From the NCBI GenBank assembly GCA_028824415.1, contig JAPPDX010000106.1, forward strand, positions 52,357 to 116,356: DNA of 64,000 nt, given 5' to 3'. The notes beneath the pieces are model-generated. The model saw only the letters and a list, made by a program, of their open reading frames with translations, had not been told where the DNA came from and ran no database searches. Each line of letters begins with the position of its first letter. Position 1 is the stretch's first letter. The position numbers and the translations under genes are program-made. The DNA comes from a bacterium. GTDB lineage: Bacteria; Actinomycetota; Acidimicrobiia; Acidimicrobiales; CATQHL01. This document shows positions 1 through 64,000 of the stretch, one piece after another.

Positions 1-65
1 GCCCCCCTCGGCATCCACCGACCGCGCTCCCGATGCTCGGCGACCGAGCCGGTACGCTCGCAGGC

Positions 66-533
66 GTGAAGGTCTCGACCCGGGCCGACTACGCCAGCCG
101 TGCGCTGCTCTCGCTCACCCTGCACGAGGCCGGCACACCCCAGTCGGCTCGGGACATCGCCGACCGGACCGGCCTCCCCCAGCCCTATCTCGAGCAGATC
201 CTGCTGGCACTGAAAGGAGCCGGCCTCGTGCTCTCCAAGCGGGGCGTGGGCGGCGGTTACCGGCTGGCACGGGCTCCCGGGGACATATACCTCAGCGAGA
301 TCGTGAGCGCCGTGGAGGCCCCCATCGTGTCCGACGACTTCGGTGAGCCGCACAAGGACGGGGCCTGCGACCACGAGGGCCAATGTGTGCTGCTCGCAGT
401 CTGGGCCGCGGTGGGAGCCGAGATGCGGCGCCTGCTGTCGTCGTTCAGCCTCGCCGACATCGCCGACATGGCCGGCGGCACCGTGCCCTGGCCTGAGGAG
501 GTCCCCACCGAGGGGACTGAGCCTGTGCCCTAG
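66..533 (+). CDS. Rrf2-family winged-helix transcriptional regulator
   Basis: ORF 33..533. N-terminal 'STRADYASRALLSL...IADRTGLPQPYLEQILLALKGAGLVLSKRGVGGGYRLAR' is the Rrf2 wHTH signature. GTG at 66 (VKVSTRADYA) is the more likely start. Confidence 0.85.
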   Translation: MKVSTRADYASRALLSLTLHEAGTPQSARDIADRTGLPQPYLEQILLALKGAGLVLSKRGVGGGYRLARAPGDIYLSEIVSAVEAPIVSDDFGEPHKDGACDHEGQCVLLAVWAAVGAEMRRLLSSFSLADIADMAGGTVPWPEEVPTEGTEPVP

Positions 534-1477
534 GACAACCCAGCCAGGACGGCGCCGAGGTCGGCGGGCAGGGCTGAATCGAAGAGCATCGCCCGGGCGC
601 TGATGGGGTGGCTGAACCCCAGTTGCGCGGCGTGCAGAGCCGGGCGGCCGAGTTGCAGCGGTGCGGCCGACGCTCCAAGGCCCGGTGGCGGCCGCCCGGA
701 TCCGTACACCTCGTCGCCGAGCAGTGGATGGCCGATCGCGGCCAGATGCACCCGGATCTGGTGAGTCCTGCCGGTCTCCAGGCGGCACACCAGGTGGCTC
801 GCAGGCGCCGGCGAGTGATAGCGCCGGCGCACTTCGTAGAAGGTGCGCGCCGGACGCCCGCGCTCGGTCACCGCCATCTGCACCGGTCGCCGGCCTGAGC
901 GGCCGACGGGCGCGTCGATGAGACCCCGGTCGTCGTCGAGCACTCCCCAGCAGATGGCCTCGTACCCGCGACGCACCGTGCGCTCGGCGAGCTGCGCCAC
1001 CAGCGACTCGAACGCTTGAGCAGTACGGGCGGCGACGAGCAGTCCACTGGTGCCGGCATCGAGCCGGTGCACGATCCCCGGCCGGGTTCGCTCCCCGACA
1101 GCCACCATCTCCGGGTAGCGGGCCAGCAAGCCCCCACACAGAGTGCCCTCGATCCTTCCGGCGCCCGGATGGACCACGAGTCCCGCCGGCTTGTCCACGA
1201 CCACGAAGTGAGGATCCTCGTGGATCACCTCCAGTTCGACGTCCGGCTCGGGCCGCGGCTCGCCGGCCCTATGCCGCTCGGCCAGAGCCTCCGCCGCCAC
1301 GACCAGCTCGTCACCGGGCGCCAGCCGCGCCGCACGATCGGTGCGCACTGCGCCGTTGACCCGCACCGCACCGGCTGCGACCAACTCCGCCGCTGTGGCC
1401 CGACTGGTCTGGGTGAGCAGCGACACCGCCCGGTCGAGGCGCTCGCCGGCGAGGGCCTCACCGATGGGCTCGGTCAC
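530..1477 (-). CDS. rluD: RluA/RluD-family 23S rRNA pseudouridine synthase
   Basis: ORF 530..1588. Has an S4-like N-terminus plus 'HRLDAGTSGLLVAART' (catalytic Asp) and 'GRTHQIRVHLA' motifs. GTG at 1477 (VTEPIG) overlaps the lspA stop as GTGA; the ORF upstream of that is a shadow extension. Confidence 0.85.
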   Translation of the reverse strand: MTEPIGEALAGERLDRAVSLLTQTSRATAAELVAAGAVRVNGAVRTDRAARLAPGDELVVAAEALAERHRAGEPRPEPDVELEVIHEDPHFVVVDKPAGLVVHPGAGRIEGTLCGGLLARYPEMVAVGERTRPGIVHRLDAGTSGLLVAARTAQAFESLVAQLAERTVRRGYEAICWGVLDDDRGLIDAPVGRSGRRPVQMAVTERGRPARTFYEVRRRYHSPAPASHLVCRLETGRTHQIRVHLAAIGHPLLGDEVYGSGRPPPGLGASAAPLQLGRPALHAAQLGFSHPISARAMLFDSALPADLGAVLAGLS

Positions 1478-1995
1478 ATTCGTTCCAGCAGCGGATCGCC
1501 TCGTAGACCGGCACGGAAGCCCAGTAGCAGGAAGAGGACCACGCCGACCGAGATGGCCGAATCGGCCACGTTGAACACCGGCCACCACTGCGGATCGACG
1601 AAGTCGATCACGCTGCCCCCGAAGAACCCGTCGCCCCGGAATGCGCGATCACCGAGGTTGCCCAGCGCGCCGCCGAGCACGAGTCCCGACAGCGCCGACA
1701 CGCTCCGGCGAGTCGCCGACCAGGTGAGAACGAGGAGCAGCAGCGACACAACGACTGCGGCCACGGTGATGACGGGTGCGAGTGAGGTCCCCAGCCCGAA
1801 TGCGGTGCCCTGATTGAAGACCAGCCGCAGACGGATCGTCCAGAAGAGGTGGATGCTCCCGTCGTCCAGTTCCCGGAGCGCCCAGAGCTTCGTCAGCTGG
1901 TCGGCCAGCAGGACCGCCGCGGCGATCGAGACCAGCAGCAGGCGGTTGTTCCGCAGACGGCTCGAGCTGCGGCTCTCAGCGCCGTCTGAGGCCAC
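1474..1995 (-). CDS. lspA: lipoprotein signal peptidase II
   Basis: ORF 1474..2085. Motifs 'NQGTAFG', 'GGALGNLGDR' and 'DFVD..WPVFNVAD', with multiple TM helices. Start is uncertain (GTG 1995 up to 2085). Confidence 0.85.
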   Translation of the reverse strand: MASDGAESRSSSRLRNNRLLLVSIAAAVLLADQLTKLWALRELDDGSIHLFWTIRLRLVFNQGTAFGLGTSLAPVITVAAVVVSLLLLVLTWSATRRSVSALSGLVLGGALGNLGDRAFRGDGFFGGSVIDFVDPQWWPVFNVADSAISVGVVLFLLLGFRAGLRGDPLLERM

Positions 1996-2404
1996 CGGCC
2001 TTGTACTCAACCCGCTCGGCCGCCCACGGGATGGCACGGAGACGCTCCTTCTGGATGGGCTTACCGGAGACGACGCAGATGCCATAGGTACCCTCGTCGA
2101 TCCGCGTCAGGGCCTCGTCGATCAACTCCACGGCGGCGCGGGCCGCGGCGCTGAGGGCCAGATCCCGCTCGCGCTCCACCGCCCAGCTGTCGCCCTCACC
2201 GGACTCCTCGTCGAACTGCAGGTCCCCGGGCTCGCGATCGTCGAGCAGGGCCGCCGCCTCCGCTGCCATGGTCTCGGCCGATCGGACGTACCTCTCGCGC
2301 TCCGCCAGCAACTTCTTGCGCTGCTCGGCCAGGAAGGTGTCGTCGAGGCGCCGAGTCGAGGCGCCGTCGTCGCTGCTGTCCGGAGTACTTCCGGCTTGGG
2401 CCAC
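1976..2404 (-). CDS. TraR/DksA-family protein with a Cys-depleted zinc-finger region
   Basis: Coiled-coil N-terminus and C-terminal 'IDEGTYGICVVSGKPIQKERLRAIPWAAERVEY', matching the DksA C4 finger layout but keeping only one Cys. Sits in the conserved position upstream of lspA. Confidence 0.7.
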   Translation of the reverse strand: MAQAGSTPDSSDDGASTRRLDDTFLAEQRKKLLAERERYVRSAETMAAEAAALLDDREPGDLQFDEESGEGDSWAVERERDLALSAAARAAVELIDEALTRIDEGTYGICVVSGKPIQKERLRAIPWAAERVEYKAGGLRRR

Positions 2405-2588
2405 TTGACCCTCCCGAGTCGATCCTGCGAGCCGCCGCGTCGCCCCGGCGACCCGACGATGGGCGGGCCAACTCTAGCCGCCGGGCCCCGCCGCCCCCCA
2501 GATGACCCCGGCCTCGCGCGACGGCCGGCGCGCCCCCGAGGCGCCTCCGAATGCCGGGTCGCGTACTTCGGCGGTATTTTCTTCGGCC

Positions 2589-5500
2589 ATGAATCCCGAG
2601 CCGGCCCGATACCCGGACGTGGACGCCCAGCCCGACTTCGCGGCCATCGAGTCCGAGGTCCTGCGGCGCTGGGAATCCGAAGGCACCTTCAAGGCCTCCG
2701 TCGAGAACCGTCCCGCCGGCACCGGTGGCTCCAACGAGTACGTCTTCTACGACGGACCTCCCTTCGCCAACGGGCTGCCTCACACCGGCAACCTGCTCAC
2801 CGGCTACGTGAAGGACGTGATCCCGCGCTACCGCACGATGCGCGGCCAGCGGGTCGAGCGGCGCTTCGGCTGGGACTGCCACGGCCTGCCACCGGAGATG
2901 GAGGCCGAGAAGGAGTTAGGGGTCTCCGGCCGGCGTGCCATCACCGACTACGGAATCGAGCGGTTCAACGCGCACTGCCGCAGTTCGGTCATGCGCTACA
3001 CCGACGAGTGGCAGCGCTACGTCAACCGCCAGGCGCGCTGGGTCGATTTCGAGAACGACTACAAGACCATGGACCTCCCCTTCATGGAGAGTGTGCTGTG
3101 GGCCTTCAAGAGGCTCTGGGAGAAGGACCTCGTCTACGAGTCCCACCGGGTATTGCCGTACTCGTGGGGCGCCGAGACGCCGCTGTCCAACTTCGAGATC
3201 CGCATGGACGACGCCACACGACCGCGGACCGACCCCGCCATCACGGTGGCCTTCCGCCTCGTCGCTGGGCCAGGCGATCCGGCTCCGCTCCACCTGTGGG
3301 CCTGGACGACCACACCGTGGACCCTGCCGTCCAACCTGGCCCTGGCGGTCGACCCCGAGACGACCTACGCGGTGCTGGAAGAGGCGACCGAGAACGGTCC
3401 GCGGCGCCACGTCCTCGCCGCCGACGCCGTCGAGCGCTACTCCCGCCGGCTCGCCGACGCCCGGCTGGCCGGCAGCGTGCGCGGACACGAGCTCGTGGGT
3501 CGGCGCTACGAGCCGCTGTTCGACTACTTCGACGAGGTTCCCGGCGCCTTCACCGTGCTCGGCGCTCGATTCGTGGACACCGCCGAGGGCACCGGGATCG
3601 TGCACATGGCGCCTGGCTTCGGCGAGGACGACCAGCTGCTCTGCACCGAGGCCGGCATCGGCGTCGTGGTGCCCGTGGACGACCAGGGACGGTTCACCTC
3701 AGAGGTGGCCGACTGGGCGGGCCAGAACGTGTTCGATGCCAACCCGGGGATCATTGCCGCGCTGAAGGAGCGCGGCCTCATCGTGCGCCACGACAGTCAC
3801 GTGCACAACTACCCCCATTGCTGGCGCACCGACACACCTGTCATCTACCGCGCCGTCAACTCGTGGTACGTGCGCGTGACCGCCATCCGGGACCGGATGG
3901 TGGAACTGAACCGGCAGATCAACTGGATCCCCGCCCACGTGCGCGACGGGCGGTTCGGCAACTGGCTGGAGGGCGCCCGCGACTGGTCGATCAGCCGCAA
4001 CCGCTTCTGGGGCTCGCCGGTGCCGGTGTGGCGCTCGGACGACCCGGCCTGGCCGCGGGTCGACGTCTACGGGAGCCTCGATGAGATCGAGCGCGACTTC
4101 GGGGTGCGTCCAGACGATCTGCACCGGCCGTTCGTCGACTCGCTCACGCGGCCGAATCCCGACGATCCGACGGGCCGCTCGGTCATGCGCCGGGTCCCGG
4201 AGGTACTGGACTGCTGGTTCGAGTCGGGCTCGATGCCCTACGCGCAGGTCCACTATCCCTTCGAGAACAAGGAGTGGTTCGAGAGCCACTTCCCTGCCGA
4301 CTTCATCGTGGAGTACGTGAACCAGACGAGAGGCTGGTTCTACACGCTGCACGTCCTGGCCACGGCGCTGTTCGACCGCCCGCCGTTCCGCAACGCCGTG
4401 TGCCACGGAGTGGTGCTGGCCGCCGACGGGGCGAAGCTCTCGAAACGGCTGCGGAACTACACCGACCCCGAGGTCATCTTCACCCGGCAGGGGGCGGACG
4501 CCCTGCGCTGGTATCTGATGTCCTCCCCGGTGCTGCGCGGCGGCGATCTGCGGATGAGCGACGAGGGAATCGACGCCGTCGTGCGGGGGATTCTGCGCCC
4601 GCTGTGGAATGCCTACGTGTTCTTCTGCATGTACGCCAACGCGGACCGCTCCGAGGGCACCTGGAACGTCGGCTCCGGAGATGTGCTGGACCGCTACGTT
4701 CTGGCCAAGACCCGCAATCTCACCGTCGAGGTGGCCGACCGGCTCGACGCATACGACCTGCCGGGAGCCTGCGCGGAGATCGAGTCCTTCCTCGGCACCG
4801 TGAACAACTGGTACATCCGCCGCAGCCGCGACCGATTCTGGGCGCCCGCGGCGGAGTCCGACCCCGCTGACAAGCAAGCCGCCTACGACACGCTGTACAC
4901 GGTCCTGGTGACGCTCGTGCAGGTGGCGGCGCCCCTCCTCCCGCTCATCTGCGAGTCGATCCACCGTGGCCTCGGCGGAGGATCCAGCGTGCACCTCCGC
5001 GACTGGCCCGAGGCGGCCTCCCTGCCGGCCGATGACGACCTGGTGGATGTCATGGACCGGGCAAGAGAGGTCTGCTCGGCCGCTCTGGGAGTACGGGTCG
5101 CCCGCGGCCTGCCGGCACGCCAGCCGCTGCGGTCGGCCCGGGTGGCCGGCCGAGACGCCACGACCCTGGCACCGTTCACCGAACTCATCGCCGCAGAGAT
5201 CAACGTGAAGTCGCTCGAGTTGACAGAGGAACTCGACGACGACACGCGCTTCGTGTTGCGCCCCCGGGGCGAGGTCCTGGGGCCGCTGCTGGGCCCGGCC
5301 ACCCAGGCCGTCATGGCCGCGGCCCGCTCCGGCGAGTGGACCCGCGAGACCGATGGCACCGTCACCGTGGCCGGTCGGACGCTCAGCGAGGGCCAGTATG
5401 AGCTGGTGCTGGAGACCGCGGAGGACCATCCCAGCGCGGCGCTGCGAACGGCCGACATCGTCGTGACCCTCGACGTTGCGCTGGACGAGGAGTTGCGCGC

Positions 5501-5771
5501 CGAGGGTGCGGCGCGCCACCTGGTGCGGATTCTGCAGCAGGGGCGTCGCGATCGCGGGCTGCACGTCTCTGACCGCATCGAGTTGGCGCTCGACCTGCCT
5601 GCTGGCCTGGCCTCGGCGCTCGCGCCGCACGCTCAGTACGTGGCCGACCAGGTTCTCGCCACCGAGGTGCAGTGGCTGGATCTCGGCGACGGCGACGACG
5701 TGGCGACCGCCAACATCGACGGGCAGGAGATCCGTTTCGCCATCGCTCGCAGCGAGGCGGGCACCACCTAG
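2589..5771 (+). CDS. ileS: isoleucine--tRNA ligase (type 2)
   Basis: ORF 2502..5771. Class-I motifs 'PPFANGLPHTGN' and 'KLSKRL', a CP1 editing region, and a long C-terminal extension typical of actinobacterial IleRS2. ATG 2589 (MNPEPARYPDV) is preferred. Confidence 0.95.
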   Translation: MNPEPARYPDVDAQPDFAAIESEVLRRWESEGTFKASVENRPAGTGGSNEYVFYDGPPFANGLPHTGNLLTGYVKDVIPRYRTMRGQRVERRFGWDCHGLPPEMEAEKELGVSGRRAITDYGIERFNAHCRSSVMRYTDEWQRYVNRQARWVDFENDYKTMDLPFMESVLWAFKRLWEKDLVYESHRVLPYSWGAETPLSNFEIRMDDATRPRTDPAITVAFRLVAGPGDPAPLHLWAWTTTPWTLPSNLALAVDPETTYAVLEEATENGPRRHVLAADAVERYSRRLADARLAGSVRGHELVGRRYEPLFDYFDEVPGAFTVLGARFVDTAEGTGIVHMAPGFGEDDQLLCTEAGIGVVVPVDDQGRFTSEVADWAGQNVFDANPGIIAALKERGLIVRHDSHVHNYPHCWRTDTPVIYRAVNSWYVRVTAIRDRMVELNRQINWIPAHVRDGRFGNWLEGARDWSISRNRFWGSPVPVWRSDDPAWPRVDVYGSLDEIERDFGVRPDDLHRPFVDSLTRPNPDDPTGRSVMRRVPEVLDCWFESGSMPYAQVHYPFENKEWFESHFPADFIVEYVNQTRGWFYTLHVLATALFDRPPFRNAVCHGVVLAADGAKLSKRLRNYTDPEVIFTRQGADALRWYLMSSPVLRGGDLRMSDEGIDAVVRGILRPLWNAYVFFCMYANADRSEGTWNVGSGDVLDRYVLAKTRNLTVEVADRLDAYDLPGACAEIESFLGTVNNWYIRRSRDRFWAPAAESDPADKQAAYDTLYTVLVTLVQVAAPLLPLICESIHRGLGGGSSVHLRDWPEAASLPADDDLVDVMDRAREVCSAALGVRVARGLPARQPLRSARVAGRDATTLAPFTELIAAEINVKSLELTEELDDDTRFVLRPRGEVLGPLLGPATQAVMAAARSGEWTRETDGTVTVAGRTLSEGQYELVLETAEDHPSAALRTADIVVTLDVALDEELRAEGAARHLVRILQQGRRDRGLHVSDRIELALDLPAGLASALAPHAQYVADQVLATEVQWLDLGDGDDVATANIDGQEIRFAIARSEAGTT

Positions 5772-6313
5772 CCGGCGGACTCCCCGCTCTCGGCCGCCGC
5801 CCGTTCGAGGCGGGCCAGAAAGCTGTCCGTCCCCGCGGACTCGTCGCCTGCCGGCTCACCGGCCGCGTCGGAGTCTGAGCCGGCCTCCGGGACCTCCTCA
5901 GAGTCTGCGCCGGCCTCCGGGACCTCCTCGGCCCGAGCACCGTCGCCGGAGTCCGCGGCCTGTTCACCGGCGGCATCGATCAACGCCAGGGCCTCTACCA
6001 GGCCGCGGCGCCGTTCCGCCAGCATCAGCCTCAGATCCGCAATCGCCTGTGCCAATTCGTCGCGGCGACTCTGCAGCCCTTCGATCTCCTCGAGCGTGTC
6101 CTCGCGGACCTGGTCGATTGCCAGGCGCGCCCGCTCTGCGGCCAGCGCCGCGAGGGGCTCGCTGCGCTCGGCGATGAGTTCCTCGAGGGCGTCGGCCGCC
6201 TCGCTGAGGAATGCATCCACCTCGGCGGCGTCGTAACCCCGGAAGCGCTCGGTGAAACGGATGTCGCGCAAGGCTGCGGGTGAGAGTTCCACGGATTCAA
6301 CCGTAGTGCTCAC
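5768..6313 (-). CDS. divIVA: DivIVA-domain cell-division/polar-growth protein
   Basis: N-terminal 'LSPAALRDIRFTERFRGYDAAEVDAFL' DivIVA signature, a coiled coil and an acidic repeat tail. It is the last gene of the dcw-ylm block. Confidence 0.85.
   Translation of the reverse strand: MSTTVESVELSPAALRDIRFTERFRGYDAAEVDAFLSEAADALEELIAERSEPLAALAAERARLAIDQVREDTLEEIEGLQSRRDELAQAIADLRLMLAERRRGLVEALALIDAAGEQAADSGDGARAEEVPEAGADSEEVPEAGSDSDAAGEPAGDESAGTDSFLARLERAAAESGESAG
5871..5930. repeat. 2 x 30-bp tandem direct repeat inside divIVA
   Basis: gagtctgagccggcctccgggacctcctca / gagtctgcgccggcctccgggacctcctcg (28/30 identical). Encodes the duplicated EEVPEAG(A/S)DS. Confidence 0.9.
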
Positions 6314-6349
6314 CGGCGCAACGAGCCGGAATCCCCACCGCCGCGAGGC

Positions 6350-6601
6350 TCAGCAGATTCTTGCTCGCACGTAGAACAACACCACCATCACGATCGTCGG
6401 TGCGAAGTCGAGTGCCACAGCCCCCACGCGCAGTGGTCGCAGCAGCCGTCGCAGCGGGCGCAGGAGCGGGTCCGTGACCATCATGAGACCCCCGGCCACG
6501 GTTGCGGCCACGCCATCGGGCCTGATCGGGAACCAACTCAGGAGGGCGCGAGCCAGGAACGCCAGCGCGTAGAGCAGGATGAGCCAGCAGAGGACGGCCA
6601 C
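6350..6601 (-). CDS. YggT-family membrane protein (YlmG)
   Basis: 83-aa two-TM protein with 'LLSWFPIRP...TDPLLRPLRR', typical of YggT. Position between sepF and divIVA is conserved. Confidence 0.8.
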   Translation of the reverse strand: MAVLCWLILLYALAFLARALLSWFPIRPDGVAATVAGGLMMVTDPLLRPLRRLLRPLRVGAVALDFAPTIVMVVLFYVRARIC

Positions 6602-6619
6602 GGCAGCGCTGCCGGGGGT

Positions 6620-7147
6620 TCAGGAATCGGCGGGAAGATTCCGTTCCTCGAGGGCCACCCGCACGTCGCTCGGCGTGAGCAGGTAGACGCCGGGGGTCAC
6701 CCGCTCCACCTGACCGTCGAGGGCGTAGCACAGCCCCGCGGCGAAATCGACCAGCCTCCGTCGCAGATCGCTGCTGGCGTCCTGCAGGTTCACGATCACC
6801 GGCTGGCGCTGTTTGAAGTGGTCGCCGACCTCCTGAGCCTCGTCGAAGACCGCGGGCGAGACGACGATCGGACGTACGGCGTTCGTCGCTGAGCGCGGAC
6901 GTGCGACAGCCGGCCGGACTACCGGTTCGGCAGTGACCGGTTCACCGGCGGGCCTCACAGCGGCCAGTCCCGCGGGCTCTGCGACCGGCATCGGTTCGAC
7001 GGCCAGCGGCGGGCGATCCGGGGGCGCGGACCCGTAGATATCGCCGGGAGAGGGTGCCCGTTGGGACGGGCCGAGATGGCCGGCGTACGGCTCTCCCTCG
7101 TCAGGCCCCAGGCCCAACCAGTTCACGAAGGATTTGAAGGCCGACAT
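6620..7147 (-). CDS. sepF: cell division protein SepF
   Basis: ORF 6620..7189. 'MSAFKSFVNWLGL' N-terminal amphipathic helix, Pro-rich linker and C-terminal SepF domain 'VVSPAVFDEAQEVGDHFKQRQPVIVNL'. GGAGGA lies upstream of ATG 7147. Confidence 0.9.
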   Translation of the reverse strand: MSAFKSFVNWLGLGPDEGEPYAGHLGPSQRAPSPGDIYGSAPPDRPPLAVEPMPVAEPAGLAAVRPAGEPVTAEPVVRPAVARPRSATNAVRPIVVSPAVFDEAQEVGDHFKQRQPVIVNLQDASSDLRRRLVDFAAGLCYALDGQVERVTPGVYLLTPSDVRVALEERNLPADS

Positions 7148-7336
7148 GGGCTTTCCTCCAGGGATGTGCGAGTTGTGCGGGTAATCCACCCCGCGCCGAG
7201 CCTCGACCGGCGGCGGTTCTGCAAGTTGTCCACAGCTACCGGTGCCGGCGCGCCGTTCGTGCGCGGCGTCGTTGTGGGCATATGCATCGCACCTCGTTGT
7301 TCAGCCGAGTCTAGTCCGCTCGGGACCGCGGCGTCC

Positions 7337-8008
7337 TTACCCCGGAAGCGCCCCGGGATCGCCGAGCAGGACGCGCCCGAGCCGTAGAAGATTCGCTCCC
7401 TCCTCCACCGCCACGGTGAAGTCGCTGCTGGTCCCCATGCTTCGCACCGGGAGTTCGAGTTCGTCGGCGAGAGCGCGAAGCTGGCGGAACTGCCGGCGAA
7501 CCTCTCCCGGTGGCCCGGGCAGCGCCATCGACATGAGCCCGATCGGGCGCAGTCCCCGACCCTTGGCCTCATCGACCAGCCGACGGGCCGTCGCAAGGTC
7601 GCACCCTCCCCTCCCTGCTACGGCCTGGTCGGCAATCTGCACCAGGACCTCTGCACCCGGACTGTGGCGCGCGATCTCGCTCAGCAGGCGCGTGCGGTCG
7701 ACGCTCTGCCACAGCGTGACGTGAGGCGCCAAGCGCCGGACCTTGTTCGCCTGGAGGTTGCCGATGAAGTGCCAGCGCGCCTCCTCCAGGCTCGAGGCCT
7801 TGCCCAGCAGTTCCTGCGCGTAGTTCTCACCCAGTTCGGTGAGCCCTGCGGCCACCGCCGCAGCCGCGGCCAGTTGATCACGTCCCTTCGTGACCGCCAC
7901 GATCCGCACGGTGTCCGGATCGCCGCCCGCGTCCGCGACCTTCCGACGGATCAGCGCCAGACGCGCCTCGACCTCCGCGGTGCGCCGTTTCAGCTCGCGC
8001 TGATCCAT
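7337..8008 (-). CDS. yggS: YggS-family pyridoxal-phosphate homeostasis protein (YlmE)
   Basis: 'VRIVAVTKG' (PLP Lys), 'GENYAQEL' and 'WHFIGNLQANK' motifs. Confidence 0.9.
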   Translation of the reverse strand: MDQRELKRRTAEVEARLALIRRKVADAGGDPDTVRIVAVTKGRDQLAAAAAVAAGLTELGENYAQELLGKASSLEEARWHFIGNLQANKVRRLAPHVTLWQSVDRTRLLSEIARHSPGAEVLVQIADQAVAGRGGCDLATARRLVDEAKGRGLRPIGLMSMALPGPPGEVRRQFRQLRALADELELPVRSMGTSSDFTVAVEEGANLLRLGRVLLGDPGALPG

Positions 8009-8661
8009 GTCGCCATGACGTGACGACCGGTCTCACCACGGGCTCGATGGGAGTACCAGGACTCCGCCTCGCACGCCGTGCACCGGTTCGCCTCGATGAT
8101 CTGCCCGATGCCGTCGCGTCGCAGGGCGGCGCGTGCGGCGGCCGGGATGTCGAACGCCGGCGTGTCCCAAGCCGTCTGCGAGACGACGTCCGGTCCGAGG
8201 CTTCGGGCCAGGTCTTCCAGCGCTCCAGACCCGAACTCGTAGCACCCGGGGTGAATACACGGACCAAGGTAAGCGCGAAGCTCGCGACCGCCGAGCCGCC
8301 GGACCGCTGCTGCCGCCGCCTCGACCACGCCGGCCGCCAGTCCTCGCCACCCGGCGTGCACTGCCGCCACGACGCCCTCTGCTGCCACGAGGGCGACCGG
8401 GGCGCAGTCGGCGGTCCTGACGGTCAGCACGGCGCCGCTGGCCGTTGTGGCCGCGGCATCCGCCGCCGCCCCATCGGCCTCGCCGGGCGCCGTCACGATT
8501 ACGACGCCTGCTCCGTGCTGCTGGTGCAGCTGTGTCCAGCGACCCTCTGCCACCGAGGCCCGCCGCTCGGGTGATGCGTCCTCGAAGTTGCCCTCGCGCC
8601 GCTCGGTGAACCGGATCTCGGCGCGACGGCCGTCGTTCAACTCCAGGCTCAGGGCCAGCAC
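7990..8661 (-). CDS. pgeF: peptidoglycan editing factor PgeF / YfiH laccase-domain protein
   Basis: ORF 7990..8739. 'TADCAPVAL', 'HAGWRG' and 'LGPCIHPGCYEF' motifs. GTG 8661, 14 nt after the ftsZ stop, is preferred over the overlapping 8739 start. Confidence 0.85.
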   Translation of the reverse strand: MLALSLELNDGRRAEIRFTERREGNFEDASPERRASVAEGRWTQLHQQHGAGVVIVTAPGEADGAAADAAATTASGAVLTVRTADCAPVALVAAEGVVAAVHAGWRGLAAGVVEAAAAAVRRLGGRELRAYLGPCIHPGCYEFGSGALEDLARSLGPDVVSQTAWDTPAFDIPAAARAALRRDGIGQIIEANRCTACEAESWYSHRARGETGRHVMATWISAS

Positions 8662-8674
8662 AGGTGGTGGTGTC

Positions 8675-9760
8675 TCACCGGAGGAACGACGGGATGTCCA
8701 ACTCCAGGTCGTCGGTGGGCTCATCGTCGTCGACCTCATCGGCCTCCGCGAACGGATCCGGCAGGCTGCGCCGCGCCGAGGCCGCCCCCTCGTCCCGCCG
8801 GGCGCCCGACTCCTCCCAGCGATCGAAGCCGGCTGCGATCACCGTCACCCGCATCGCCTCACCGAGTGACTCATCGATGACCGTGCCGAAGATGATGTTT
8901 GCGTCCTCGTGAGACACACCGCCAATGACCTCGGCCGCCTGGGTCACCTCGAGCAGGCCCATCTCGGCATTGCCGGCGATCGTGAGCAGCAGACCTCGGG
9001 CACCCTCGATCGAGGACTCCAGCAAGGGGCTCGCGATGGCCTTGCGGGCCGCGCTCGCGGCGCGATCCTCCCCCGAGGAGGCGCCGACGCCCATGAGCGC
9101 CGAACCGGCATCGGACAGAACCGCACGCACGTCGGCGAAGTCGGTGTTGATGAGTCCGGGCGTTGTGATGAGATCGGTGATCCCCTGTACGCCCTGCAGC
9201 AACACGTCGTCGGCCATCTGGAAGGCATTCAACAGGCTGGTGTTCTCCGACACCTCGTTGAGCAGACGATCGTTGGGGATCACGATCTGCGTATCGACCT
9301 TCTCCTTGAGCCGTTGGATGCCCTGTTCGGCCTGCACCGCGCGCTTGCGGCCCTCGAAGCGGAACGGCCGCGTCACGACTGCGATGGTCAGTGCTCCCAA
9401 CTCGCGTGCGATCTCGGCGATCACAGGGGCGCCCCCGGTTCCGGTACCACCGCCCTCGCCAGCGGTGATGAAGACCATGTCCGCCCCGTCGAGTGCCTCC
9501 CGTAGTTGTTCGGCGGCCGCGTTCGCCGCCGATTCTCCGACATCGGGATCGCTGCCGGCTCCAAGGCCGCGAGTCAGATCCCGGCCGATGTCGATCTTGA
9601 TGTCCGCATCGCTCATCAGCAGTGTCTGCGCATCAGTGTTCACGGCCACGAACTCGACGCCGCGCAATCCCGATTCGATCATCCGGTTAACGGCGTTGAC
9701 GCCACCGCCGCCGACGCCGACGACCTTGATGACGGCCAAGTATTGATGTGGGGCGCTCAC
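8675..9760 (-). CDS. ftsZ: cell division protein FtsZ
   Basis: '[13 protein letters not shown]' and the tubulin signature '[13 protein letters not shown]'. GTG start is preceded by GGAGGA. Confidence 0.97.
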
Positions 9761-9846
9761 AGCATCCTCCCGATTCCCGCGGCACGAGCCGCTTGTGTTT
9801 CTTCGGTGCCACCCGGTCGCCCACAGGCGGCCAAGGCATTCGTCAG

Positions 9847-9897
9847 GACTGATCTAAAGTTCAAGTTGAACTTGATATCAGTCTCTTGTATAAGAGA
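9847..9897. promoter_or_regulatory. AT-rich palindromes in the ftsQ-ftsZ intergenic region
   Basis: 9847..9883 is an imperfect 37-bp palindrome (gactgat-cta-aagttcaa g ttgaactt-gat-atcagtc) whose core 9857..9873 is a perfect 8-1-8. 9882..9897 reads tctctt-gtat-aagaga. This is the lowest-GC stretch seen in the window. Confidence 0.4.
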
Positions 9898-9901
9898 AAG
9901 T

Positions 9902-10693
9902 CTACTGACAAGGACTCCCGCGCGTCAACACCGGATTCGCAGGTGTCCGGACGTCCAGGGTCTCCAGGCAACGCAGATCCACGCGCTCCATGAACGTCTG
10001 CACGGCCAGCACCTTGGCAGCCATCTGCCTGGCGTCTCCCAGCAGCACGCGACCTGATCCACGCAGGTCGAGTACATAACCCTCGGGTCCCGCTTCGATC
10101 GCCCGGATCTCGGAACGGACCGGCTCGTAGAGCTCACCCGCGATGCTCACCGCTGCGCGTTGTTCAAGCGTCAGCCAATCCCCTGGCGCGGCATGGGCCA
10201 CGTTCAATCCCAGGATTGGCACAGCGGCATCGGGAATCGTCTCCCCGACCGAGAGGACCCGGCCGCTCTCCTCCACCACAGCCCAGGCGCCGGGTATCGC
10301 CAGTGCCGCCGCCGCCGAGCGCTCCGTGATCGTGAAGCTCACCACCCCATCCCAGGAACGTGTCGAGTACACGTCCTTGACCCACGGAAGACGGGCGATC
10401 CGGGTCCGTGCGGCGGCGAGATCGAGGCCCACCAGTGGCTGACCGGTCCGGATCCCCGCCGTTGAGATGAGCTCGGCGGGATCCGTCCTGTCGGCACCCT
10501 GCACCTCCAACCGGTCGACGTCGAGCAGTTCGCTCCTGGTCGCGAGGTACCCGGACAGCAGTGTCATGGCGATCGCCAGGGCCAGCCACAGGACCCGCCG
10601 CCTGCGTGTCTCCCGCGCTTGGGACGCCGCATCCACAGCGGCGCGTCGCTGTGCGATGCGCGGGTGAGCGAGGCCGGGTGCGTGCACTGTCAT
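9902..10693 (-). CDS. ftsQ: cell division protein FtsQ (POTRA domain)
   Basis: ORF 9902..10891. ATG 10693 overlaps the murB stop (ATGA). Basic N-terminus, one TM helix, then a POTRA-like 'LDVDRLEVQGADRT'. Position before ftsZ is conserved. Confidence 0.8.
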   Translation of the reverse strand: MTVHAPGLAHPRIAQRRAAVDAASQARETRRRRVLWLALAIAMTLLSGYLATRSELLDVDRLEVQGADRTDPAELISTAGIRTGQPLVGLDLAAARTRIARLPWVKDVYSTRSWDGVVSFTITERSAAAALAIPGAWAVVEESGRVLSVGETIPDAAVPILGLNVAHAAPGDWLTLEQRAAVSIAGELYEPVRSEIRAIEAGPEGYVLDLRGSGRVLLGDARQMAAKVLAVQTFMERVDLRCLETLDVRTPANPVLTRGSPCQ

Positions 10694-11655
10694 GATTGGC
10701 TCCCAAAGGGTCCGTCGAAGCCCACGAAATGGGTCTCGGGTCGGAGTCGGATACCGCTGTCTGCCTCGACGCGCCGCGCCACTTCCTCCATGAGCGCCAT
10801 CACATCCTCTGCCGAGCCTCCGGGATCGGCCTGGATGAAGTTGGCGTGCAGGCCGGACACCGCCGCAGAGCCGACTCGCAGGCCCTTGCAACCGGCCGCC
10901 TCCACGAGCCGCCCCGCCGAGTCGCCGGGCGGATTGGTGAAGACCGAGCCCGTGTTCGCTCCGCCGGGCTGGTGGCGGCGCCGCCAGGCCACGACCTGCC
11001 GGATGAGTTGCTCCTCATGCTCGCGGTCGCTGCGCCACAGAGATAACTCAACCTCAACTACAACGTGATGGCGCCGGAGAGCGGATTCCCGGTAACCGAG
11101 GGCCAGGTCCTCGAGTCCTGCCTGCCACTCCCGCCCGCTTGCAAGGTCCACGATTTCAGCGCGCTCCAGTACCTCACTCATGTCCGAGCCGTGTCCACCG
11201 GCGTTCATGCGCACTGCCCCGCCCACGCTCCCTGGAACGCCGACGGCCCAACCGAATCCACCCAACCCTGCGACCGCGCATTGACGCGCCACGACGGGCA
11301 GAGGAGTTGCACCACCTGCCACCACCGTCGCCCCCTCGATGCGTGTCGTGGCGAAGGCGGTGCCGAGCCGGAGTGCCACACCGTCGAATCCGGCATCGGC
11401 CACGAGAAGATTCGACCCGAGCCCGATCGCCAGGACCGCCCAACCCTCCTCTGCGACGGTACCTGCCAGCCGCCGGAGGTCTTCGAGGGACCCCACCTCG
11501 ATCAGAAGGCTCGCGGCACCCCCGACCCGGTAGGTGCTCAGCGCACCGAGTGGTGCTTCCAGCACGACCCGACTCTCGACGAGCTGTGCCGTGAGCAACG
11601 CCGCGACTCGGGACCAGTCCGTCGTGCCACTGATCGGACGGTCTGCGGTCATCAT
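10690..11655 (-). CDS. murB: UDP-N-acetylenolpyruvoylglucosamine reductase
   Basis: FAD-binding 'TYRVGGAASLL', 'GSNLLV' and C-terminal 'GSVFTNP'. Confidence 0.9.
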   Translation of the reverse strand: MMTADRPISGTTDWSRVAALLTAQLVESRVVLEAPLGALSTYRVGGAASLLIEVGSLEDLRRLAGTVAEEGWAVLAIGLGSNLLVADAGFDGVALRLGTAFATTRIEGATVVAGGATPLPVVARQCAVAGLGGFGWAVGVPGSVGGAVRMNAGGHGSDMSEVLERAEIVDLASGREWQAGLEDLALGYRESALRRHHVVVEVELSLWRSDREHEEQLIRQVVAWRRRHQPGGANTGSVFTNPPGDSAGRLVEAAGCKGLRVGSAAVSGLHANFIQADPGGSAEDVMALMEEVARRVEADSGIRLRPETHFVGFDGPFGSQS

Positions 11656-13061
11656 CCGACTGCACCGATCAATTCGTCCGGCAGAGTGGTGAGGTCACCC
11701 GCGTTGAGGGTCAGGCAAAGATCTCCCGGGCGGAGTTCATGCACCAGATACCGCTGCAGGTCGCGCCGGTGGGGGAACCACGCCACCCGCTTGAACGGTT
11801 CGGTCTCGAGCAGCGCGTCGACGAGCAGTTTCCCGCTGACGCCGGGACGAGGTGTCTCGCCGGCGGGGTAGACGTCGGTGAACACCACCAGGTCCGCTTC
11901 CGCGAACGCCGGAGCGAAGTCCCGCCAAAGAGCCGCCGTACGGGTGTAGCGATGCGGCTGGTAGACGCACACGATCCGCCGCCATCCCCCGGCACGGGCG
12001 GTCGCCAGTGCGGCGGCCACCTCTCCCGGCAGGTGTGCGTAGTCATCGACGAAGGTGACACCGGCGGCACTCCCCCTGAACTCATACCTCCGGGAGACTC
12101 CTCCGTAGTGCGCGAGGATCCCGGCACTGCAGGCCGGCGGAACACCGAGTTGCTCCGCGCACGCCATCGCCGCGGCCGCGTTTCGGGCATTGTGAAGTCC
12201 CGGCACCGGTAATTGCACGCGCGCGCGATCAGCACCGCGGCTGTCGAGAGTGAACTCGACGCCGGTCCGGGCGGTCGTCAGATCGACCAGCCGGTGGTCC
12301 GCGCCGGGGGCGGTCCCATAGGTCACCGTTCTCCCCTGCCTCGCCGCGAACCGTCTGCCCCACGGGTCGTCCGCGCAAACCAGCCGGAACCCTTCAACTC
12401 TTCCCAGGAATTGCTCGAAGGCCCGGTCCAGGCCTTCGACGTCGCCGTACCGCTCGAGGTGATCGGGCTCGACGCTGGTCACCACCGCTGCTTCCGGGTT
12501 GAGTTGGAGGAAGGTGGCGTCGCTCTCGTCGGCCTCGGCGACGAGCCATTCCCCGGTGCCCCACACCGCCCCGCTGCCGATCTCGTTGACATCGCCACCG
12601 ACGATGAACGAGGGGCGGAGACCGGCCTCGTCAAGAATCAGCGCCAGCATCGAGGATGTCGTCGTCTTGCCGTGCGTGCCAGCCACGGCGAGCGTTCGCC
12701 GCAACCGGCAGACCGCGGCCAGGATGTCGGCGCGGGAACAGACCGGGATGCCGGCACGCCGCGCCGCGGCGATCTCCACGTTGCCATCCCCGACCGCGCT
12801 CGATCGCGCCACGAGATCGGGCCGCCTGCCCGCCGGCACCTCGGCACCGGTGCTGGCAGGTTCGAGCACGTGTTCGACCCGGTGGCCCACGACCACGCCG
12901 AGACCGCGAGCCCGGAGCCGCTCGAAGGCGATCGACGCCTTCAGGTCCGAGCCCGTCACCAGATGCCCGGCGTCGGCAAGCACCGTGGCGATGGCGCTCA
13001 TCCCGGCGCCGCCCACACCCACCACATGAACGTGGTGCACCGCGTCGAGAGAGACGCTCAT
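11652..13061 (-). CDS. murC: UDP-N-acetylmuramate--L-alanine ligase
   Basis: 'VGVGGAGMSAIA' and 'GTHGKTTTSSM' Mur-ligase P-loop. Confidence 0.95.
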   Translation of the reverse strand: MSVSLDAVHHVHVVGVGGAGMSAIATVLADAGHLVTGSDLKASIAFERLRARGLGVVVGHRVEHVLEPASTGAEVPAGRRPDLVARSSAVGDGNVEIAAARRAGIPVCSRADILAAVCRLRRTLAVAGTHGKTTTSSMLALILDEAGLRPSFIVGGDVNEIGSGAVWGTGEWLVAEADESDATFLQLNPEAAVVTSVEPDHLERYGDVEGLDRAFEQFLGRVEGFRLVCADDPWGRRFAARQGRTVTYGTAPGADHRLVDLTTARTGVEFTLDSRGADRARVQLPVPGLHNARNAAAAMACAEQLGVPPACSAGILAHYGGVSRRYEFRGSAAGVTFVDDYAHLPGEVAAALATARAGGWRRIVCVYQPHRYTRTAALWRDFAPAFAEADLVVFTDVYPAGETPRPGVSGKLLVDALLETEPFKRVAWFPHRRDLQRYLVHELRPGDLCLTLNAGDLTTLPDELIGAVG

Positions 13062-14239
13062 GAGCCCGAGCCCTCACCGGCCGCCGCAATCATGAGCTCC
13101 GCCACCCGTCCGGCGGCTCCGGGCGCGCCGAGTCCTGCTGCAGCGGCCTGCATTCGCTGCAACCGCGGGGGGTCAGCGAGAAGGTCGGTGATCGTGGTCG
13201 CCAGGTGCGGACCATCCAACTCGGACTCGGGAATCACCACAGCCGCACCAGCGGCTACCAGGGCGGCCGCGTTGGCGACCTGGTGGTCATCGGTGGCACC
13301 GGGCATCGGCACCAGCACCGAGGCGCGTCCCGCGGCCGCCAGTTCGGCCAGGGCGCTGCCACCGGCACGGCTCACGACCAGGTCGGCGGCTGCCAGGGCC
13401 GCCGGCATGTCGTGCTCGTACGGCAGGCTCTCGTACTCGAGGCCCCGGTTGGCACTTCCCGCCGTCACTGCATCCCCAGAGCCTGCGGCGACGAACCCGA
13501 CGATGTGGCGCACTGCGATGTCGGCACGGTCGGCCAGCAGCCGGCGCACCGCCCCCACTGTCGCGTTGAGGCGGGCGGCGCCCTGAGAACCGCCGGCGAC
13601 CAACACCAGACGTCGATCTTCGGCGACACCGAGAGCGGCGCGGGCCCCGGCGCGCCCGGAGCCGGCTACGCCCGCAGGATCGCAATCCGGATGCAACCGG
13701 GCAATGGCGGCACGCACCGGTAGCCCGGTCCGCACCGCTCCTGCCAGCGGCGTGTCCGCGAAGGCCACCGCGCACGCCGCGGCCCAGCGGGCGGTCAAGC
13801 GGTTGGCGGCTCCCGGGGTGGCGTTGGCCTCGAGCACGACCACGGGGATTCGCCGCAGGCGAGCCGCCACCGCGGCGGCCGCGCTGACGTACCCGCCCTG
13901 TGCAAGTACCACGCGGGGCGAGGTACGTCCGAGGATCCGCCAGCACTGCCACACGCCGCGCGCCAGGGCGCAGACGGCACGGAGGTTCGCCGCCGTGAGG
14001 CGCCGGCCGAAGCCGCGTGCGCTGATCGCCGTGGCCGTGAATCCGGCCTTGGCCACGACCTCGGCGTCCAAGGGCCTTCCGCTGACGACGAAGTGAATCC
14101 TGTGGCGTCGTGTATCTCCGGTGGCTCCAAATTCGTCGGCCACCGCCAGCCCTGGATAGATGTGTCCCCCGGTCCCACCTCCCGCGATGACCGCCCAGGT
14201 ATCGCCGCACGGCGAGCCCGGATCGCTCGGGCCAATCAT
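13058..14239 (-). CDS. murG: undecaprenyldiphospho-muramoylpentapeptide beta-N-acetylglucosaminyltransferase
   Basis: C-terminal 393 codons of ORF 13058..16093. ATG 14239 (MIGPSD) overlaps the ftsW stop. 'GGGTGGHIYPGLAVA' G-loop. Confidence 0.95.
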   Translation of the reverse strand: MIGPSDPGSPCGDTWAVIAGGGTGGHIYPGLAVADEFGATGDTRRHRIHFVVSGRPLDAEVVAKAGFTATAISARGFGRRLTAANLRAVCALARGVWQCWRILGRTSPRVVLAQGGYVSAAAAVAARLRRIPVVVLEANATPGAANRLTARWAAACAVAFADTPLAGAVRTGLPVRAAIARLHPDCDPAGVAGSGRAGARAALGVAEDRRLVLVAGGSQGAARLNATVGAVRRLLADRADIAVRHIVGFVAAGSGDAVTAGSANRGLEYESLPYEHDMPAALAAADLVVSRAGGSALAELAAAGRASVLVPMPGATDDHQVANAAALVAAGAAVVIPESELDGPHLATTITDLLADPPRLQRMQAAAAGLGAPGAAGRVAELMIAAAGEGSGS

Positions 14240-15402
14240 GCGGTCCGCCCCTGGCGCGCCACGTTCAGGAGGATCCCGGCTGCCGCCAGATTCACGATCA
14301 GGCTCGAGCCTCCGTAGGAGACGAAGGGGAGGGTCACTCCCATGGTGGGGAGCAGGCTCTGCGCCACCGCGATGTTGGTGAAGGCCTGCAGCACGAACCA
14401 GCCGCTGATCCCCGCCGCCAGGAACGCACCGTAGGGATCGGGTGCGTCGCGCACGACGCGGACCCCCAGAACACCCAGGCACAGGAACAAGACAACGACG
14501 GCCAGGGCGCCGACGAATCCCAGGTTCTCGGCGATGGTCACGAAGATGAAGTCGGTGTGGGCATAGGGAACGTACGCCAGGTTGGCGCGCGCTCCTCCAG
14601 GCCCAACGCCCGTCAATCCCCCCGAGGCGATTCCCACTTGGGCCTGCAGAGCCTGGTAACCGGCGCCGTAGGGGTCCGACCAGGGGTCGAGGTAGGAAGT
14701 GAGGCGCTGGCGCCGGTAGCCGGACCCGAGCGCGAACAGGAAAGCCGTACCGGTCCCCAGCGCCACGAGCCCCGCCACGTGCCGGACCGGCAACCCTGCC
14801 ACGAACAACATCACGAGCAGGATGCCGCCGAGCAGCAGGACGGTGCCGAGGCTGGGCTGGGCCAGGATCAGCGCCGCAACCGCGCCGAACACCATCAGCA
14901 GGGGCAGGAGGGTCTCGCGGATCATCCACACACGGTCCAGCCGTCGGGACAGCAGCGACGCGGCAAACAGAACCAGAGCCAGCTTCGCCGCCTCCGAGGG
15001 CTGGATCACCAAGCCTCCGACTCGGATCCATCGCGCCGAACCGTTGCCGACCAGCACCAGCGGCGACGGCACCAGCAGGCAGGAGAGCGCGACGAGCGTC
15101 AGCAAGACCGCACCGGTGGTCAGAAGCGGCGCCCGCCAGCGGTGGTAGTCCACCCGGAGCGTCACGATGCCGGCGGCCAGGCCGAATGACAGCCAGAGAG
15201 CGTGTCGCTTGGCGTGGAAGAACGGATCGCCGGTGGTCTCGATCGACGTGACGGTCGCCGAAAGGAGCACCATCACGAGCCCCAGGAGACTCAAGAGCGC
15301 CAGAACCACGGCGAGGGCCGCGAACGTGCGGGTGTTGCGCCCCACCGGCGGACTCCGCAGCCCGCTCGCACGCTGCGGGCGCGCGGTCGTTGCAGAGGTC
15401 AT
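14236..15402 (-). CDS. ftsW: SEDS-family cell-division protein FtsW
   Basis: Polytopic membrane protein with 'IQPSEAAKLALVLFAA' and 'HTDFIF' SEDS motifs. Has the dcw position between murD and murG. Confidence 0.9.
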   Translation of the reverse strand: MTSATTARPQRASGLRSPPVGRNTRTFAALAVVLALLSLLGLVMVLLSATVTSIETTGDPFFHAKRHALWLSFGLAAGIVTLRVDYHRWRAPLLTTGAVLLTLVALSCLLVPSPLVLVGNGSARWIRVGGLVIQPSEAAKLALVLFAASLLSRRLDRVWMIRETLLPLLMVFGAVAALILAQPSLGTVLLLGGILLVMLFVAGLPVRHVAGLVALGTGTAFLFALGSGYRRQRLTSYLDPWSDPYGAGYQALQAQVGIASGGLTGVGPGGARANLAYVPYAHTDFIFVTIAENLGFVGALAVVVLFLCLGVLGVRVVRDAPDPYGAFLAAGISGWFVLQAFTNIAVAQSLLPTMGVTLPFVSYGGSSLIVNLAAAGILLNVARQGRTA

Positions 15403-16727
15403 CGCGGCTCTCCCATGCCGACGGTGGTCCGTACCAGAGCGGCAAAGTGCTCACCGCGGTGACGGTACGAGTCATACCAGTCGAAGGATGTGCAGCCTGG
15501 CGAAAGCACGATCGCCTCCCCCGGGAGCGCCAACTCGCCTGCGGTGAGCACAGCCCTTTCCATGTCCGTCGCCCGGTGCACCGGACGCGAGCCCCCGAAA
15601 GCACTGCAGACCTCACCGGCCGCCTCGCCAATGGCCACGACGGCTCGCACCGAGGCCGCGCCTGCGAGCCGCTGAAGGTCGAGGCCCTTGTTGCGGCCGC
15701 CGGCGATGAGCACCACCGACTTGAAGGCTCCGGTGGCAGCGAGCACCGCGTCGGGAGTCGTCGCCTTCGAGTCGTCGTACCAGAGATTCGTATCGGTCCG
15801 GGCCACCAGTTCCAGCCGGTGCGGGAGCCCGCGGAACGACTCGAGGGCGGCGCGCACATCCCCGGCGGGGGCACCGGCGGCCACGGCGCAGGCGGCGACG
15901 GCCTCGGCGTTGCGCAGGTCATGGGGGAACCGCCTCGGCAACCGCGCGATCTCGACGATCGGCTCACCGCAGAGCACGAGCGACCCGCCGGCCGCGGTCG
16001 CATCGCTGGCCGGCGTGCCGAAGGTGAGCTGGCTGCCCACCGGCCGCCGGGCCGCCACCACCGGGTCACCGTCGTTGAGGATCGCCACGTCATCGGCTCC
16101 CAGGTGGCGCCAGATCGCGGCCTTGGCCTCCTCGTAGGCCTTCACGGAGGCGTGCACGTCCAGATGGTCCGGCGAGAAGTTGAGCCAGGCCGCAACGCGT
16201 GGGCGGAACTCCCGGCTCCGACCCAGGCGGAACGATGACGCCTCGGCCACGAAGACCGCCGGGTCGGGGTCGTCGATGGCGCTCACGAGCGGCAGGTCGT
16301 TGTTGCCGGCGGCAACGGCCCCGGTGCTCGGACCCAGCGCCTCGGCCACCAGGGTCGTGACCGTCGTCTTCCCGTTCGTCCCGGTGACGGCCACGACCGG
16401 ACGATCGTCCCAGGCGGCCGCCAGATCGAACTCGCTGAGTATCACGATGCCCGCGCTGCGCGCGGCACGCATCGCCCGGTGACCGTCCGCCAGCCCCGGG
16501 GTGGGCAGGAAGGCGCCGCAGCGACTCAGCAGGACCGCCAGATCCTCATCCGACGGTGGCGGCTCCAGCACCCCACCCGCCTCGGCCACCGCCTGTTGCA
16601 CATCTGAGGCCGGCGCGTCGTCGACGGCGATGAACTCGCAGCCGCGCCGACCCAGCGCTGTCGCCACGGCTCGGTTCGTGGCACCCACGCCCCAGAGCAG
16701 GAACAGTCCATCGGTGGGGGTGATCAC
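15399..16727 (-). CDS. murD: UDP-N-acetylmuramoylalanine--D-glutamate ligase
   Basis: C-terminal 442 codons of ORF 15399..17426. GTG 16727 overlaps the mraY stop (GTGA). 'VAVTGTNGKTT' P-loop. Confidence 0.9.
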   Translation of the reverse strand: MITPTDGLFLLWGVGATNRAVATALGRRGCEFIAVDDAPASDVQQAVAEAGGVLEPPPSDEDLAVLLSRCGAFLPTPGLADGHRAMRAARSAGIVILSEFDLAAAWDDRPVVAVTGTNGKTTVTTLVAEALGPSTGAVAAGNNDLPLVSAIDDPDPAVFVAEASSFRLGRSREFRPRVAAWLNFSPDHLDVHASVKAYEEAKAAIWRHLGADDVAILNDGDPVVAARRPVGSQLTFGTPASDATAAGGSLVLCGEPIVEIARLPRRFPHDLRNAEAVAACAVAAGAPAGDVRAALESFRGLPHRLELVARTDTNLWYDDSKATTPDAVLAATGAFKSVVLIAGGRNKGLDLQRLAGAASVRAVVAIGEAAGEVCSAFGGSRPVHRATDMERAVLTAGELALPGEAIVLSPGCTSFDWYDSYRHRGEHFAALVRTTVGMGEPR

Positions 16728-17782
16728 GATGACCCCTCGGCCGCGGATCTCGACTCGAGCAGCGGGAAATAGTCGGCGTAGAACAGACCCAGAGCCACCG
16801 CGGTGGCGAAACCGGCGAGCAGCCAGAACCGGACGATGACCCACGTCTCGTGCCAGCCGCGCTCCTCGAAGTGATGGTGCAGCGGCGCCATCGCGAACAG
16901 GCGCCGCCCTCCCATCGACTTGAACACCCCGATCTGCAGGATCACCGAGAGGCACTCCATCACGAACAGGGCGGCCATGATCGGCAGCAGCAGGTGGGTG
17001 TTGGTCGTGAGCGCCAGGCAGGCCAGAGCGGTCCCGATGGCCAGCGATCCGGCGTCGCCCATGATGATCTGCGCCGGTGCCGCGTTCCACCACAGGAACC
17101 CGACACAGCCACCCAGCATCGCCGCCCCGACGACTGCCAGGTCCAGGGCATGGGGCAGGTCGTACAGGTCCGCGTGCCGGAACGCCCAGTACCCGATGAT
17201 GGTGAAGGCGGCGAAGTTGAAGATGCTCGATCCCGCTGCCAACCCGTCCAAGCCGTCGGTGAAGTTGACCGCGTTGGACGCTCCCACGATGATCAGCACC
17301 GCCCAGAGGCTCCAGCCCACCGGGCCCATGTCCCAGCCGATGCCGCCCGAGCGAGTGAACGACAGCTCGGTGCTGACGTCGGTCGCCAGGACGGTCAACG
17401 AGGCGAATCCACCGCCCACGGCACACAGCCCCAGCATCTTGGCCCGCTTGCTGAGTCCCAGGCTGTGGGCACGAGACACCTTCAGCCAGTCATCCACCGC
17501 TCCCACGGCGGTCGCCCCCAGGATCGCCAGCATCACGAGCAGCCCTGTGCGGGTGAAGATGCCCCCGTGGATGAAGTCGCTTCCGGCGTAGCCGGCGCAG
17601 GCGCCCCCGACGATGGCCAGACCACCCATCGTCGGGGTTCCCTGCTTGTGCGCGTGGCTCTCGGGGCCGTCACTGCGGATGGGTTGAGCAAGGTTCCGTG
17701 ACCGGAAGAACGCGATCAGCAGGCGCGTCCCGGCCAGGGAAGCGACGGTCGCGATAGCAGCGGCGAGCAGGAGCCGGATCAC
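16724..17782 (-). CDS. mraY: phospho-N-acetylmuramoyl-pentapeptide transferase
   Basis: Ten-TM profile with 'VDDWLKV' and 'NAVNFTDGLDGLA' motifs. Confidence 0.95.
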   Translation of the reverse strand: MIRLLLAAAIATVASLAGTRLLIAFFRSRNLAQPIRSDGPESHAHKQGTPTMGGLAIVGGACAGYAGSDFIHGGIFTRTGLLVMLAILGATAVGAVDDWLKVSRAHSLGLSKRAKMLGLCAVGGGFASLTVLATDVSTELSFTRSGGIGWDMGPVGWSLWAVLIIVGASNAVNFTDGLDGLAAGSSIFNFAAFTIIGYWAFRHADLYDLPHALDLAVVGAAMLGGCVGFLWWNAAPAQIIMGDAGSLAIGTALACLALTTNTHLLLPIMAALFVMECLSVILQIGVFKSMGGRRLFAMAPLHHHFEERGWHETWVIVRFWLLAGFATAVALGLFYADYFPLLESRSAAEGSS

Positions 17783-19215
17783 GGTGCCGGCACCTCCGCT
17801 GCCGTCCTTAGCAGCTCCCGCACCACCGCGGCATCATCGAAGGGGAGCGACCGCCCGCCGATGATCTGCTGCGTCTCGTGCCCCTTGCCGGCCACGATCA
17901 CGACATCACCCGGGCTCACGCCCGCCAGCGCGGCCGCGATTGCAAGCCGGCGATCCAATTCCACCTCCGCGGTCCCGGCCCCGAGGCCGGCCATGATCGC
18001 CCGGGCGATGCGGGCCGGATCCTCGCCCCGCGGATTGTCAGATGTAATGACGACCCTGTCGGCAAGGCGGGAGGCGATGTCTCCCATCGCCTCCCGCTTG
18101 CCTTCATCCCGCTCGCCGCCGCAGCCGAACACCACGGTCAGACGAGATTGCGCGGGCACCAGGTTCCGTCCCGCGCGCAGCAGCTGCTCCAATGCCGCCG
18201 GAGAATGAGCGAAATCAACGATTACCACCGCCGGTGACCCGGTCACCACCTCGAACCGGCCACGCAGCGGCGGCATCCGCTGGAGACCTTCTGCGATCTC
18301 GGCCGATCCGACACCGAGGGAGTCGGCCACGGTGGCCGCCACCACCGCGTTGGCGATGTTGTGCGCGCCTCCAAGGGGCAGCACGATCTCGAGCCGGCGC
18401 CAGCGGATTCGGCTGTAGTCCGCGGCCGAATCCAGCACCTCGGCGTCGGCTCGCGAGCAGCGCCGCACCTCGCCGGCAACCTCACCGGCCAGGCGCCGAC
18501 CCCAATGATCGTCGGTGCAGACGACTGAGACGGCGCTTCTCGCGTCCTCGAACAGAGTGCGTTTCGCTCGGTAGTAGTCCTCCATGTCCCGGTGGTAGTC
18601 GAGGTGCTCCGCAGAGAGGTTCGTAAAGGCCGCAGCGGCGAATCGCAGCCCTTCGACGCGCTTCTGGGAGAGTCCGTGCGAACTGACCTCCAGCGCGGCG
18701 ACGCGTGCGCCGGCTGCCCGCGCCGCCCCGAGCCGGCAAGCCAATTCGGTGGCCCTGGGGGTGGTGAGAGGCCCACTCAGGGTGCCGATCGCGACGCAGT
18801 GCCGGTCGGCCGCCTCCAGGATGCTGCTCAGCAGGTGGGTGACGGTGGTCTTGCCGTTGGTGCCCGTCACGCCGGCGAGTTCCAGGTGCTCCTGGGGCGA
18901 TCCCGCCGCGGCCAGCGCCAGGGGACCGACCGCGGCTCGCGCCTCGGGCACCACCAGTTGCGCCACCGCCACGGGAAGAGGACGCTCGACCACCAATGCC
19001 GCTGCGCCCGCCGCTACCGCCTGTTCGGCGAAGTCGTGGCCGTCGACGGATCGCCCCGGGACGCAGCAGAAGAGGGCCCCTGGCTGTACCTCGCGGGAGT
19101 CCTCGCAGACCGCGCTGATCGCGGGGTCCTCCGATCCGGGGCCGGCCGGGAGGTGCAGCCGGCCGCCGACCCCGCTGCGCCGCCGCAACGACCGGAGGGT
19201 CACCGGCTCACCCAC
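17779..19215 (-). CDS. murE: UDP-N-acetylmuramoyl-L-alanyl-D-glutamate--2,6-diaminopimelate ligase
   Basis: 'GVTGTNGKTT', 'DFAHSPAALEQ', 'GCGGERDEGKR' and 'DNPRGEDP' are MurE-type motifs, not MurF-type. Confidence 0.9.
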   Translation of the reverse strand: MGEPVTLRSLRRRSGVGGRLHLPAGPGSEDPAISAVCEDSREVQPGALFCCVPGRSVDGHDFAEQAVAAGAAALVVERPLPVAVAQLVVPEARAAVGPLALAAAGSPQEHLELAGVTGTNGKTTVTHLLSSILEAADRHCVAIGTLSGPLTTPRATELACRLGAARAAGARVAALEVSSHGLSQKRVEGLRFAAAAFTNLSAEHLDYHRDMEDYYRAKRTLFEDARSAVSVVCTDDHWGRRLAGEVAGEVRRCSRADAEVLDSAADYSRIRWRRLEIVLPLGGAHNIANAVVAATVADSLGVGSAEIAEGLQRMPPLRGRFEVVTGSPAVVIVDFAHSPAALEQLLRAGRNLVPAQSRLTVVFGCGGERDEGKREAMGDIASRLADRVVITSDNPRGEDPARIARAIMAGLGAGTAEVELDRRLAIAAALAGVSPGDVVIVAGKGHETQQIIGGRSLPFDDAAVVRELLRTAAEVPAP

Positions 19216-21004
19216 GAGGATCTCCCCCCGTAACCGCCGCCAGGATCAGTTCATTCCCGCCGGCGGCCGGCGGCGGAATTTTGAGACGGCGGACGGCGAT
19301 CTGGGCCAACTCGGCGAATGCGGGCGCGGCCGCGCTCCCGCCGAAGATGGTGGCCGTGGGCTCGTCGATCACGACGATCAGGGAGAGTTCGGGATCCGAT
19401 GCCGGGAGGAAGCCCACGAACGTGGCGACATAGCTGTAGTTCCCGGCCGCGTCGGCGTAACCGCCGCCGGGGCGCGGCTTGCGGGCGGTGCCGGTCTTCC
19501 CCGCAACCTCGTAACCCTCGACCGCGGCCCGCCGGCCGGTCCCGCTCTCCACGACCTCGCCCAGGATCCGGCGCATGTGAATCGCCGCCGTGCTGGAGAC
19601 GACTCGCCGCGGTTCGATAACGGGATCCGGGCTCGTGACGGCGCCCTCGGGGCCGGTCACGTCCGCCACGATCCGCGCCGGGACGTAGACACCGTCGTTG
19701 GCGATGGTGTTGAAGGCCTGGAGGAGTTGCAGCGCCGTCAGTGAGACACCCTGGCCGATCGAGATGGTCGCCAGCGAGGTTCCCGACCAGTTCGTCACGG
19801 TCGGCAGGAGCCCCGCGGACTCCCCGTACAGCCCGAGCCCGCTGCGGGCTCCGAGCCCGAAGCGGCGCAGGTAGTTGTCGAGTCCCGTCGCACCGAGTCG
19901 CTCGCCCCAAAGGATCGTCCCGATGTTCGACGACTCCACGACGATGTCCCGAACCGAGTAGTCGAGGACCGGGTGCGGCGTGTAGTCCGTGAATTCCGAA
20001 TCGTGCACCACCAGGCGGTCGGGGACCGCGCTGGTCGTGGCCGGAGTGGCCAGCCCGGCGTCCAGCACGGCGGAGAAGGTGAGACCCTTGATCGCCGATC
20101 CGGGCTCGAACGCCCAGGTGACGGCTTTGTTCTCAGCACCCGTGACCACCTCCCCGGACTCGTCGCGGGTTGCGGTGGACATGGCCAGGATCTCGCCGGT
20201 TGCCGGGCGGGCGAGAATGATCACCCCGCCGGCCGCGTCGGTCTCGCGCACCTGGTCCGCCAGGATCCGGGCAGCCTCGAACTGCAACAACCCGTCGACG
20301 GTGAGCCGCAGGTCGGCGCCGTCGACGGCGAGGACCGACTCGCTGACGCCCCCGGGAACGCTGCGGCCTCCCGGATACATCTCGCGGACCTCCGAACCGT
20401 CCCTGGCGGCCAGTACGTCGTCGTGAAGCAGTTCGATGCCGGAGATGCCCTTGTGGTCGGTGCTCACTGAGCCAACGATCTCCACGGCGAAGTCGCCCAG
20501 CGGGTACTCGCGACGGAGTTCGGGCACTGTGCCGACGCCTGCCAGATCCAGTTCCCGCACCGCCGTGGCCTGTTCGGGAGACACCTGGTGTTGCAGGTAG
20601 ACGAACCGGCCCGGCACCGACATCTTCTGGGCGAGGGGCTCTGCCTCGGCACCGAGAATCGGGGCCAGCGCGCTTGCCACGGCGAACGGGTTGTCGATCA
20701 TCAAGGGATCCGCGTAGACCGCCGACCACTCCACCGACGTCGCCAGCGGCTCCCCCGAACGGTCCAGGATGTCTCCTCGCACGCCCATCACGGCGCTCTC
20801 CTGAAGGCGATGATCCCTGGCCCACTCCAGGATTCGCTCGTCCTCGCGGAACTGGAGCTCGAAGGTCCTGGAGACGAGCGTGCCGGCCATCGCCAGCATC
20901 GCCAGCACGAGGACGGCCCGCCGGCCACCGGAGCGGTAACCCCGCGGCCCGGCGCCGCCCACGCCTCCTGCGACGTGTGACCGGCCACGAGTGGTCCTGC
21001 TCAC
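19208..21004 (-). CDS. ftsI: class B penicillin-binding protein / septal transpeptidase FtsI
   Basis: N-terminal TM helix, PBP dimerisation domain, and transpeptidase motifs 'SAIK' (SxxK), 'SSN' and 'KTGTA'. Confidence 0.9.
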   Translation of the reverse strand: MSRTTRGRSHVAGGVGGAGPRGYRSGGRRAVLVLAMLAMAGTLVSRTFELQFREDERILEWARDHRLQESAVMGVRGDILDRSGEPLATSVEWSAVYADPLMIDNPFAVASALAPILGAEAEPLAQKMSVPGRFVYLQHQVSPEQATAVRELDLAGVGTVPELRREYPLGDFAVEIVGSVSTDHKGISGIELLHDDVLAARDGSEVREMYPGGRSVPGGVSESVLAVDGADLRLTVDGLLQFEAARILADQVRETDAAGGVIILARPATGEILAMSTATRDESGEVVTGAENKAVTWAFEPGSAIKGLTFSAVLDAGLATPATTSAVPDRLVVHDSEFTDYTPHPVLDYSVRDIVVESSNIGTILWGERLGATGLDNYLRRFGLGARSGLGLYGESAGLLPTVTNWSGTSLATISIGQGVSLTALQLLQAFNTIANDGVYVPARIVADVTGPEGAVTSPDPVIEPRRVVSSTAAIHMRRILGEVVESGTGRRAAVEGYEVAGKTGTARKPRPGGGYADAAGNYSYVATFVGFLPASDPELSLIVVIDEPTATIFGGSAAAPAFAELAQIAVRRLKIPPPAAGGNELILAAVTGGDPRG

Positions 21005-21372
21005 GGGGCCGGAGGGGTGGCCGGGTCCAGGAAGTTGACCGTCGCCGGCGGCACCATTCCGAGTCGGTCGCGAGCCTCGGTGGCCAAGCGTGCCGGTGAG
21101 AGCAGTTCGGCGCGCCGGAGGCGCAGCTCACGGTCCAGGCTGACCGCGTCGTCGATCTGCCGGTCCAGTTGATCTATGCGCCCCTGAGCCTGCGTGACCA
21201 CGGCCTGGAGGACACCGATCGCGAACAAGCCGCTGAGCAGAACGACCACCACGCGCAGGACGATGCGGCGAAGGTGGTTCGACTTAGGCCGCTCGCTTCC
21301 CACGACCCGGAGCCGCGATTGTGCCTCGACCTGCGGGGTCGGCGCCTCGGGGGTTCGCAACGGTCTGCTCAT
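21001..21372 (-). CDS. ftsL: FtsL-like septum formation protein
   Basis: 123 aa with a basic N-terminus, one TM helix and a short coiled coil. Conserved slot between rsmH and ftsI, with 4-nt overlaps on both sides. Confidence 0.6.
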   Translation of the reverse strand: MSRPLRTPEAPTPQVEAQSRLRVVGSERPKSNHLRRIVLRVVVVLLSGLFAIGVLQAVVTQAQGRIDQLDRQIDDAVSLDRELRLRRAELLSPARLATEARDRLGMVPPATVNFLDPATPPAP

Positions 21373-22319
21373 GCCGCGACCGCCGGGAGCTTTTCGAAGG
21401 AGCGCAGCCGGGCGCTGGCGGCGCGAGGGTTGCGGCGGGTCTCCGCCGCGCCGGGCCGGGCCGCGCCGCGGGACAGCAGCCGGACGCTGCCGACGGCGCC
21501 ACAGACGCAGGGAAGCCGAGGCGGGCAGCTACAGCCACCTGAGGCGGCCACCGCCAGGGTGTCCTTCACGAGGCGGTCCTCCCCGGAGTGGTAGCTGAGC
21601 ACCACTCCCCTGCCGCGAGGCACCAGATGATCGATAGCCTGCGTGAGAGCCGGGGCGATCTGGGTAAGTTCCTCATTGACCGCGATCCGCAGCGCCTGGA
21701 AGCTGCGCTTCGCCGGATGCCCGCCGCGACGGCGGTGGCGGGCCGGGATGGCGGCGCGCACGACCTCGGCCAACTCGACGGTGTCGCGCAGGGGGCGGTG
21801 AGACACGATGGCCCGGGCGATCCGGTGAGCACTGGGTTCGTCCCCGTACTCCCTCAGCAGACTCCTCAGGCGCTCGGCCGGCCACTCATTGACGATCTGC
21901 GCGGCAGAGAGTTCCGCTCCAGGATCCATGCGCATGTCGATCGGACCGGCGGCCCGGTAGCTGAACCCCCGATCGGGGGTATCGAGTTGCATCGAACTGA
22001 CCCCGAGATCGAAGACCACCCCCGAGAGGGCGCCGATCCCCAACTCGGCGAGCGTCGCGCCCAGGTCGGCAAACCTGCACCGGTGCAGCCGGACCCGGCC
22101 CGGGAGACGCCGGGCGGCAGTGGCCAGCGCCGAGGGGTCCCGATCCAGCCCGACGAAACTCAGATCGGGGCGGTGCGCCAGCATGGCCGCGGTGTGACCG
22201 CCGGCTCCGACCGTGGCATCGAGCAGAACCCCCGCCGGGATCGGCTTCAGGACCTCGGTGACCTCACGGACCATGACGGGGTTGTGCCCTCCGTTGCGGA
22301 GGTCCTCATCGATGCTCAT
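21369..22319 (-). CDS. rsmH: 16S rRNA (cytosine1402-N4)-methyltransferase
   Basis: 'HNPVMVREV', 'DATVGAGGH', 'FDLGVSSMQLD' and 'SYHSGEDR' motifs. Confidence 0.95.
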   Translation of the reverse strand: MSIDEDLRNGGHNPVMVREVTEVLKPIPAGVLLDATVGAGGHTAAMLAHRPDLSFVGLDRDPSALATAARRLPGRVRLHRCRFADLGATLAELGIGALSGVVFDLGVSSMQLDTPDRGFSYRAAGPIDMRMDPGAELSAAQIVNEWPAERLRSLLREYGDEPSAHRIARAIVSHRPLRDTVELAEVVRAAIPARHRRRGGHPAKRSFQALRIAVNEELTQIAPALTQAIDHLVPRGRGVVLSYHSGEDRLVKDTLAVAASGGCSCPPRLPCVCGAVGSVRLLSRGAARPGAAETRRNPRAASARLRSFEKLPAVAA

Positions 22320-22340
22320 GGTGCCGTCGCACCTGCGGTC

Positions 22341-22463
22341 CGCCGCTCAGCAATCCCCCGGCTGCCAGGACCTCGCGGCGATTCGTTCCGTCGCAAGGAA
22401 GGTGGCAAGTGGGCGGAGTAGGGGTTGCTGTCCTCCTGCCAGCCGGGGGATTGCTGAGCGGCG
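22341..22463 (-). ncRNA. long hairpin RNA element in the mraZ-rsmH spacer (candidate mraW-motif-type leader)
   Basis: 22341..22364 (cgccgctcagcaatcccccggctg) is the perfect reverse complement of 22440..22463. Pairing continues imperfectly inward (cagga/tcctg). About 58 nt are enclosed, and there is no credible ORF. Confidence 0.5.
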
Positions 22464-22483
22464 AACGAGCACGTACAGGTCGT

Positions 22484-22954
22484 TCACAGCCAACTGCTCT
22501 CGGACCAGGTGCCCAGGCCCGTCTCGTCGGTGTAGGCGTCGGCACCACCGACGGTCTCCAACCAGATCTCGCGATTCCAGAGTTCGATCCGCTCCCCGAC
22601 ACCGGCGACGAAGACCCGGGCGTCGTCGCCGGCGGCATCGACCTGCAGCACCTCGCGCAGCGGCTCGGGCACCACGATGCGCCCCTGGGAGTCGGGCCGG
22701 ACGGGATAGCCATTGCCGGAGAACCAGCGGAGCAGGTTCTGCCCCGCGCCGCGGGAGCGAACCTCCTCCTCGAGCCGGCGGTACGCGGCATCGAAACTCG
22801 TCTGCCGCCACAGACCCAAACAGGGGCTGCCGGGAACGCGACCCAGGACGCATCGATCCTCTGCGTCGACTCCCCCTCGAAACTCCGGCGGGAGCGAGAC
22901 GCGCCACTTCCCGTCGATGCAGCGCTCATGATTCCCGGAGAATGTTCTGTCCAT
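22484..22954 (-). CDS. mraZ: transcriptional regulator MraZ
   Basis: ORF 22484..23062. ATG 22954 gives 'MDRTFSGNHERCIDGKWRVSLPPEFR', the SpoVT/AbrB-like MraZ N-terminus, and the second repeat is present. First gene of the dcw cluster. Confidence 0.9.
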   Translation of the reverse strand: MDRTFSGNHERCIDGKWRVSLPPEFRGGVDAEDRCVLGRVPGSPCLGLWRQTSFDAAYRRLEEEVRSRGAGQNLLRWFSGNGYPVRPDSQGRIVVPEPLREVLQVDAAGDDARVFVAGVGERIELWNREIWLETVGGADAYTDETGLGTWSESSWL

Positions 22955-23021
22955 GGCGTGTGGATTCTCACGAACTCGGCACCGCGGGTTGGGCACGGCG
23001 CGGGTGTTCTCTTCGGACTGC

Positions 23022-23093
23022 AGTATAGGGATTGCTCCCCGCTGTTCACCACAATAGACCACTCTGCCCCACTCAGCAAGGAAAGCAACCCAC
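23022..23093 (-). promoter_or_regulatory. putative Pmra promoter with a phased GTGG(G/T) box array (MraZ operator)
   Basis: On the minus strand, boxes GTGGG (23093..23089), GTGGG (23072..23068), GTGGT (23062..23058) and GTGGT (23052..23048) start 21, 10 and 10 bp apart. TATACT (23027..23022) lies about 16-17 bp after a GTGAAC that overlaps the proximal box. Confidence 0.5.
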
Positions 23094-23163
23094 TGGGGGG
23101 TACCTGGACGACCACGCTGCGCTCCCGGGACCGGTGGCCGGGAGAGTCGGAGCGAGAGACGCG

Positions 23164-23880
23164 CTAGCGACCCGCGTCTACCTGGTCAAGCTCCTCGACC
23201 AGAGCGCCCAAGACCAGTCGCTCGGGGAGGTCGAGCCCCAGCGCGCAGGCCGCGAGATCGCGTCTCAACGCCCCACGCTGCTCCGCCGGCAGCACGAGCA
23301 CGTCGGCGAGACCGTCGGGATCCCAGCGTCGCAGCAGGCCGCACTGGAAGCGCGCCCCCGCACTGCTGCGCCGCTGGGACAGGCCGACCACCTTCCGTCC
23401 CGACACGAACACCTCGCCGGGGCCGCTCCCGGCGAAGCAGACGAGCGACCCCCAGGCGCCGGGCTCGAAGCGGTCCCGGTAGACCTCCGCGCTGATCCCG
23501 CAGCGGCCCAGGACGCTCCGCCAGAGTTCCCCGAGCCAGAGGAAGGCCCGTCCCACATCGGGATGCCAGAGCGGGTCGTCCCTCGGCACCCAAACGTCGA
23601 CCCACAGCAGGTCGGCCGGCGAGACGAGGACCACTCCCCCGCCCGAGCGGCGGCGCACGATCGCAAGCCCATGACGGCGCGCGGCCGCCGCATCGACCAC
23701 GACGGCGCGCTGCCCGCTGCCGACAACGACAGCGCCCCCACCGGGCCGCATGATCCAGACCTCCCGGCGCGGGCGGGCCCCGGCTGCGATCCCGTGCAGG
23801 GCGCGCACCGATCCGGCGCGCTCGATGATGCTCCAGGATGCAGGCGAGGGGCCCGGTGCAGCGGCCTCGCCGCGCCTCAC
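23164..23880 (-). CDS. lipoate-protein ligase (BPL/LPL catalytic domain) family protein
   Basis: ORF 23164..24039. 'IVRRRSGGGVVLV' and 'CFAGSGPGEVFVSGRKVVGLSQRR' fit the LplA/LipB-type catalytic core. GTG 23880 overlaps the HNH stop (GTGA). Confidence 0.65.
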   Translation of the reverse strand: MRRGEAAAPGPSPASWSIIERAGSVRALHGIAAGARPRREVWIMRPGGGAVVVGSGQRAVVVDAAAARRHGLAIVRRRSGGGVVLVSPADLLWVDVWVPRDDPLWHPDVGRAFLWLGELWRSVLGRCGISAEVYRDRFEPGAWGSLVCFAGSGPGEVFVSGRKVVGLSQRRSSAGARFQCGLLRRWDPDGLADVLVLPAEQRGALRRDLAACALGLDLPERLVLGALVEELDQVDAGR

Positions 23881-24386
23881 GCCGACAGGGCTCGGTCGTC
23901 GCGTAGGTAGGCGCTCCACTGGTCGGGGACCTCGCCGGCGCTGAGGCGGATGAGCGTGGTCCACGTCGGCGGCTGTGGCGTCCGTCGCAGCCGCATGCCG
24001 ATCTCGCTCGGGAGACGGTCGCGCTTGGCGGTGTTGCAACGCCTGCAGGCCGCCACCACGTTGTCCCAGGTGTGCCCGCCACCGCGGCTGCGGGGACGGA
24101 CGTGGTCGATGCTGTCGGCCCGATGACCGCAGTACTGGCAGCTGTGATCGTCCCGCGCCAGCACGCCGCGGCGGCTCAACGAGCCGCGCCGCAGGTACGG
24201 CACCCGCACGTAGTACTGCAGTCGAACCACCGACGGAATCTGGACGCTCAGATTCTCCGATCGCAGCACGGTGCCACTGAGGTGCACCGCGTCGGCCTTC
24301 CCGTCAAGCACCAGCACGGCGGCGCGACGACCCGGTACCACGCTCAGCGGTTCGTTCGTGGCGTTGAGCACCAGGGCCTGGGTCAT
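23877..24386 (-). CDS. HNH endonuclease-family protein
   Basis: ORF 23877..24416. 'CQYCGHRADSIDHVRPRSRGGGHTWDNVVAACRRCN' is an HNH/zinc-finger core. ATG 24386 (MTQALVLNATNEPL). Confidence 0.85.
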   Translation of the reverse strand: MTQALVLNATNEPLSVVPGRRAAVLVLDGKADAVHLSGTVLRSENLSVQIPSVVRLQYYVRVPYLRRGSLSRRGVLARDDHSCQYCGHRADSIDHVRPRSRGGGHTWDNVVAACRRCNTAKRDRLPSEIGMRLRRTPQPPTWTTLIRLSAGEVPDQWSAYLRDDRALSA

Positions 24387-24420
24387 GGACCCACAAGCTA
24401 GCCCCATGGCACGCAATGCC

Positions 24421-24681
24421 TCACGACTTCCGGACGCACACCCGCCTGAAGGATCGTGCCCATCGCAACCAGGCCACGATGTCGGCTGTCGCGGGCCGCC
24501 GCTGGGGATCGCCGTAGGCGGTCACGGAGCGAAACGCCCGGTACGGCCCCGAGGCGGCAGCCGGGACCTGGCGCAGCGCCTCCGGCCAGAGCCACGGGCG
24601 GCGGAGGATCGCCCAACCCGCCGCAAGAAACAGATCGCTGGACCGGCGTCGCTGGAGAATGCGACTTGTCGGGCCCACCAC
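24421..24681 (-). CDS. hypothetical small Trp/Arg-rich protein
   Basis: 86-aa ORF with mostly G/C-ending codons, ending 35 nt upstream of the HNH gene on the same strand. No family recognised. Confidence 0.45.
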   Translation of the reverse strand: MVGPTSRILQRRRSSDLFLAAGWAILRRPWLWPEALRQVPAAASGPYRAFRSVTAYGDPQRRPATADIVAWLRWARSFRRVCVRKS

Positions 24682-24783
24682 CGGCGTACCCTAATGGGGC
24701 GCGGGAGCGCCCGTTGGGTTCGGCCCGGAACACCATCGGGACCCGTGCGGAACCGCAGCCGAGTACACACCGGATCTGCCAGA

Positions 24784-25773
24784 GTGAGCAACGCCAACCC
24801 CGAGCCAACATCCGCCGCTCCGGCCCAGGGCGGTTTCGCGACGACCTTCGAGGCCATTGCAGCCAACGTCGAGCGCGTCATCAAGGGCAAGCGCCGCCTC
24901 GTCAGGCTCCTGCTGCTCTGCCTGTTCGCCGAGGGGCACGTGCTCCTGCGCGACCCCCCGGGTGCCGGCAAGACCATGCTCGCCAAGACGGTGGCACGCA
25001 CCCTGGGACTCGAATTCGGCCGCGTGCAGTTCACGCCCGATCTGCTCCCCAGCGACGTCGTTGGAGTGTCGCTGTGGAACCCGGTTCGCAACGCCTTCGA
25101 GTTCAGGCAGGGTCCGGTGTTCGCCGGGCTCCTTCTGGCCGACGAGATCAACCGCACGTCGCCCCGCACGCAATCGGCGCTACTCGAGGCAATGGCGGAG
25201 CGCCAAGTCACCGTGGACGGCATTACGCACCCCCTTGCCTCGCCCTTCCTGGTGATCGCCACGGAGAACTCCGAGGAGATCGAAGGCACGTTCCCGCTTC
25301 CCACCAGCCAGCTCGACCGCTTCCTCATGAGCCTCAGTGCCGGGTTCCCCGATCGTGCCGCGGAGGCGGAGATCCTGGACTCCCAACTCACCGGGGATCC
25401 GCTGGAAGGGCTGGCAGCCGTCACCGACACAGCCTCCGTACAGGCGATGATCCAGTCGGTGCGGGCGGTTCACGTGGCTCCGGCCGTACGCGACTACCTC
25501 GTGGATCTCGCCTTCAACAGCCGCGCGCACGGCGCCATCGCCGGCGGGATGTCGCCACGCGCCGTACTGGGACTGCAGCGTGTGGCACAGGCCAGGGCCG
25601 CCGCCGCCGGACGCAACTTCGTTCTGCCCGACGACGTGAAGGACGTCGCCCGGCCGATCCTGCTCCACCGCATCACCCTGCACCAGAGTGCTCAACTCAA
25701 CGGGATGACTCCCGCCGCCGTGATCGAGGAGATCCTGACCGACACCCCCAGCCCGCCGGTCAGCGTTCGCTGA
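24784..25773 (+). CDS. MoxR-family AAA+ ATPase
   Basis: In frame with ORF 24271..25773. GTG 24784. Walker A 'PPGAGKTMLAK', Walker B 'LLADEINR' and 'FLVIATENS'. Confidence 0.9.
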   Translation: MSNANPEPTSAAPAQGGFATTFEAIAANVERVIKGKRRLVRLLLLCLFAEGHVLLRDPPGAGKTMLAKTVARTLGLEFGRVQFTPDLLPSDVVGVSLWNPVRNAFEFRQGPVFAGLLLADEINRTSPRTQSALLEAMAERQVTVDGITHPLASPFLVIATENSEEIEGTFPLPTSQLDRFLMSLSAGFPDRAAEAEILDSQLTGDPLEGLAAVTDTASVQAMIQSVRAVHVAPAVRDYLVDLAFNSRAHGAIAGGMSPRAVLGLQRVAQARAAAAGRNFVLPDDVKDVARPILLHRITLHQSAQLNGMTPAAVIEEILTDTPSPPVSVR

Positions 25774-25783
25774 TCGGACGGCC

Positions 25784-26917
25784 GTGACGCGGGCCGGCGT
25801 ACTCGCGCTGCTCTCCGCCCTGGTGCTCGGGGCGGCCGCCCTGCTGTTCGGACTGCCGGAGTTGTTCCTCGTCGCGGCGGTGTGCGGAGGGCTGATCGTC
25901 CTGGCCGGCGTGACCGTGTCGCTGCGGCCCCCGCTGCGCGCGGCGTGTGATCCGGGTCGCCGGCGCGTCCCCTGCGGCACTCCGCTGCAAATCCAGATCC
26001 GACTCCGCAACGTGGCCAGGCGGCGCGCCGCCGCGGCGGCCGACATCTTTGACGATTCGAGCGATCGTCCGGGACCGGTCCTCCGATTGGGGCGGATGCC
26101 CTCGGGAGCGATCGTCGAGGACCACTACCACCTCGCCACGCACAGGCGCGGCTGGCGCGAGACAGGACCTGTCTGGCTCGAGGCGGAGGACGCCTTCGGC
26201 TTGGCGCGTCGCCGCCACCGACTTGCCCCGCCGGGTCGTGTGCTGGTGTGGCCCGAGATCGCCGACCTGGCGGCGCTGCCGGACACCGTCGAGCAGGCCA
26301 CCGAGCGACGCAGGAACGCCCGGCTCGTGGCGGGCACCGCCACCGACTTCCACAGCCTGCGCCGGTTCGAACCCGGCGACGACCCTCACCGGATCCACTG
26401 GCCGTCGAGTACCCGCTACCAGGAACTGCTGGTGCGCCGATTCGAGACCGTCCAGCAACCGGAAACCCTCCTCTTCCTGGACACCGGCCAGAATGCCGCG
26501 ACCCCCGAGACCTTTGAGCGAATGGTCTCCGCCGCCGCCGGCCTGGCCGTGATGGCCAGCGCCGAGTCCGGTTCGGTCCGCTTGTTGACCAGCAGCGGTG
26601 CCGAGGTGCGCGCCACCGGCCCACCCACCGGCGTGCTCGATGCGCTGGCCCTCGTGGCTCAGGCCCCCGCCGGCCGAGGTGCCGCGCGGCTGCCCGTCGG
26701 CGCGGCACGGATGATCCTGCTGGCGGTCGTCGGCGGCGGTGTCGACCACCCGGATTTGGCGCTGGACCGGCTCGATGGGCGACGGATCATCCTCAGCTTC
26801 TGGCAGGACGAACCTCCGGAGGAACACCGAGACGTTCTGGCCGTCGGTCCGCACGAGTCGGTTGTCGAGCGCTGGGACGCGTTCCGCATGGTTCGCGACG
26901 GCACTCCAGCCCGATGA
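25784..26917 (+). CDS. DUF58-domain protein (MoxR partner)
   Basis: Two N-terminal TM helices and 'DFHSLRRFEPGDDPHRIHWPSSTRYQELLVRRFE'. Confidence 0.85.
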   Translation: MTRAGVLALLSALVLGAAALLFGLPELFLVAAVCGGLIVLAGVTVSLRPPLRAACDPGRRRVPCGTPLQIQIRLRNVARRRAAAAADIFDDSSDRPGPVLRLGRMPSGAIVEDHYHLATHRRGWRETGPVWLEAEDAFGLARRRHRLAPPGRVLVWPEIADLAALPDTVEQATERRRNARLVAGTATDFHSLRRFEPGDDPHRIHWPSSTRYQELLVRRFETVQQPETLLFLDTGQNAATPETFERMVSAAAGLAVMASAESGSVRLLTSSGAEVRATGPPTGVLDALALVAQAPAGRGAARLPVGAARMILLAVVGGGVDHPDLALDRLDGRRIILSFWQDEPPEEHRDVLAVGPHESVVERWDAFRMVRDGTPAR

Positions 26918-29223
26918 GCCGGCTCTCGCGCCGACAGACCTCCTCGGTGGCGGGAGAACTGCTGGCCGCCGCGGTCACCCTGGCCGTCCTGGCAGGAGGT
27001 GTCCGCCTTTTCGACGGCAGTTGGTTCGTGGCACCCGTGCTGGGCTCGGCCCTCCTGGCACACCTGCTCGTGGCGCTGCTGCGCCGCGCCGGTCGCGGCG
27101 TGGCCCTCAGCGCGCTCATCTCGCTGCTGGGAGTCGCGGGACTGCAACTGTGGGTGCACTACCCGCATACGACCACCTACGGCCTCCCCCGGTTGGCCAC
27201 CGCCGAAGCGTTCGCAAGGGACCTCGGCGACACCTGGCAGCTGCTGCGGTCCTCCCAGGTACCGCTCGGCGAGGACACCGGCCTGATCGTCGTCGCCGCC
27301 GCCGTGGCCTGGTTGCTCGCCGTCCTCAGTGACTGGGCGGCCTTCCGGGTCGGAGCCAGAGGTGAAGCGCTGGCCCCCGCGGTGATTCTCCTGGCCCTGG
27401 TGGCGATCTTCGGAACATCCGGCGGCAGGATTCTCTACCCGACCCTCAGCGTGGCCTGTGCGGTGGCGTTCGCCCTCGCTCACGCCACCGCACGCTCGGC
27501 AGCCCGACCGGGCCTCGGCACCGGCAAACGCCACCGGCTCCACCTGCCCCGAGGGCTCGTGACGGGCGCTCTGGCGGTCGGCGCCGGCGCACTGGTCACC
27601 TCCGCGTTGCTGCCTTCGCTGACCGACGGGCCGCTGAGGACGCTGCTGGACCCGTCGGCACCCTCGCCGGCGGACACCCGGAAAGTCGTCCTCAGCCCGC
27701 TCGTCGCCGTGCCCGGCCAGTTGCTGCAGAATCCGGACCTGGAGCTCTTCACCGTGCGGAGCTCCGAACGGTCCTACTGGCGCCTGACCGCGCTCGGTGA
27801 CTTCGACGGCAACGTCTGGTCCCTCGACGAGACCACGGGGGCGGCCGGCGGGTCTCTGCCGAGGCTCGCCGCCACAGCGGGTCCGGTGAGCGAGGTCGAC
27901 CAGAGCTACCGGATCGGCGCGCTGGCCGCCGTCTGGTTGCCGGCGGCCTACCAGCCCGTGGCATTCGACGCAGTGGGCACGCCGTTCGGGGCCAGCTTCG
28001 AACCAATCTCCTCAACGCTGCTCGTGGGCTCGGAGCGCGCCGACTCCGACGGTCTCAGCTACACGGTGCGGTCGGCGGTGCCCCGCTTCGATCGAGCCTT
28101 CTTGAGATCGCTGCGGAACGTTCGGACCGACGTACCGCCGGGCTTCACGGACCTGCCCGACGACCTGAACCCGGCGCTCGCGGCGCTGGCGGCGGAGATC
28201 GCCGCTGATGAGGAGGGGCCATACGATCAGGCGCTGGCGCTGCAGGGCTGGTTCCGAGAGGGCTTCGAGTACGACCTCGATGTGGCCCCGGGCCACTCGG
28301 GTGATCGACTCGAGACCTTCCTCTTCAGCGAGCGCCGCGGATACTGCGAGCAGTTCGCCGGGGCCTTCGCCACGCTGGCCAGAACCCTCGGGCTGCCGAC
28401 ACGGGTTGCGGTGGGATTCACTCCGGGTGTGGCCGTCGAAACCGACGCGGCCGGCTTCACTCTCTACAGCGTGCGCGGGCAGCAGGCCCATGCCTGGCCG
28501 GAGGTCTACATCAGCGGCGCCGGCTGGGTGGCCTTCGAACCCACCCCGGGGCGTGGCGCACCGGGGGCCGAGGCTTACACGCTCGTCCCCGAACAGCAGG
28601 ACGCTCCGCCGGAATCCCCGGCCCCGCCGGTTACCGAACCTCCATCCAACGGCTCCGGGCCGCTCGCCGCCTCGCCGGCGCCCGCCCCCCCGGCCGACTC
28701 GACCGGCACCGACGTCGCCGATGAACCCAAGGGCGCCAGCGCGACGCGGATCGCCTCCTATGCCGGGATCGCCGTGGCTGCCGTTGCCGCCGCAGGCGTT
28801 CTCTACGCGGCGAGCACCGCCGGCCTCCGCTCCTTCCAGCGCCGCAGCCGGCGCCGCTGGGCGGTGTCCGACGCCGGACGCCGCACGGTGGTGGCCTGGG
28901 AGGAGATCCTCGACCTGCTGCGCCCGCGCCGCATCAGACCGCACGCTTCCGAGACACCTCTCGAGGTGGCGCAGCGAGCCGCGCTGGTGCTCGAGGTTGC
29001 ACCCGAGCCGTGGCGCCGGCTCGCCTTCTGCGTCTCGGTGGCGGCGTTCGCCGGCGGTCCCATGCCCGCCGAGCTGGACCGGCAGGCCACCACGGCGGCC
29101 TCGGCGATCACCTCGAGCCTGCGGGAGTCCCGATCGCCGTTGCACAGCCTGCGGGGAATCGTCGACCCCCGACCGTGGGGGTTGCTGCTGCGCGCCGCGC
29201 GCCGAGAGCGGAGAACCGCCTGA
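26914..29223 (+). CDS. transglutaminase-domain membrane protein (TgpA-like)
   Basis: Polytopic N-terminus. Transglutaminase core 'RRGYCEQFAGAFATLARTLGLPTRVAVGF' with 'HAWPEVYISGAGWVAFEPT'. Overlaps the DUF58 gene by 4 nt. Confidence 0.85.
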   Translation: MSRLSRRQTSSVAGELLAAAVTLAVLAGGVRLFDGSWFVAPVLGSALLAHLLVALLRRAGRGVALSALISLLGVAGLQLWVHYPHTTTYGLPRLATAEAFARDLGDTWQLLRSSQVPLGEDTGLIVVAAAVAWLLAVLSDWAAFRVGARGEALAPAVILLALVAIFGTSGGRILYPTLSVACAVAFALAHATARSAARPGLGTGKRHRLHLPRGLVTGALAVGAGALVTSALLPSLTDGPLRTLLDPSAPSPADTRKVVLSPLVAVPGQLLQNPDLELFTVRSSERSYWRLTALGDFDGNVWSLDETTGAAGGSLPRLAATAGPVSEVDQSYRIGALAAVWLPAAYQPVAFDAVGTPFGASFEPISSTLLVGSERADSDGLSYTVRSAVPRFDRAFLRSLRNVRTDVPPGFTDLPDDLNPALAALAAEIAADEEGPYDQALALQGWFREGFEYDLDVAPGHSGDRLETFLFSERRGYCEQFAGAFATLARTLGLPTRVAVGFTPGVAVETDAAGFTLYSVRGQQAHAWPEVYISGAGWVAFEPTPGRGAPGAEAYTLVPEQQDAPPESPAPPVTEPPSNGSGPLAASPAPAPPADSTGTDVADEPKGASATRIASYAGIAVAAVAAAGVLYAASTAGLRSFQRRSRRRWAVSDAGRRTVVAWEEILDLLRPRRIRPHASETPLEVAQRAALVLEVAPEPWRRLAFCVSVAAFAGGPMPAELDRQATTAASAITSSLRESRSPLHSLRGIVDPRPWGLLLRAARRERRTA

Positions 29224-29268
29224 GCTTTCGCTCGCCGGCGAGAACCCCAGCGAGCCGCGTGGCCGGTG

Positions 29269-29652
29269 TCAGTCGCCTCGCTGGTCGCGGTTGAAGCGGT
29301 CTCGCATTCGCTGGCCGGGCGTGCCGCTGTCGTCGCGCCAAGCGCCGCTGAGGGGATTGCGCGAGATCTGCTGCAGGCCGGCCTTGCCCACCAGGCGGGC
29401 ATTCCGCTCGAAGAACATCGCGGAGGCCAGCATTATGAGGAAGCCCACGAACGACAGCCAGAACGACGTCGACAACGTGAAGATCATGAAGACGATCCCG
29501 GCGATGAATCCCAGCACCGACCGCCGCAGATTCCGGAACCCGTGCCGGAACACCGTCGTGGAGCGAACCTCCTCGGCGAGTTCGGGATCGGTTTCGTAGA
29601 GGTTCGCCTCGATCTCGCTGAGAATCCGTTGCTCGTCCTCCGACAGCGCCAC
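29269..29652 (-). CDS. DUF3040-type small membrane protein
   Basis: ORF 29269..29784. GTG 29652 gives 'VALSEDEQRILSEIEANLYETDPELAEEV' followed by two TM helices. Confidence 0.75.
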   Translation of the reverse strand: MALSEDEQRILSEIEANLYETDPELAEEVRSTTVFRHGFRNLRRSVLGFIAGIVFMIFTLSTSFWLSFVGFLIMLASAMFFERNARLVGKAGLQQISRNPLSGAWRDDSGTPGQRMRDRFNRDQRGD

Positions 29653-29780
29653 AGGCCTCGCTCCCTTCAAGCTCGACGGCGGTTCTGCAGGCCGATCGAC
29701 GTCCGGCCGATGACCCCAAGTCTCGCACACGCGGCACGCCACCACAACGCACTGCTGCTCACCGAGTGTGCTGCGTCCCT

Positions 29781-30986
29781 TCACGCGGTGCCGCGGGGCG
29801 CGCTGGCCGGGGTTATGACCTGCGAGCCGAATCGGTCCCGCAACTCATCGAGCGCCTCATCAAGCGCCGAGGCCGGCGCCCCTGCGGCTTCGTCCAGCGT
29901 GAGCTGCTCCCCTCCGCCGACCGAGAGCGAGGCGGCAGCCAGCCCCAGGAGTCGCACTCCGGCGTCGACCTCCAGGGAATCCAGCAGGGACCGCGCCGCC
30001 CGGGCGATGTGGGGCGCGTGCGCGGTGGCCCGCGGCAAGGTCCGCGACCTCGTCAGTGTCCGGAAGTCGCCAAAGCGCAGCTTCAGGACGACGGTGCCGG
30101 TGGTGCAGCCGGCCTCCCGCAGGCGGGACCCCAGCGCGTCGGCCTGACGCACGACCTCCACGCGCAGTCTGGCCCGATCCGAGATGTCATGCGGGAAGGT
30201 CACCTCGGTACTGAGCGACTTCGGTGCCCGCGAGGCGACGACGGGGCGGGGATCATGCGCGCCCGCCAGCTCCGCGAGCCGATGCCCTTGCGCCCTGCCG
30301 AAGGCGGCCACGAGCGTGTCCACCGGCAGTCCGGCCAACTCGCCCACCGTCCCCACCCCGATCTCGCTCAGCCGGCGCTTGGTGGCGGGGCCCACCCCCG
30401 GCAGCGACCGGACCGGAAGCCGGTGCAGGAACGCCGTCGCCTCCCCCGGCTCCACCACGACAACTCCCCGGCCGGGCCGCACCCCGCCGGCCCCCACCCG
30501 CGGTTTGGCCGACTCCGACGCCAGCTTCGCCAGCAGCTTGTTCGGCGCAACCCCCACCGAACAGCCGAGGCCCTCGGTCCGTGCCAGGTCGGCCCGGATC
30601 TCTTGGGCAATGTCGGCGGGAGTGCCGAAGAGTCTCCTGGCCCCGGTCACGTCCAGGAACGCCTCGTCCAGCGATAACGCCTCCACAAGGGGGGTATAGC
30701 TCCCGAACAGGTCCATGATCCTCCGGCTGAGTTCACGGTAGTGGTCGTGATCGGCGGGCAGGAACACACCTCCGGGGCACAACGACCGAGCCCGACGGGT
30801 GGGCATTGCCGACTGAACGCCGAACCGGCGGGCCTCGTAGGAGGCCGCGGCCACGACGCCCCGGTCGCCGGTCCCTCCGACGATCACCGGCCGGCCGCTC
30901 AGCTCGGGACGCCGCAGCACCTCCGCCGCGGCGAAGAAGGCGTCCATGTCCACGTGCAGCACGTTGGCCGCCCCGAGCTGCGGCAT
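29781..30986 (-). CDS. dinB: DNA polymerase IV
   Basis: 'VLHVDMDAFFAAAE' and 'SLDEAFLDVTG' Y-family polymerase motifs. Confidence 0.95.
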   Translation of the reverse strand: MPQLGAANVLHVDMDAFFAAAEVLRRPELSGRPVIVGGTGDRGVVAAASYEARRFGVQSAMPTRRARSLCPGGVFLPADHDHYRELSRRIMDLFGSYTPLVEALSLDEAFLDVTGARRLFGTPADIAQEIRADLARTEGLGCSVGVAPNKLLAKLASESAKPRVGAGGVRPGRGVVVVEPGEATAFLHRLPVRSLPGVGPATKRRLSEIGVGTVGELAGLPVDTLVAAFGRAQGHRLAELAGAHDPRPVVASRAPKSLSTEVTFPHDISDRARLRVEVVRQADALGSRLREAGCTTGTVVLKLRFGDFRTLTRSRTLPRATAHAPHIARAARSLLDSLEVDAGVRLLGLAAASLSVGGGEQLTLDEAAGAPASALDEALDELRDRFGSQVITPASAPRGTA

Positions 30987-31040
30987 GCTGCCACGCTAGG
31001 GGGTCTCCGCACCGGTGCGATGGTGACGGAGGCTCCTAAC

Positions 31041-31361
31041 ATGGTCTGGGTGAGTGGCACCCAGGGCAGTGTGACGCCACGCTCGGCCCTGCCGGGACGC
31101 CGTGCTCGCGTCGTGGCAACCCTTGCGATCCTCCTGGCGGGGGTCTGCGGCGGGCTGATCGGTTACGCCCTCGTGGACGTGAGTTGCTCCGGGGACTGCG
31201 GCTGGCAACTCGGGGTGGGCACCCTCATAGGTGCGGTGGCGAGCGCCTCCGGCGTCGCCACCGTGGCCTCACTCACGCTGCGCGCCATGCACGAGTGGCG
31301 AACCACTTCGCGGGCGGGCTCCGGACTCGCTCTGAGACGCGGCCGCCGGCGCTCCCGTTGA
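31041..31361 (+). CDS. hypothetical small membrane protein
   Basis: In frame with ORF 30741..31361. ATG 31041 (or 31020). Two predicted TM helices and a basic tail. Its stop overlaps the next gene's TTG start. Confidence 0.4.
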   Translation: MVWVSGTQGSVTPRSALPGRRARVVATLAILLAGVCGGLIGYALVDVSCSGDCGWQLGVGTLIGAVASASGVATVASLTLRAMHEWRTTSRAGSGLALRRGRRRSR

Positions 31362-32212
31362 GTCCTGGAGACGTCGACCGGGAGGCCCTCCGGCAACTCG
31401 CCGTCGACGTGGCCACAGAGGCCGCCGGCGAGGTCGCCCAGCACCACGGCCGGGTCGCCGCGGTTGCCACGAAGTCCTCCCGAACCGACCTCGTGACCGT
31501 CGTGGATCGGGCCGCGGAGTCCCTGATCACCTCGCGCCTGGACCAAGCCCGGCCCGACGACGGCGTCGTGGGCGAGGAGGGGGCGTCCAAGCCCGGCGCC
31601 TCGGGAATCACCTGGTTCATCGACCCCATCGACGGCACCACCAACTTCGTGTACGGACATCCCGGCTACGCGGTGTCGGTGGCGGCCGTCCAAGCCGGCC
31701 GGGCCCTCGCCGGCGCGGTCGCCGATCCCCTGCACGGCGAGGTCTTCTCGGCAACGCAGGGCGGCGGGGCGCTGTGCAATGGCGAACCCCTGTCGGTCAG
31801 CGAGACCACCGACCTCCGGTCAGCCCTCGTCGCCACCGGTTTCGGCTACGACGCGGCGGATCGCGTGCACCAGGGCGCCGTAGTGGCCGGCCTGATCGGC
31901 CGGGTGCGCGACATCCGCCGGATGGGCTCGGCCGCCCTGGATCTCTGCTCGGTGGCCTGTGCCCGGGTGGACGCGTATTACGAGTACCGGCTCTGCCCCT
32001 GGGACCACGCGGCCGGGAGTCTCATCGCCTCCGAGGCCGGAGCGATCACCCGGAGCCCCCTGCTGGCCCCGCCTCGCGCTCCCGGCGCCGACACCGCCGG
32101 GTTCGTGCTCGCCGCCGCACCCGGCGTGGCCGTCGCCATCACCGAACTCCTGACCGAGCTTCGAGCCTGGCCACCCGCACAAGCCCCCGACCGCGCCGCC
32201 GGGACGCTCTGA
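31358..32212 (+). CDS. inositol monophosphatase-family protein
   Basis: In frame with ORF 31184..32212. TTG 31358. 'WFIDPIDGTTNFVYG' and 'WDHAAGSLIASEAG' motifs. Confidence 0.85.
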   Translation: MSPGDVDREALRQLAVDVATEAAGEVAQHHGRVAAVATKSSRTDLVTVVDRAAESLITSRLDQARPDDGVVGEEGASKPGASGITWFIDPIDGTTNFVYGHPGYAVSVAAVQAGRALAGAVADPLHGEVFSATQGGGALCNGEPLSVSETTDLRSALVATGFGYDAADRVHQGAVVAGLIGRVRDIRRMGSAALDLCSVACARVDAYYEYRLCPWDHAAGSLIASEAGAITRSPLLAPPRAPGADTAGFVLAAAPGVAVAITELLTELRAWPPAQAPDRAAGTL

Positions 32213-32242
32213 ACACGACAGCGGCTCGCAAATTGGGGCAGC

Positions 32243-32932
32243 ATGGTAACCATGGCAACGCGCATCCTGACCGTCGAGGACGATGAGCGGATCCGCACCT
32301 CCCTGCGGCTGGCTCTCGAGGACGAAGGCTGGGAAGTGGAGGAATCCTCCAACGGCGAAGCGGCCCTGGGCATCTTCCGGCGGCATCCCGCCGACGTGGT
32401 GCTCATCGACATCATGCTGCCGGGCGTGGACGGGTTCGAGGTTTGCCGCTCACTTCGGCGGATCAGCAACGTTCCCATCGTCATGGTGACCGCCCGAGAG
32501 GACACCCATGACATCGTCGCCGGGTTGGAGGCCGGAGCGGACGACTATCTCACCAAGCCGTTCGCACCCAAGGAACTCTCGGCGCGCATCCGGGCGTTGC
32601 TGCGCCGGGCTCGCACCGCCGAGGGCCCGCTCACTAACTTCATCTTCGCCGATCTCGAGGTCTTCGCCGAGGAGGGCATCGTGCGCCGCGGCAGCCAGGA
32701 CATCGACCTCACGAAGACCGAACTCCGGCTGCTGATCGAGTTGGCCTCCAGCCCCGGGCGGACGCTCAGCCGGGAGGTGCTGCTCGAGCGGATCTGGGGC
32801 TACGACTACTTCGGCGACAGCCGTCTCGTGGACGTGCACATCCGGCGTCTCCGGACCAAGATCGAAACAGACCCTGCCAATCCCCGCCACGTCGTGACCG
32901 TTCGCGGCGAGGGGTACAAGCTGCAGCCCTGA
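32243..32932 (+). CDS. mtrA: OmpR-family response regulator MtrA
   Basis: Receiver domain 'RILTVEDDERI...VLIDIMLPGVDG' and wHTH 'VVTVRGEGYKL'. Followed by a kinase and a lipoprotein, as in mtrAB-lpqB. Confidence 0.9.
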   Translation: MVTMATRILTVEDDERIRTSLRLALEDEGWEVEESSNGEAALGIFRRHPADVVLIDIMLPGVDGFEVCRSLRRISNVPIVMVTAREDTHDIVAGLEAGADDYLTKPFAPKELSARIRALLRRARTAEGPLTNFIFADLEVFAEEGIVRRGSQDIDLTKTELRLLIELASSPGRTLSREVLLERIWGYDYFGDSRLVDVHIRRLRTKIETDPANPRHVVTVRGEGYKLQP

Positions 32933-32937
32933 CCACT

Positions 32938-34317
32938 GTGGCCGCGCGCGTCTCACTGCGGCTGCGCGTCAGCCTCGTGTTCGGTCTCGGAGCCCTCGTG
33001 CTCGCCGCGGGTCTGTCACTCATCACCTACGAGCTGACCCGGGACAACCTGCTGACCCGCCGGGAGGAGACCTCGCTCGCCCGCGTCGCCTTCAACGCCA
33101 CCCAGGTGAGCCGGCTCATCGACGCCGAGACCACCGAGCAACAACTGCGCGACCTGTTGCAGAACCTCTACACACCGCTGGGCGCCCGCCCCGTCATCCG
33201 CTTCGGAGACCTCTGGCTCTCGGCGAATCCCGTGGAGTTCAGCGAGCCCCAAATCGACCCGCGCCTCAAGGACACGGTGGCAGGGGGCCGCGCCGCGCAG
33301 ATGCGCTACGTCGTCGGGGAAACCCCCTTCGCCGTCATCGGCATCCCCTACTTCGACATCGACGCCGCCTACTACGAGGCCGTGCCGCTGGACGACATCG
33401 CCGCCATCCTCAGCTCGCTGCTGATCGCGCTCCTCACTGGAAGCGCCATCACGGTGCTCGTCGGCATCGGGATCGGCATCTGGGCGGCACAGCGCGCGGT
33501 GCAACCCCTCACCGACATCGGTGAGGCGGCCGAGGCAATCGCGGCCGGCGATCTCAACACACGCCTCGAGGGCGCCGACCCCGACCTGGAGCGGCTCTCA
33601 CGCTCGTTCAACCAGATGGCCAGCGCCCTGCAGGACCGCATCGAGCGCGACGCCCGTTTTGCCTCGAATGTCAGCCACGAACTGCGCTCGCCGCTGATGA
33701 CCCTGACCGCCTCCCTGGAGGTGCTCCGCAAGCGCGAGACCGAACTGCCGGTCCGCTCCCAGATGGCTCTCAACCTGCTCAGCGCAGACCTCGAGCACTT
33801 CAAGCAGCTCGTCGCCGATTTGCTGGAGATCTCCCGCTACGACGTCGGGGCCGCCGCCCTGGAGCTGGAGGAATTCGAGGTCATCGAGTTCGTCCAGCAG
33901 GCTGCGCGCGCCGCCGGTCACGCTCCTCGCGTCACCCGCGATCCCGGCACCGAAGGCCTTGTCCTGCGCGCCGACAGGCGGCGTCTGGCGCAGGTCATGG
34001 CGAACCTGCTGGAGAACGCCCACAACCATGCCGGCGGCGCCACAGCCATTCACGTGGCGCGATTCGATTCCTCGGTGGAGATCTACGTGGTCGACGCCGG
34101 TCCCGGTGTGGCGCCCGAGGATCGCTCCGTCATCTTCGACCGCTTCTCTCGCGGCAGCCGCTACACCTCGGGCGGGCGCTTCAGCGGCACGGGGCTGGGG
34201 CTGGCACTCGTGGTCGAACACGTCCGGCTGCACGGTGGATCGGTCCGCGTGACCGATCGGCCCGACGGCTCCTCCGGTGCCTGCTTCGTGGTCACACTCC
34301 CGGTGAACGAGCCGTGA
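32938..34317 (+). CDS. mtrB: sensor histidine kinase MtrB
   Basis: Two TM helices, HAMP domain, H-box 'SHELRSPL', N-box 'NLLENAHNHA' and G-box 'GTGLGLALV'. Confidence 0.85.
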   Translation: MAARVSLRLRVSLVFGLGALVLAAGLSLITYELTRDNLLTRREETSLARVAFNATQVSRLIDAETTEQQLRDLLQNLYTPLGARPVIRFGDLWLSANPVEFSEPQIDPRLKDTVAGGRAAQMRYVVGETPFAVIGIPYFDIDAAYYEAVPLDDIAAILSSLLIALLTGSAITVLVGIGIGIWAAQRAVQPLTDIGEAAEAIAAGDLNTRLEGADPDLERLSRSFNQMASALQDRIERDARFASNVSHELRSPLMTLTASLEVLRKRETELPVRSQMALNLLSADLEHFKQLVADLLEISRYDVGAAALELEEFEVIEFVQQAARAAGHAPRVTRDPGTEGLVLRADRRRLAQVMANLLENAHNHAGGATAIHVARFDSSVEIYVVDAGPGVAPEDRSVIFDRFSRGSRYTSGGRFSGTGLGLALVVEHVRLHGGSVRVTDRPDGSSGACFVVTLPVNEP

Positions 34318-34940
34318 GAACTCCGCGATCCCGACACCCCGCCCTACGGCCGATCGGGGCGCTGGCGACAACCCTCGCATTGCTGGTAGCGGCGGCCTGC
34401 GGGGTGCCGCAGGATCCGGCGCCGCGCGTCCTGGACGCCTCGGCGCTCCCCGAGGAACTGGCCATCCCCTCCACGACCACGACCTCCACCGAGGCCCCGG
34501 TGCCACGGCAGAGCGTCTACCTCTACTTCGTCGACGGCGAGGTTCTGGGCGAGCCCGTCGAGCGCGAGCTGGCCACACCCGCCGGTCTGGTGGCCGCCTT
34601 GGACGCGCTCATCGAGGGCCCGACCGAGGAGGAGGCCACCGCAGGCCTGACATCGGCCATTCCCGCGGAGACGGTCGTCCTCGGCAGCGATCTCACCAAC
34701 GGAGTGCTGCAGGTGAATCTCGCTGAGGGAACGCTGGAGCAGATCGAGGGAGCGCTCCAGAGCCTGGCGATCGCCCAGCTGGTCTTCACCGCCACCGAAC
34801 TCCCCGGCGTCGACTGGCTCTGGGTGCTGATCGAGGGCGAGCCCCGCGCCCTGCCCACCGACGAGGGCGATGTGGAAGCGCCGGTCGGGCGGGTGCACTA
34901 CGCCTCGCTGGGGCCGCCGGGCTCAGCCTGGCGGCCCTAG
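34314..34940 (+). CDS. GerMN-domain lipoprotein, short LpqB-like
   Basis: Signal peptide with lipobox 'LLVAAAC'. 'VYLYFVDGE...ALIEGPTEEE..GLTSAIP..T.V....L.NGVLQVNL' fits a GerMN domain. Overlaps mtrB by 4 nt. Only 208 aa. Confidence 0.65.
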   Translation: MRTPRSRHPALRPIGALATTLALLVAAACGVPQDPAPRVLDASALPEELAIPSTTTTSTEAPVPRQSVYLYFVDGEVLGEPVERELATPAGLVAALDALIEGPTEEEATAGLTSAIPAETVVLGSDLTNGVLQVNLAEGTLEQIEGALQSLAIAQLVFTATELPGVDWLWVLIEGEPRALPTDEGDVEAPVGRVHYASLGPPGSAWRP

Positions 34941-35968
34941 GACCGGCAGGCCTCCGCCACCTCCCAGAGCCCGTCGGGAATCGGCTTCAACGCCGCCGTG
35001 GCCTCGCCGAGGGGCACCAGCGCGATCCTGCCGGCGGTGACCGCCACCATCTGACCGAACGCGCCCGCGTGCGCGGCATCCACCGCCGCCACCCCGAAGG
35101 AGGTGCACAGCACGCGGTCGAAGGCCGTCGGTGTGCCACCGCGCTGGGTGTGGCCGAGGACGGTGATCCGGGCTTCCAGGCCGGTGCGTCGCTCGATCTC
35201 GGACGCCACGATGGCTCCGATGCCGCCGAGGCGGATGTGCCCATACTCGTCCACGTCGGGCTCGGGCACCGCCAGCGTTCCCGCAACGGGGCGGGCGCCC
35301 TCGGCCACCACCACCACTGACGATCGGGCGCCGGTCCGGTGCAGGCTGTGCAGCTCCGCAGCGATCGCGGCGATGTCGAAGGGTCGCTCCGGCACCAGGG
35401 TGGCGGCCGCACCGCCGGCGACCCCCGCCCACAGCGCCACATGACCGGCGTGGCGGCCCATCACCTCCACGACCATCACCCGATTGTGCGACTCGGCTGT
35501 GGTGTGCAGCCGATCGATGGCGTCGGTGGCGGTCTGCACCGCCGTCTCGAAGCCGAAGGTCAACTGGGTGCCCCCGACGTCGTTGTCGATGGTCTTGGGC
35601 ACACCCACGAGGGCCACACCGAGGTCGCGGTGCAGCCTGTTCGCAACACTCAGGGTTCCCTCCCCGCCCACGACGATCAGCGCCGCCACGCCACGGCGGG
35701 CCAGCACCTCGACCACCCGTTCCGGGCCGTCGTCGGTCATGTACGGCTGGATGCGCGAGGTCCCCAGGATCGTGCCCCCCCGGGACAGGATCCTCGAGGC
35801 TCGCTCGGGGGCGACAGGGATCGCCTCGTCTTCGACGACTCCTCGCCAACCGTCCCGGAAGCCCAGAACCTCGTCCCCCCAACGCTTGGCGCCGTGCAGC
35901 ACAACAGCGCGGATCACGGCGTTCAGCCCCGGACAGTCGCCGCCGCCGGTCAGGATGCCGAGGCGCAC
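34937..35968 (-). CDS. pfkA: 6-phosphofructokinase
   Basis: ORF 34937..36187. GTG 35968 gives 'VRLGILTGGGDCPGLNAVIRA'. 'GGEGT', 'PKTIDND' and 'MGRHAG' motifs. Confidence 0.9.
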   Translation of the reverse strand: MRLGILTGGGDCPGLNAVIRAVVLHGAKRWGDEVLGFRDGWRGVVEDEAIPVAPERASRILSRGGTILGTSRIQPYMTDDGPERVVEVLARRGVAALIVVGGEGTLSVANRLHRDLGVALVGVPKTIDNDVGGTQLTFGFETAVQTATDAIDRLHTTAESHNRVMVVEVMGRHAGHVALWAGVAGGAAATLVPERPFDIAAIAAELHSLHRTGARSSVVVVAEGARPVAGTLAVPEPDVDEYGHIRLGGIGAIVASEIERRTGLEARITVLGHTQRGGTPTAFDRVLCTSFGVAAVDAAHAGAFGQMVAVTAGRIALVPLGEATAALKPIPDGLWEVAEACRS

Positions 35969-35975
35969 AGGAGAC

Positions 35976-37151
35976 TCAGCCGAGGTCGACCAGGGCCTTG
36001 CGCAGGTTGCGGACTGCCTGGCCGATGCGCTGCTCGTTCTCGATGAGGGCGAAGCGAACGTACCCTTCGCCCCCAGGTCCGAACCCGCCGCCCGGTGAGG
36101 TGGCAACGTTGGCCTCGGTGACGAGGAACGACGCGAAGGCGACCGAATCCATGTGGCGGTAGGCCTCGGGAATCGGCGCCCAGACAAACATCGTCCCCTT
36201 CGGCGGATCCACGGGCCAGCCGATGCGCGCCAGACCGTCGCAGAGGCTGTCGCGGCGACTCTGGTAGGTCTCGTTCACCAACTTCGGGTAGTCGGCCGCC
36301 TCGTTGAGCGTCACGGTGGCGGCGATCTGGATGGGCTGGAAGGTCCCGTAGTCCAGGTACGACTTGAGCTTGGCCAGCGCGGCCACCACCTCGGCGTTGC
36401 CCGCCATGAAGGCCACCCGCCAACCGGCCATCGAGAAGGACTTGGTGAGGGAATAGAACTCCACGGCCACGTCAAGAGCGCCGGTCGCCTGCAGGATGGA
36501 CGGCGGCCGGTAACCGTCGAAGGCGATGTCGGCGTAAGCGAAGTCGTGCACGACAAGCACATCGTGCTCCCGGGCGAAGTCCACGACGCGCTGCATGAAG
36601 TCCAGGTCCACACACGTGGTGGTCGGGTTGTGCGGGAACGACAGGAGGATCACCCGAGGTTTGGGCCAGGAGTACTCCCAGCGCTGGCGGAGCACCTCGT
36701 CCAGGTCGTCGCCCACGGCCAGAGGGATGTTGCGGATCTCCGCGCCCGCGAAGAGCGGCGCGAAGAGGTGAATGGGATACGAGGGGGCCGGCACCAGCAC
36801 GGCGTCACCCGGCTGCAGCAGCACCCACATCAGGTGCGATAGGCCCTCCTTGGCGCCGATGGTGTTGATGACCTGTGTCTCGGGGTCGAGCTCGACGCCG
36901 AATCTGCGGAGGTAGAGATCCGACACGGCGCTGCGGAGCTTGGGAATCCCCCGGCTGAGCGAGTAGCGGTGGTTGCGGGGGTTGCGGACCGCCTCGGCCA
37001 GCTTCTCCACGGCGATGTCCGGTGACGGGATGTCCGGGTTGCCGAATCCGAGGTCGATGATGTCCTCACCCTGCCGACGGCCCTCCACCTTCAGGCGGTC
37101 GATCACCGAGAACACGTACGGCGGGAGATTGGTGATGCGGCGGAAGTCCAT
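35976..37151 (-). CDS. class I/II PLP-dependent aminotransferase (AlaA/AspC-like)
   Basis: ORF 35976..37193. 'NLPPYVF', 'FPHNPTT' and '[15 protein letters not shown]' (PLP Lys). ATG 37151 preferred. Confidence 0.85.
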
Positions 37152-37162
37152 CGTCTCGGAGG

Positions 37163-38155
37163 CTAGCGACCGCGCTCGGGAGGTCCGTGCCACTCCGGGG
37201 ACCCGAGCCGGTCCAGCGCCAGGTGGGCCGCACCGATGACGCCCGCCCGGTCGCCGTGCCGGGCCTGACGCAACTCAACGGGAGGTCGCCTGCCCTGTTC
37301 CAGGAAGACATTCGACAGAGCGCGGCGCACCGGTGCCACGAACACCTCCCCCATTTCGGACAATCCTCCGCCCAGCACGATCACCTGGGGTGAGGTCAGC
37401 AGGATCAGGTTGTTCAATCCGAGTGCCACCCAGGAGGCGACCTCGCCGAGCAGCCGTCGCGCGACCGGATCGCCGGTGGTAGCCAACTCCGCGACGTGCT
37501 CGCCCCGGAGAGCTTCGCTGCGACCCGCCGCCCGGTCCTTCAGCGCCGGCGCCTGACCGGCTGCCGCCGCCGCCCGGGCTGCTCTCCCGAGCGCATCGCC
37601 CGAGGCGAGACGCTCCCAGCAGCCCCGGCGGCCGCACATGCACTCGGGCCCGCCGGGGGCAACGATCATGTGTCCCGCCTCGCCCGCCAAGCCGTGCGCG
37701 CCGCGGCGGATCTCGCCGTCGAGGAGCAGCGCCGCCCCGATACCGGTGCCGAAGGTGACGAGCAGGGCGTCGCTGACATCGCACGCCGCGCCGCCCTCCA
37801 TCTCGCCGCGCAGGGCCGCGGTGGCATCGTTGTCCACCGCCACCGGGCGGCGGAGGCGATCGCCGAGCATCGACTGCAGCGGGAAGTCGGCAATGGCGGG
37901 GATATTCGGCGAGGTGGCCACAACACCCCGGTGGTCGACGATCCCGGCGCATCCCACACCGACCGCGACCACCGGCTCGGCCACCTCCTCCTCCATCCCG
38001 CGCACCATGTCGCAGATCGCATCGACGATGCCGTCCATGGTGTCGGGGCAGTCGCCGCGCCGGAGGGCGACACCACCGGCGGTATCGGCCCCGAGCACCT
38101 CGGCCCGGATGTTGGTCCCGCCGATGTCGAAGCCGGCAAGGCGCCCTCTTCTCAC
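37163..38155 (-). CDS. ROK-family glucokinase
   Basis: ORF 37163..38323. GTG 38155 gives '[17 protein letters not shown]'. ROK zinc motif '[15 protein letters not shown]'. Confidence 0.85.
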
Positions 38156-38231
38156 GGCGGGGCTTCCGGCGCCGGTGGGCAGTGGCTGGTCCCGAACGGG
38201 GTCGCGTGCCGGTTGCCGCGGGTTGCGGGTC

Positions 38232-38705
38232 TCACCCGCGCGGCTGTGCCCGCCCGGCGCTGACCGACTCGATGCGGCGCCGCAACTGATCCAGTGCCGT
38301 CTGCATGATGCGAGACTCGGCACGGCGCTTCACGAACCCGGGCACCGCCACCGTCAACTCGGCCGACAGCGTGTAGGTGATGAGTGTCTTGGACTCGTCA
38401 TCGGCCGATGGTGCCAACTCGTACTCACCGTCCAGGTGGCGCACCTGATCGCCCTCGGTGAGCCGCCACGCCACCCGCAACGGGTTGGTGCCGTAGAAGT
38501 ACTTCAGCGTGTAGGTCACGCTGCGCCCCATGGCCGCGGCACGGAATGCCACGAGGCCGCCGGCGCCGCTGTCATCCCGGCGCAGGACGCGGGCCTCCTT
38601 GACGTCCGGCGCCCACTGCGGGTAGCACTCGAAGTCCACAACGACGTCGAAACAATCCGACGGCGGGGCGTTCACCAGCATCTGGCGCGTCGAGAACTCA
38701 ACCAT
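38232..38705 (-). CDS. SRPBCC-family (cyclase/dehydrase-like) protein
   Basis: 'VNAPPSDCFDVVVDFECYPQWAPDVKEARVL' is a typical polyketide_cyc2/SRPBCC N-terminus. Confidence 0.7.
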   Translation of the reverse strand: MVEFSTRQMLVNAPPSDCFDVVVDFECYPQWAPDVKEARVLRRDDSGAGGLVAFRAAAMGRSVTYTLKYFYGTNPLRVAWRLTEGDQVRHLDGEYELAPSADDESKTLITYTLSAELTVAVPGFVKRRAESRIMQTALDQLRRRIESVSAGRAQPRG

Positions 38706-39189
38706 TCCGCCTCCGCTCATCCTGCGGGGACCGGCCGGCGAACCTGCCGAAGCCGGCGCCCCAGAGTGCGATCACGCCCAAGCCGTACACGCAGCCAAGA
38801 ATACCGAACGCGAGGGGACCGAAGGGGCGAATGGCGGCTCCCGTGACGCCGACGGCGAATTGCAGGCCCACGGCGACCCGCAATTCGAGGCGAAGCGACC
38901 GGGGCGCCCCTGGCATCTGCACGAAGGCCGCCATCGTCGACACCTGCTCGAAGCGGCTGCGCCGCACCGCCACGACGTAGGCCCGCCCGAATGCGAGGCC
39001 GCCGGCTCCGAACAGCACCAGCGCCACGACCTGAGCGGCCACACCGGCCCCCGACGGCCAGACCGCACCCAGGATGACGGTGACACAAAGCGCCACGGTG
39101 CCAGCGCGGGAGGCAACCAGCAACCACTGCCAGGAAGGGGCCGCTTGATCCGCACCGCCGGCCTGCCACCTCAACTGAGGGCGCGACAC
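38698..39189 (-). CDS. hypothetical membrane protein
   Basis: 163 aa with four hydrophobic helices. Overlaps its neighbours on the same strand. No family recognised. Confidence 0.5.
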   Translation of the reverse strand: MSRPQLRWQAGGADQAAPSWQWLLVASRAGTVALCVTVILGAVWPSGAGVAAQVVALVLFGAGGLAFGRAYVVAVRRSRFEQVSTMAAFVQMPGAPRSLRLELRVAVGLQFAVGVTGAAIRPFGPLAFGILGCVYGLGVIALWGAGFGRFAGRSPQDERRRNG

Positions 39190-40325
39190 AGGTCTCCGGC
39201 CAGACGGTCGTAGCTGAACTGCTCGGTGGCGCGCTCCCGTGCCGCCGAGCCGAGGCGGCGGCGGCGCTCGGGATTCTCAAGCAGGCAGGCCAGAGCCTCC
39301 GCGACCGCCGCCGCATCACCGGGATCGGTGACCACCAGCCCGCTGACCCCCTGCTCCACGGCCTCGGCCGCACCCCCGCTGGCGCCGGCCACCTGTGCCA
39401 CACCGGTGGCGGCCGCCTCAAGGAAGACGATCCCGAAACCCTCCTGCTCGAGGCCACCCCAACGTCTGCGGCACAACATGGCGAACAGATCCGCCGCGCC
39501 GTAGAGCTCGGCCAGCTCCTCCTCGGCGACCCGCCCGAGCAGGCGCGCCGGCGCGCCGGCCCGTCGCACGAGCCGCGCCAGCCTCCCGCTGTCCCTCCCG
39601 GCTCCGGCGATCAGCAGGCGGATACCGGGTGTGGCCGGCGCCAGGCGGGCGACCGCCTCGATCAGCCTGTCCATGCCCTTGCGAGGCACGAGCCGGCTGA
39701 CGCTCAGTATCAGGATTTCCCCGTCGTCGATCCCGAGACGCCGGCGCGCCGCACGCCGGCGCTCACCGGACAGGGGCACGAAGCGGTCGACATCGACTCC
39801 CGGCGGCACGTAGTGGCCCTGCGCCATGTCGGGACACAGGCGCCGTGCCTCCGAGGCGGCATACCGGCTGGCGGAGATCACAACCTCGGCACCCGCCAGG
39901 GTGCGCCGCAACACCCCTGCGGCGATCGGCAGCCGCGCCGGCACCGTCACCTCGGCGCCGTGCAGCACGACCCCGTAGGGCACCTCCAGGCGCGGCCCCA
40001 GCGCACCCACGGGCACCGCCGGGTCGAAGACCACGAGCTCGGCCTCGAAGGAGGCCAGCAGCCCGCGTATCTCGGCGAGCACCGTTGGCGTGGGCAGCAG
40101 GAAGGAGGCGGCGCTGCGCACGATGGGGTAGGCCTCGCCGGCATCGAAAGCGGCGGAGGTGGGGTGTGGGCGCGTGAGAACGCAGAATCGATCCGGTGGC
40201 AGCCGGCGCCAGAGTTCCCAGAGGTAGTTCTGGATCCCACCCACCTTCGGCGGGTAATCGTTCGTGACCAGCAGATGGCGGCGCGGGCGGGGCTCGCCGC
40301 GAGTTGCAGGCGGCGGCTCGCTCAC
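39171..40325 (-). CDS. GT4-family glycosyltransferase (PimB-like mannosyltransferase)
   Basis: ORF 39171..40421. GTG 40325 overlaps the queG stop. 'LLVTNDYPPKVGGIQNY' and C-terminal 'EGFGIVFLEAAATGV' GT-B motifs. Confidence 0.85.
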   Translation of the reverse strand: MSEPPPATRGEPRPRRHLLVTNDYPPKVGGIQNYLWELWRRLPPDRFCVLTRPHPTSAAFDAGEAYPIVRSAASFLLPTPTVLAEIRGLLASFEAELVVFDPAVPVGALGPRLEVPYGVVLHGAEVTVPARLPIAAGVLRRTLAGAEVVISASRYAASEARRLCPDMAQGHYVPPGVDVDRFVPLSGERRRAARRRLGIDDGEILILSVSRLVPRKGMDRLIEAVARLAPATPGIRLLIAGAGRDSGRLARLVRRAGAPARLLGRVAEEELAELYGAADLFAMLCRRRWGGLEQEGFGIVFLEAAATGVAQVAGASGGAAEAVEQGVSGLVVTDPGDAAAVAEALACLLENPERRRRLGSAARERATEQFSYDRLAGDLCRALS

Positions 40326-41416
40326 GAGCTGCTCGCCGGGTCGTCGCCGGTATGGCGGCGATCCCCGGTAGCTGGTGCAGTGGCACCGTCCGGCCCCAAT
40401 CCCAGGCGCTGCGCCGCCCACGTTGCGTGGCGGACCAGCATCGGATCGGTGTGCCTCTGGTAGCGCCGCAGCGTCCCGACCACTTCGGGATCGGTGCCCT
40501 CAGCGGTGTTCCCCAGCACCACGAGCGCGTTGCGCCGCAGGTAGCGAGGGGCACGCTCGGGGATGTACCAGCGCCCGTGGCGCTCCATCAGCTCCTCGTC
40601 CCCAGTCGCCAGAAGTTCCAGCACATCCACCGAGGCCTCCTCGCCAGGATCCGCCGCCTCCGGCAGCCGCCGGTTGGGTGGGCAGACCTCCTGGCAATCG
40701 TCGCACCCGTAGAGCCGATCACCGAGCGCCGCGCGGAACTCGGCGGGAAAATCGCCGGTGGCCTGCAGCAGCCACGCCAGGCAGCGGCGCGCGTCGACAA
40801 CGCCGGGGGCGACGATCGCACCGGTCGGGCAGCCGTCCAAGCAGCGCCGGCAGGGGCCGCAGCCATCGGGCACCTGCTCGGCGGCCGGCGGCAGCACCGC
40901 ATCGGTGACCACCGTCCCCAGCACGAACCAGCTCCCCGACTCCGCCAGCAGCAGGTTGCTGTTCTTGCCGTAGTAGCCCAGACCGGCCCGGTAGGCGGCC
41001 TCCCGGTCAACCAGGGCATTGTCGTCGGCCACGACCACCGCCCGGTGGCCCGCCTCCATCAGGACCCGCACCACCGCGCCGAGGGCGGAACGCAGCTCAC
41101 CGTAGACATCGCCGCTGGCGTAGCGGGCCACCCGGGCCATCGGGCGGCCCAAACCAGACCCTGGCTCGGCGGGCCGGGAGTAGTTCAGCGCTCCCACCAC
41201 CAGGGAGGTCGCTCCCGGAACGATCCGCGCCGGATCGGTGGAGCGCTCGGGATTGCGATACGTGAACTGCATGCCGCCGTGGTAACCCTGCGCCTTGCGC
41301 TCGCGCAGGATGCGGCGCGAGCTCTCGAAGACCTCCACCGGCGCCACGCCGACCGCGGCCAGTCCGGCCCGCCGACCCGCCTCCAGAACGTCTCGCCGAA
41401 GATCCTCAGGCGGCAT
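40322..41416 (-). CDS. queG: epoxyqueuosine reductase
   Basis: ORF 40322..41545. 'CRRCLDGCPTGAI' and 'CDDCQEVCPPN' ferredoxin motifs plus 'ARRCLAWLLQ'. ATG 41416 preferred. Confidence 0.85.
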   Translation of the reverse strand: MPPEDLRRDVLEAGRRAGLAAVGVAPVEVFESSRRILRERKAQGYHGGMQFTYRNPERSTDPARIVPGATSLVVGALNYSRPAEPGSGLGRPMARVARYASGDVYGELRSALGAVVRVLMEAGHRAVVVADDNALVDREAAYRAGLGYYGKNSNLLLAESGSWFVLGTVVTDAVLPPAAEQVPDGCGPCRRCLDGCPTGAIVAPGVVDARRCLAWLLQATGDFPAEFRAALGDRLYGCDDCQEVCPPNRRLPEAADPGEEASVDVLELLATGDEELMERHGRWYIPERAPRYLRRNALVVLGNTAEGTDPEVVGTLRRYQRHTDPMLVRHATWAAQRLGLGPDGATAPATGDRRHTGDDPASSS

Positions 41417-41537
41417 GTCCGGCGCCGGTCCGCGCCCCACCGGGCGGCGAACGACGCGCACCGGCGCCGGCCGCGCTGGGCCGTCGTGTCCCTCGAGACG
41501 TCCGGCGGTCACCCTTCGAGCGTAGGTGCCGAAAGCG

Positions 41538-44500
41538 TCAGGCAACGAGCCCCGAGACCCCCACCGAGGGCGTCAGACCCAGCCGGGCTTGACGCCGCTG
41601 CTCGTAGAGGCCGAGCGCGTGGAGAGGGAAGTACTGCCGATACAGGCCGTAGTCCAGCACGGCCGTGCGGAAGAACACGCCGGCTCCGTCCTGGCGGGGC
41701 CATTCCCCGTTGGCGTCCAGGGTGTCCAGCAGGAATCGAGCCCCCTTGGCAATCGACGCCCAATCCGAGTCGCCCGCCTCTAGGAGGGCAAGCATCGCCC
41801 ACGCGGTCTGGATGACCTGACTCGACTCGTGCTCGACGTATCGACCGGTCAGGCAGCCGCTGTGGTGCTCGCCCCATCCCCCATCCTGGTGCTGGCGATC
41901 CAGCAGCCACCGAGCGGCCCGGCGCAGCGCCGGATCACCGGGGCGGGCTCCGGCAGCATGCAGACCTCTGATTCCGAAGAGGGTGCCGTAGATGAACTGA
42001 ACACCCCAGGAGCCGCGCCACGACCCGTCGGACTCCTGGGATCGGCGGAGCCAGGTCTCAGCCCGTGAGATTGCACTCATCACCTCCGGATCCGTAAGTT
42101 CCGGGTGCTGCTCCCGCCAAGCAGCCAGTGCGGCGACGCAGGAAGCAGTGCACTCGACATAGGAGCGCTCGGTCATCGACTCGCCGAACATCTCGGCCGG
42201 GTTCAGCCACTCGAGTCCAATCGCAGAGCGCTGCGCCTCGTAGCTGCCGAAACCGCCGTCGCGGTTCTGGCCGCGCAACATGAATCGAACCGCGTCGTCC
42301 AGCGCCGCCGTACTCGTGGCGTCACCGTCGGCGGCGATCAGTCCGAGCAGCGCTTCCGCGGTGCAATCGGTCACCGGCCAACCGTGCCACTTCCCGGCGA
42401 GGCACCAGCCGCCCTTGGGGTCGGACCGGTGCGCGTCGCCGAATCCTTCGAAACTGGCATCGATCTGTTGCCGGCGCACGAAATCGGCTCCGCCTCCCAG
42501 TGCGGCTGCAACGCCGTCGAATTCTCCCACCGTCGCCAGGGCCTGCAGAGAGAACCCCGTGTCCCACAAGGCGCTTCTCGCTCCGACGACGCGTGTTCCA
42601 CCCTCGGCGTCCTCCCAGATCCAGCCGTCCAGCTGCGCGAAAGCCTGTCGGCAGTCGGCATCGGTCGGATCCCGCAGCCACAGGGCAAGGATGTTGAGGA
42701 GCCCGCTGACCGGAGAGATGCTTCGATGGCTGGTGGTGCGCAGTTCCCATCTGATGTGGCGGATCAACTCCTCGGTACATCGGGCGCGCCGTCCCTTGCC
42801 TCCGAACCGTTCGTACAGGCGGGCGAACCGGTAGCCGGCTCGGAGCAACACGCTGGGCCGGGCGAAGAGGTCGGCGTCCCGCAGGCGATTGCGGCCCGCG
42901 GAGAACCTGACATTGGCGAACCCCTGGGGGAACAACTCCTCCCGCACAGCGGCGATCACGGGCGTGACGGGGGCTCGGTGCCGGAGCGGATAGATCACTG
43001 CCATCGCCATGTAGATCAGCCGGGTGTGGCAGTACCACTTCGAGGGATGCAACGCCGTCCAGCGCGGCAGGCTCCACAGATCCGGCAGGACGGCGTTGAC
43101 CCCGCGCCAGTCGTAGAGGCCGACGAGCGCCAGCCAGAACTTCCCCCAACTCGGGATGCCGAGCACCCCCTCGGTCTGCAGGAACCGCCGGGCCGGCTCG
43201 AGTAGCGGATCATCCGGCTCGACGCCGAGCAATCGCGCCGCCACGTAGACCAGGGTTGTGACGAACAGGTGGGGTGGCGAGTGCTCGTGCAGACCCCACA
43301 GCCCCCCATCGAGGCGCGATTGCTCGAAGTAGCGCAACACGGCGCGACGTCGGTCCGCATCGAGCGGACGTCCCACAATGTGGTGCAGCAGCACGTATTG
43401 CGCGGTGAGCATGGGACACCACGCAACCTCACCCTCCCAGGCACCGTCGGAACCCTGGAGACTCACCAGGCGCGTGCTCGCACTTCTGAGCGCCGGGCCG
43501 GCATCGGGTGAAGCAACCTCTCTCGGGGGACTGGGGAGAGCCCCTGCCCTCGCCGGCATGGAGATGAGAAAGGCACGGGCCAGGGTCTCGCGAGCCCGCT
43601 GATCCTTCTCCCCACCGGCGTTCCGCGCCCTGCGCAACTGCCGGACTCCACGGAAGGCCAACCCGAGGCGGGTAACGAGCGCCGGCACGACTTCGCTGGT
43701 CCGGCGCCAGGCGGACTGGTCGCAGGACCTCGGAATCTCGCCGACGATCGTCCGGGTCGCCATCGCGCCGCACGCCAGACTCAGGCTTGCTATCGAGATG
43801 TCCTCACAGGCGAGCAAGCCAACGGTCCGATTGCGGACCCCCGGACTCGCCCGCCAACGCCGGTAGATCGTGTGCCTGAGCGCGACGGATTCAACCCGAT
43901 GATCCGCGAATACCTCGTACAACCCCATGGCGAGGAGCTCAGGCGCACGGGTCGCCTGGAGCCGCCTCTTGGTGAAGTCGCGGAAGTCCTTCCCCTCGGC
44001 CAGTGTCAGCGCATCGCCGAAACCGAGGGTCATCCCCACCGCCGTCAGCGGGTGGTAGTGACCTGCGGCATCCCCGATGAGGACTCGCCGGGGGCTCCCG
44101 TATGTGGCGCGCGGCCTCAGCGCATTGGCCGCGGCGAGAAATCTGCGCGCCCGCAGCGCTTCGAGGAACGCAGGCCTGAGCGTCTCCGGCATCCAGCCTG
44201 CATAGGAGTCCGACATCACGGCAACCAGATCCCGCGATGAGTACCCCAGCGGGACATCCACAATCACCCGGACGGCATCCTCGCCCAGGCGATATATGAG
44301 AATCGGCCCCGGTCCGCCGCAAACCACGTGCCCATAACCTTCCAGCGGCAGGCTCACGCCACTCAGTTCGATCCCCATCATCCGCGAGCAGTTGCTCGGG
44401 CTCGTCCAGAGACCCAGTGAACGACGCACGATCGACGCCCGCCCGTCGGCACCAACGATCAGCGCGGCCCGCAACGACTCATCGACGCCGTTGCGGGAGA

Positions 44501-44918
44501 ACGTGACAGAGTGGTCCTCGACCGCCCGCACACGCGCGTGAAGCATGAAGTCGATTCCCGGCTCGTCCCCGACAGCTTCACGCAGACGCGAGACGAGCGC
44601 CTCGTGCTCGCATACCAAGCCGTGAGATCCCTCCGGATACCGAAGCACGATCGGCTCCGACCGGTCTTCGGGAAACACGGCGAATCCCTTTCCCGTGGCG
44701 CTCCGTCGCTGGGAATCGATCTCTATCCCGAGATCTTCGAGCATGCGCAGGGCGGGGGGATGCAACCACTCGCCTGCGAGTCTCTTGGAGACATTCGGGT
44801 TGGCCTCGAGGAGAGCCACCGAGGCACCTCGACGCGCGTGAGCGAGCGCACACAGGCTGCCGACAGGACCCGCTCCGACGATGGCGACGTCGTAGCCCCG
44901 GGCAGCGGCTCCGCTCAT
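41538..44918 (-). CDS. fusion protein: squalene-monooxygenase-like FAD flavoprotein (about 43482..44918) + oxidosqualene-cyclase-type triterpene cyclase (about 41541..43481)
   Basis: Single uninterrupted 1126-aa ORF. N-terminal part: 'YDVAIVGAGPVGS', 'GEWLHPPA', 'GADGRASIVRR', 'GDAAGHYHPLTAVGMTLGFGD'. C-terminal part: QW repeats ('RAETWLRRSQESDGSWRGSW', 'RAARWLLDRQHQDGGWGE'), 'HPSKWYCHTRLIYMAMAVIY', 'LNPAEMFGESMTERSYVECTAS' and catalytic 'GWPVTDCTAEAL'. Confidence 0.85.
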   Translation of the reverse strand: MSGAAARGYDVAIVGAGPVGSLCALAHARRGASVALLEANPNVSKRLAGEWLHPPALRMLEDLGIEIDSQRRSATGKGFAVFPEDRSEPIVLRYPEGSHGLVCEHEALVSRLREAVGDEPGIDFMLHARVRAVEDHSVTFSRNGVDESLRAALIVGADGRASIVRRSLGLWTSPSNCSRMMGIELSGVSLPLEGYGHVVCGGPGPILIYRLGEDAVRVIVDVPLGYSSRDLVAVMSDSYAGWMPETLRPAFLEALRARRFLAAANALRPRATYGSPRRVLIGDAAGHYHPLTAVGMTLGFGDALTLAEGKDFRDFTKRRLQATRAPELLAMGLYEVFADHRVESVALRHTIYRRWRASPGVRNRTVGLLACEDISIASLSLACGAMATRTIVGEIPRSCDQSAWRRTSEVVPALVTRLGLAFRGVRQLRRARNAGGEKDQRARETLARAFLISMPARAGALPSPPREVASPDAGPALRSASTRLVSLQGSDGAWEGEVAWCPMLTAQYVLLHHIVGRPLDADRRRAVLRYFEQSRLDGGLWGLHEHSPPHLFVTTLVYVAARLLGVEPDDPLLEPARRFLQTEGVLGIPSWGKFWLALVGLYDWRGVNAVLPDLWSLPRWTALHPSKWYCHTRLIYMAMAVIYPLRHRAPVTPVIAAVREELFPQGFANVRFSAGRNRLRDADLFARPSVLLRAGYRFARLYERFGGKGRRARCTEELIRHIRWELRTTSHRSISPVSGLLNILALWLRDPTDADCRQAFAQLDGWIWEDAEGGTRVVGARSALWDTGFSLQALATVGEFDGVAAALGGGADFVRRQQIDASFEGFGDAHRSDPKGGWCLAGKWHGWPVTDCTAEALLGLIAADGDATSTAALDDAVRFMLRGQNRDGGFGSYEAQRSAIGLEWLNPAEMFGESMTERSYVECTASCVAALAAWREQHPELTDPEVMSAISRAETWLRRSQESDGSWRGSWGVQFIYGTLFGIRGLHAAGARPGDPALRRAARWLLDRQHQDGGWGEHHSGCLTGRYVEHESSQVIQTAWAMLALLEAGDSDWASIAKGARFLLDTLDANGEWPRQDGAGVFFRTAVLDYGLYRQYFPLHALGLYEQRRQARLGLTPSVGVSGLVA

Positions 44919-45150
44919 CGGAACCTGCTCGCCTGCGAGCAGCGCCGGCAGCCGAGCCGGCGTGAGGTGTCCGCACCGGCCATCCGGCTACCGTAGTTCG
45001 GAGCACGAAGGCGCTCATCGGCCGGAGCCAAACTCCTGGCTGGCCCCTCCCGACACCTGCCGGAGGCTCGACCAATTTCCCGAGGCCCGGTTGCGGTCCG
45101 GCGCGCCGCCGATCCCGGCGAGCCGCGCCGCTGGGCTGAATCGACGCGGT

Positions 45151-45171
45151 GGAGCGATCGTCGATCGCTCC
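45151..45171 (-). terminator. hairpin 13 nt downstream of the trpD stop
   Basis: ggagcgatc-gtc-gatcgctcc (9-bp stem, 3-nt loop). No U-tract, so it is only a candidate terminator. Confidence 0.35.
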
Positions 45172-45183
45172 TCGACCCGGGAT

Positions 45184-46257
45184 TCAGCGACCGTCGGTGG
45201 CCTCGCGGGAAACCTCCACCCAGCGGGACAACTTGCCCGCTGCGGCACCGCTGTCCAAGGCATCGGTCGCCAGCCGCAGCCCGTCGGCGAGATCGGTCGC
45301 CAGTTCGCCGACCACCAGACCGGCGGCGGCATTCAGGCACACGATCTCCCGCCACGGCACGGACTCGCCCGCCAGCAGAGCCCGGGTTGCTTCCACCCCC
45401 GCGGCCACGTCCGCTCCGGCCAGATCGGCCAACCCGACGGTGGCAAGCCCCAGATCCCCAGGTGTCACCGTGTACCGCTCGATGCGACCGTCACGCAGTT
45501 CGATCACCCTCGTCGGCCCGATGGTCGACAACTCGTCGAGACGGGGATAGCCGTGTACCACCATGGCCCGCTGCGTACCGGTCACCGCCAGCACTTCCGC
45601 CATGCGCTCGGCCATGGCGGGATCGTTCACGCCGATCACCTGGCGACGGACCCCGGCGGGATTCGCCATCGGGCCGAGATAGTTGAAGGCGGTTGGCACA
45701 CCCAGACTGCGCCGGGTCGGGCCGGCATGGCGGAGCGCGGGATGGAACAGGGGCGCGAGGCAGAAGGCAATGCCCGCCTCCCGGAGGCACGTCGCCACGC
45801 CGGCGGGCCCGAGGTCCACGACGATGCCGAGAGCCTCAAGCAGATCCGCCGACCCACAGGACGACGACACCGCCCGGTTGCCGTGCTTGCAGACGCGGGC
45901 GCCGGCTCCGGCGGCCACGAGTGCCGCCATGGTCGAGATGTTCAGCGAACCGCTGCCGTCACCTCCGGTGCCACAGGTATCGATGAGCCCCATCTCCTCG
46001 GCATCGACACCGACATCGAGGGCGGCCGCCCGCAACCCCTCCAGGAGCCCCGCCAGCTCGGCTGCCGTCTCGCCCTTGGTCCGCAGGCCAATCAGCAGGC
46101 CGGCGATCTGGGCCTCGGAGGCACCCCCGGCCAGCATGGCGTCCGCCGCGGCCCGAGCCTGAAGGCCCGACAGGTGCTCGCCGGCAACCAGCGTGCGGAA
46201 CAACTCGGCGAAGTCCACGTGGCTGCCAGAGCTCGGGGCGTCGGGGTGGGTGGCCAT
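45184..46257 (-). CDS. trpD: anthranilate phosphoribosyltransferase
   Basis: 'GTGGDGSGSLNIST', 'KHGNRAVSSSCGSADLLEALG' and 'NYLGPMANPA' motifs. Confidence 0.95.
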   Translation of the reverse strand: MATHPDAPSSGSHVDFAELFRTLVAGEHLSGLQARAAADAMLAGGASEAQIAGLLIGLRTKGETAAELAGLLEGLRAAALDVGVDAEEMGLIDTCGTGGDGSGSLNISTMAALVAAGAGARVCKHGNRAVSSSCGSADLLEALGIVVDLGPAGVATCLREAGIAFCLAPLFHPALRHAGPTRRSLGVPTAFNYLGPMANPAGVRRQVIGVNDPAMAERMAEVLAVTGTQRAMVVHGYPRLDELSTIGPTRVIELRDGRIERYTVTPGDLGLATVGLADLAGADVAAGVEATRALLAGESVPWREIVCLNAAAGLVVGELATDLADGLRLATDALDSGAAAGKLSRWVEVSREATDGR

Positions 46258-46346
46258 GCAATTTCCTCGGCTGCTCGGGGTCCTGGGGCGTTCTCAACCC
46301 GCTGGGCCGCGATCGGGCCTCCCCGGGGTGGGGACCTACCTCTAGC

Positions 46347-47819
46347 ATGCCAACCGTGTCCGGCCGTGCCGACTCCGGCTCCGGAAGGATTCTCGTGATC
46401 GACGTCGGGAGCACGAGCGTGCGGACGGCGGTCGTGGACGCCTCCGGGCACCTGCACCACACCCGGCGAGTGCCGACGCCCCGCCACTCGCCGGCCCCGG
46501 GCCTCCTGGAGTTCGATCCGGTCGCCCTCGCCGGCGCCGCCCGGCGGGCCGCGGCTGCCACGCTGGAAGCCGCCGGGAAGGTGGACGCCGTCGGCATCGC
46601 GAACCAGCGCGCCTCGACGGTGGTGTGGGATCGCTCCAGCGGTGACCCCGCCGGCCCTGGCCTCGGCTGGCAGGATCTCCGCACCGCACTCGACTGTCTC
46701 ACCCTTCAGGCTGAAGGGCTGCGCCTGGCACCCAATCAACCCGCCACCAAAGCCGCCCATCTGATCCAGGGAGCCGGCGTCCCGCCCGAGGAGCTGTGCG
46801 TCGGCACGCTCGACTCGTGGCTCATCTGGAATCTGACCGACCGCACCCAGCACGTCACCGACGCCACCAACGCGGCGATCAGCGGACTGTGTCTCGAGGA
46901 CCGCGTCGAGTGGGACCTCTCGGTCACCGGCAGGCTCGGCATCCCCGCCGCCGCCCTGCCCACCATCATCGACAGCAGCGGGCCACTCGTCGAGGCCTCG
47001 GCGCTGCCGGGGGCTCCGCTGATCAGCGGTCTCGCCGGCGATCAGCAGGCGGCGCTCGTGGGAGCGGGATGCGTCCGGCGCGGCGATGTCAAGATCACCT
47101 TCGGCACCGGCGGCACGCTGGACGCCTGCCTTGGACCCGGCGAGCCGCCGGCGGAGGTCCGCGGCCCCAGCGGCACCTTCCCGATCGTGGCCTGGCAGCG
47201 AAGAGGGCAGGTGATCTGGGGCATCGAGGCGATGATGCTCAGTGCCGGCAGTTGCGTGGCCTGGCTCTGCGAACTCGGCCTGCTCGAGAGCCCGGGCGAC
47301 TCCGACGCTGTTGCCGCCGGCTGCGCCGACAGCGGGGGCGTGAGCTTCGTCCCCGCCCAGATGGGACTCGGCACCCCCGACTGGGACTTCGGGGCCCGCA
47401 GCGCCTTCGCCGGTGTCACGACCGCCACGACTCCCGCACAGCTGGTTCGCGCCGTGCTGGAGGGTGTGGCACACCGCGGGGTCGACCTACTCGAAGCGGC
47501 CCGGGCCGACAGTGGGTTGGAGCTCGCCGAGCCGGTCGTGGACGGGGGTATGAGCGCCAATGCCACCTTCACCCAGGCGTTCGCAGACGCCGCCGGCTGC
47601 GCCATCAGCGTGGCCCCGGAGATCGAGTGCACGGCCCTCGGCGCCGGCTACCTGGCCGGCCTGGGGATCGGCGTGTGGGGTGACTGGGACGAGGTGGCCT
47701 CGCTGCGGGCACCGCGGGTGACCGCAGAGCCGCGCCGATCAACGGACCGGGCCGCCTGGCACGAGGCCAAGCGCCGGGCCGCCGGCTGGCACCCCGATCT
47801 CAGCGCGGTCTCCTTCTGA
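46347..47819 (+). CDS. FGGY-family carbohydrate kinase (glycerol-kinase-like)
   Basis: 'ILVIDVGSTSVRTAVVD', 'GIANQRASTVVWD' and 'LGWQDLRT' resemble the GlpK layout. C-terminal FGGY domain 'VDGGMSAN'. Confidence 0.8.
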   Translation: MPTVSGRADSGSGRILVIDVGSTSVRTAVVDASGHLHHTRRVPTPRHSPAPGLLEFDPVALAGAARRAAAATLEAAGKVDAVGIANQRASTVVWDRSSGDPAGPGLGWQDLRTALDCLTLQAEGLRLAPNQPATKAAHLIQGAGVPPEELCVGTLDSWLIWNLTDRTQHVTDATNAAISGLCLEDRVEWDLSVTGRLGIPAAALPTIIDSSGPLVEASALPGAPLISGLAGDQQAALVGAGCVRRGDVKITFGTGGTLDACLGPGEPPAEVRGPSGTFPIVAWQRRGQVIWGIEAMMLSAGSCVAWLCELGLLESPGDSDAVAAGCADSGGVSFVPAQMGLGTPDWDFGARSAFAGVTTATTPAQLVRAVLEGVAHRGVDLLEAARADSGLELAEPVVDGGMSANATFTQAFADAAGCAISVAPEIECTALGAGYLAGLGIGVWGDWDEVASLRAPRVTAEPRRSTDRAAWHEAKRRAAGWHPDLSAVSF

Positions 47820-47901
47820 GGGATTGGCCCTCGCTCGGTTCCCGGGGCCGGAGATCCCCAACGTGCCGGCACCGGGGCGACTCTGGCAGACTGTTGGCGA
47901 C

Positions 47902-48267
<366 letters not shown>

Positions 48268-48268
48268 G

Positions 48269-48754
48269 TCACCGCCGCCGGGACGGGCGGGGCGCTGCGG
48301 CCAGTCGCCCGGCTCGCAGGAACGCCTTCCGGCGAACGGGATCCGTCAACCCGAAACGTCGCCACGACCACCACAGCGCCGCCGCACCGATCAACTCCAT
48401 TGCCACCAGTAGCCAGACCGGCCGCAGACTCGCCGCAGCCACATCGCCGCTTCCCAGCGGCCACCGGAACGTCTCGGTCCGCAGCCAGGCGCCATCCAGC
48501 ACGAGATGGCAGAAAATGCCGATCGGCATGCCCAGCCAGCGGCGCTGCACCAGGCGTCTGCCCCATCCCGCCAGCATGACGACGGTCATGACCGCTATCG
48601 GGAACAGCAGGGAGCCCACGACCCAGAGCCCGTCGACGGCGAGCGCTAGGGAGGGGAACACCGCTCCGGCCAGGACGAAGCGATAATCCAGCCCGCGGCT
48701 GGCGAAGACCGCTGCCACCGCCGGCACCGCCAGCCCGGCGAACCAGAGCAGCAC
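48269..48754 (-). CDS. hypothetical polytopic membrane protein
   Basis: 161 aa with 4-5 TM helices. Has a weak resemblance to YdjM/DUF457-type membrane hydrolases; that is only an impression. Confidence 0.55.
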   Translation of the reverse strand: MLLWFAGLAVPAVAAVFASRGLDYRFVLAGAVFPSLALAVDGLWVVGSLLFPIAVMTVVMLAGWGRRLVQRRWLGMPIGIFCHLVLDGAWLRTETFRWPLGSGDVAAASLRPVWLLVAMELIGAAALWWSWRRFGLTDPVRRKAFLRAGRLAAAPRPSRRR

Positions 48755-48758
48755 CGCT

Positions 48759-49502
48759 TCAGATGACCAGGATGCGCGCGCAGGAGGGGCACGTGGCGCT
48801 GCCCCTGTCGACCTCCCCCGCCGGCGCCTCCCCCACTTCGGGAAGCTTGCGCAGCCGGTCCACTTCCATCAGGGGCAGGGTGAGATAGCAACCCATGCAA
48901 CTCGTCGCCTCGAGGCGCGCCACGGCCACACCACCGATCTGGGTGCGGAGCAGCTCGTACCTCGCCAACAGGTCAGGAGCCACCTCCTCGGCCACCGCGG
49001 CGCGCTCGCCGCGCACTCGCTCGCACTCCCCATCGATCTCCGCGGCCGCGATCGTGAGGCGCTCGGTGGTTGCAGTCATCAGGGTCTCCAGGTCCTCGCG
49101 GCTGCCCACCAGATCCGCCAGGTCCGTGTCGGCGGACTCGAGCTCCTCCATCACCTCGAGCAGCTTGTCCTCGACCACGCGCTGGCGCCGCCCGAGTGCG
49201 GCCACTTCCTCCTCGAGGCCCTGCAACTCCCGGATTGCCGTCACCTCGCCGGAGTAGAGGAGGGTCCGCTCCCGGTCGCGCTTGGCGACGACCGCGCTGA
49301 GGTCGTCGTCGTAGCGCCGCTGGAGTCGCGCCAATTCACTGTGCTGCGCCCGTGCCGTCTCGATACGCCCGTCGAGTTCCCCGGCCCGGTGCTCGAGTTC
49401 GTTCAACTCCTCGCGCTCGGGCAGTTGCGCGTGGCGGTGCTCGAGTTGCGCGATCCGGGTGTCATGTGACTGGAGTTCGAGGAGGCGTTCCAGGGGGTTC
49501 AC
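48759..49502 (-). CDS. coiled-coil protein with C-terminal zinc ribbon (COG1579/DUF164-like)
   Basis: ORF 48759..49583. GTG 49502 gives 'VNPLERLLELQSHDTRIAQLEHR', then a long coiled coil and 'CMGCYLTLP...CPSCARILV'. Confidence 0.75.
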   Translation of the reverse strand: MNPLERLLELQSHDTRIAQLEHRHAQLPEREELNELEHRAGELDGRIETARAQHSELARLQRRYDDDLSAVVAKRDRERTLLYSGEVTAIRELQGLEEEVAALGRRQRVVEDKLLEVMEELESADTDLADLVGSREDLETLMTATTERLTIAAAEIDGECERVRGERAAVAEEVAPDLLARYELLRTQIGGVAVARLEATSCMGCYLTLPLMEVDRLRKLPEVGEAPAGEVDRGSATCPSCARILVI

Positions 49503-49982
49503 GTCTCGTCGCTCGGTTCTCGGCTGTGCTCTGGCATTACCGCGTGAGACCCTAAACGACACCGGCCGGACCGCCAAGATCACACCGGGCGGCCGGATGA
49601 CCTCCGGACAGACCGGGCCCGGAACGGACGACGCCCCGCCGAGGGGGGACTTCGACGGGGCGTCCGGTCACCGCCGCGGCAGGGGGGATGCCCGGGGTGA
49701 AATGCGATGCCGCTGGCGCGGCAATCCGTGACGGCAGGCTAATGGGACGCCGCCGCGCCACTGCCGCCAGCGCTGTGACATCGGCCACAGCAGGCGGATC
49801 GGCCGTGGCCGGGAAACCCGCGGCGCCTCCCCGATTCGCCGGACGGACCCCGAGGGGTATACACTTGACGCCGCGACCAAGTCGTCCTTCGGAGGGGATG
49901 GCGGGTCTGGAAAGAATCTCGCTGATCCCGGCTGCTCCAACAGTCCCAGGCCCGCCCCCTCCACTCCCCTCAGGGAGTCCCG

Positions 49983-50057
49983 TGGGCGCTGGCGGACTCG
50001 AACCGCCGACCTCTTCCTTGTAAGGGAAGTGCTCTGAACCAACTGAGCTAAGCGCCC
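49983..50057 (-). tRNA. tRNA-Val (anticodon TAC)
   Basis: Hand-folded cloverleaf: acceptor GGGCGCT/AGCGCCC, D stem GCTC/GAGC, anticodon stem CTTCC/GGAAG with loop CTTACAA, T arm GGCGG-TTCGAGT-CCGCC. No encoded CCA. Confidence 0.95.
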
Positions 50058-50068
50058 GGCATCGCAGA

Positions 50069-50812
50069 CTACCCATCGCACGCCGCGCGCAGGTCGGCCA
50101 GCAGCGTCTCGGTGGCGGCCGCCAGCAGGCTCCGGCGCGCTCGGGGATCGGTGGTCGTGAGCTCGCTGCCCGCGGCGTCGACGACGCATGCGCCGGCCTC
50201 CTCGCACACGAGCGCTCCCCCCAGGTAGTCCCAGGGTCCGTGGGAGTGGCAGTCCACGAAACCGTCGAGTCGCCCATCTGCCACCGAGCACAGATCCAGC
50301 GCGGCCGCTCCGAGCGCCCGGTACTGGCGCCAGCGCAGGTGCCGGGGCGGGTAACCGGACAAACCGATCACCGCGTCGGCCAGGCTGGTCACCGCCGACG
50401 GCCGGATCGGTCGCCCGTCCCGGTAAGCCCCGCCGCCACGGACCGCGCTGTAGTGCTCACCTGAGACCAGGTTGACCACCAGCGCGGCGAGCGCTCCACC
50501 GTCGTCCACCGCACACAGGCTCGTGGCATACCAGGGGATGCCCTGCGCCGCATTCGTGGAGCCGTCGAGGGGGTCGAGGACCACGATCACGGGGCGATCC
50601 TGCCCCTGTAATCCGGACTCCTCGCTGCAGACCCCCAATCCGGCGTCCAGCAGCGCTCGGCTCGCCACCTCGTCGGCGACGATGTCGGAGCGATGCTGAC
50701 CAGGTCGGGTCCCCGCCAAACCCCAGTCCTCGAGCGACCCCAGGGCAACCGCCACGGAGCGGGCGGTCTCCTCGAAAATCGACAGCAGATCCTCCGGCGC
50801 GATGGGTGCCAC
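50069..50812 (-). CDS. inositol monophosphatase-family phosphatase
   Basis: ORF 50069..50938. GTG 50812 preferred. 'VVLDPLDGSTNAAQG' and 'WDYLGGALVCEEAG' motifs. Confidence 0.8.
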   Translation of the reverse strand: MAPIAPEDLLSIFEETARSVAVALGSLEDWGLAGTRPGQHRSDIVADEVASRALLDAGLGVCSEESGLQGQDRPVIVVLDPLDGSTNAAQGIPWYATSLCAVDDGGALAALVVNLVSGEHYSAVRGGGAYRDGRPIRPSAVTSLADAVIGLSGYPPRHLRWRQYRALGAAALDLCSVADGRLDGFVDCHSHGPWDYLGGALVCEEAGACVVDAAGSELTTTDPRARRSLLAAATETLLADLRAACDG

Positions 50813-50879
50813 GCTAGGTCGACTCCCGGCACTCGCCTCAGCAGCACCGACCGCTAGGGTGGGCGCGCCCCGAACGCCC

Positions 50880-51470
50880 GTGATCCCCCACGCCGAGGAG
50901 CGTCCATTGTCCATCGTCGACTTTCCCGGGTTCGTCACCGATCTGAAGTTCCATGCGGCCGACGGGGGATTCCACTACCACGAGGATCACCACTGCATCG
51001 ACATCACCACCGGCCGTCAGTGGTGGGAGATCCAACTCCACCCGGACTACGACTGCGACGGGCCCCTGGAGTTGCACATCGTCGTCGACCTGGATCCGCG
51101 GGTGCAGATCGCCTTCGAAGACGAGGTGAACAAGTTGCCCGAGGACGCCGACTGGCCTGAGGAGGGGTTCGACCTGCTGCTTCGTTTCCACTGGCGGCTG
51201 CCACCGCTGCCGAACAGTCCCAACCTGCTGGAGTTGGCGACTGAACTCTCCGCCATCGGCGGCACTGCCCTGCCCCTGCATGTCTGGGCGGCGGACACCA
51301 TCGCGACGGTCACCGACGACGTCGCCAGGACCGTGCACGTGGAGTCGGAGCAGACGATCCCGCTGGCCCATCTGGTCGGCGAGCACGACTTCCTCGACGA
51401 GACTTTCGGCCTCATCGGGAGCGTGACCCGGTACCTGCACGACCGCGCGCCCGCCTGGCTGGGCGAGTGA
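50880..51470 (+). CDS. hypothetical acidic, His-rich protein
   Basis: In frame with ORF 50802..51470. GTG 50880 is possible. Natural-looking composition ('FHYHEDHHCIDITTGRQWWEIQLHPDYDCDGPLELHIVVD'). No family recognised. Confidence 0.55.
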   Translation: MIPHAEERPLSIVDFPGFVTDLKFHAADGGFHYHEDHHCIDITTGRQWWEIQLHPDYDCDGPLELHIVVDLDPRVQIAFEDEVNKLPEDADWPEEGFDLLLRFHWRLPPLPNSPNLLELATELSAIGGTALPLHVWAADTIATVTDDVARTVHVESEQTIPLAHLVGEHDFLDETFGLIGSVTRYLHDRAPAWLGE

Positions 51471-51514
51471 TCCTGCCCGGAGGGGTCGGGTCGGCTATCC
51501 CTGAACCTCCGCCG

Positions 51515-51587
51515 GTGGGCTCGGTGGGGATCGAACCCACGACCAAACGATTATGAGTCGTCTGCTCTGACCACTGAGCTACGAGCC
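51515..51587 (-). tRNA. tRNA with CAT anticodon (elongator Met, or Ile2 if lysidinylated)
   Basis: Acceptor GGGCTCG/CGAGCCC, D stem GCTC/GAGC, anticodon stem GACGA/TCGTT with loop CTCATAA, T arm GTGGG-TTCGATC-CCCAC. Lacks the three G-C pairs of an initiator tRNA. Confidence 0.9.
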
Positions 51588-51662
51588 CGGCAAGAACTTA
51601 GCTCCCGGGTGGCTTGGCCCCCGGGGGTGCCATGCCGCGTGAACGAGCGGCGAGGTCGCAAG

Positions 51663-51735
51663 CTCCGGGGGTGGGGCTCGAACCCACGACAAACGGCTTA
51701 ACAGGCCGGCGCTCTGCCAACTGAGCTACCCCGGA
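51663..51735 (-). tRNA. tRNA-Asn (anticodon GTT)
   Basis: Acceptor TCCGGGG/CCCCGGA, D stem GCTC/GAGC, anticodon loop CTGTTAA, T arm GTGGG-TTCGAGC-CCCAC. Confidence 0.9.
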
Positions 51736-51756
51736 TCGCGTCCTTACGATATCAAC

Positions 51757-52683
51757 TCAGAATTCCCGCATGAGTTCCCGGAGTTCCTCTCCCAGACCGC
51801 TGCGGCGCAGCCGCGACAGGGTCCGCGTCTCGATCAGGCGGAGTCGTTCCTTGGTGACGCCGAACTGGCCGCTCAGTTCGGCCAGCGTCCGGATACGGCC
51901 GTCGACCAGCCCGAAGCGCAGGCGCAGCAGACGCCGGACACGCTCATCCTCCACCGCTGCGAGCGCCTCTTCGGCCGCCTCGCGCAATGCGACGCTGTGG
52001 AGCCGCCCGATCACCACATCGTCGGGGCCGGAATCCAGCCCGTCCGAAAGCATCTCCCCCAGCGACGTGTCCTCGCCGACCGGCGACTCCAGCGAGACGG
52101 GCGAGGCGCGCAGCTCGCGCACCTTAGCCACCTGATCCTCGGGGATCCCGCAAAGCCGAGACAGTTCGGCGACCGTCGGTGGACGGTGGTGCTCCTGCTC
52201 GAACTCCCGCTCCGCCCTGTAGATCTGCGTCGCCGCGGCCGACAGGTGCGAGGGCAGCCGCACGACCCCTCCCTGGTTCTTGATGGCGCTGAGCATGGCG
52301 CTGCGGATCCACGACCCCGCGTAGGTCGAGAATCGCCAACCCTTCTCCGGTCGGAATCTCGTCGCCGCCGCCATGAGACCGACGTTGCCCTCCTGGACGA
52401 GATCGGCGAACGGAACGCCCCGCCCCTGGTAGCCCCTGGCGAGATACACGACGAGGCGCAGATTCGCCTCGGTGAGGCGGCCCCGAGCCCTCTCGCCCTC
52501 CCGAACCCGGCGCAGCAGATCCCTGGCACGCTCCCCGCCGGGCTCGACGTCGGTGTCCTCGTCGAGGCTCGCCTTCGCCGCCAGCCCGGCCTGCACCTTC
52601 CGCCCCAGTTCACACTCCTCCTCCGCACTCAGCGGCGCCACACGTCCGATGCCGCTGAGGTAGGTCGTGAACCCCTCGGTCAT
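51757..52683 (-). CDS. sigma-70-family RNA polymerase sigma factor (regions 1.2-4.2, divergent region 2.3/2.4)
   Basis: ORF 51757..52782. ATG 52683 overlaps the dnaG stop (ATGA). 'YLSGIGRVAPLSAEEE', 'EANLRLVVYLARGY', 'DLVQEGNVGLMAA', 'FSTYAGSWIRSAM' and 'TLAELSGQFGVTKERLRLIETRTLSRLR'. Confidence 0.9.
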   Translation of the reverse strand: MTEGFTTYLSGIGRVAPLSAEEECELGRKVQAGLAAKASLDEDTDVEPGGERARDLLRRVREGERARGRLTEANLRLVVYLARGYQGRGVPFADLVQEGNVGLMAAATRFRPEKGWRFSTYAGSWIRSAMLSAIKNQGGVVRLPSHLSAAATQIYRAEREFEQEHHRPPTVAELSRLCGIPEDQVAKVRELRASPVSLESPVGEDTSLGEMLSDGLDSGPDDVVIGRLHSVALREAAEEALAAVEDERVRRLLRLRFGLVDGRIRTLAELSGQFGVTKERLRLIETRTLSRLRRSGLGEELRELMREF

Positions 52684-54467
52684 CGCCGGGCACCCTCCGG
52701 TGCAGGCAACTCCTCGTCGAGCAGGAGAGCCAGCCGCTCGGCCGCCGCCGGCAGCCAGTTCTCGGCGCGCAACTCGGCGCACACCAGTTGCACCTCACCA
52801 AGATGTCGGCCGAGCCCCGCGTCACCGGACGTTCGGGCCACCCGCGTGACTTCGTCGATCCAGCGGGAGGCCGCGTCGAAGACGAAGCGTCCGACCACCT
52901 GGGCTGCATGCTCGGGGGGTTCCCAGACCGAGAGCCGCGCCATCACCGCGGCGGCCTCACCTTCGGCGACCTCGGTCAACTGCACCAGGGGCGTGCCGTC
53001 CACCAGCAACTTGAAGATCCTCCCGTGAAGCTCGGAGGAGAACTGCCGTGACGAGATCCAAGCCGGCAACTCGCCGGGAGCGTGCATGCGCAACAACAGG
53101 ATCTGCTCCTCGATGCTCGGCTCCGACGGCCCTGAGGCGGACCCCTCGGGCACCCCCCGCGAGACGCCCTGGCGGGGACGCAAGCGCGCCACCTCGTCGC
53201 GGAGGCGGTCCGGGGGCAGGCGGCACCGGTCCGCCACGTCCATCAGGTACTGGTCCCGCACGATCGGGCTGGGATGCTCGTCGATCACCGTCAGGGCCGC
53301 GTCGGCCGCGCGCACCCTGCCCTCGGTCGTGTCCATGTTTCCCCGCCCGAGCGCCCGCTGGATCCGGTAGGCCAGGAAGGGCCGTGCCTCCGACACCCGC
53401 TCCCCCAGATCGTGAGGGTCCCGGCGGGCCAGGTCGTCGGGGTCGGTTCCCGGCGGCAGGTCGGCCACGTACACGTCGAGTTGGTGGGCGCTCTCCCACT
53501 GGTAGATCCGTTCGGCCGCGGCGGAGCCTGCCGCGTCCGCGTCGAAGGCCAGCACGATCCGGTCGCAGAAGCGCCGCATCGTCTTGACGTGGTCCTCGGT
53601 GAGCGCGGTGCCGCATGTGGCGACCGCCTGCGGGAGCCCGGCGGCGTGCAGTCCGATCACGTCGGTGTAGCCCTCGCAGACGATCACCTCACCGGCGCGC
53701 ACCATGGCGTCCTTGGCCCAGTTGAGCCCGTAGAGCAGGCGGCTCTTGGCGTACAGCGGGGACTCGGGGGTGTTCTTGTACTTGGGCCCCGCCCGCTCGC
53801 CGGAGCCGGGCAGGATCCGGCCGCCGAAACCCACCGGGTCGCCGCGCACGTCGAAGACCGGGAACAGCACCCGGCTACGGAAGTTGTCGATGAGCCCACC
53901 GCGGGAACTCACCACCGCCAGACCGGTCTCGGTGAGGTCCTCCGCCGGAGCCACCGAGCGGAGCCCCGCGCAGAGCTCGTCCCACCCCGCCGGTGCCCAG
54001 CCCACCTTGAACGCCCGAACCTCGTCGCCGGTCAGGCCGCGGGATCGCAGGTAACCGCGCGCCGCCCCGGCGTCGGGATGCTGCAGCAGCCGCTCGTGAT
54101 ACCACTCCACAGCCGCGGCCACCACCTCGGTCAGCTTCCTGCGCCGGCCGTGCTGCGCCGCCTCCCCCTTGCTGTCGTAGCGCAGCGTGATGCCGGCGCG
54201 GGAGGCAAGGAGCTCAACGCTGGCCGCGAAGTCGAGCCCCTCGGTCTGGCGCACGAACGTGATGGCGTCGCCCGAGGCACGGCACCCGAAGCAGTAGTAG
54301 AGCCCTTCCTCGGCGTTCACCGAGAACGAGGGGGTTTTCTCGGAGTGGAAGGGGCAGAGCCCCTGCCAGCGGCGCCCGGCCTTGCGCAGCGCCACCGTGT
54401 TGCTGATCAGTTGAACGATGTCCGTCGCCTCGCGGACACGGGCCACATCCTCGGCCAGAATGCCCAT
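52680..54467 (-). CDS. dnaG: DNA primase
   Basis: C-terminal 595 codons of ORF 52680..55271. ATG 54467 is preceded by GGAGG. Zinc finger 'CPFHSEKTPSFSV...YYCFGCRASGD'. TOPRIM 'VIVCEGYTDVI' and 'LAFDADAAG'. Confidence 0.95.
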   Translation of the reverse strand: MGILAEDVARVREATDIVQLISNTVALRKAGRRWQGLCPFHSEKTPSFSVNAEEGLYYCFGCRASGDAITFVRQTEGLDFAASVELLASRAGITLRYDSKGEAAQHGRRRKLTEVVAAAVEWYHERLLQHPDAGAARGYLRSRGLTGDEVRAFKVGWAPAGWDELCAGLRSVAPAEDLTETGLAVVSSRGGLIDNFRSRVLFPVFDVRGDPVGFGGRILPGSGERAGPKYKNTPESPLYAKSRLLYGLNWAKDAMVRAGEVIVCEGYTDVIGLHAAGLPQAVATCGTALTEDHVKTMRRFCDRIVLAFDADAAGSAAAERIYQWESAHQLDVYVADLPPGTDPDDLARRDPHDLGERVSEARPFLAYRIQRALGRGNMDTTEGRVRAADAALTVIDEHPSPIVRDQYLMDVADRCRLPPDRLRDEVARLRPRQGVSRGVPEGSASGPSEPSIEEQILLLRMHAPGELPAWISSRQFSSELHGRIFKLLVDGTPLVQLTEVAEGEAAAVMARLSVWEPPEHAAQVVGRFVFDAASRWIDEVTRVARTSGDAGLGRHLGEVQLVCAELRAENWLPAAAERLALLLDEELPAPEGARR

Positions 54468-54604
54468 GATCAGCCTCCGCCGGGGCCCCGCCCTGCACCG
54501 ACAGCGGCCGGCAAGGGGCGGGACAGGGTCATGGTGGCAAGTTACCAGCCGCCATTTTCCCGGGGGAAGGGACGCCGCGCGGCTGCCCCGGGCCGCACCG
54601 GGGC

Positions 54605-55978
54605 TCAGCGGGCAAGCCGTTCGTGCAGGTATCCCACCAGGTCGGCTATCGCCAGGCGGTCCTGCGCCATCGAGTCCCGATCGCGCACGGTCACTGCCTC
54701 GTCCTGCAGCGTTTCGAAGTCCACCGTGACGCAGTATGGGGTGCCCAACTCGTCCTGGCGACGGTAGCGGCGGCCGATGGACTGCGTCACGTCGAAGTCC
54801 ACCATCCAGTGAGGCGTGAGGCGCCCCAGGATCTCTCGCGCCCGTGCGACGAGGTGCTCCTTGCGCGACAGCGGCAGCACCGCCACCTGGTAGGGGGCGA
54901 GACGGTGATGCAGGCGGAGCACGGTCCGGGTCTCGCCGCGCACCTCCTCGCTGTCGTAGGCCGCCAGCAGGAAGGCCATCAGAGCCCTGGTCGCCCCTGC
55001 CGCAGGCTCGATCACGTGCGGTACGTAACGCTCGCCAGAGGCCGGATCGGAATACTCGAGCGTCTGGCCGGAGTGCTCGGCATGGCGTCGGAGGTCGTAG
55101 TCGGTCCGGTTCGCCACGCCCTCCAACTCTCCCCAGCCCCAGGGGTAGCGGAACTCCACGTCGGAAGTTGCGTTGGAGTAGTGGCTGCGCTCGTCGGGAC
55201 CGTGCTCGCGCAGCCGCAGCAGGTGCGGAGGAATCCCCAGGTCCACGTACCAGCCAAGTCGCTCGGCGCACCAGTACTCGTACCAGCGGGAGGCCTCGTC
55301 GGGAGGCACGAAGAACTCCAACTCCATCTGCTCGAACTCCCGCGTGCGGAAGATGAAGTTGCCGGGGGTGATCTCATTGCGGAACGACTTGCCGATCTGG
55401 GCGATGCCGAACGGGGGCCGCAAGCGGCAGGCCCGCTGAACGTTGGCGAAGTTGACGAACATCCCCTGGGCTGTCTCCGGCCGCAGGTAGACCTCCGCGC
55501 CCGTCTCGACGACCGGCCCGGCGTGGGTACGGAACATGAGATTGAACTGGCGGGGCTCGCTGAAGCTCCCCGTCGCCCCGCAGTTGGGGCAGCGCTCCGG
55601 ATCTTCGAGTTGGTCCTCCCGGTACCGGTGTCCACACACCCGGCACTCCACCAACGGGTCTGTGAAGCTCTCCAGGTGGCCCGAGGCCTCCCAGACGGCC
55701 GGCGGCGAGAGGATGGCGGCGTCGATGCCCACCACGTCGGGTCGCATCTGCACGACCGAACGCCACCAGGCCTCCTTGACGTTGCGCAGCATCAGCACAC
55801 CGACCGGTCCGTAGTCGTAGGTGGACCGGAATCCGCCATAGATCTCCGCCGACTGGAATACGAAGCCCCGCCGCTTGCACAGGTTCACCACGGCGTCGAG
55901 GCGTTCGCCGTCCGGATCGGCGGCGACCTCGACTGCCGGTGTACCCGCGGACGGCCCGGAGGAGGCTGTCTCAACCAC
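54605..55978 (-). CDS. glyQS: glycine--tRNA ligase (homodimeric class II type)
   Basis: 'RRGFVFQSAEIYGG', 'YLRPETAQGMFVNF', 'QIGKSFRNEITP' and 'EPAAGATR' motifs. Confidence 0.95.
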   Translation of the reverse strand: MVETASSGPSAGTPAVEVAADPDGERLDAVVNLCKRRGFVFQSAEIYGGFRSTYDYGPVGVLMLRNVKEAWWRSVVQMRPDVVGIDAAILSPPAVWEASGHLESFTDPLVECRVCGHRYREDQLEDPERCPNCGATGSFSEPRQFNLMFRTHAGPVVETGAEVYLRPETAQGMFVNFANVQRACRLRPPFGIAQIGKSFRNEITPGNFIFRTREFEQMELEFFVPPDEASRWYEYWCAERLGWYVDLGIPPHLLRLREHGPDERSHYSNATSDVEFRYPWGWGELEGVANRTDYDLRRHAEHSGQTLEYSDPASGERYVPHVIEPAAGATRALMAFLLAAYDSEEVRGETRTVLRLHHRLAPYQVAVLPLSRKEHLVARAREILGRLTPHWMVDFDVTQSIGRRYRRQDELGTPYCVTVDFETLQDEAVTVRDRDSMAQDRLAIADLVGYLHERLAR

Positions 55979-55987
55979 GCTCGCAGG

Positions 55988-56791
55988 CTACCGGTGGGTG
56001 TGCCGCCCTCTCGCATCCCCCCGACGTTCCGGCGGTGCGCTCACGGCGCCGAGCAGGGGCGGCACGCGCAGCCGCCGCTCGGTGTGCTGCTCCAGCACCG
56101 CCACGCCGAGGCGCTCGACGGCGTCGGCGGTCGCCGAGGCGGGCCTGGCCAGCGCTTCGGCGAGTCGCCCTCCGAGGACCTCCCGCAGCACGGTGATCGT
56201 CTCGAGGTCGACACTCAGGGCGGTCATCGGCCGGCACGGCCGGCAGGTCAAGCCGCCGTGGGCGACATCGAGGGCGACGAGATCGGCGACCTCGCCGCAG
56301 TGCACGCAGCCGTCGACGTGCGGTGCGACTCCTTCAAGTTGCGCCAGGCGCCACAGGAACGCGCCCACGCTGAGCGGCGACGAGTGCGTCACCAGCGACT
56401 GCAACCCGCGTACCAGCCTGTCGTAGAGATCGGGAGCCGGTGTCCGCTCCAGTGTCAACCGATCGACGGCCTCCAGCATGGCCATTGCCCGACCGAAGAG
56501 AGCCAGATCCTCCCGGAGGGCGGTGAACTGCTCGATTCCCTCCGCGCTGTCGGCGCCGGTGATGGTGTCGAGTTCCCCCCGTCCCCGCCACAGCGAGATG
56601 TCGACGTGGCCGGCCGGCTCGAGGCGGGAACCGAACCGGCTGCGCGTTCGGCGGACCCCCTTCGCCACTCCGCGGATCTTGCCGTGATCTCGCCCCAGGA
56701 GGACGATGATGCGGTCGGCCTCACCGAGGCGGTAGGTCCGCAGCACCACCGCCCGATCGCGGTACGGCCCGGTCCAGTCGGGCGCGCTCAC
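55988..56791 (-). CDS. recO: DNA repair protein RecO
   Basis: 'RDRAVVLRTYRLGEADRIIVLLGRDHGKIRGVAKGVRR' OB-fold N-terminus and a Cys-rich 'CVHCG...CRPC' zinc motif. Confidence 0.9.
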   Translation of the reverse strand: MSAPDWTGPYRDRAVVLRTYRLGEADRIIVLLGRDHGKIRGVAKGVRRTRSRFGSRLEPAGHVDISLWRGRGELDTITGADSAEGIEQFTALREDLALFGRAMAMLEAVDRLTLERTPAPDLYDRLVRGLQSLVTHSSPLSVGAFLWRLAQLEGVAPHVDGCVHCGEVADLVALDVAHGGLTCRPCRPMTALSVDLETITVLREVLGGRLAEALARPASATADAVERLGVAVLEQHTERRLRVPPLLGAVSAPPERRGDARGRHTHR

Positions 56792-57507
56792 TGGTCCAGA
56801 CCACCGAAGCGGCGTTCACGCCGCTGGTACTCGACGACCGCCTCGAACAGGTGCGTCCGGCTGAAATCGGGCCACAGCACGTCCAGGAACACCATCTCGC
56901 TGTAGGCCACCTGCCAGAGCAGGAAATTGGAAAGACGATGCTCGCCGGAGGTGCGAATCAGCACGTCCGGATCGGGCATGTCGGGGGTCGCCAGGTTGGC
57001 GCGGATGGTCTGCTCGGTGACCTGGGTGGACTGAACCCCCGAAGCGACGATCCTGCGCACCGCCTCGGTCAGCTCCGCCCGACCGCCGTAGTTGAACGCC
57101 ACGGTCAACGTCAGGCGCCGGTTCTCCGCCGTCAGCTCGGCCGCAGCGTCCATCTCGGCCAGCAGGCTCCGCGGGAGACGGCGGTCGCGCCCGCCGATGA
57201 ACCGCAGGCGCACGCCCCGTTCGTGCAGCTCGTCGCGCCGGGTCGCCAGGTTCGACCGGTTGAATTCCAGCAGGAAGCGCACCTCCTCGCGGGGGCGGCT
57301 CCAGTTCTCCGTCGAGAAGGCGTAGACGGTCAACCATTGCACACCGATTTCCAGCGCCCCGTCGACAGCGTCGAGGAGGGCATCCAGCCCGGCCTCATGC
57401 CCGGCGGTGCGCGGGAGACCGCGCCGCTCCGCCCAGCGCCCGTTCCCGTCCATGACGCAGGCCACGTGGGCCGGGACAGCGGAGAGATCGACAGCGGAAA
57501 GACTCAT
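56788..57507 (-). CDS. uppS: cis-prenyltransferase (undecaprenyl/decaprenyl diphosphate synthase family)
   Basis: ORF 56788..57612. ATG 57507. 'HVACVMDGNGRWA', 'YAFSTENWSRP' and 'IRTSGEHRLSNFLLWQ' motifs. Confidence 0.95.
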   Translation of the reverse strand: MSLSAVDLSAVPAHVACVMDGNGRWAERRGLPRTAGHEAGLDALLDAVDGALEIGVQWLTVYAFSTENWSRPREEVRFLLEFNRSNLATRRDELHERGVRLRFIGGRDRRLPRSLLAEMDAAAELTAENRRLTLTVAFNYGGRAELTEAVRRIVASGVQSTQVTEQTIRANLATPDMPDPDVLIRTSGEHRLSNFLLWQVAYSEMVFLDVLWPDFSRTHLFEAVVEYQRRERRFGGLDQ

Positions 57508-57687
57508 GGGGCACCTTTTTGGCGAGTCGGGACTACGCCGTTCCTGAACGTCATTTGTAGCAGTCGTGTCGCCGATTGAGTGACCTCCCGGGCTGTGTGA
57601 TCGCGACGACACACCGCTCCTGGTTGCTTCGGGACAACCGGAGCCGCGGCGTTGAGCCCGTCACGGCGACGACGGCACGCCCACTGT

Positions 57688-57733
57688 GACCTCCCGGTGG
57701 CCTACAGGGGGACCTCCCGGTGGCCTATAGGGG
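57688..57733. repeat. 2 x 23-bp tandem direct repeat in the uppS/dinG divergent intergenic region
   Basis: gacctcccggtggcctacagggg / gacctcccggtggcctatagggg (22/23 identical). It ends 6 bp before a TATTCT (57740..57745), which lies 6 nt upstream of GTG 57752. Confidence 0.6.
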
Positions 57734-57751
57734 GGTTGATATTCTGCTTGG

Positions 57752-59701
57752 GTGAGCCTCGCCGAGCGGAGCCTCGCCCTGCTGGCAGCGGCAACCCGGG
57801 CACTGGGCGAGGCGGGCGAGCGACGCGCCGGCCAGGTACAGATGACCGAGGCCACCGCCGAGGCCTTCGAGCGCGGCCGGCATCTGGCGGTCGCCGCGGG
57901 CACCGGAACCGGGAAGTCGCTGGCATACCTCATTCCCGCCGTCGTGAGCGGCAGGCGCGTGGTGGTGGCCACGGCGACGAAGGCTCTGCAGGACCAACTG
58001 GCCACCAAGGAGTTGCCGTTCCTGGCCGGATTGCCCGAGACCCGGCAACTTCGTCCCTGCGGGCGGCCGTTCCGCTGGGCGGTCCTGAAGGGGCGCTCCA
58101 ACTACATCTGCCGTCAACTCGTCGCTGAGGCGACCCGCGCCGGGATCCAACTCGAACTCGATGTCCAGGGCGCGGCGAGCGGTCCCCAGGGCAACAACGA
58201 GCGGCCGCCGGCGGCCGGCGGCGCGCCTGGCGCCGCCGACTCCGAGGAATTGGGCCGCCTGATCGCCTGGTCGGACCGGGCCGCAACCGGCGACCGGGCC
58301 GACGTGGATTGGGCGCTTCCCCCCGGGATGTGGGAACAGTTGAGCGTGAGCGCCACACAGTGTCCCGGCCGAACCCGCTGCCCGCAGGGCGGTGCGTGCT
58401 TCGCCGAAGCCGCCCGAGAGCGCGCCGACCGTGCCGACATCGTCGTCGTCAACACACACCTGCTGGTGCTGCACCTGCTGGGTACTCCCCTACTGCCCGC
58501 CCACGATCTCGTGGTGATCGATGAGGCGCACCAGTTCGAGGACACTGTCACCGCCATCGCCGGCGTCAGCTTCGGCGAGCGTCACCTGCGCAACGCCGGC
58601 CAGGAGGTGAGCGCTCTGATCGCCAGGTCGGGAGCGCCTCTCCTCAACTCCGGCCGGCGCATCGCAGAGATCCTCCAGGAACACCACGCAAAGCGCCTTC
58701 CGGCCGGCGGCCCACCCGAGCTCACCGACGCCCTGACACTGGCGGGCAGCCGCCTCGAGGCGGTGGCCGCCGAGTTGCGCGGCTTGCAACCCAGCGCCGC
58801 AGACGCCGAGGCGCAACGGCTGCGAGCGCTCGGGGAGGTGTCGGCGCTGAGCGAGAACGTCGCCACGCTGCTGCAGCGACCCGAGGGCACGGTGACATTC
58901 GTGGAGGGGGCCGCCGGCGCACCCGAAATACGCCTCGCCCATCTCGAGGTCGGTGAACTGCTGCGTGAACCCCTCTTCGAGGAACGGACCGTCGTGATGA
59001 CGTCGGCAACGCTGGGGAGCGCCACACCAGCGGCTCTGGGGCTGGAACGCGACGACTACCGGAACCTGGATGTGGGCAGCCCGTTCGACTACCGGTCGGC
59101 GGGGCTCCTCTACTGCGCCACCGACCTCCCGGCGCGCAACTCCGCGGGATTCGCACCCCGCGCGATCCACGAACTCGAAGCGCTGATCAACGCCGCCAGG
59201 GGCCGCACCCTGGCGCTGTTCACCAGCCACCGCATGCTCGACGAGGCCGCCGGCGCGCTCCAGCCTCGCCTGCGCTGGCCGCTACTGCGCCAGGGCGACC
59301 TCCCGCCGGCACAGCTTCTCGAGCACTTCGCCGCCGACGAGGCCACCTGCTTGTTCGCCACGATCGGCTTCTGGCAGGGCGTGGACGTGCCCGGCCCGGC
59401 CCTGACGCTGGTCACCCTGGACCGCCTGCCGTTCCCCCGCCCCGACGATCCGCTTCTGTCAGCGCGGCGGGAGCACATCGGTGACGACGCCTTCCGGCTC
59501 GTGGATCTCCGGCGAGCCGGCATCCTCCTGGCGCAGGGAGCCGGCCGGCTGATCCGCTCCGAAGCCGACCGGGGGGTGGTCGCCGTGCTGGATCCCCGCC
59601 TGGCGACCGCCCGCTACCGGACCGAACTGCTGGAGGAGGTGCCACCCTTGCGCCGCACGACCACCCGCGACGAGGTCTTGAACTTCCTGGCCTCGCTCTG
59701 A
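57752..59701 (+). CDS. dinG: DinG/XPD-family ATP-dependent DNA helicase
   Basis: Walker A 'AAGTGTGKSLAYL', DEAH box 'VIDEAHQFED', four Cys ('YICRQL', 'QCPGRTRCPQGGACF') consistent with an Fe-S domain, and a C-terminal helicase_C_2-like region. Confidence 0.85.
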   Translation: MSLAERSLALLAAATRALGEAGERRAGQVQMTEATAEAFERGRHLAVAAGTGTGKSLAYLIPAVVSGRRVVVATATKALQDQLATKELPFLAGLPETRQLRPCGRPFRWAVLKGRSNYICRQLVAEATRAGIQLELDVQGAASGPQGNNERPPAAGGAPGAADSEELGRLIAWSDRAATGDRADVDWALPPGMWEQLSVSATQCPGRTRCPQGGACFAEAARERADRADIVVVNTHLLVLHLLGTPLLPAHDLVVIDEAHQFEDTVTAIAGVSFGERHLRNAGQEVSALIARSGAPLLNSGRRIAEILQEHHAKRLPAGGPPELTDALTLAGSRLEAVAAELRGLQPSAADAEAQRLRALGEVSALSENVATLLQRPEGTVTFVEGAAGAPEIRLAHLEVGELLREPLFEERTVVMTSATLGSATPAALGLERDDYRNLDVGSPFDYRSAGLLYCATDLPARNSAGFAPRAIHELEALINAARGRTLALFTSHRMLDEAAGALQPRLRWPLLRQGDLPPAQLLEHFAADEATCLFATIGFWQGVDVPGPALTLVTLDRLPFPRPDDPLLSARREHIGDDAFRLVDLRRAGILLAQGAGRLIRSEADRGVVAVLDPRLATARYRTELLEEVPPLRRTTTRDEVLNFLASL

Positions 59702-59729
59702 GCACCGCCGCCTGCGGCGGGCGGCCTGC

Positions 59730-60584
59730 TCAACTGCAGTAGCGCTCCACGGCGCCTGGGCGGTCCTGCCAGTTGGGATCCACCGACACGTGCAGTTCGA
59801 GGTAGGCGCCGGGCGGGAGCTGCCGGCGCACCTCGGTTCCGACCCGCTTCAGCACCGAGCCTCGATGCCCGATGACGATGCGCCGCTGCGAGGCCCGCTC
59901 CACGAGAATCTCGCAGCGGATGCGCGGCCAGTCCCACTCGGTGACCTGCGTGGCGATGGCGTACGGCAACTCGTCCCGCACCACCGCCAGGAGCTGCTCC
60001 CGCACCAACTCCGCCACGGCCACCTCGTCGGGAATGGCGCTCACCATGCCCTCGGGGTAGTAGGGCGGGCCCGGCGGCATCCGCCCCAGCAGGTGCTCCA
60101 CGAAGCTGTCAAGGCCCTCTCCGGTGCGCGCCGAGAGCGGGAAGTAGGCCTCTGCGGGCACCTCCGAGACCCTTGCAAGCTGCTCGAGGATCCGCGCCGG
60201 CGCCGCCGCGTCGACCTTGTTGACCACGACGACGCCATCGGCGGGGAGCTTCGCCGCCACAAACCGGTCGCCGGGACCGAACGGGGCGGTCGCATCGACG
60301 ACCAGGCAGGCCACGTCCACGTCGTCAAGCGCCTCGGCGGCGGTGGCATTCAGCCGCGACCCCAGGGCCGTGCGCGGCTTGCCAATCCCCGGCGTGTCCA
60401 CGAAGACGACCTGGACACCCTCGCGGTGCAACACCCCCTGGACCGCTCGTCTCGTTGTCTGCGGCTTGTCGCTCACAATCGAGACCTTCGTCCCGCACAG
60501 CCGGTTCAGCAGCGTCGACTTACCGACATTCGGCCGCCCAACCAGCGTCACGAACCCCGAGCGGAGACCCTCCTCAGGACTCAC
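59730..60584 (-). CDS. era: GTPase Era
   Basis: G1 'GRPNVGKSTL', G3 'DTPG', G4 'NKVD' and a C-terminal KH domain. Confidence 0.95.
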   Translation of the reverse strand: MSPEEGLRSGFVTLVGRPNVGKSTLLNRLCGTKVSIVSDKPQTTRRAVQGVLHREGVQVVFVDTPGIGKPRTALGSRLNATAAEALDDVDVACLVVDATAPFGPGDRFVAAKLPADGVVVVNKVDAAAPARILEQLARVSEVPAEAYFPLSARTGEGLDSFVEHLLGRMPPGPPYYPEGMVSAIPDEVAVAELVREQLLAVVRDELPYAIATQVTEWDWPRIRCEILVERASQRRIVIGHRGSVLKRVGTEVRRQLPPGAYLELHVSVDPNWQDRPGAVERYCS

Positions 60585-61834
60585 GCCGAAGCCCGGCCGT
60601 CGAGTTCGGTGACCAGGACGCGGGCGATCCGCCGACGCTGCACCCGCTCCACGAGGAAGCGATGGCCGTTCACGTCGAGGTTCTCGCCCTCTTCGGGAAC
60701 CCTTCCGAGCAGGGTGAAGATCAACCCCCCGACCGTGCTCCAGCGCCCAGAGGGCAACTCCGCCTGCAGCGCCTCGGACAACTCGCTGAGCGGGACCCTG
60801 CCGCTCACCCTGAGACTGCCCTCCTCCAGCTTCTCAACCAGCGCGTGCTCCACGTCGAATTCGTCGGTGATCTCGCCCACCATCTCTTCGAGCAGGTCCT
60901 CCAGCGTGACGAGACCGGCGGTCCCGCCGAACTCGTCGATCACGATCACCAGATGAGAGCGGCCACCCTGCATCTCCGCCAGCAACTCGGCGGTCCGCTT
61001 GGTGTCGGGAACAAAGCCGATCTCGCGCATCACCTCGCCAACGGGCCTGTCATCGTCCTCGGCGCGCACCGCCGCGATGAGATCCCGCACGTGGGCAAAG
61101 CCCACGATGTCGTCGATCCCCTCGCCGTACACCGGGATTCGGGTCAGCCCGTTGAACAGGGCCACCTCGAGCGCCTCGGCGACATTGAACGTGCGCTCGA
61201 TCGCCACCATGTCGGTCCGCGGCACCATCACCTCCCTGGCAATCGTGTCGCCGAAGGAAATCACCGACTCGATGAGACGGTGTTCCTGAGCCTCGATGCT
61301 CTCATCCGCCGCCGCCAGTTCCGCAACGGCCAGCAACTCCTCCTCGGACACCGCTTCGGGCTCGTCTCGCTCGCTCTGACCGAACCTCCCCGCCCGCTCC
61401 CGGAGCCCCATGAGCAGCCGCAGCGGTGTGAAGACCACCAGGAGCCGCAAGGACGGAGCCACGAGCCGCGCCACCCGCTCGGGTCGGCGCATGGCGAGAG
61501 ACTTCGCTCCGACGACGATGGCGAGGTAGAGCACGATCAACTCGATCGCGAAGGCAACTCCCAGCGCGCCGGTTCCCCAGCGGCGCTCCACCAACAGGGC
61601 AACGAGAGTTGCAATTCCCAGGTGACATGCCAGAACAAGCCCAAGCACCAGACCGAGTACGGGGCGGCGACGCTCGAGCAACCAACCCAGCGGACTGGTT
61701 TCGGTGGATTCCTCCTCGATCAGCACTCTGGCCTGGCTCTGGCGCAGCCGGGTGAGGCTTGTCTCGGCGGCCGACAGCACGACCGTGCAAACGCTCAGAA
61801 CCGCCACCGCCGCGATCGCCAGGGATTCGAGCAC
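60581..61834 (-). CDS. hemolysin-family protein (DUF21-CBS pair-CorC_HlyC)
   Basis: N-terminal TM DUF21 region, CBS pair ('REVMVPRTDM', 'IPVYGEGIDDIVGF') and C-terminal transporter-associated domain. Confidence 0.85.
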   Translation of the reverse strand: MLESLAIAAVAVLSVCTVVLSAAETSLTRLRQSQARVLIEEESTETSPLGWLLERRRPVLGLVLGLVLACHLGIATLVALLVERRWGTGALGVAFAIELIVLYLAIVVGAKSLAMRRPERVARLVAPSLRLLVVFTPLRLLMGLRERAGRFGQSERDEPEAVSEEELLAVAELAAADESIEAQEHRLIESVISFGDTIAREVMVPRTDMVAIERTFNVAEALEVALFNGLTRIPVYGEGIDDIVGFAHVRDLIAAVRAEDDDRPVGEVMREIGFVPDTKRTAELLAEMQGGRSHLVIVIDEFGGTAGLVTLEDLLEEMVGEITDEFDVEHALVEKLEEGSLRVSGRVPLSELSEALQAELPSGRWSTVGGLIFTLLGRVPEEGENLDVNGHRFLVERVQRRRIARVLVTELDGRASA

Positions 61835-61837
61835 TGC

Positions 61838-62497
61838 TCAGCCCACCAGTCGAGAATCGGCGCCCGGCGCGGTGACTTCCGCCCGCGAAGGCCGGTAGAG
61901 CCGCGCCAGTAGGGTCCGGGTCCGGCGCTTCATTCGCAGGGATTCCACCGGGCCGGCGTGATCGTGCCCGAACAGGTGCAGGACGCCGTGCACGATGAGC
62001 AGCGCCAGCTCGTCCGCCAGGGCGTGGCCCGCCTCACCCGCCTGCCGGGACGCCACCTCCGGGCAGACCACGACATCGCCGATGAGCAACGGGGGATCCC
62101 CTTCGAGGGGGCCGCGCCGCATTCGTGGCGCGCTCGCCTCAACCGGGAATGCCAGAACGTCGGTCGGGTGGTCGCTCTGGAGCCATGCGGCCGCCAATTC
62201 GGAGATCTCGGCCTCGTCCACGAAGGCCAACCCCATCTCGGCCGGGCGTCGAACCCCTTCGCGCAGCGCCGCCGCTGCCGCCAGCAGACCCCAGCGGCTC
62301 AGGTCGAGCGGTTCCCGTCCTCCACCTCCCGGCCCGGCGTCGGCGCCGCGCCGGTCCTCCACCTCGACGACGAAGTGGCCGCGCACGATCCGCCGACGGC
62401 GCTGTGGGTCCTCGTCCTGCTCCCCCGTCGGCGACCGTCCGCCGGCGGGGATTCGCCGCCGGTCGTCGGGACAGTCCGCAGACCCGCCCTCGCTCAC
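61838..62497 (-). CDS. ybeY: rRNA maturation endoribonuclease YbeY
   Basis: 'HGVLHLFGHDH' zinc motif. GTG 62497 overlaps the phoH stop (GTGA) and gives a ~50-aa low-complexity N-terminal extension, so the true start may be further in. Confidence 0.85.
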   Translation of the reverse strand: MSEGGSADCPDDRRRIPAGGRSPTGEQDEDPQRRRRIVRGHFVVEVEDRRGADAGPGGGGREPLDLSRWGLLAAAAALREGVRRPAEMGLAFVDEAEISELAAAWLQSDHPTDVLAFPVEASAPRMRRGPLEGDPPLLIGDVVVCPEVASRQAGEAGHALADELALLIVHGVLHLFGHDHAGPVESLRMKRRTRTLLARLYRPSRAEVTAPGADSRLVG

Positions 62498-63492
62498 CCA
62501 GACCGGTCCTGCACGGGCTCACCGCCCGTTTCGCTGCTGGCCTTGTCGTAGGCGTTCACGATGTCGGTGACGATGGGATGTCGGACGACGTCCCGGCTGC
62601 TCAGATGGACGAAGCGGACACCCTCTATGCCGGCCAGCAGCGTCTCCAACCCGTCGAGACCGCTGCGACCCCCCGCCACGTCCACCTGGGTCACGTCACC
62701 GGTGATCACGGCCCGTGAGCCGAACCCGATGCGGGTGAGGAACATCTTCATTTGCTCGGGAGTGGTGTTCTGCGCCTCGTCGAGGATGATGAAACTCCGG
62801 TTCAGCGTCCGGCCGCGCATGAACGCCAGCGGCGCTACCTCCACGATCTCCTGCTCCAGGAGCCGCTGCACGCCTTGCAGGTCCAGCATGTCGTACAACG
62901 CGTCGTACAGCGGCCGCAGGTACGGGTCGACCTTGGCGGCCACGTCACCGGGAAGGAAACCGAGTCGCTCGCCCGCCTCGACGGCGGGCCGCGTGAGAAT
63001 GATCCGCTCCACCTCGCGCGCCTGCAGCGCGGCGATGGCCGCGGCGACCGCCAGCCAACTCTTCCCCGTCCCGGCCGGACCGATGGCGAAGGTCACCGTG
63101 GCTGAACGGATGGCGTCGACGTAGGCCTTCTGGCCCCGCGAGCGAGGTCGCACAACGGGTCCGCGGGCGTGGCGGAGCACCTCGTCGCTCAGCACCTCAC
63201 TGGGGCTCTCGTCGGCGGCCACCAGGTCGATGACGTGCACTACTGATCGCGAGTCCACCGGATGCCCTTGACGGACGAGCGTGATCAATTCCTCCAGAAC
63301 CCGCGCCACGCCGGGCGCGTCCGGACCGGTGACGGTCACCTCGTTGCCGCGCACGTGGATGCCGCTCTGCGGGAACGCCGCTTCCAGCAGCCGCAGATGG
63401 CGGTCGGCCGGCCCGAGCAGGGTGGGCAGGAGGTGATTGCCGGGGATCGTGACCCGAGCCCGGCTCACCGGTTGCTCAGTCGCGGAGGACAA
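62494..63492 (-). CDS. phoH: PhoH-family ATPase
   Basis: 'GPAGTGKSWLAVA' Walker A, 'IILDEAQN' Walker B and 'ITGDVTQVD'. Confidence 0.9.
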   Translation of the reverse strand: MSSATEQPVSRARVTIPGNHLLPTLLGPADRHLRLLEAAFPQSGIHVRGNEVTVTGPDAPGVARVLEELITLVRQGHPVDSRSVVHVIDLVAADESPSEVLSDEVLRHARGPVVRPRSRGQKAYVDAIRSATVTFAIGPAGTGKSWLAVAAAIAALQAREVERIILTRPAVEAGERLGFLPGDVAAKVDPYLRPLYDALYDMLDLQGVQRLLEQEIVEVAPLAFMRGRTLNRSFIILDEAQNTTPEQMKMFLTRIGFGSRAVITGDVTQVDVAGGRSGLDGLETLLAGIEGVRFVHLSSRDVVRHPIVTDIVNAYDKASSETGGEPVQDRSG

Positions 63493-63575
63493 AGCAGATG
63501 GGCAGCCGGTGTCCCCCTCGCAGCCCGGAGTGGGCGCCGCTCAGCGCGCCGCCCTCGTCGAGGTCCGGCAAGCGA

Positions 63576-63842
63576 CTAGCTCTCCGAGGCAGACTCTTCC
63601 TCGCCTGCGCCGGATGCCTGCGCGGGAATCGGGTCGGGATACAGATGCTTCAAGGTGCCCGGCTCGACGCGGGACTGCTCGATGAACGCATCGACGTCAC
63701 TCGCCTTAAACCGGAAGACGCGCCCGAAGCGATACGCCGGAAGCTGCCCGATGTCGACGAACCTGTAAATCGTCCTCGTCGTGAGACCGAGGCGCCTCGC
63801 CGTATCTTCAGTGCTGAGCCAATCGATATCCGACTCTACCAT
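63576..63842 (-). CDS. excisionase/MerR-like helix-turn-helix DNA-binding protein
   Basis: ORF 63576..63890. ATG 63842. 'WLSTEDTARRLGLTTRTIYRFVDIGQLPAYRFGRVFRFKASDVDAFI' is the excisionase-family HTH_17 pattern, followed by an acidic tail. Confidence 0.7.
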   Translation of the reverse strand: MVESDIDWLSTEDTARRLGLTTRTIYRFVDIGQLPAYRFGRVFRFKASDVDAFIEQSRVEPGTLKHLYPDPIPAQASGAGEEESASES

Positions 63843-64000
63843 GTCCGTGATCCTCACAACTTCGTGTCGTTTCCATCCCCACCAGTGCATTGGCGCTGCA
63901 CGACGGAGACAAGGGGTCGTAGCACCTCGTTAGAAGTTGCTTGCCGCCCTGGAAACAGAAACCAACGAACGTTATGTTAGTGGATGTCCTGGCACCGAGG

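Follow-up and report, generated by a model that had tools for sequence, protein, structure and literature searches.

A squalene epoxidase-oxidosqualene cyclase fusion located between trpD and a queG-like gene in Acidimicrobiales, a predicted squalene-to-lanosterol enzyme of a known family

Bacterial sterol synthesis matters for the reading of sterane biomarkers and for the origin of eukaryotic sterols, and sponge symbionts are central to the debate on 24-isopropylcholestane. Fusions of squalene epoxidase (SE; EC 1.14.14.17) and oxidosqualene cyclase (OSC; EC 5.4.99.7-8) are in print in Brown et al. [quoted passage not shown] For the homologues of ERG1 and ERG7 alike, Supplementary Data 1 of that paper gives a single gene (JGIcombinedJ30088_1000083512), it lists no second SE gene for that sterol cluster, and SMTs from such clusters proved active in the study. 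Sterol gene clusters were also predicted in sponge-associated Acidimicrobiia (Kelly et al. 2022), and hpnCDE is known from UBA5794 Acidimicrobiia of sponges through a study that suggested export of squalene to the host, with sterols and cyclases nowhere in its text. In the literature searched, no enzyme assay was found for any member of the fused SE/OSC family.

The gene described here is located in a 64-kb stretch of DNA (the window), and its features are listed in Table 1. The sequence-only reading of a single uninterrupted minus-strand ORF of 1126 aa was borne out, with an ATG start and no internal stops, and the eight peptide motifs quoted in it were all found (residues 9, 49, 156, 282, 624, 846, 905 and 970). 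The product is a 100% match to database protein P0001, named 'FAD-dependent monooxygenase [bacterium]' at NCBI, and on an ENA scaffold from a sponge study it is likewise called as a single gene. Profile-HMM assignment with Pfam recovered the SE domain as well as FAD_binding_3 (PF01494, residues 9-307), SQHop_cyclase_N (478-771) and SQHop_cyclase_C (782-1106, cyclase-domain E-values between 1e-50 and 1e-52). Chance does not account for matches of this strength, and the domain order is SE module (1-450), linker (~451-473) and OSC module (474-1112). Most likely the gene encodes a bifunctional enzyme taking squalene to lanosterol, where we infer activities, product, electron donor, channelling and squalene source from the comparisons given below.

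Table 1. Positions of the features in the window
Feature	Position	Strand	Basis or remark
Fused SE-OSC gene	41538..44918	-	1126 codons plus stop codon; ORF list
SE module (FAD Rossmann fold, substrate domain, C-terminal helical region)	43569..44918	-	Residues 1-450; Pfam, 6c6n match, Foldseek
GxGxxG dinucleotide-binding motif (G15, G17, G20)	44859..44876	-	Aligns with human SQLE G130, G132, G135; invariant in relatives
GD...HP...G block, residues 282-295, GDAAGHYHPLTAVG	44034..44075	-	Second FAD/substrate signature of SE
Inter-domain linker, Pro/Ala/Arg-rich, residues 451-473	43500..43568	-	AlphaFold2 disorder
OSC module (beta-gamma alpha/alpha toroids, QW repeats)	41583..43499	-	Residues 474-1112; Pfam, TIGR03463, 1w6k, Foldseek
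Catalytic acid block D851-C852-T853-A854-E855 (DCTAE)	42354..42368	-	D851, C852 align with human D455, C456
V849, product-type position (human V453)	42372..42374	-	Alignment to human OSC
Upstream intergenic region, 265 bp	44919..45183	-	Read from sequence
Perfect palindrome, 10-bp stem	45151..45171	-	13 nt past trpD stop

The best model for the OSC half by a wide margin was TIGR03463 (osq_cycl), which aligned end to end (positions 2-633 of 634) with 713.5 bits, a score under its curated cut-off of 851, while TIGR01787 (squalene/oxidosqualene cyclase superfamily) gave 496 bits, above its cut-off of 322.7, and the hopene cyclase model TIGR01507 gave 265.4 bits, under its cut-off of 431.1. Human lanosterol synthase (1w6k) matched with an E-value of 9e-129 (34% identity, TM 0.73) versus 1e-47 for SHC, and human OSC was also the top Foldseek match. 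The SHC acid motif DxDD is absent from the OSC half, which reads VTDCTAE at that position. This agrees with the original assignment of the C-terminal half to the OSC type and not the SHC type. Of the several QW repeats claimed for it we counted five of the canonical type, and the Asp of DCTAE, proposed as catalytic, aligns with human D455. D851 and its two Cys hydrogen-bond partners C852 and C923 (human D455, C456 and C533) are invariant in 120/120 close relatives; together with the counterparts of the human His232/Tyr503 deprotonating pair (H631 and Y893) and of the cation-stabilising aromatics W387, W581, F696 and Y704 (W785, W971, F1082 and Y1090), they are kept in the query and in 119-120 of the 120.

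With regard to the cyclisation product, the positions distinguishing lanosterol-type from cycloartenol-type enzymes (381/449/453 in human OSC) are A780, H845 and V849 in the query. Among the bacteria tested, V453 goes with lanosterol and I453 with cycloartenol, and only position 453 is predictive (Wei et al. 2016), whereas eukaryotic cycloartenol synthases have His at position 449, and hence the lanosterol call leans mainly on V849. A bifunctional enzyme with a different product, be it cycloartenol, parkeol or another protosteryl-derived or arborane-type triterpenol, is less probable but has points in its favour: besides H845, A780 matches neither the lanosterol state (T) nor the cycloartenol state (Y), and the second shell departs from human OSC (Y98 to V/M, V498 in the query, W230 to Y629, T381 to A780, C449 to H845 and N697 to F1083), with human F444 being L840 in the query and F/L polymorphic within the clade. 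However, the Y230, F697 and V-or-M98 states occur commonly in those bacterial OSC representatives that are not fused, the Val at V849 is present in 120/120 close relatives and its state is fully correlated with lanosterol in the bacteria tested, and H232 is kept. Similarly, none of the four substitutions of bacterial arborinol (eudoraenol/isoarborinol) cyclases (230S, 232Y, 521V and 697Y) is present in the query, which has Y629, H631, F911 and F1083, and relatives of the gene cluster with CYP51, ERG24 and sdmAB, whose substrates are of the lanosterol type.

For the SE half, Pfam SE (PF08491) matched residues 151-315 with 75.4 bits (gathering cut-off 20.1), covering only positions 2-170 of the 276 in the model. 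The best solved relative is human SQLE (6c6n, E-value 1e-24, 24% identity), far ahead of the next flavoprotein, PqsL (1e-10), and Foldseek superposed the model on the whole SQLE structure, C-terminal helices included (451 aligned columns, target-normalised TM 0.78), in line with the squalene-epoxidase-type flavoprotein that had been read from the sequence. The FAD-binding motifs (GxGxxG, ribose-binding Glu, DG and GD) are invariant or nearly so among relatives, with G15, G17, G20, E38, D158-G159 and G282-D283 corresponding to human G130, G132, G135, E153, D285 and G407-D408, and the GD...HP...G block aligns with human G407-D408...H414-P415...G420, its G282, D283, H289, P290 and G295 being invariant. 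The active-site Tyr195 and Gln168 of human SQLE are replaced by F79 and H53, states which are common to 31-32 of the 33 stand-alone bacterial SE representatives and therefore look like a bacterial signature rather than a defect; they set bacterial SE members apart from eukaryotic ones without excluding function. It is very unlikely that the N-terminal domain is some other FAD monooxygenase or an inactive scaffold, next to an OSC relying on oxidosqualene made elsewhere, even though the Pfam SE match is partial, the two human active-site residues are substituted and the NCBIfam matches are to UbiH-type models (all under their cut-offs), since human SQLE leads so clearly, the FAD and GD/HP motifs do not vary and the SE half has an omega of 0.11-0.19 against ten syntenic orthologues. 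Furthermore, the fused gene type is the ERG1 homologue of the cluster in Brown et al., and split relatives place a matching SE immediately upstream of the OSC.

Several phyla have the fusion, which was counted in at least 120 clusters at 90% identity and at least 47 GTDB species representatives, with the query showing 68-86% identity to at least 119 fused clusters over approximately 100% of its length, and some of the fused genes are located on contigs of up to 7 Mb. The fused family is large and spread over several bacterial phyla, in uncultured bacteria that are mostly from sponge microbiomes. The initial suggestion that such a fusion is not described biology fails, because the fusion is widespread and identical fusions are already catalogued and in print, and its extension to sterol-type cyclisation in actinobacteria fails in view of the sterol clusters of sponge Acidimicrobiia (Kelly et al. 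2022). The gene itself is no discovery, but one more member of a known fused family in an unusual genomic context. In neighbour-joining trees of the SE half and of the OSC half the same lineages cluster, with the query inside the fused clade in both, which is consistent with evolution as a single unit. Two separate genes, SE directly upstream of OSC, occur in close relatives from Thermoanaerobaculia, Longimicrobiales and one Dehalococcoidia genome. Other uncultured bacteria have fusions of SE with SQS and of SQS with OSC.

Eleven independently assembled Acidimicrobiales genomes, complete chromosomes among them, have the identical uninterrupted frame and the same trpD/queG-like context, and in the ten syntenic Acidimicrobiales orthologues the single frame is kept with dN/dS of 0.11-0.28 across SE, linker and OSC; this conserved frame and purifying selection exclude the frameshift or assembly join that had been a worry. 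Two sceptical readings, an artificial ORF (from an assembly join, a frameshift or a lost stop codon) and a decaying, non-working relic without sterol-cluster partners, are scarcely credible: the relatives with two genes, the orphan position in this lineage and a GC3 of 0.79, lower than that of neighbours pre-selected at GC3 >= 0.80, could be read that way, but frame and context are kept in all eleven genomes, omega is about 0.2 throughout, linker included, and the catalytic residues are all intact.

The linker and a hydrophobic segment preceding it had also been noted from the sequence. The linker stood, as AlphaFold2 gave pLDDT < 50 at residues 458-473 and no secondary structure at 450-473, in a model of moderate quality (pLDDT 72.6, pTM 0.49) in which the packing of the domains is unreliable. 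Its dN is about 0.14-0.25, faster than both domains, while its omega of 0.16-0.28 shows it to be still constrained, and a single in-frame, one-codon indel was found in it among 11 orthologues. The hydrophobic segment is real as well (residues 366-384, where hydrophobicity over 19 residues is highest in the protein), but it lies inside the C-terminal helical region of the SE module, and its Kyte-Doolittle mean of 1.51 falls short of what transmembrane helices usually reach, so that hydropathy gave no transmembrane helix in the fused protein.

The core-genome setting is real for the Acidimicrobiales lineage and is the one feature separating this copy from most relatives. The fused gene is located alone between trpD and the queG-like gene; no squalene synthase, CYP51, ERG24, sdmAB or SMT gene was found in the window or in the 5.7 kb past its right end, and no sterol cluster genes (sdmAB, ERG24, CYP51 or SMT) at the 10 syntenic Acidimicrobiales loci. 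In other phyla 30-50 fused loci have sterol genes adjacent, the fusion coming after sdmB-sdmA-ERG24-CYP51, and relatives with 56-75% identity are found directly after these four genes, near SMT and SQS genes. In the upstream intergenic region neither a sigma-70 consensus promoter nor a T-tract terminator was found; the palindrome downstream of trpD may act as terminator, and the purine-rich GCAGG preceding the ATG of the fused gene is a putative ribosome-binding site.

As a bifunctional squalene-to-lanosterol enzyme, the protein would work at the membrane surface and combine in a single chain the two O2-dependent steps with which sterol synthesis begins. Its FAD monooxygenase, the N-terminal module, would convert squalene to (3S)-2,3-oxidosqualene with O2 and an external electron donor; the electron source of human SQLE is cytochrome P450 reductase. 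In the C-terminal class II cyclase, D851, polarised by C852 and C923, would protonate the epoxide, the chain would fold to the protosteryl cation, and deprotonation via H631/Y893 would give a product that is most likely lanosterol, going by V849. Because the linker of ~23 residues is flexible, the benefit of fusion may lie in a fixed 1:1 stoichiometry, in membrane co-localisation, in passing the epoxide over a short distance and in a gene that is inherited or transferred whole, and not in a rigid tunnel.

Since the gene is alone in a housekeeping neighbourhood, it would need only a supply of squalene, made through genes at another place in the genome or obtained externally; a candidate type of source is the hpnCDE cluster, which has been reported as specific to the sponge-associated members of the acidimicrobiial order UBA5794. 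It is possible, albeit doubtful, that in sponge-type Acidimicrobiales the fusion is a self-contained 'squalene to protosterol' cassette, gained in one piece by horizontal transfer and since fixed in the core genome, which makes unmodified lanosterol from such a source without CYP51, ERG24 and sdmAB, either as a membrane lipid of the cell itself or as an intermediate for the host or for nearby symbionts with tailoring genes. If so, the covalent link would be what lets the entry chemistry of sterols move from phylum to phylum in one step and, together with the SE-SQS and SQS-OSC fusions, would suggest repeated selection to couple the squalene, oxidosqualene and cyclase steps physically.

The members of the fused family are annotated only as 'FAD-dependent monooxygenase', and genome surveys can therefore miss sterol potential. 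A natural SE-OSC on one polypeptide is also a compact part for engineering bacterial lanosterol production, where separate SE and OSC are troublesome (in one E. coli lanosterol study LSSMc, the OSC from Methylococcus capsulatus, had poor solubility and required a NusA tag; PMC12146001), and a clean test system for direct hand-over of oxidosqualene between enzymes.

When compared with known systems, the fused SMO/OSC proteins of Brown et al. (sponge symbionts and Sandaracinus) likewise consist of SE followed by OSC, in ~1120-1170 aa and with equal catalytic residues, but are located inside sterol clusters (sdmB-sdmA-ERG24-CYP51-fusion plus SMTs), whereas the query is isolated in its trpD/queG-like setting on an Acidimicrobiales chromosome. 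Database relatives with this architecture have 56-86% identity in sponge-type lineages and 43-47% in Sandaracinaceae/Polyangiaceae. Stand-alone bacterial OSCs (the 'Group 1' lanosterol/cycloartenol synthases of Wei et al. 2016, and the unfused P0130, P0131 and P0141 from Myxococcota MAGs) are 45-52% identical to the OSC half and share DCTAE, H232, Y503, V453 and the bacterial Y230/F697 states, but comprise 640-690 aa without a flavoprotein domain, and SE is a separate gene in cultured sterol producers. Among solved structures the human enzymes (1W6K and 6C6N) come closest to the two halves, with the catalytic Asp/Cys/His/Tyr and the FAD motifs kept, although they are separate ER proteins, Y195 and Q168 of SQLE are F and H in the fused family, and Y98, W230, T381 and C449 of OSC are V, Y, A and H in the query. 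SHC (2SQC; TIGR01507) shares the beta-gamma alpha/alpha-toroid fold and the QW repeats, but uses a DxDD acid motif on unoxidised squalene where the query has DCTAE. Finally, the Methylococcus capsulatus CYP51-ferredoxin, as described by Lamb et al. 2021 (PMC7947880), is also a natural fusion in bacterial sterol synthesis, one that joins an enzyme to its redox partner, whereas the query joins two consecutive enzymes of the pathway.

The gene is a single ATG-initiated open reading frame of 1126 codons, and the fusion is real. An identical protein is present in the public databases under the NCBI name 'MAG: FAD-dependent monooxygenase [bacterium]', and the same gene has been called in ENA on the 96.5-kb scaffold ROBB21-1_SAMN13943212_METAG-scaffold_240. 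The best 120 database clusters (90% identity level; 1091-1181 aa, query coverage 93-100%, identity 67-100%) contain the domains of both enzymes without exception, and some of them sit on contigs of 2-7 Mb. With one genome scanned for each GTDB species, the single-ORF form turned up in at least 47 species representatives. Ten orthologues from Acidimicrobiia/Acidimicrobiales, 79-85% identical, hold the frame with a lone one-codon indel located in the linker, and their pairwise dN/dS values versus the window copy lie at 0.11-0.19 in the squalene epoxidase (SE) part, 0.16-0.28 in the linker and 0.18-0.27 in the oxidosqualene cyclase (OSC) part. Complete Acidimicrobiales chromosomes with the orthologue are OZ242194.1, OY760933.1 and CAXXMX010000010.1. 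This conservation of the frame, together with purifying dN/dS values throughout (0.11-0.28), excludes an assembly join, a frameshift or a pseudogene, and the uninterrupted fusion proposed by the sequence-only reading thus stands.

Coordinates of the fused gene, its domains, and related or neighbouring features
Feature	Location	Remarks
SE-OSC fused gene	window 41538..44918, minus strand	1126 aa
SE module	residues 1 to ~450	complete, C-terminal helical region included
FAD_binding_3	residues 9-307	Pfam
SE domain	residues 151-315	Pfam, 75.4 bits versus cut-off 20.1
OSC module	residues 474 to ~1112	
SQHop_cyclase_N	residues 478-771	Pfam
SQHop_cyclase_C	residues 782-1106	Pfam
Codon of L840	window 42399-42401	aligns with human OSC F444
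Palindrome	window 45151-45171	13 nt past trpD stop, ~230 nt upstream of fused-gene ATG
dcw division/cell-wall cluster	window 8675-22319	ftsZ, murC-type ligase, ftsW, mraY, murF-type ligase, PBP transpeptidase, mraW
divIVA and ileS	window, flanking dcw cluster	
Other housekeeping genes	window	dinB, transglutaminase, dnaG, sigma-70, class II aminoacyl-tRNA synthetase genes, recO, uppS, era, ybeY, phoH
sdmB-sdmA-ERG24-CYP51-[SE-OSC] order	L009-L060; L082:300-23390	at ~5.2-10.0 kb of each locus (L009-L060)
243-aa protein	L082:13414-14145	just after fusion
Second ~1150-aa protein	L041:13484-16993	directly after SE-OSC fusion
Second ~1150-aa protein	L048:13477-16977	directly after SE-OSC fusion
Second ~1150-aa protein	L052:12973-16995	directly after SE-OSC fusion
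Second ~1150-aa protein	L042:14703-18161	~1.1-1.2 kb downstream of SE-OSC fusion, past ERG24 homologue
Second ~1150-aa protein	L049:12107-15547	~1.1-1.2 kb downstream of SE-OSC fusion, past ERG24 homologue
SQS_PSY in P0208	residues 29-327	1022-aa protein
SQHop_cyclase_N + _C in P0208	residues 388-1020	full cyclase

The order of an SE followed by a triterpene cyclase, described from the sequence alone, agrees with the Pfam placements; the quoted peptides are all present in the order given, as are the QW repeats (five canonical QW-type repeats), and the profile-HMM assignment that had been called for returned SE and both cyclase domains. In the NCBIfam library the C-terminal half matched the 2,3-oxidosqualene cyclase model TIGR03463 end-to-end and best, at 713.5 bits (under its curated cut-off of 851), and passed the general squalene/oxidosqualene cyclase model (496 bits versus 322.7). 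A squalene-hopene cyclase (SHC) was ruled out, as the SHC model scored only 265.4 bits (cut-off 431). Among solved structures, the best match of this half was human lanosterol synthase (E 9e-129, residues 479-1109; SHC 1e-47), while the N-terminal half gave E 1e-24 with human squalene epoxidase (SQLE), against only 1e-10 with the next-best flavoprotein monooxygenase. A full-length AlphaFold2 model (56 homologues, mean pLDDT 72.6, pTM 0.49) was compared with the PDB using Foldseek, and matched human OSC (TM 0.73); the human SQLE catalytic construct was matched over its whole extent (TM 0.78, 451 columns), indicating that the SE module is complete and includes the C-terminal helical region. The biochemical reading of both halves as SE and OSC is thus well supported by profile and structural comparisons.

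The active-site residues were compared in an alignment of 120 close fused relatives and seven more distant fused representatives, together with human OSC and 69 unfused OSC representatives. D851, C852 and C923 correspond to human D455, C456 and C533, and H631 and Y893 to human H232 and Y503; these are kept in 119-120/120 close relatives, as are W785, W971, F1082, Y1090, Y977 and W591. The SE half conserves GxGxxG, E38, R46, G49-E50, D158, G282-D283, H289-P290 and G295, and H53 and F79 stand where human SQLE has Q168 and Y195. All fused representatives share the latter two states, as do 31-32 of the 33 bacterial SE-type representatives that stand alone, so that they mark the bacterial SE branch rather than a defect.

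With regard to the product, human OSC position 453 is V849 in the fused protein and Val in 120/120 close relatives, and among the bacteria tested by Wei et al. 2016, lanosterol production went entirely with V453 and cycloartenol production with I453. Positions 381 and 449 (human OSC numbering) are A and H, so that the three-residue rule of eukaryotes points both ways, and lanosterol is a prediction that draws chiefly on V849. The fused protein also has V for human OSC Y98, Y for W230, F for N697 and L for F444; the states V/M98, Y230 and F697 are common among the unfused bacterial OSC representatives. Four substitutions (230S, 232Y, 521V and 697Y) were reported to be sufficient for arborinol-type products (PMC12414744); none of the four is present in the fused protein when aligned to human OSC numbering, which rules out an arborinol-type cyclase. 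The cation-stabilising aromatic F444 is replaced by L840 in the window copy and by Leu in 4/10 Acidimicrobiales orthologues, while Phe is found in the other six and in 112/120 relatives; the Leu could shift the product profile.

From what is established for the SE and OSC families, the SE module would epoxidise squalene drawn from the membrane with the help of FAD, O2 and an external reductant (there is no reductase domain in the fused protein), and the OSC module would pick up the resulting epoxide at that membrane face. Protonation of the epoxide by D851 would start a chair-boat-chair cascade to the protosteryl cation, followed by hydride and methyl shifts and deprotonation to lanosterol. 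Both families are known to bind membranes in a monotopic or peripheral manner, and such attachment fits the fused protein, in which residues 366-384, the 19-residue stretch of highest hydrophobicity (mean 1.51), belong to the SE helical region and are not convincing as a transmembrane helix. The linker lacks predicted secondary structure at residues 450-473 and has pLDDT below 50 at residues 458-473, and no confident domain interface was found in the full-length AlphaFold2 model with its moderate pLDDT. With the linker predicted to be flexible and the pTM at 0.49, we propose that fusion may provide proximity, a fixed 1:1 stoichiometry and co-inheritance, rather than a rigid tunnel.

The canonical dcw cluster confirms that the window is core chromosome, and with the housekeeping genes filling the window this bears out the core-genome setting first read from the sequence. 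In the window and in 10/10 Acidimicrobiales orthologues the fused gene lies between trpD and a Fer4_16 (queG-like) gene, after which come GT4, ROK, aminotransferase and PFK genes, and tblastn detected no homologues of squalene synthase (SQS), CYP51, ERG24, sdmAB or the SMT genes in the window. A search with the CYP51 of L082, a sterol-cluster locus, listed 120 matches, all at least 79% identical, and none among the matches listed was on the Acidimicrobiales chromosomes looked at. A study of sponge-associated Acidimicrobiia of the order UBA5794 found hpnCDE confined to the sponge group, and put forward the idea that squalene is exported to the host; its text does not mention sterols or cyclases. 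The fused gene has a GC content of 0.673 and a GC3 of 0.79, versus a GC3 of 0.85 +/- 0.02 for 40 other window genes, but since these were pre-selected at GC3 >= 0.80, the difference is a weak hint of foreign origin. Upstream of the gene there is a perfect palindrome, GGAGCGATCG-A-CGATCGCTCC, without a T-tract, which may be a terminator or operator; a scan for sigma-70 promoters and intrinsic terminators around the fused gene found nothing.

According to the submitters' NCBI labels, the fusion is carried by Acidimicrobiia, Gammaproteobacteria (Arenicellales, Pseudomonadales, Ca. Poriferihabitans and Azotimanducaceae), Alphaproteobacteria (Paracoccaceae), Dehalococcoidia/Chloroflexota, bins labelled Nitrospira and Nitrospinaceae, and Myxococcota (Sandaracinaceae and Polyangiaceae). 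Many of these bins come from sponge metagenomes, and the SB06xx bin series has sponge-associated Entoporibacteria among its members. In 30-50 non-Acidimicrobiales loci the fused gene is directly preceded by sdmB, sdmA, ERG24 and CYP51, and often followed by SMT and squalene-synthase genes. The cluster of one 75%-identical relative contains genes for an RND transporter, a fatty-acid-hydroxylase-family protein and a KshA-type Rieske protein, ERG24, CYP51, three SMTs, sdmA, sdmB, an amine oxidase and a second P450. The order sdmB-sdmA-ERG24-CYP51-[SE-OSC] is shared across phyla, and the 61-85% protein identity of these loci across phylum labels suggests horizontal spread. A conserved 243-aa protein without Pfam match is encoded just after the fusion in 13 loci.

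In distance (NJ) trees, made for each half and without support values, the 'sponge-type' sequences, whether fused or split, make up a single clade, with the fused Sandaracinaceae/Polyangiaceae clade as its sister. Around both clades are unfused bacterial OSCs, among which they nest and of which two could be traced to Myxococcota MAGs; human OSC and the eukaryote-length representatives lie outside. The SE and OSC trees group the same lineages, with the Acidimicrobiales clade beside Nitrospira- and Nitrospinaceae-labelled sequences in both, which is consistent with the two halves having travelled jointly across phyla. Separate but adjacent SE and OSC genes were found in seven Thermoanaerobaculia/Acidobacteriota (L037, L039, L040, L047, L059, L060 and L061), one Dehalococcoidia (L046) and one Longimicrobiales (L028), and the OSCs of these split-form genomes are 64-74% identical to the window OSC. 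At their junctions either the frames overlap, stop and start share a GTGA, a GGAGG ribosome-binding site stands 13 nt beyond the SE stop, or a lone in-frame stop intervenes, and the gene boundary coincides with the linker position in the fusion. As split and fused forms occur among near relatives, the state has changed more than once, and fusion is a labile character.

Sandaracinaceae and related Myxococcota MAGs encode a second protein of ~1150 aa beside the SE-OSC fusion (representatives P0192, P0231 and P0211), with an SE-type N-terminus, a degenerate cyclase-like stretch in its mid-part (partial SQHop_cyclase_C in P0211) and a squalene/phytoene synthase domain at its C-terminus (Pfam SQS_PSY, 1e-44 to 1e-47). 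Its domain content identifies it as an SE-SQS fusion, of which no published description was found. The database protein P0208 combines SQS_PSY with a full cyclase and is a squalene synthase-cyclase fusion, a third way to join early triterpenoid steps.

Public names of seven fused proteins (P0001, which is identical to the window protein, P0003, P0004, P0008, P0022, P0096 and P0120) are 'FAD-dependent monooxygenase', 'hypothetical protein' or 'squalene--hopene cyclase', so that surveys relying on annotation will overlook the sterol potential of these genomes or assign it wrongly. No paper naming, analysing or assaying a natural SE-OSC fusion was found in a search which covered few subscription journals, such absence not being proof, and the only literature trace was a methods sentence, on the trimming of 'fused SMO/OSC homologs', and a supplementary table of Brown et al. 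2023 (PMC10070321). In their Supplementary Data 1, one gene ID from an Aplysina aerophoba metagenome cluster is the homologue of both ERG1 and ERG7. The same authors placed the sponge-metagenome OSCs in the all-bacterial Group 1. Kelly et al. 2022 named 11 classes of Ircinia symbionts with ERG24-CYP51-LSS clusters, and Acidimicrobiia is one of them. The novelty initially claimed for the fusion does not hold in view of this mention, the at least 120 clusters at 90% identity and the at least 47 GTDB species representatives. What remains of value is the orphan core-genome placement, the putative bifunctionality and channelling, and the related SE-SQS and SQS-cyclase fusions; the fused gene is not a new kind of gene, but a new, context-shifted member of a widespread, already noticed and poorly annotated family.
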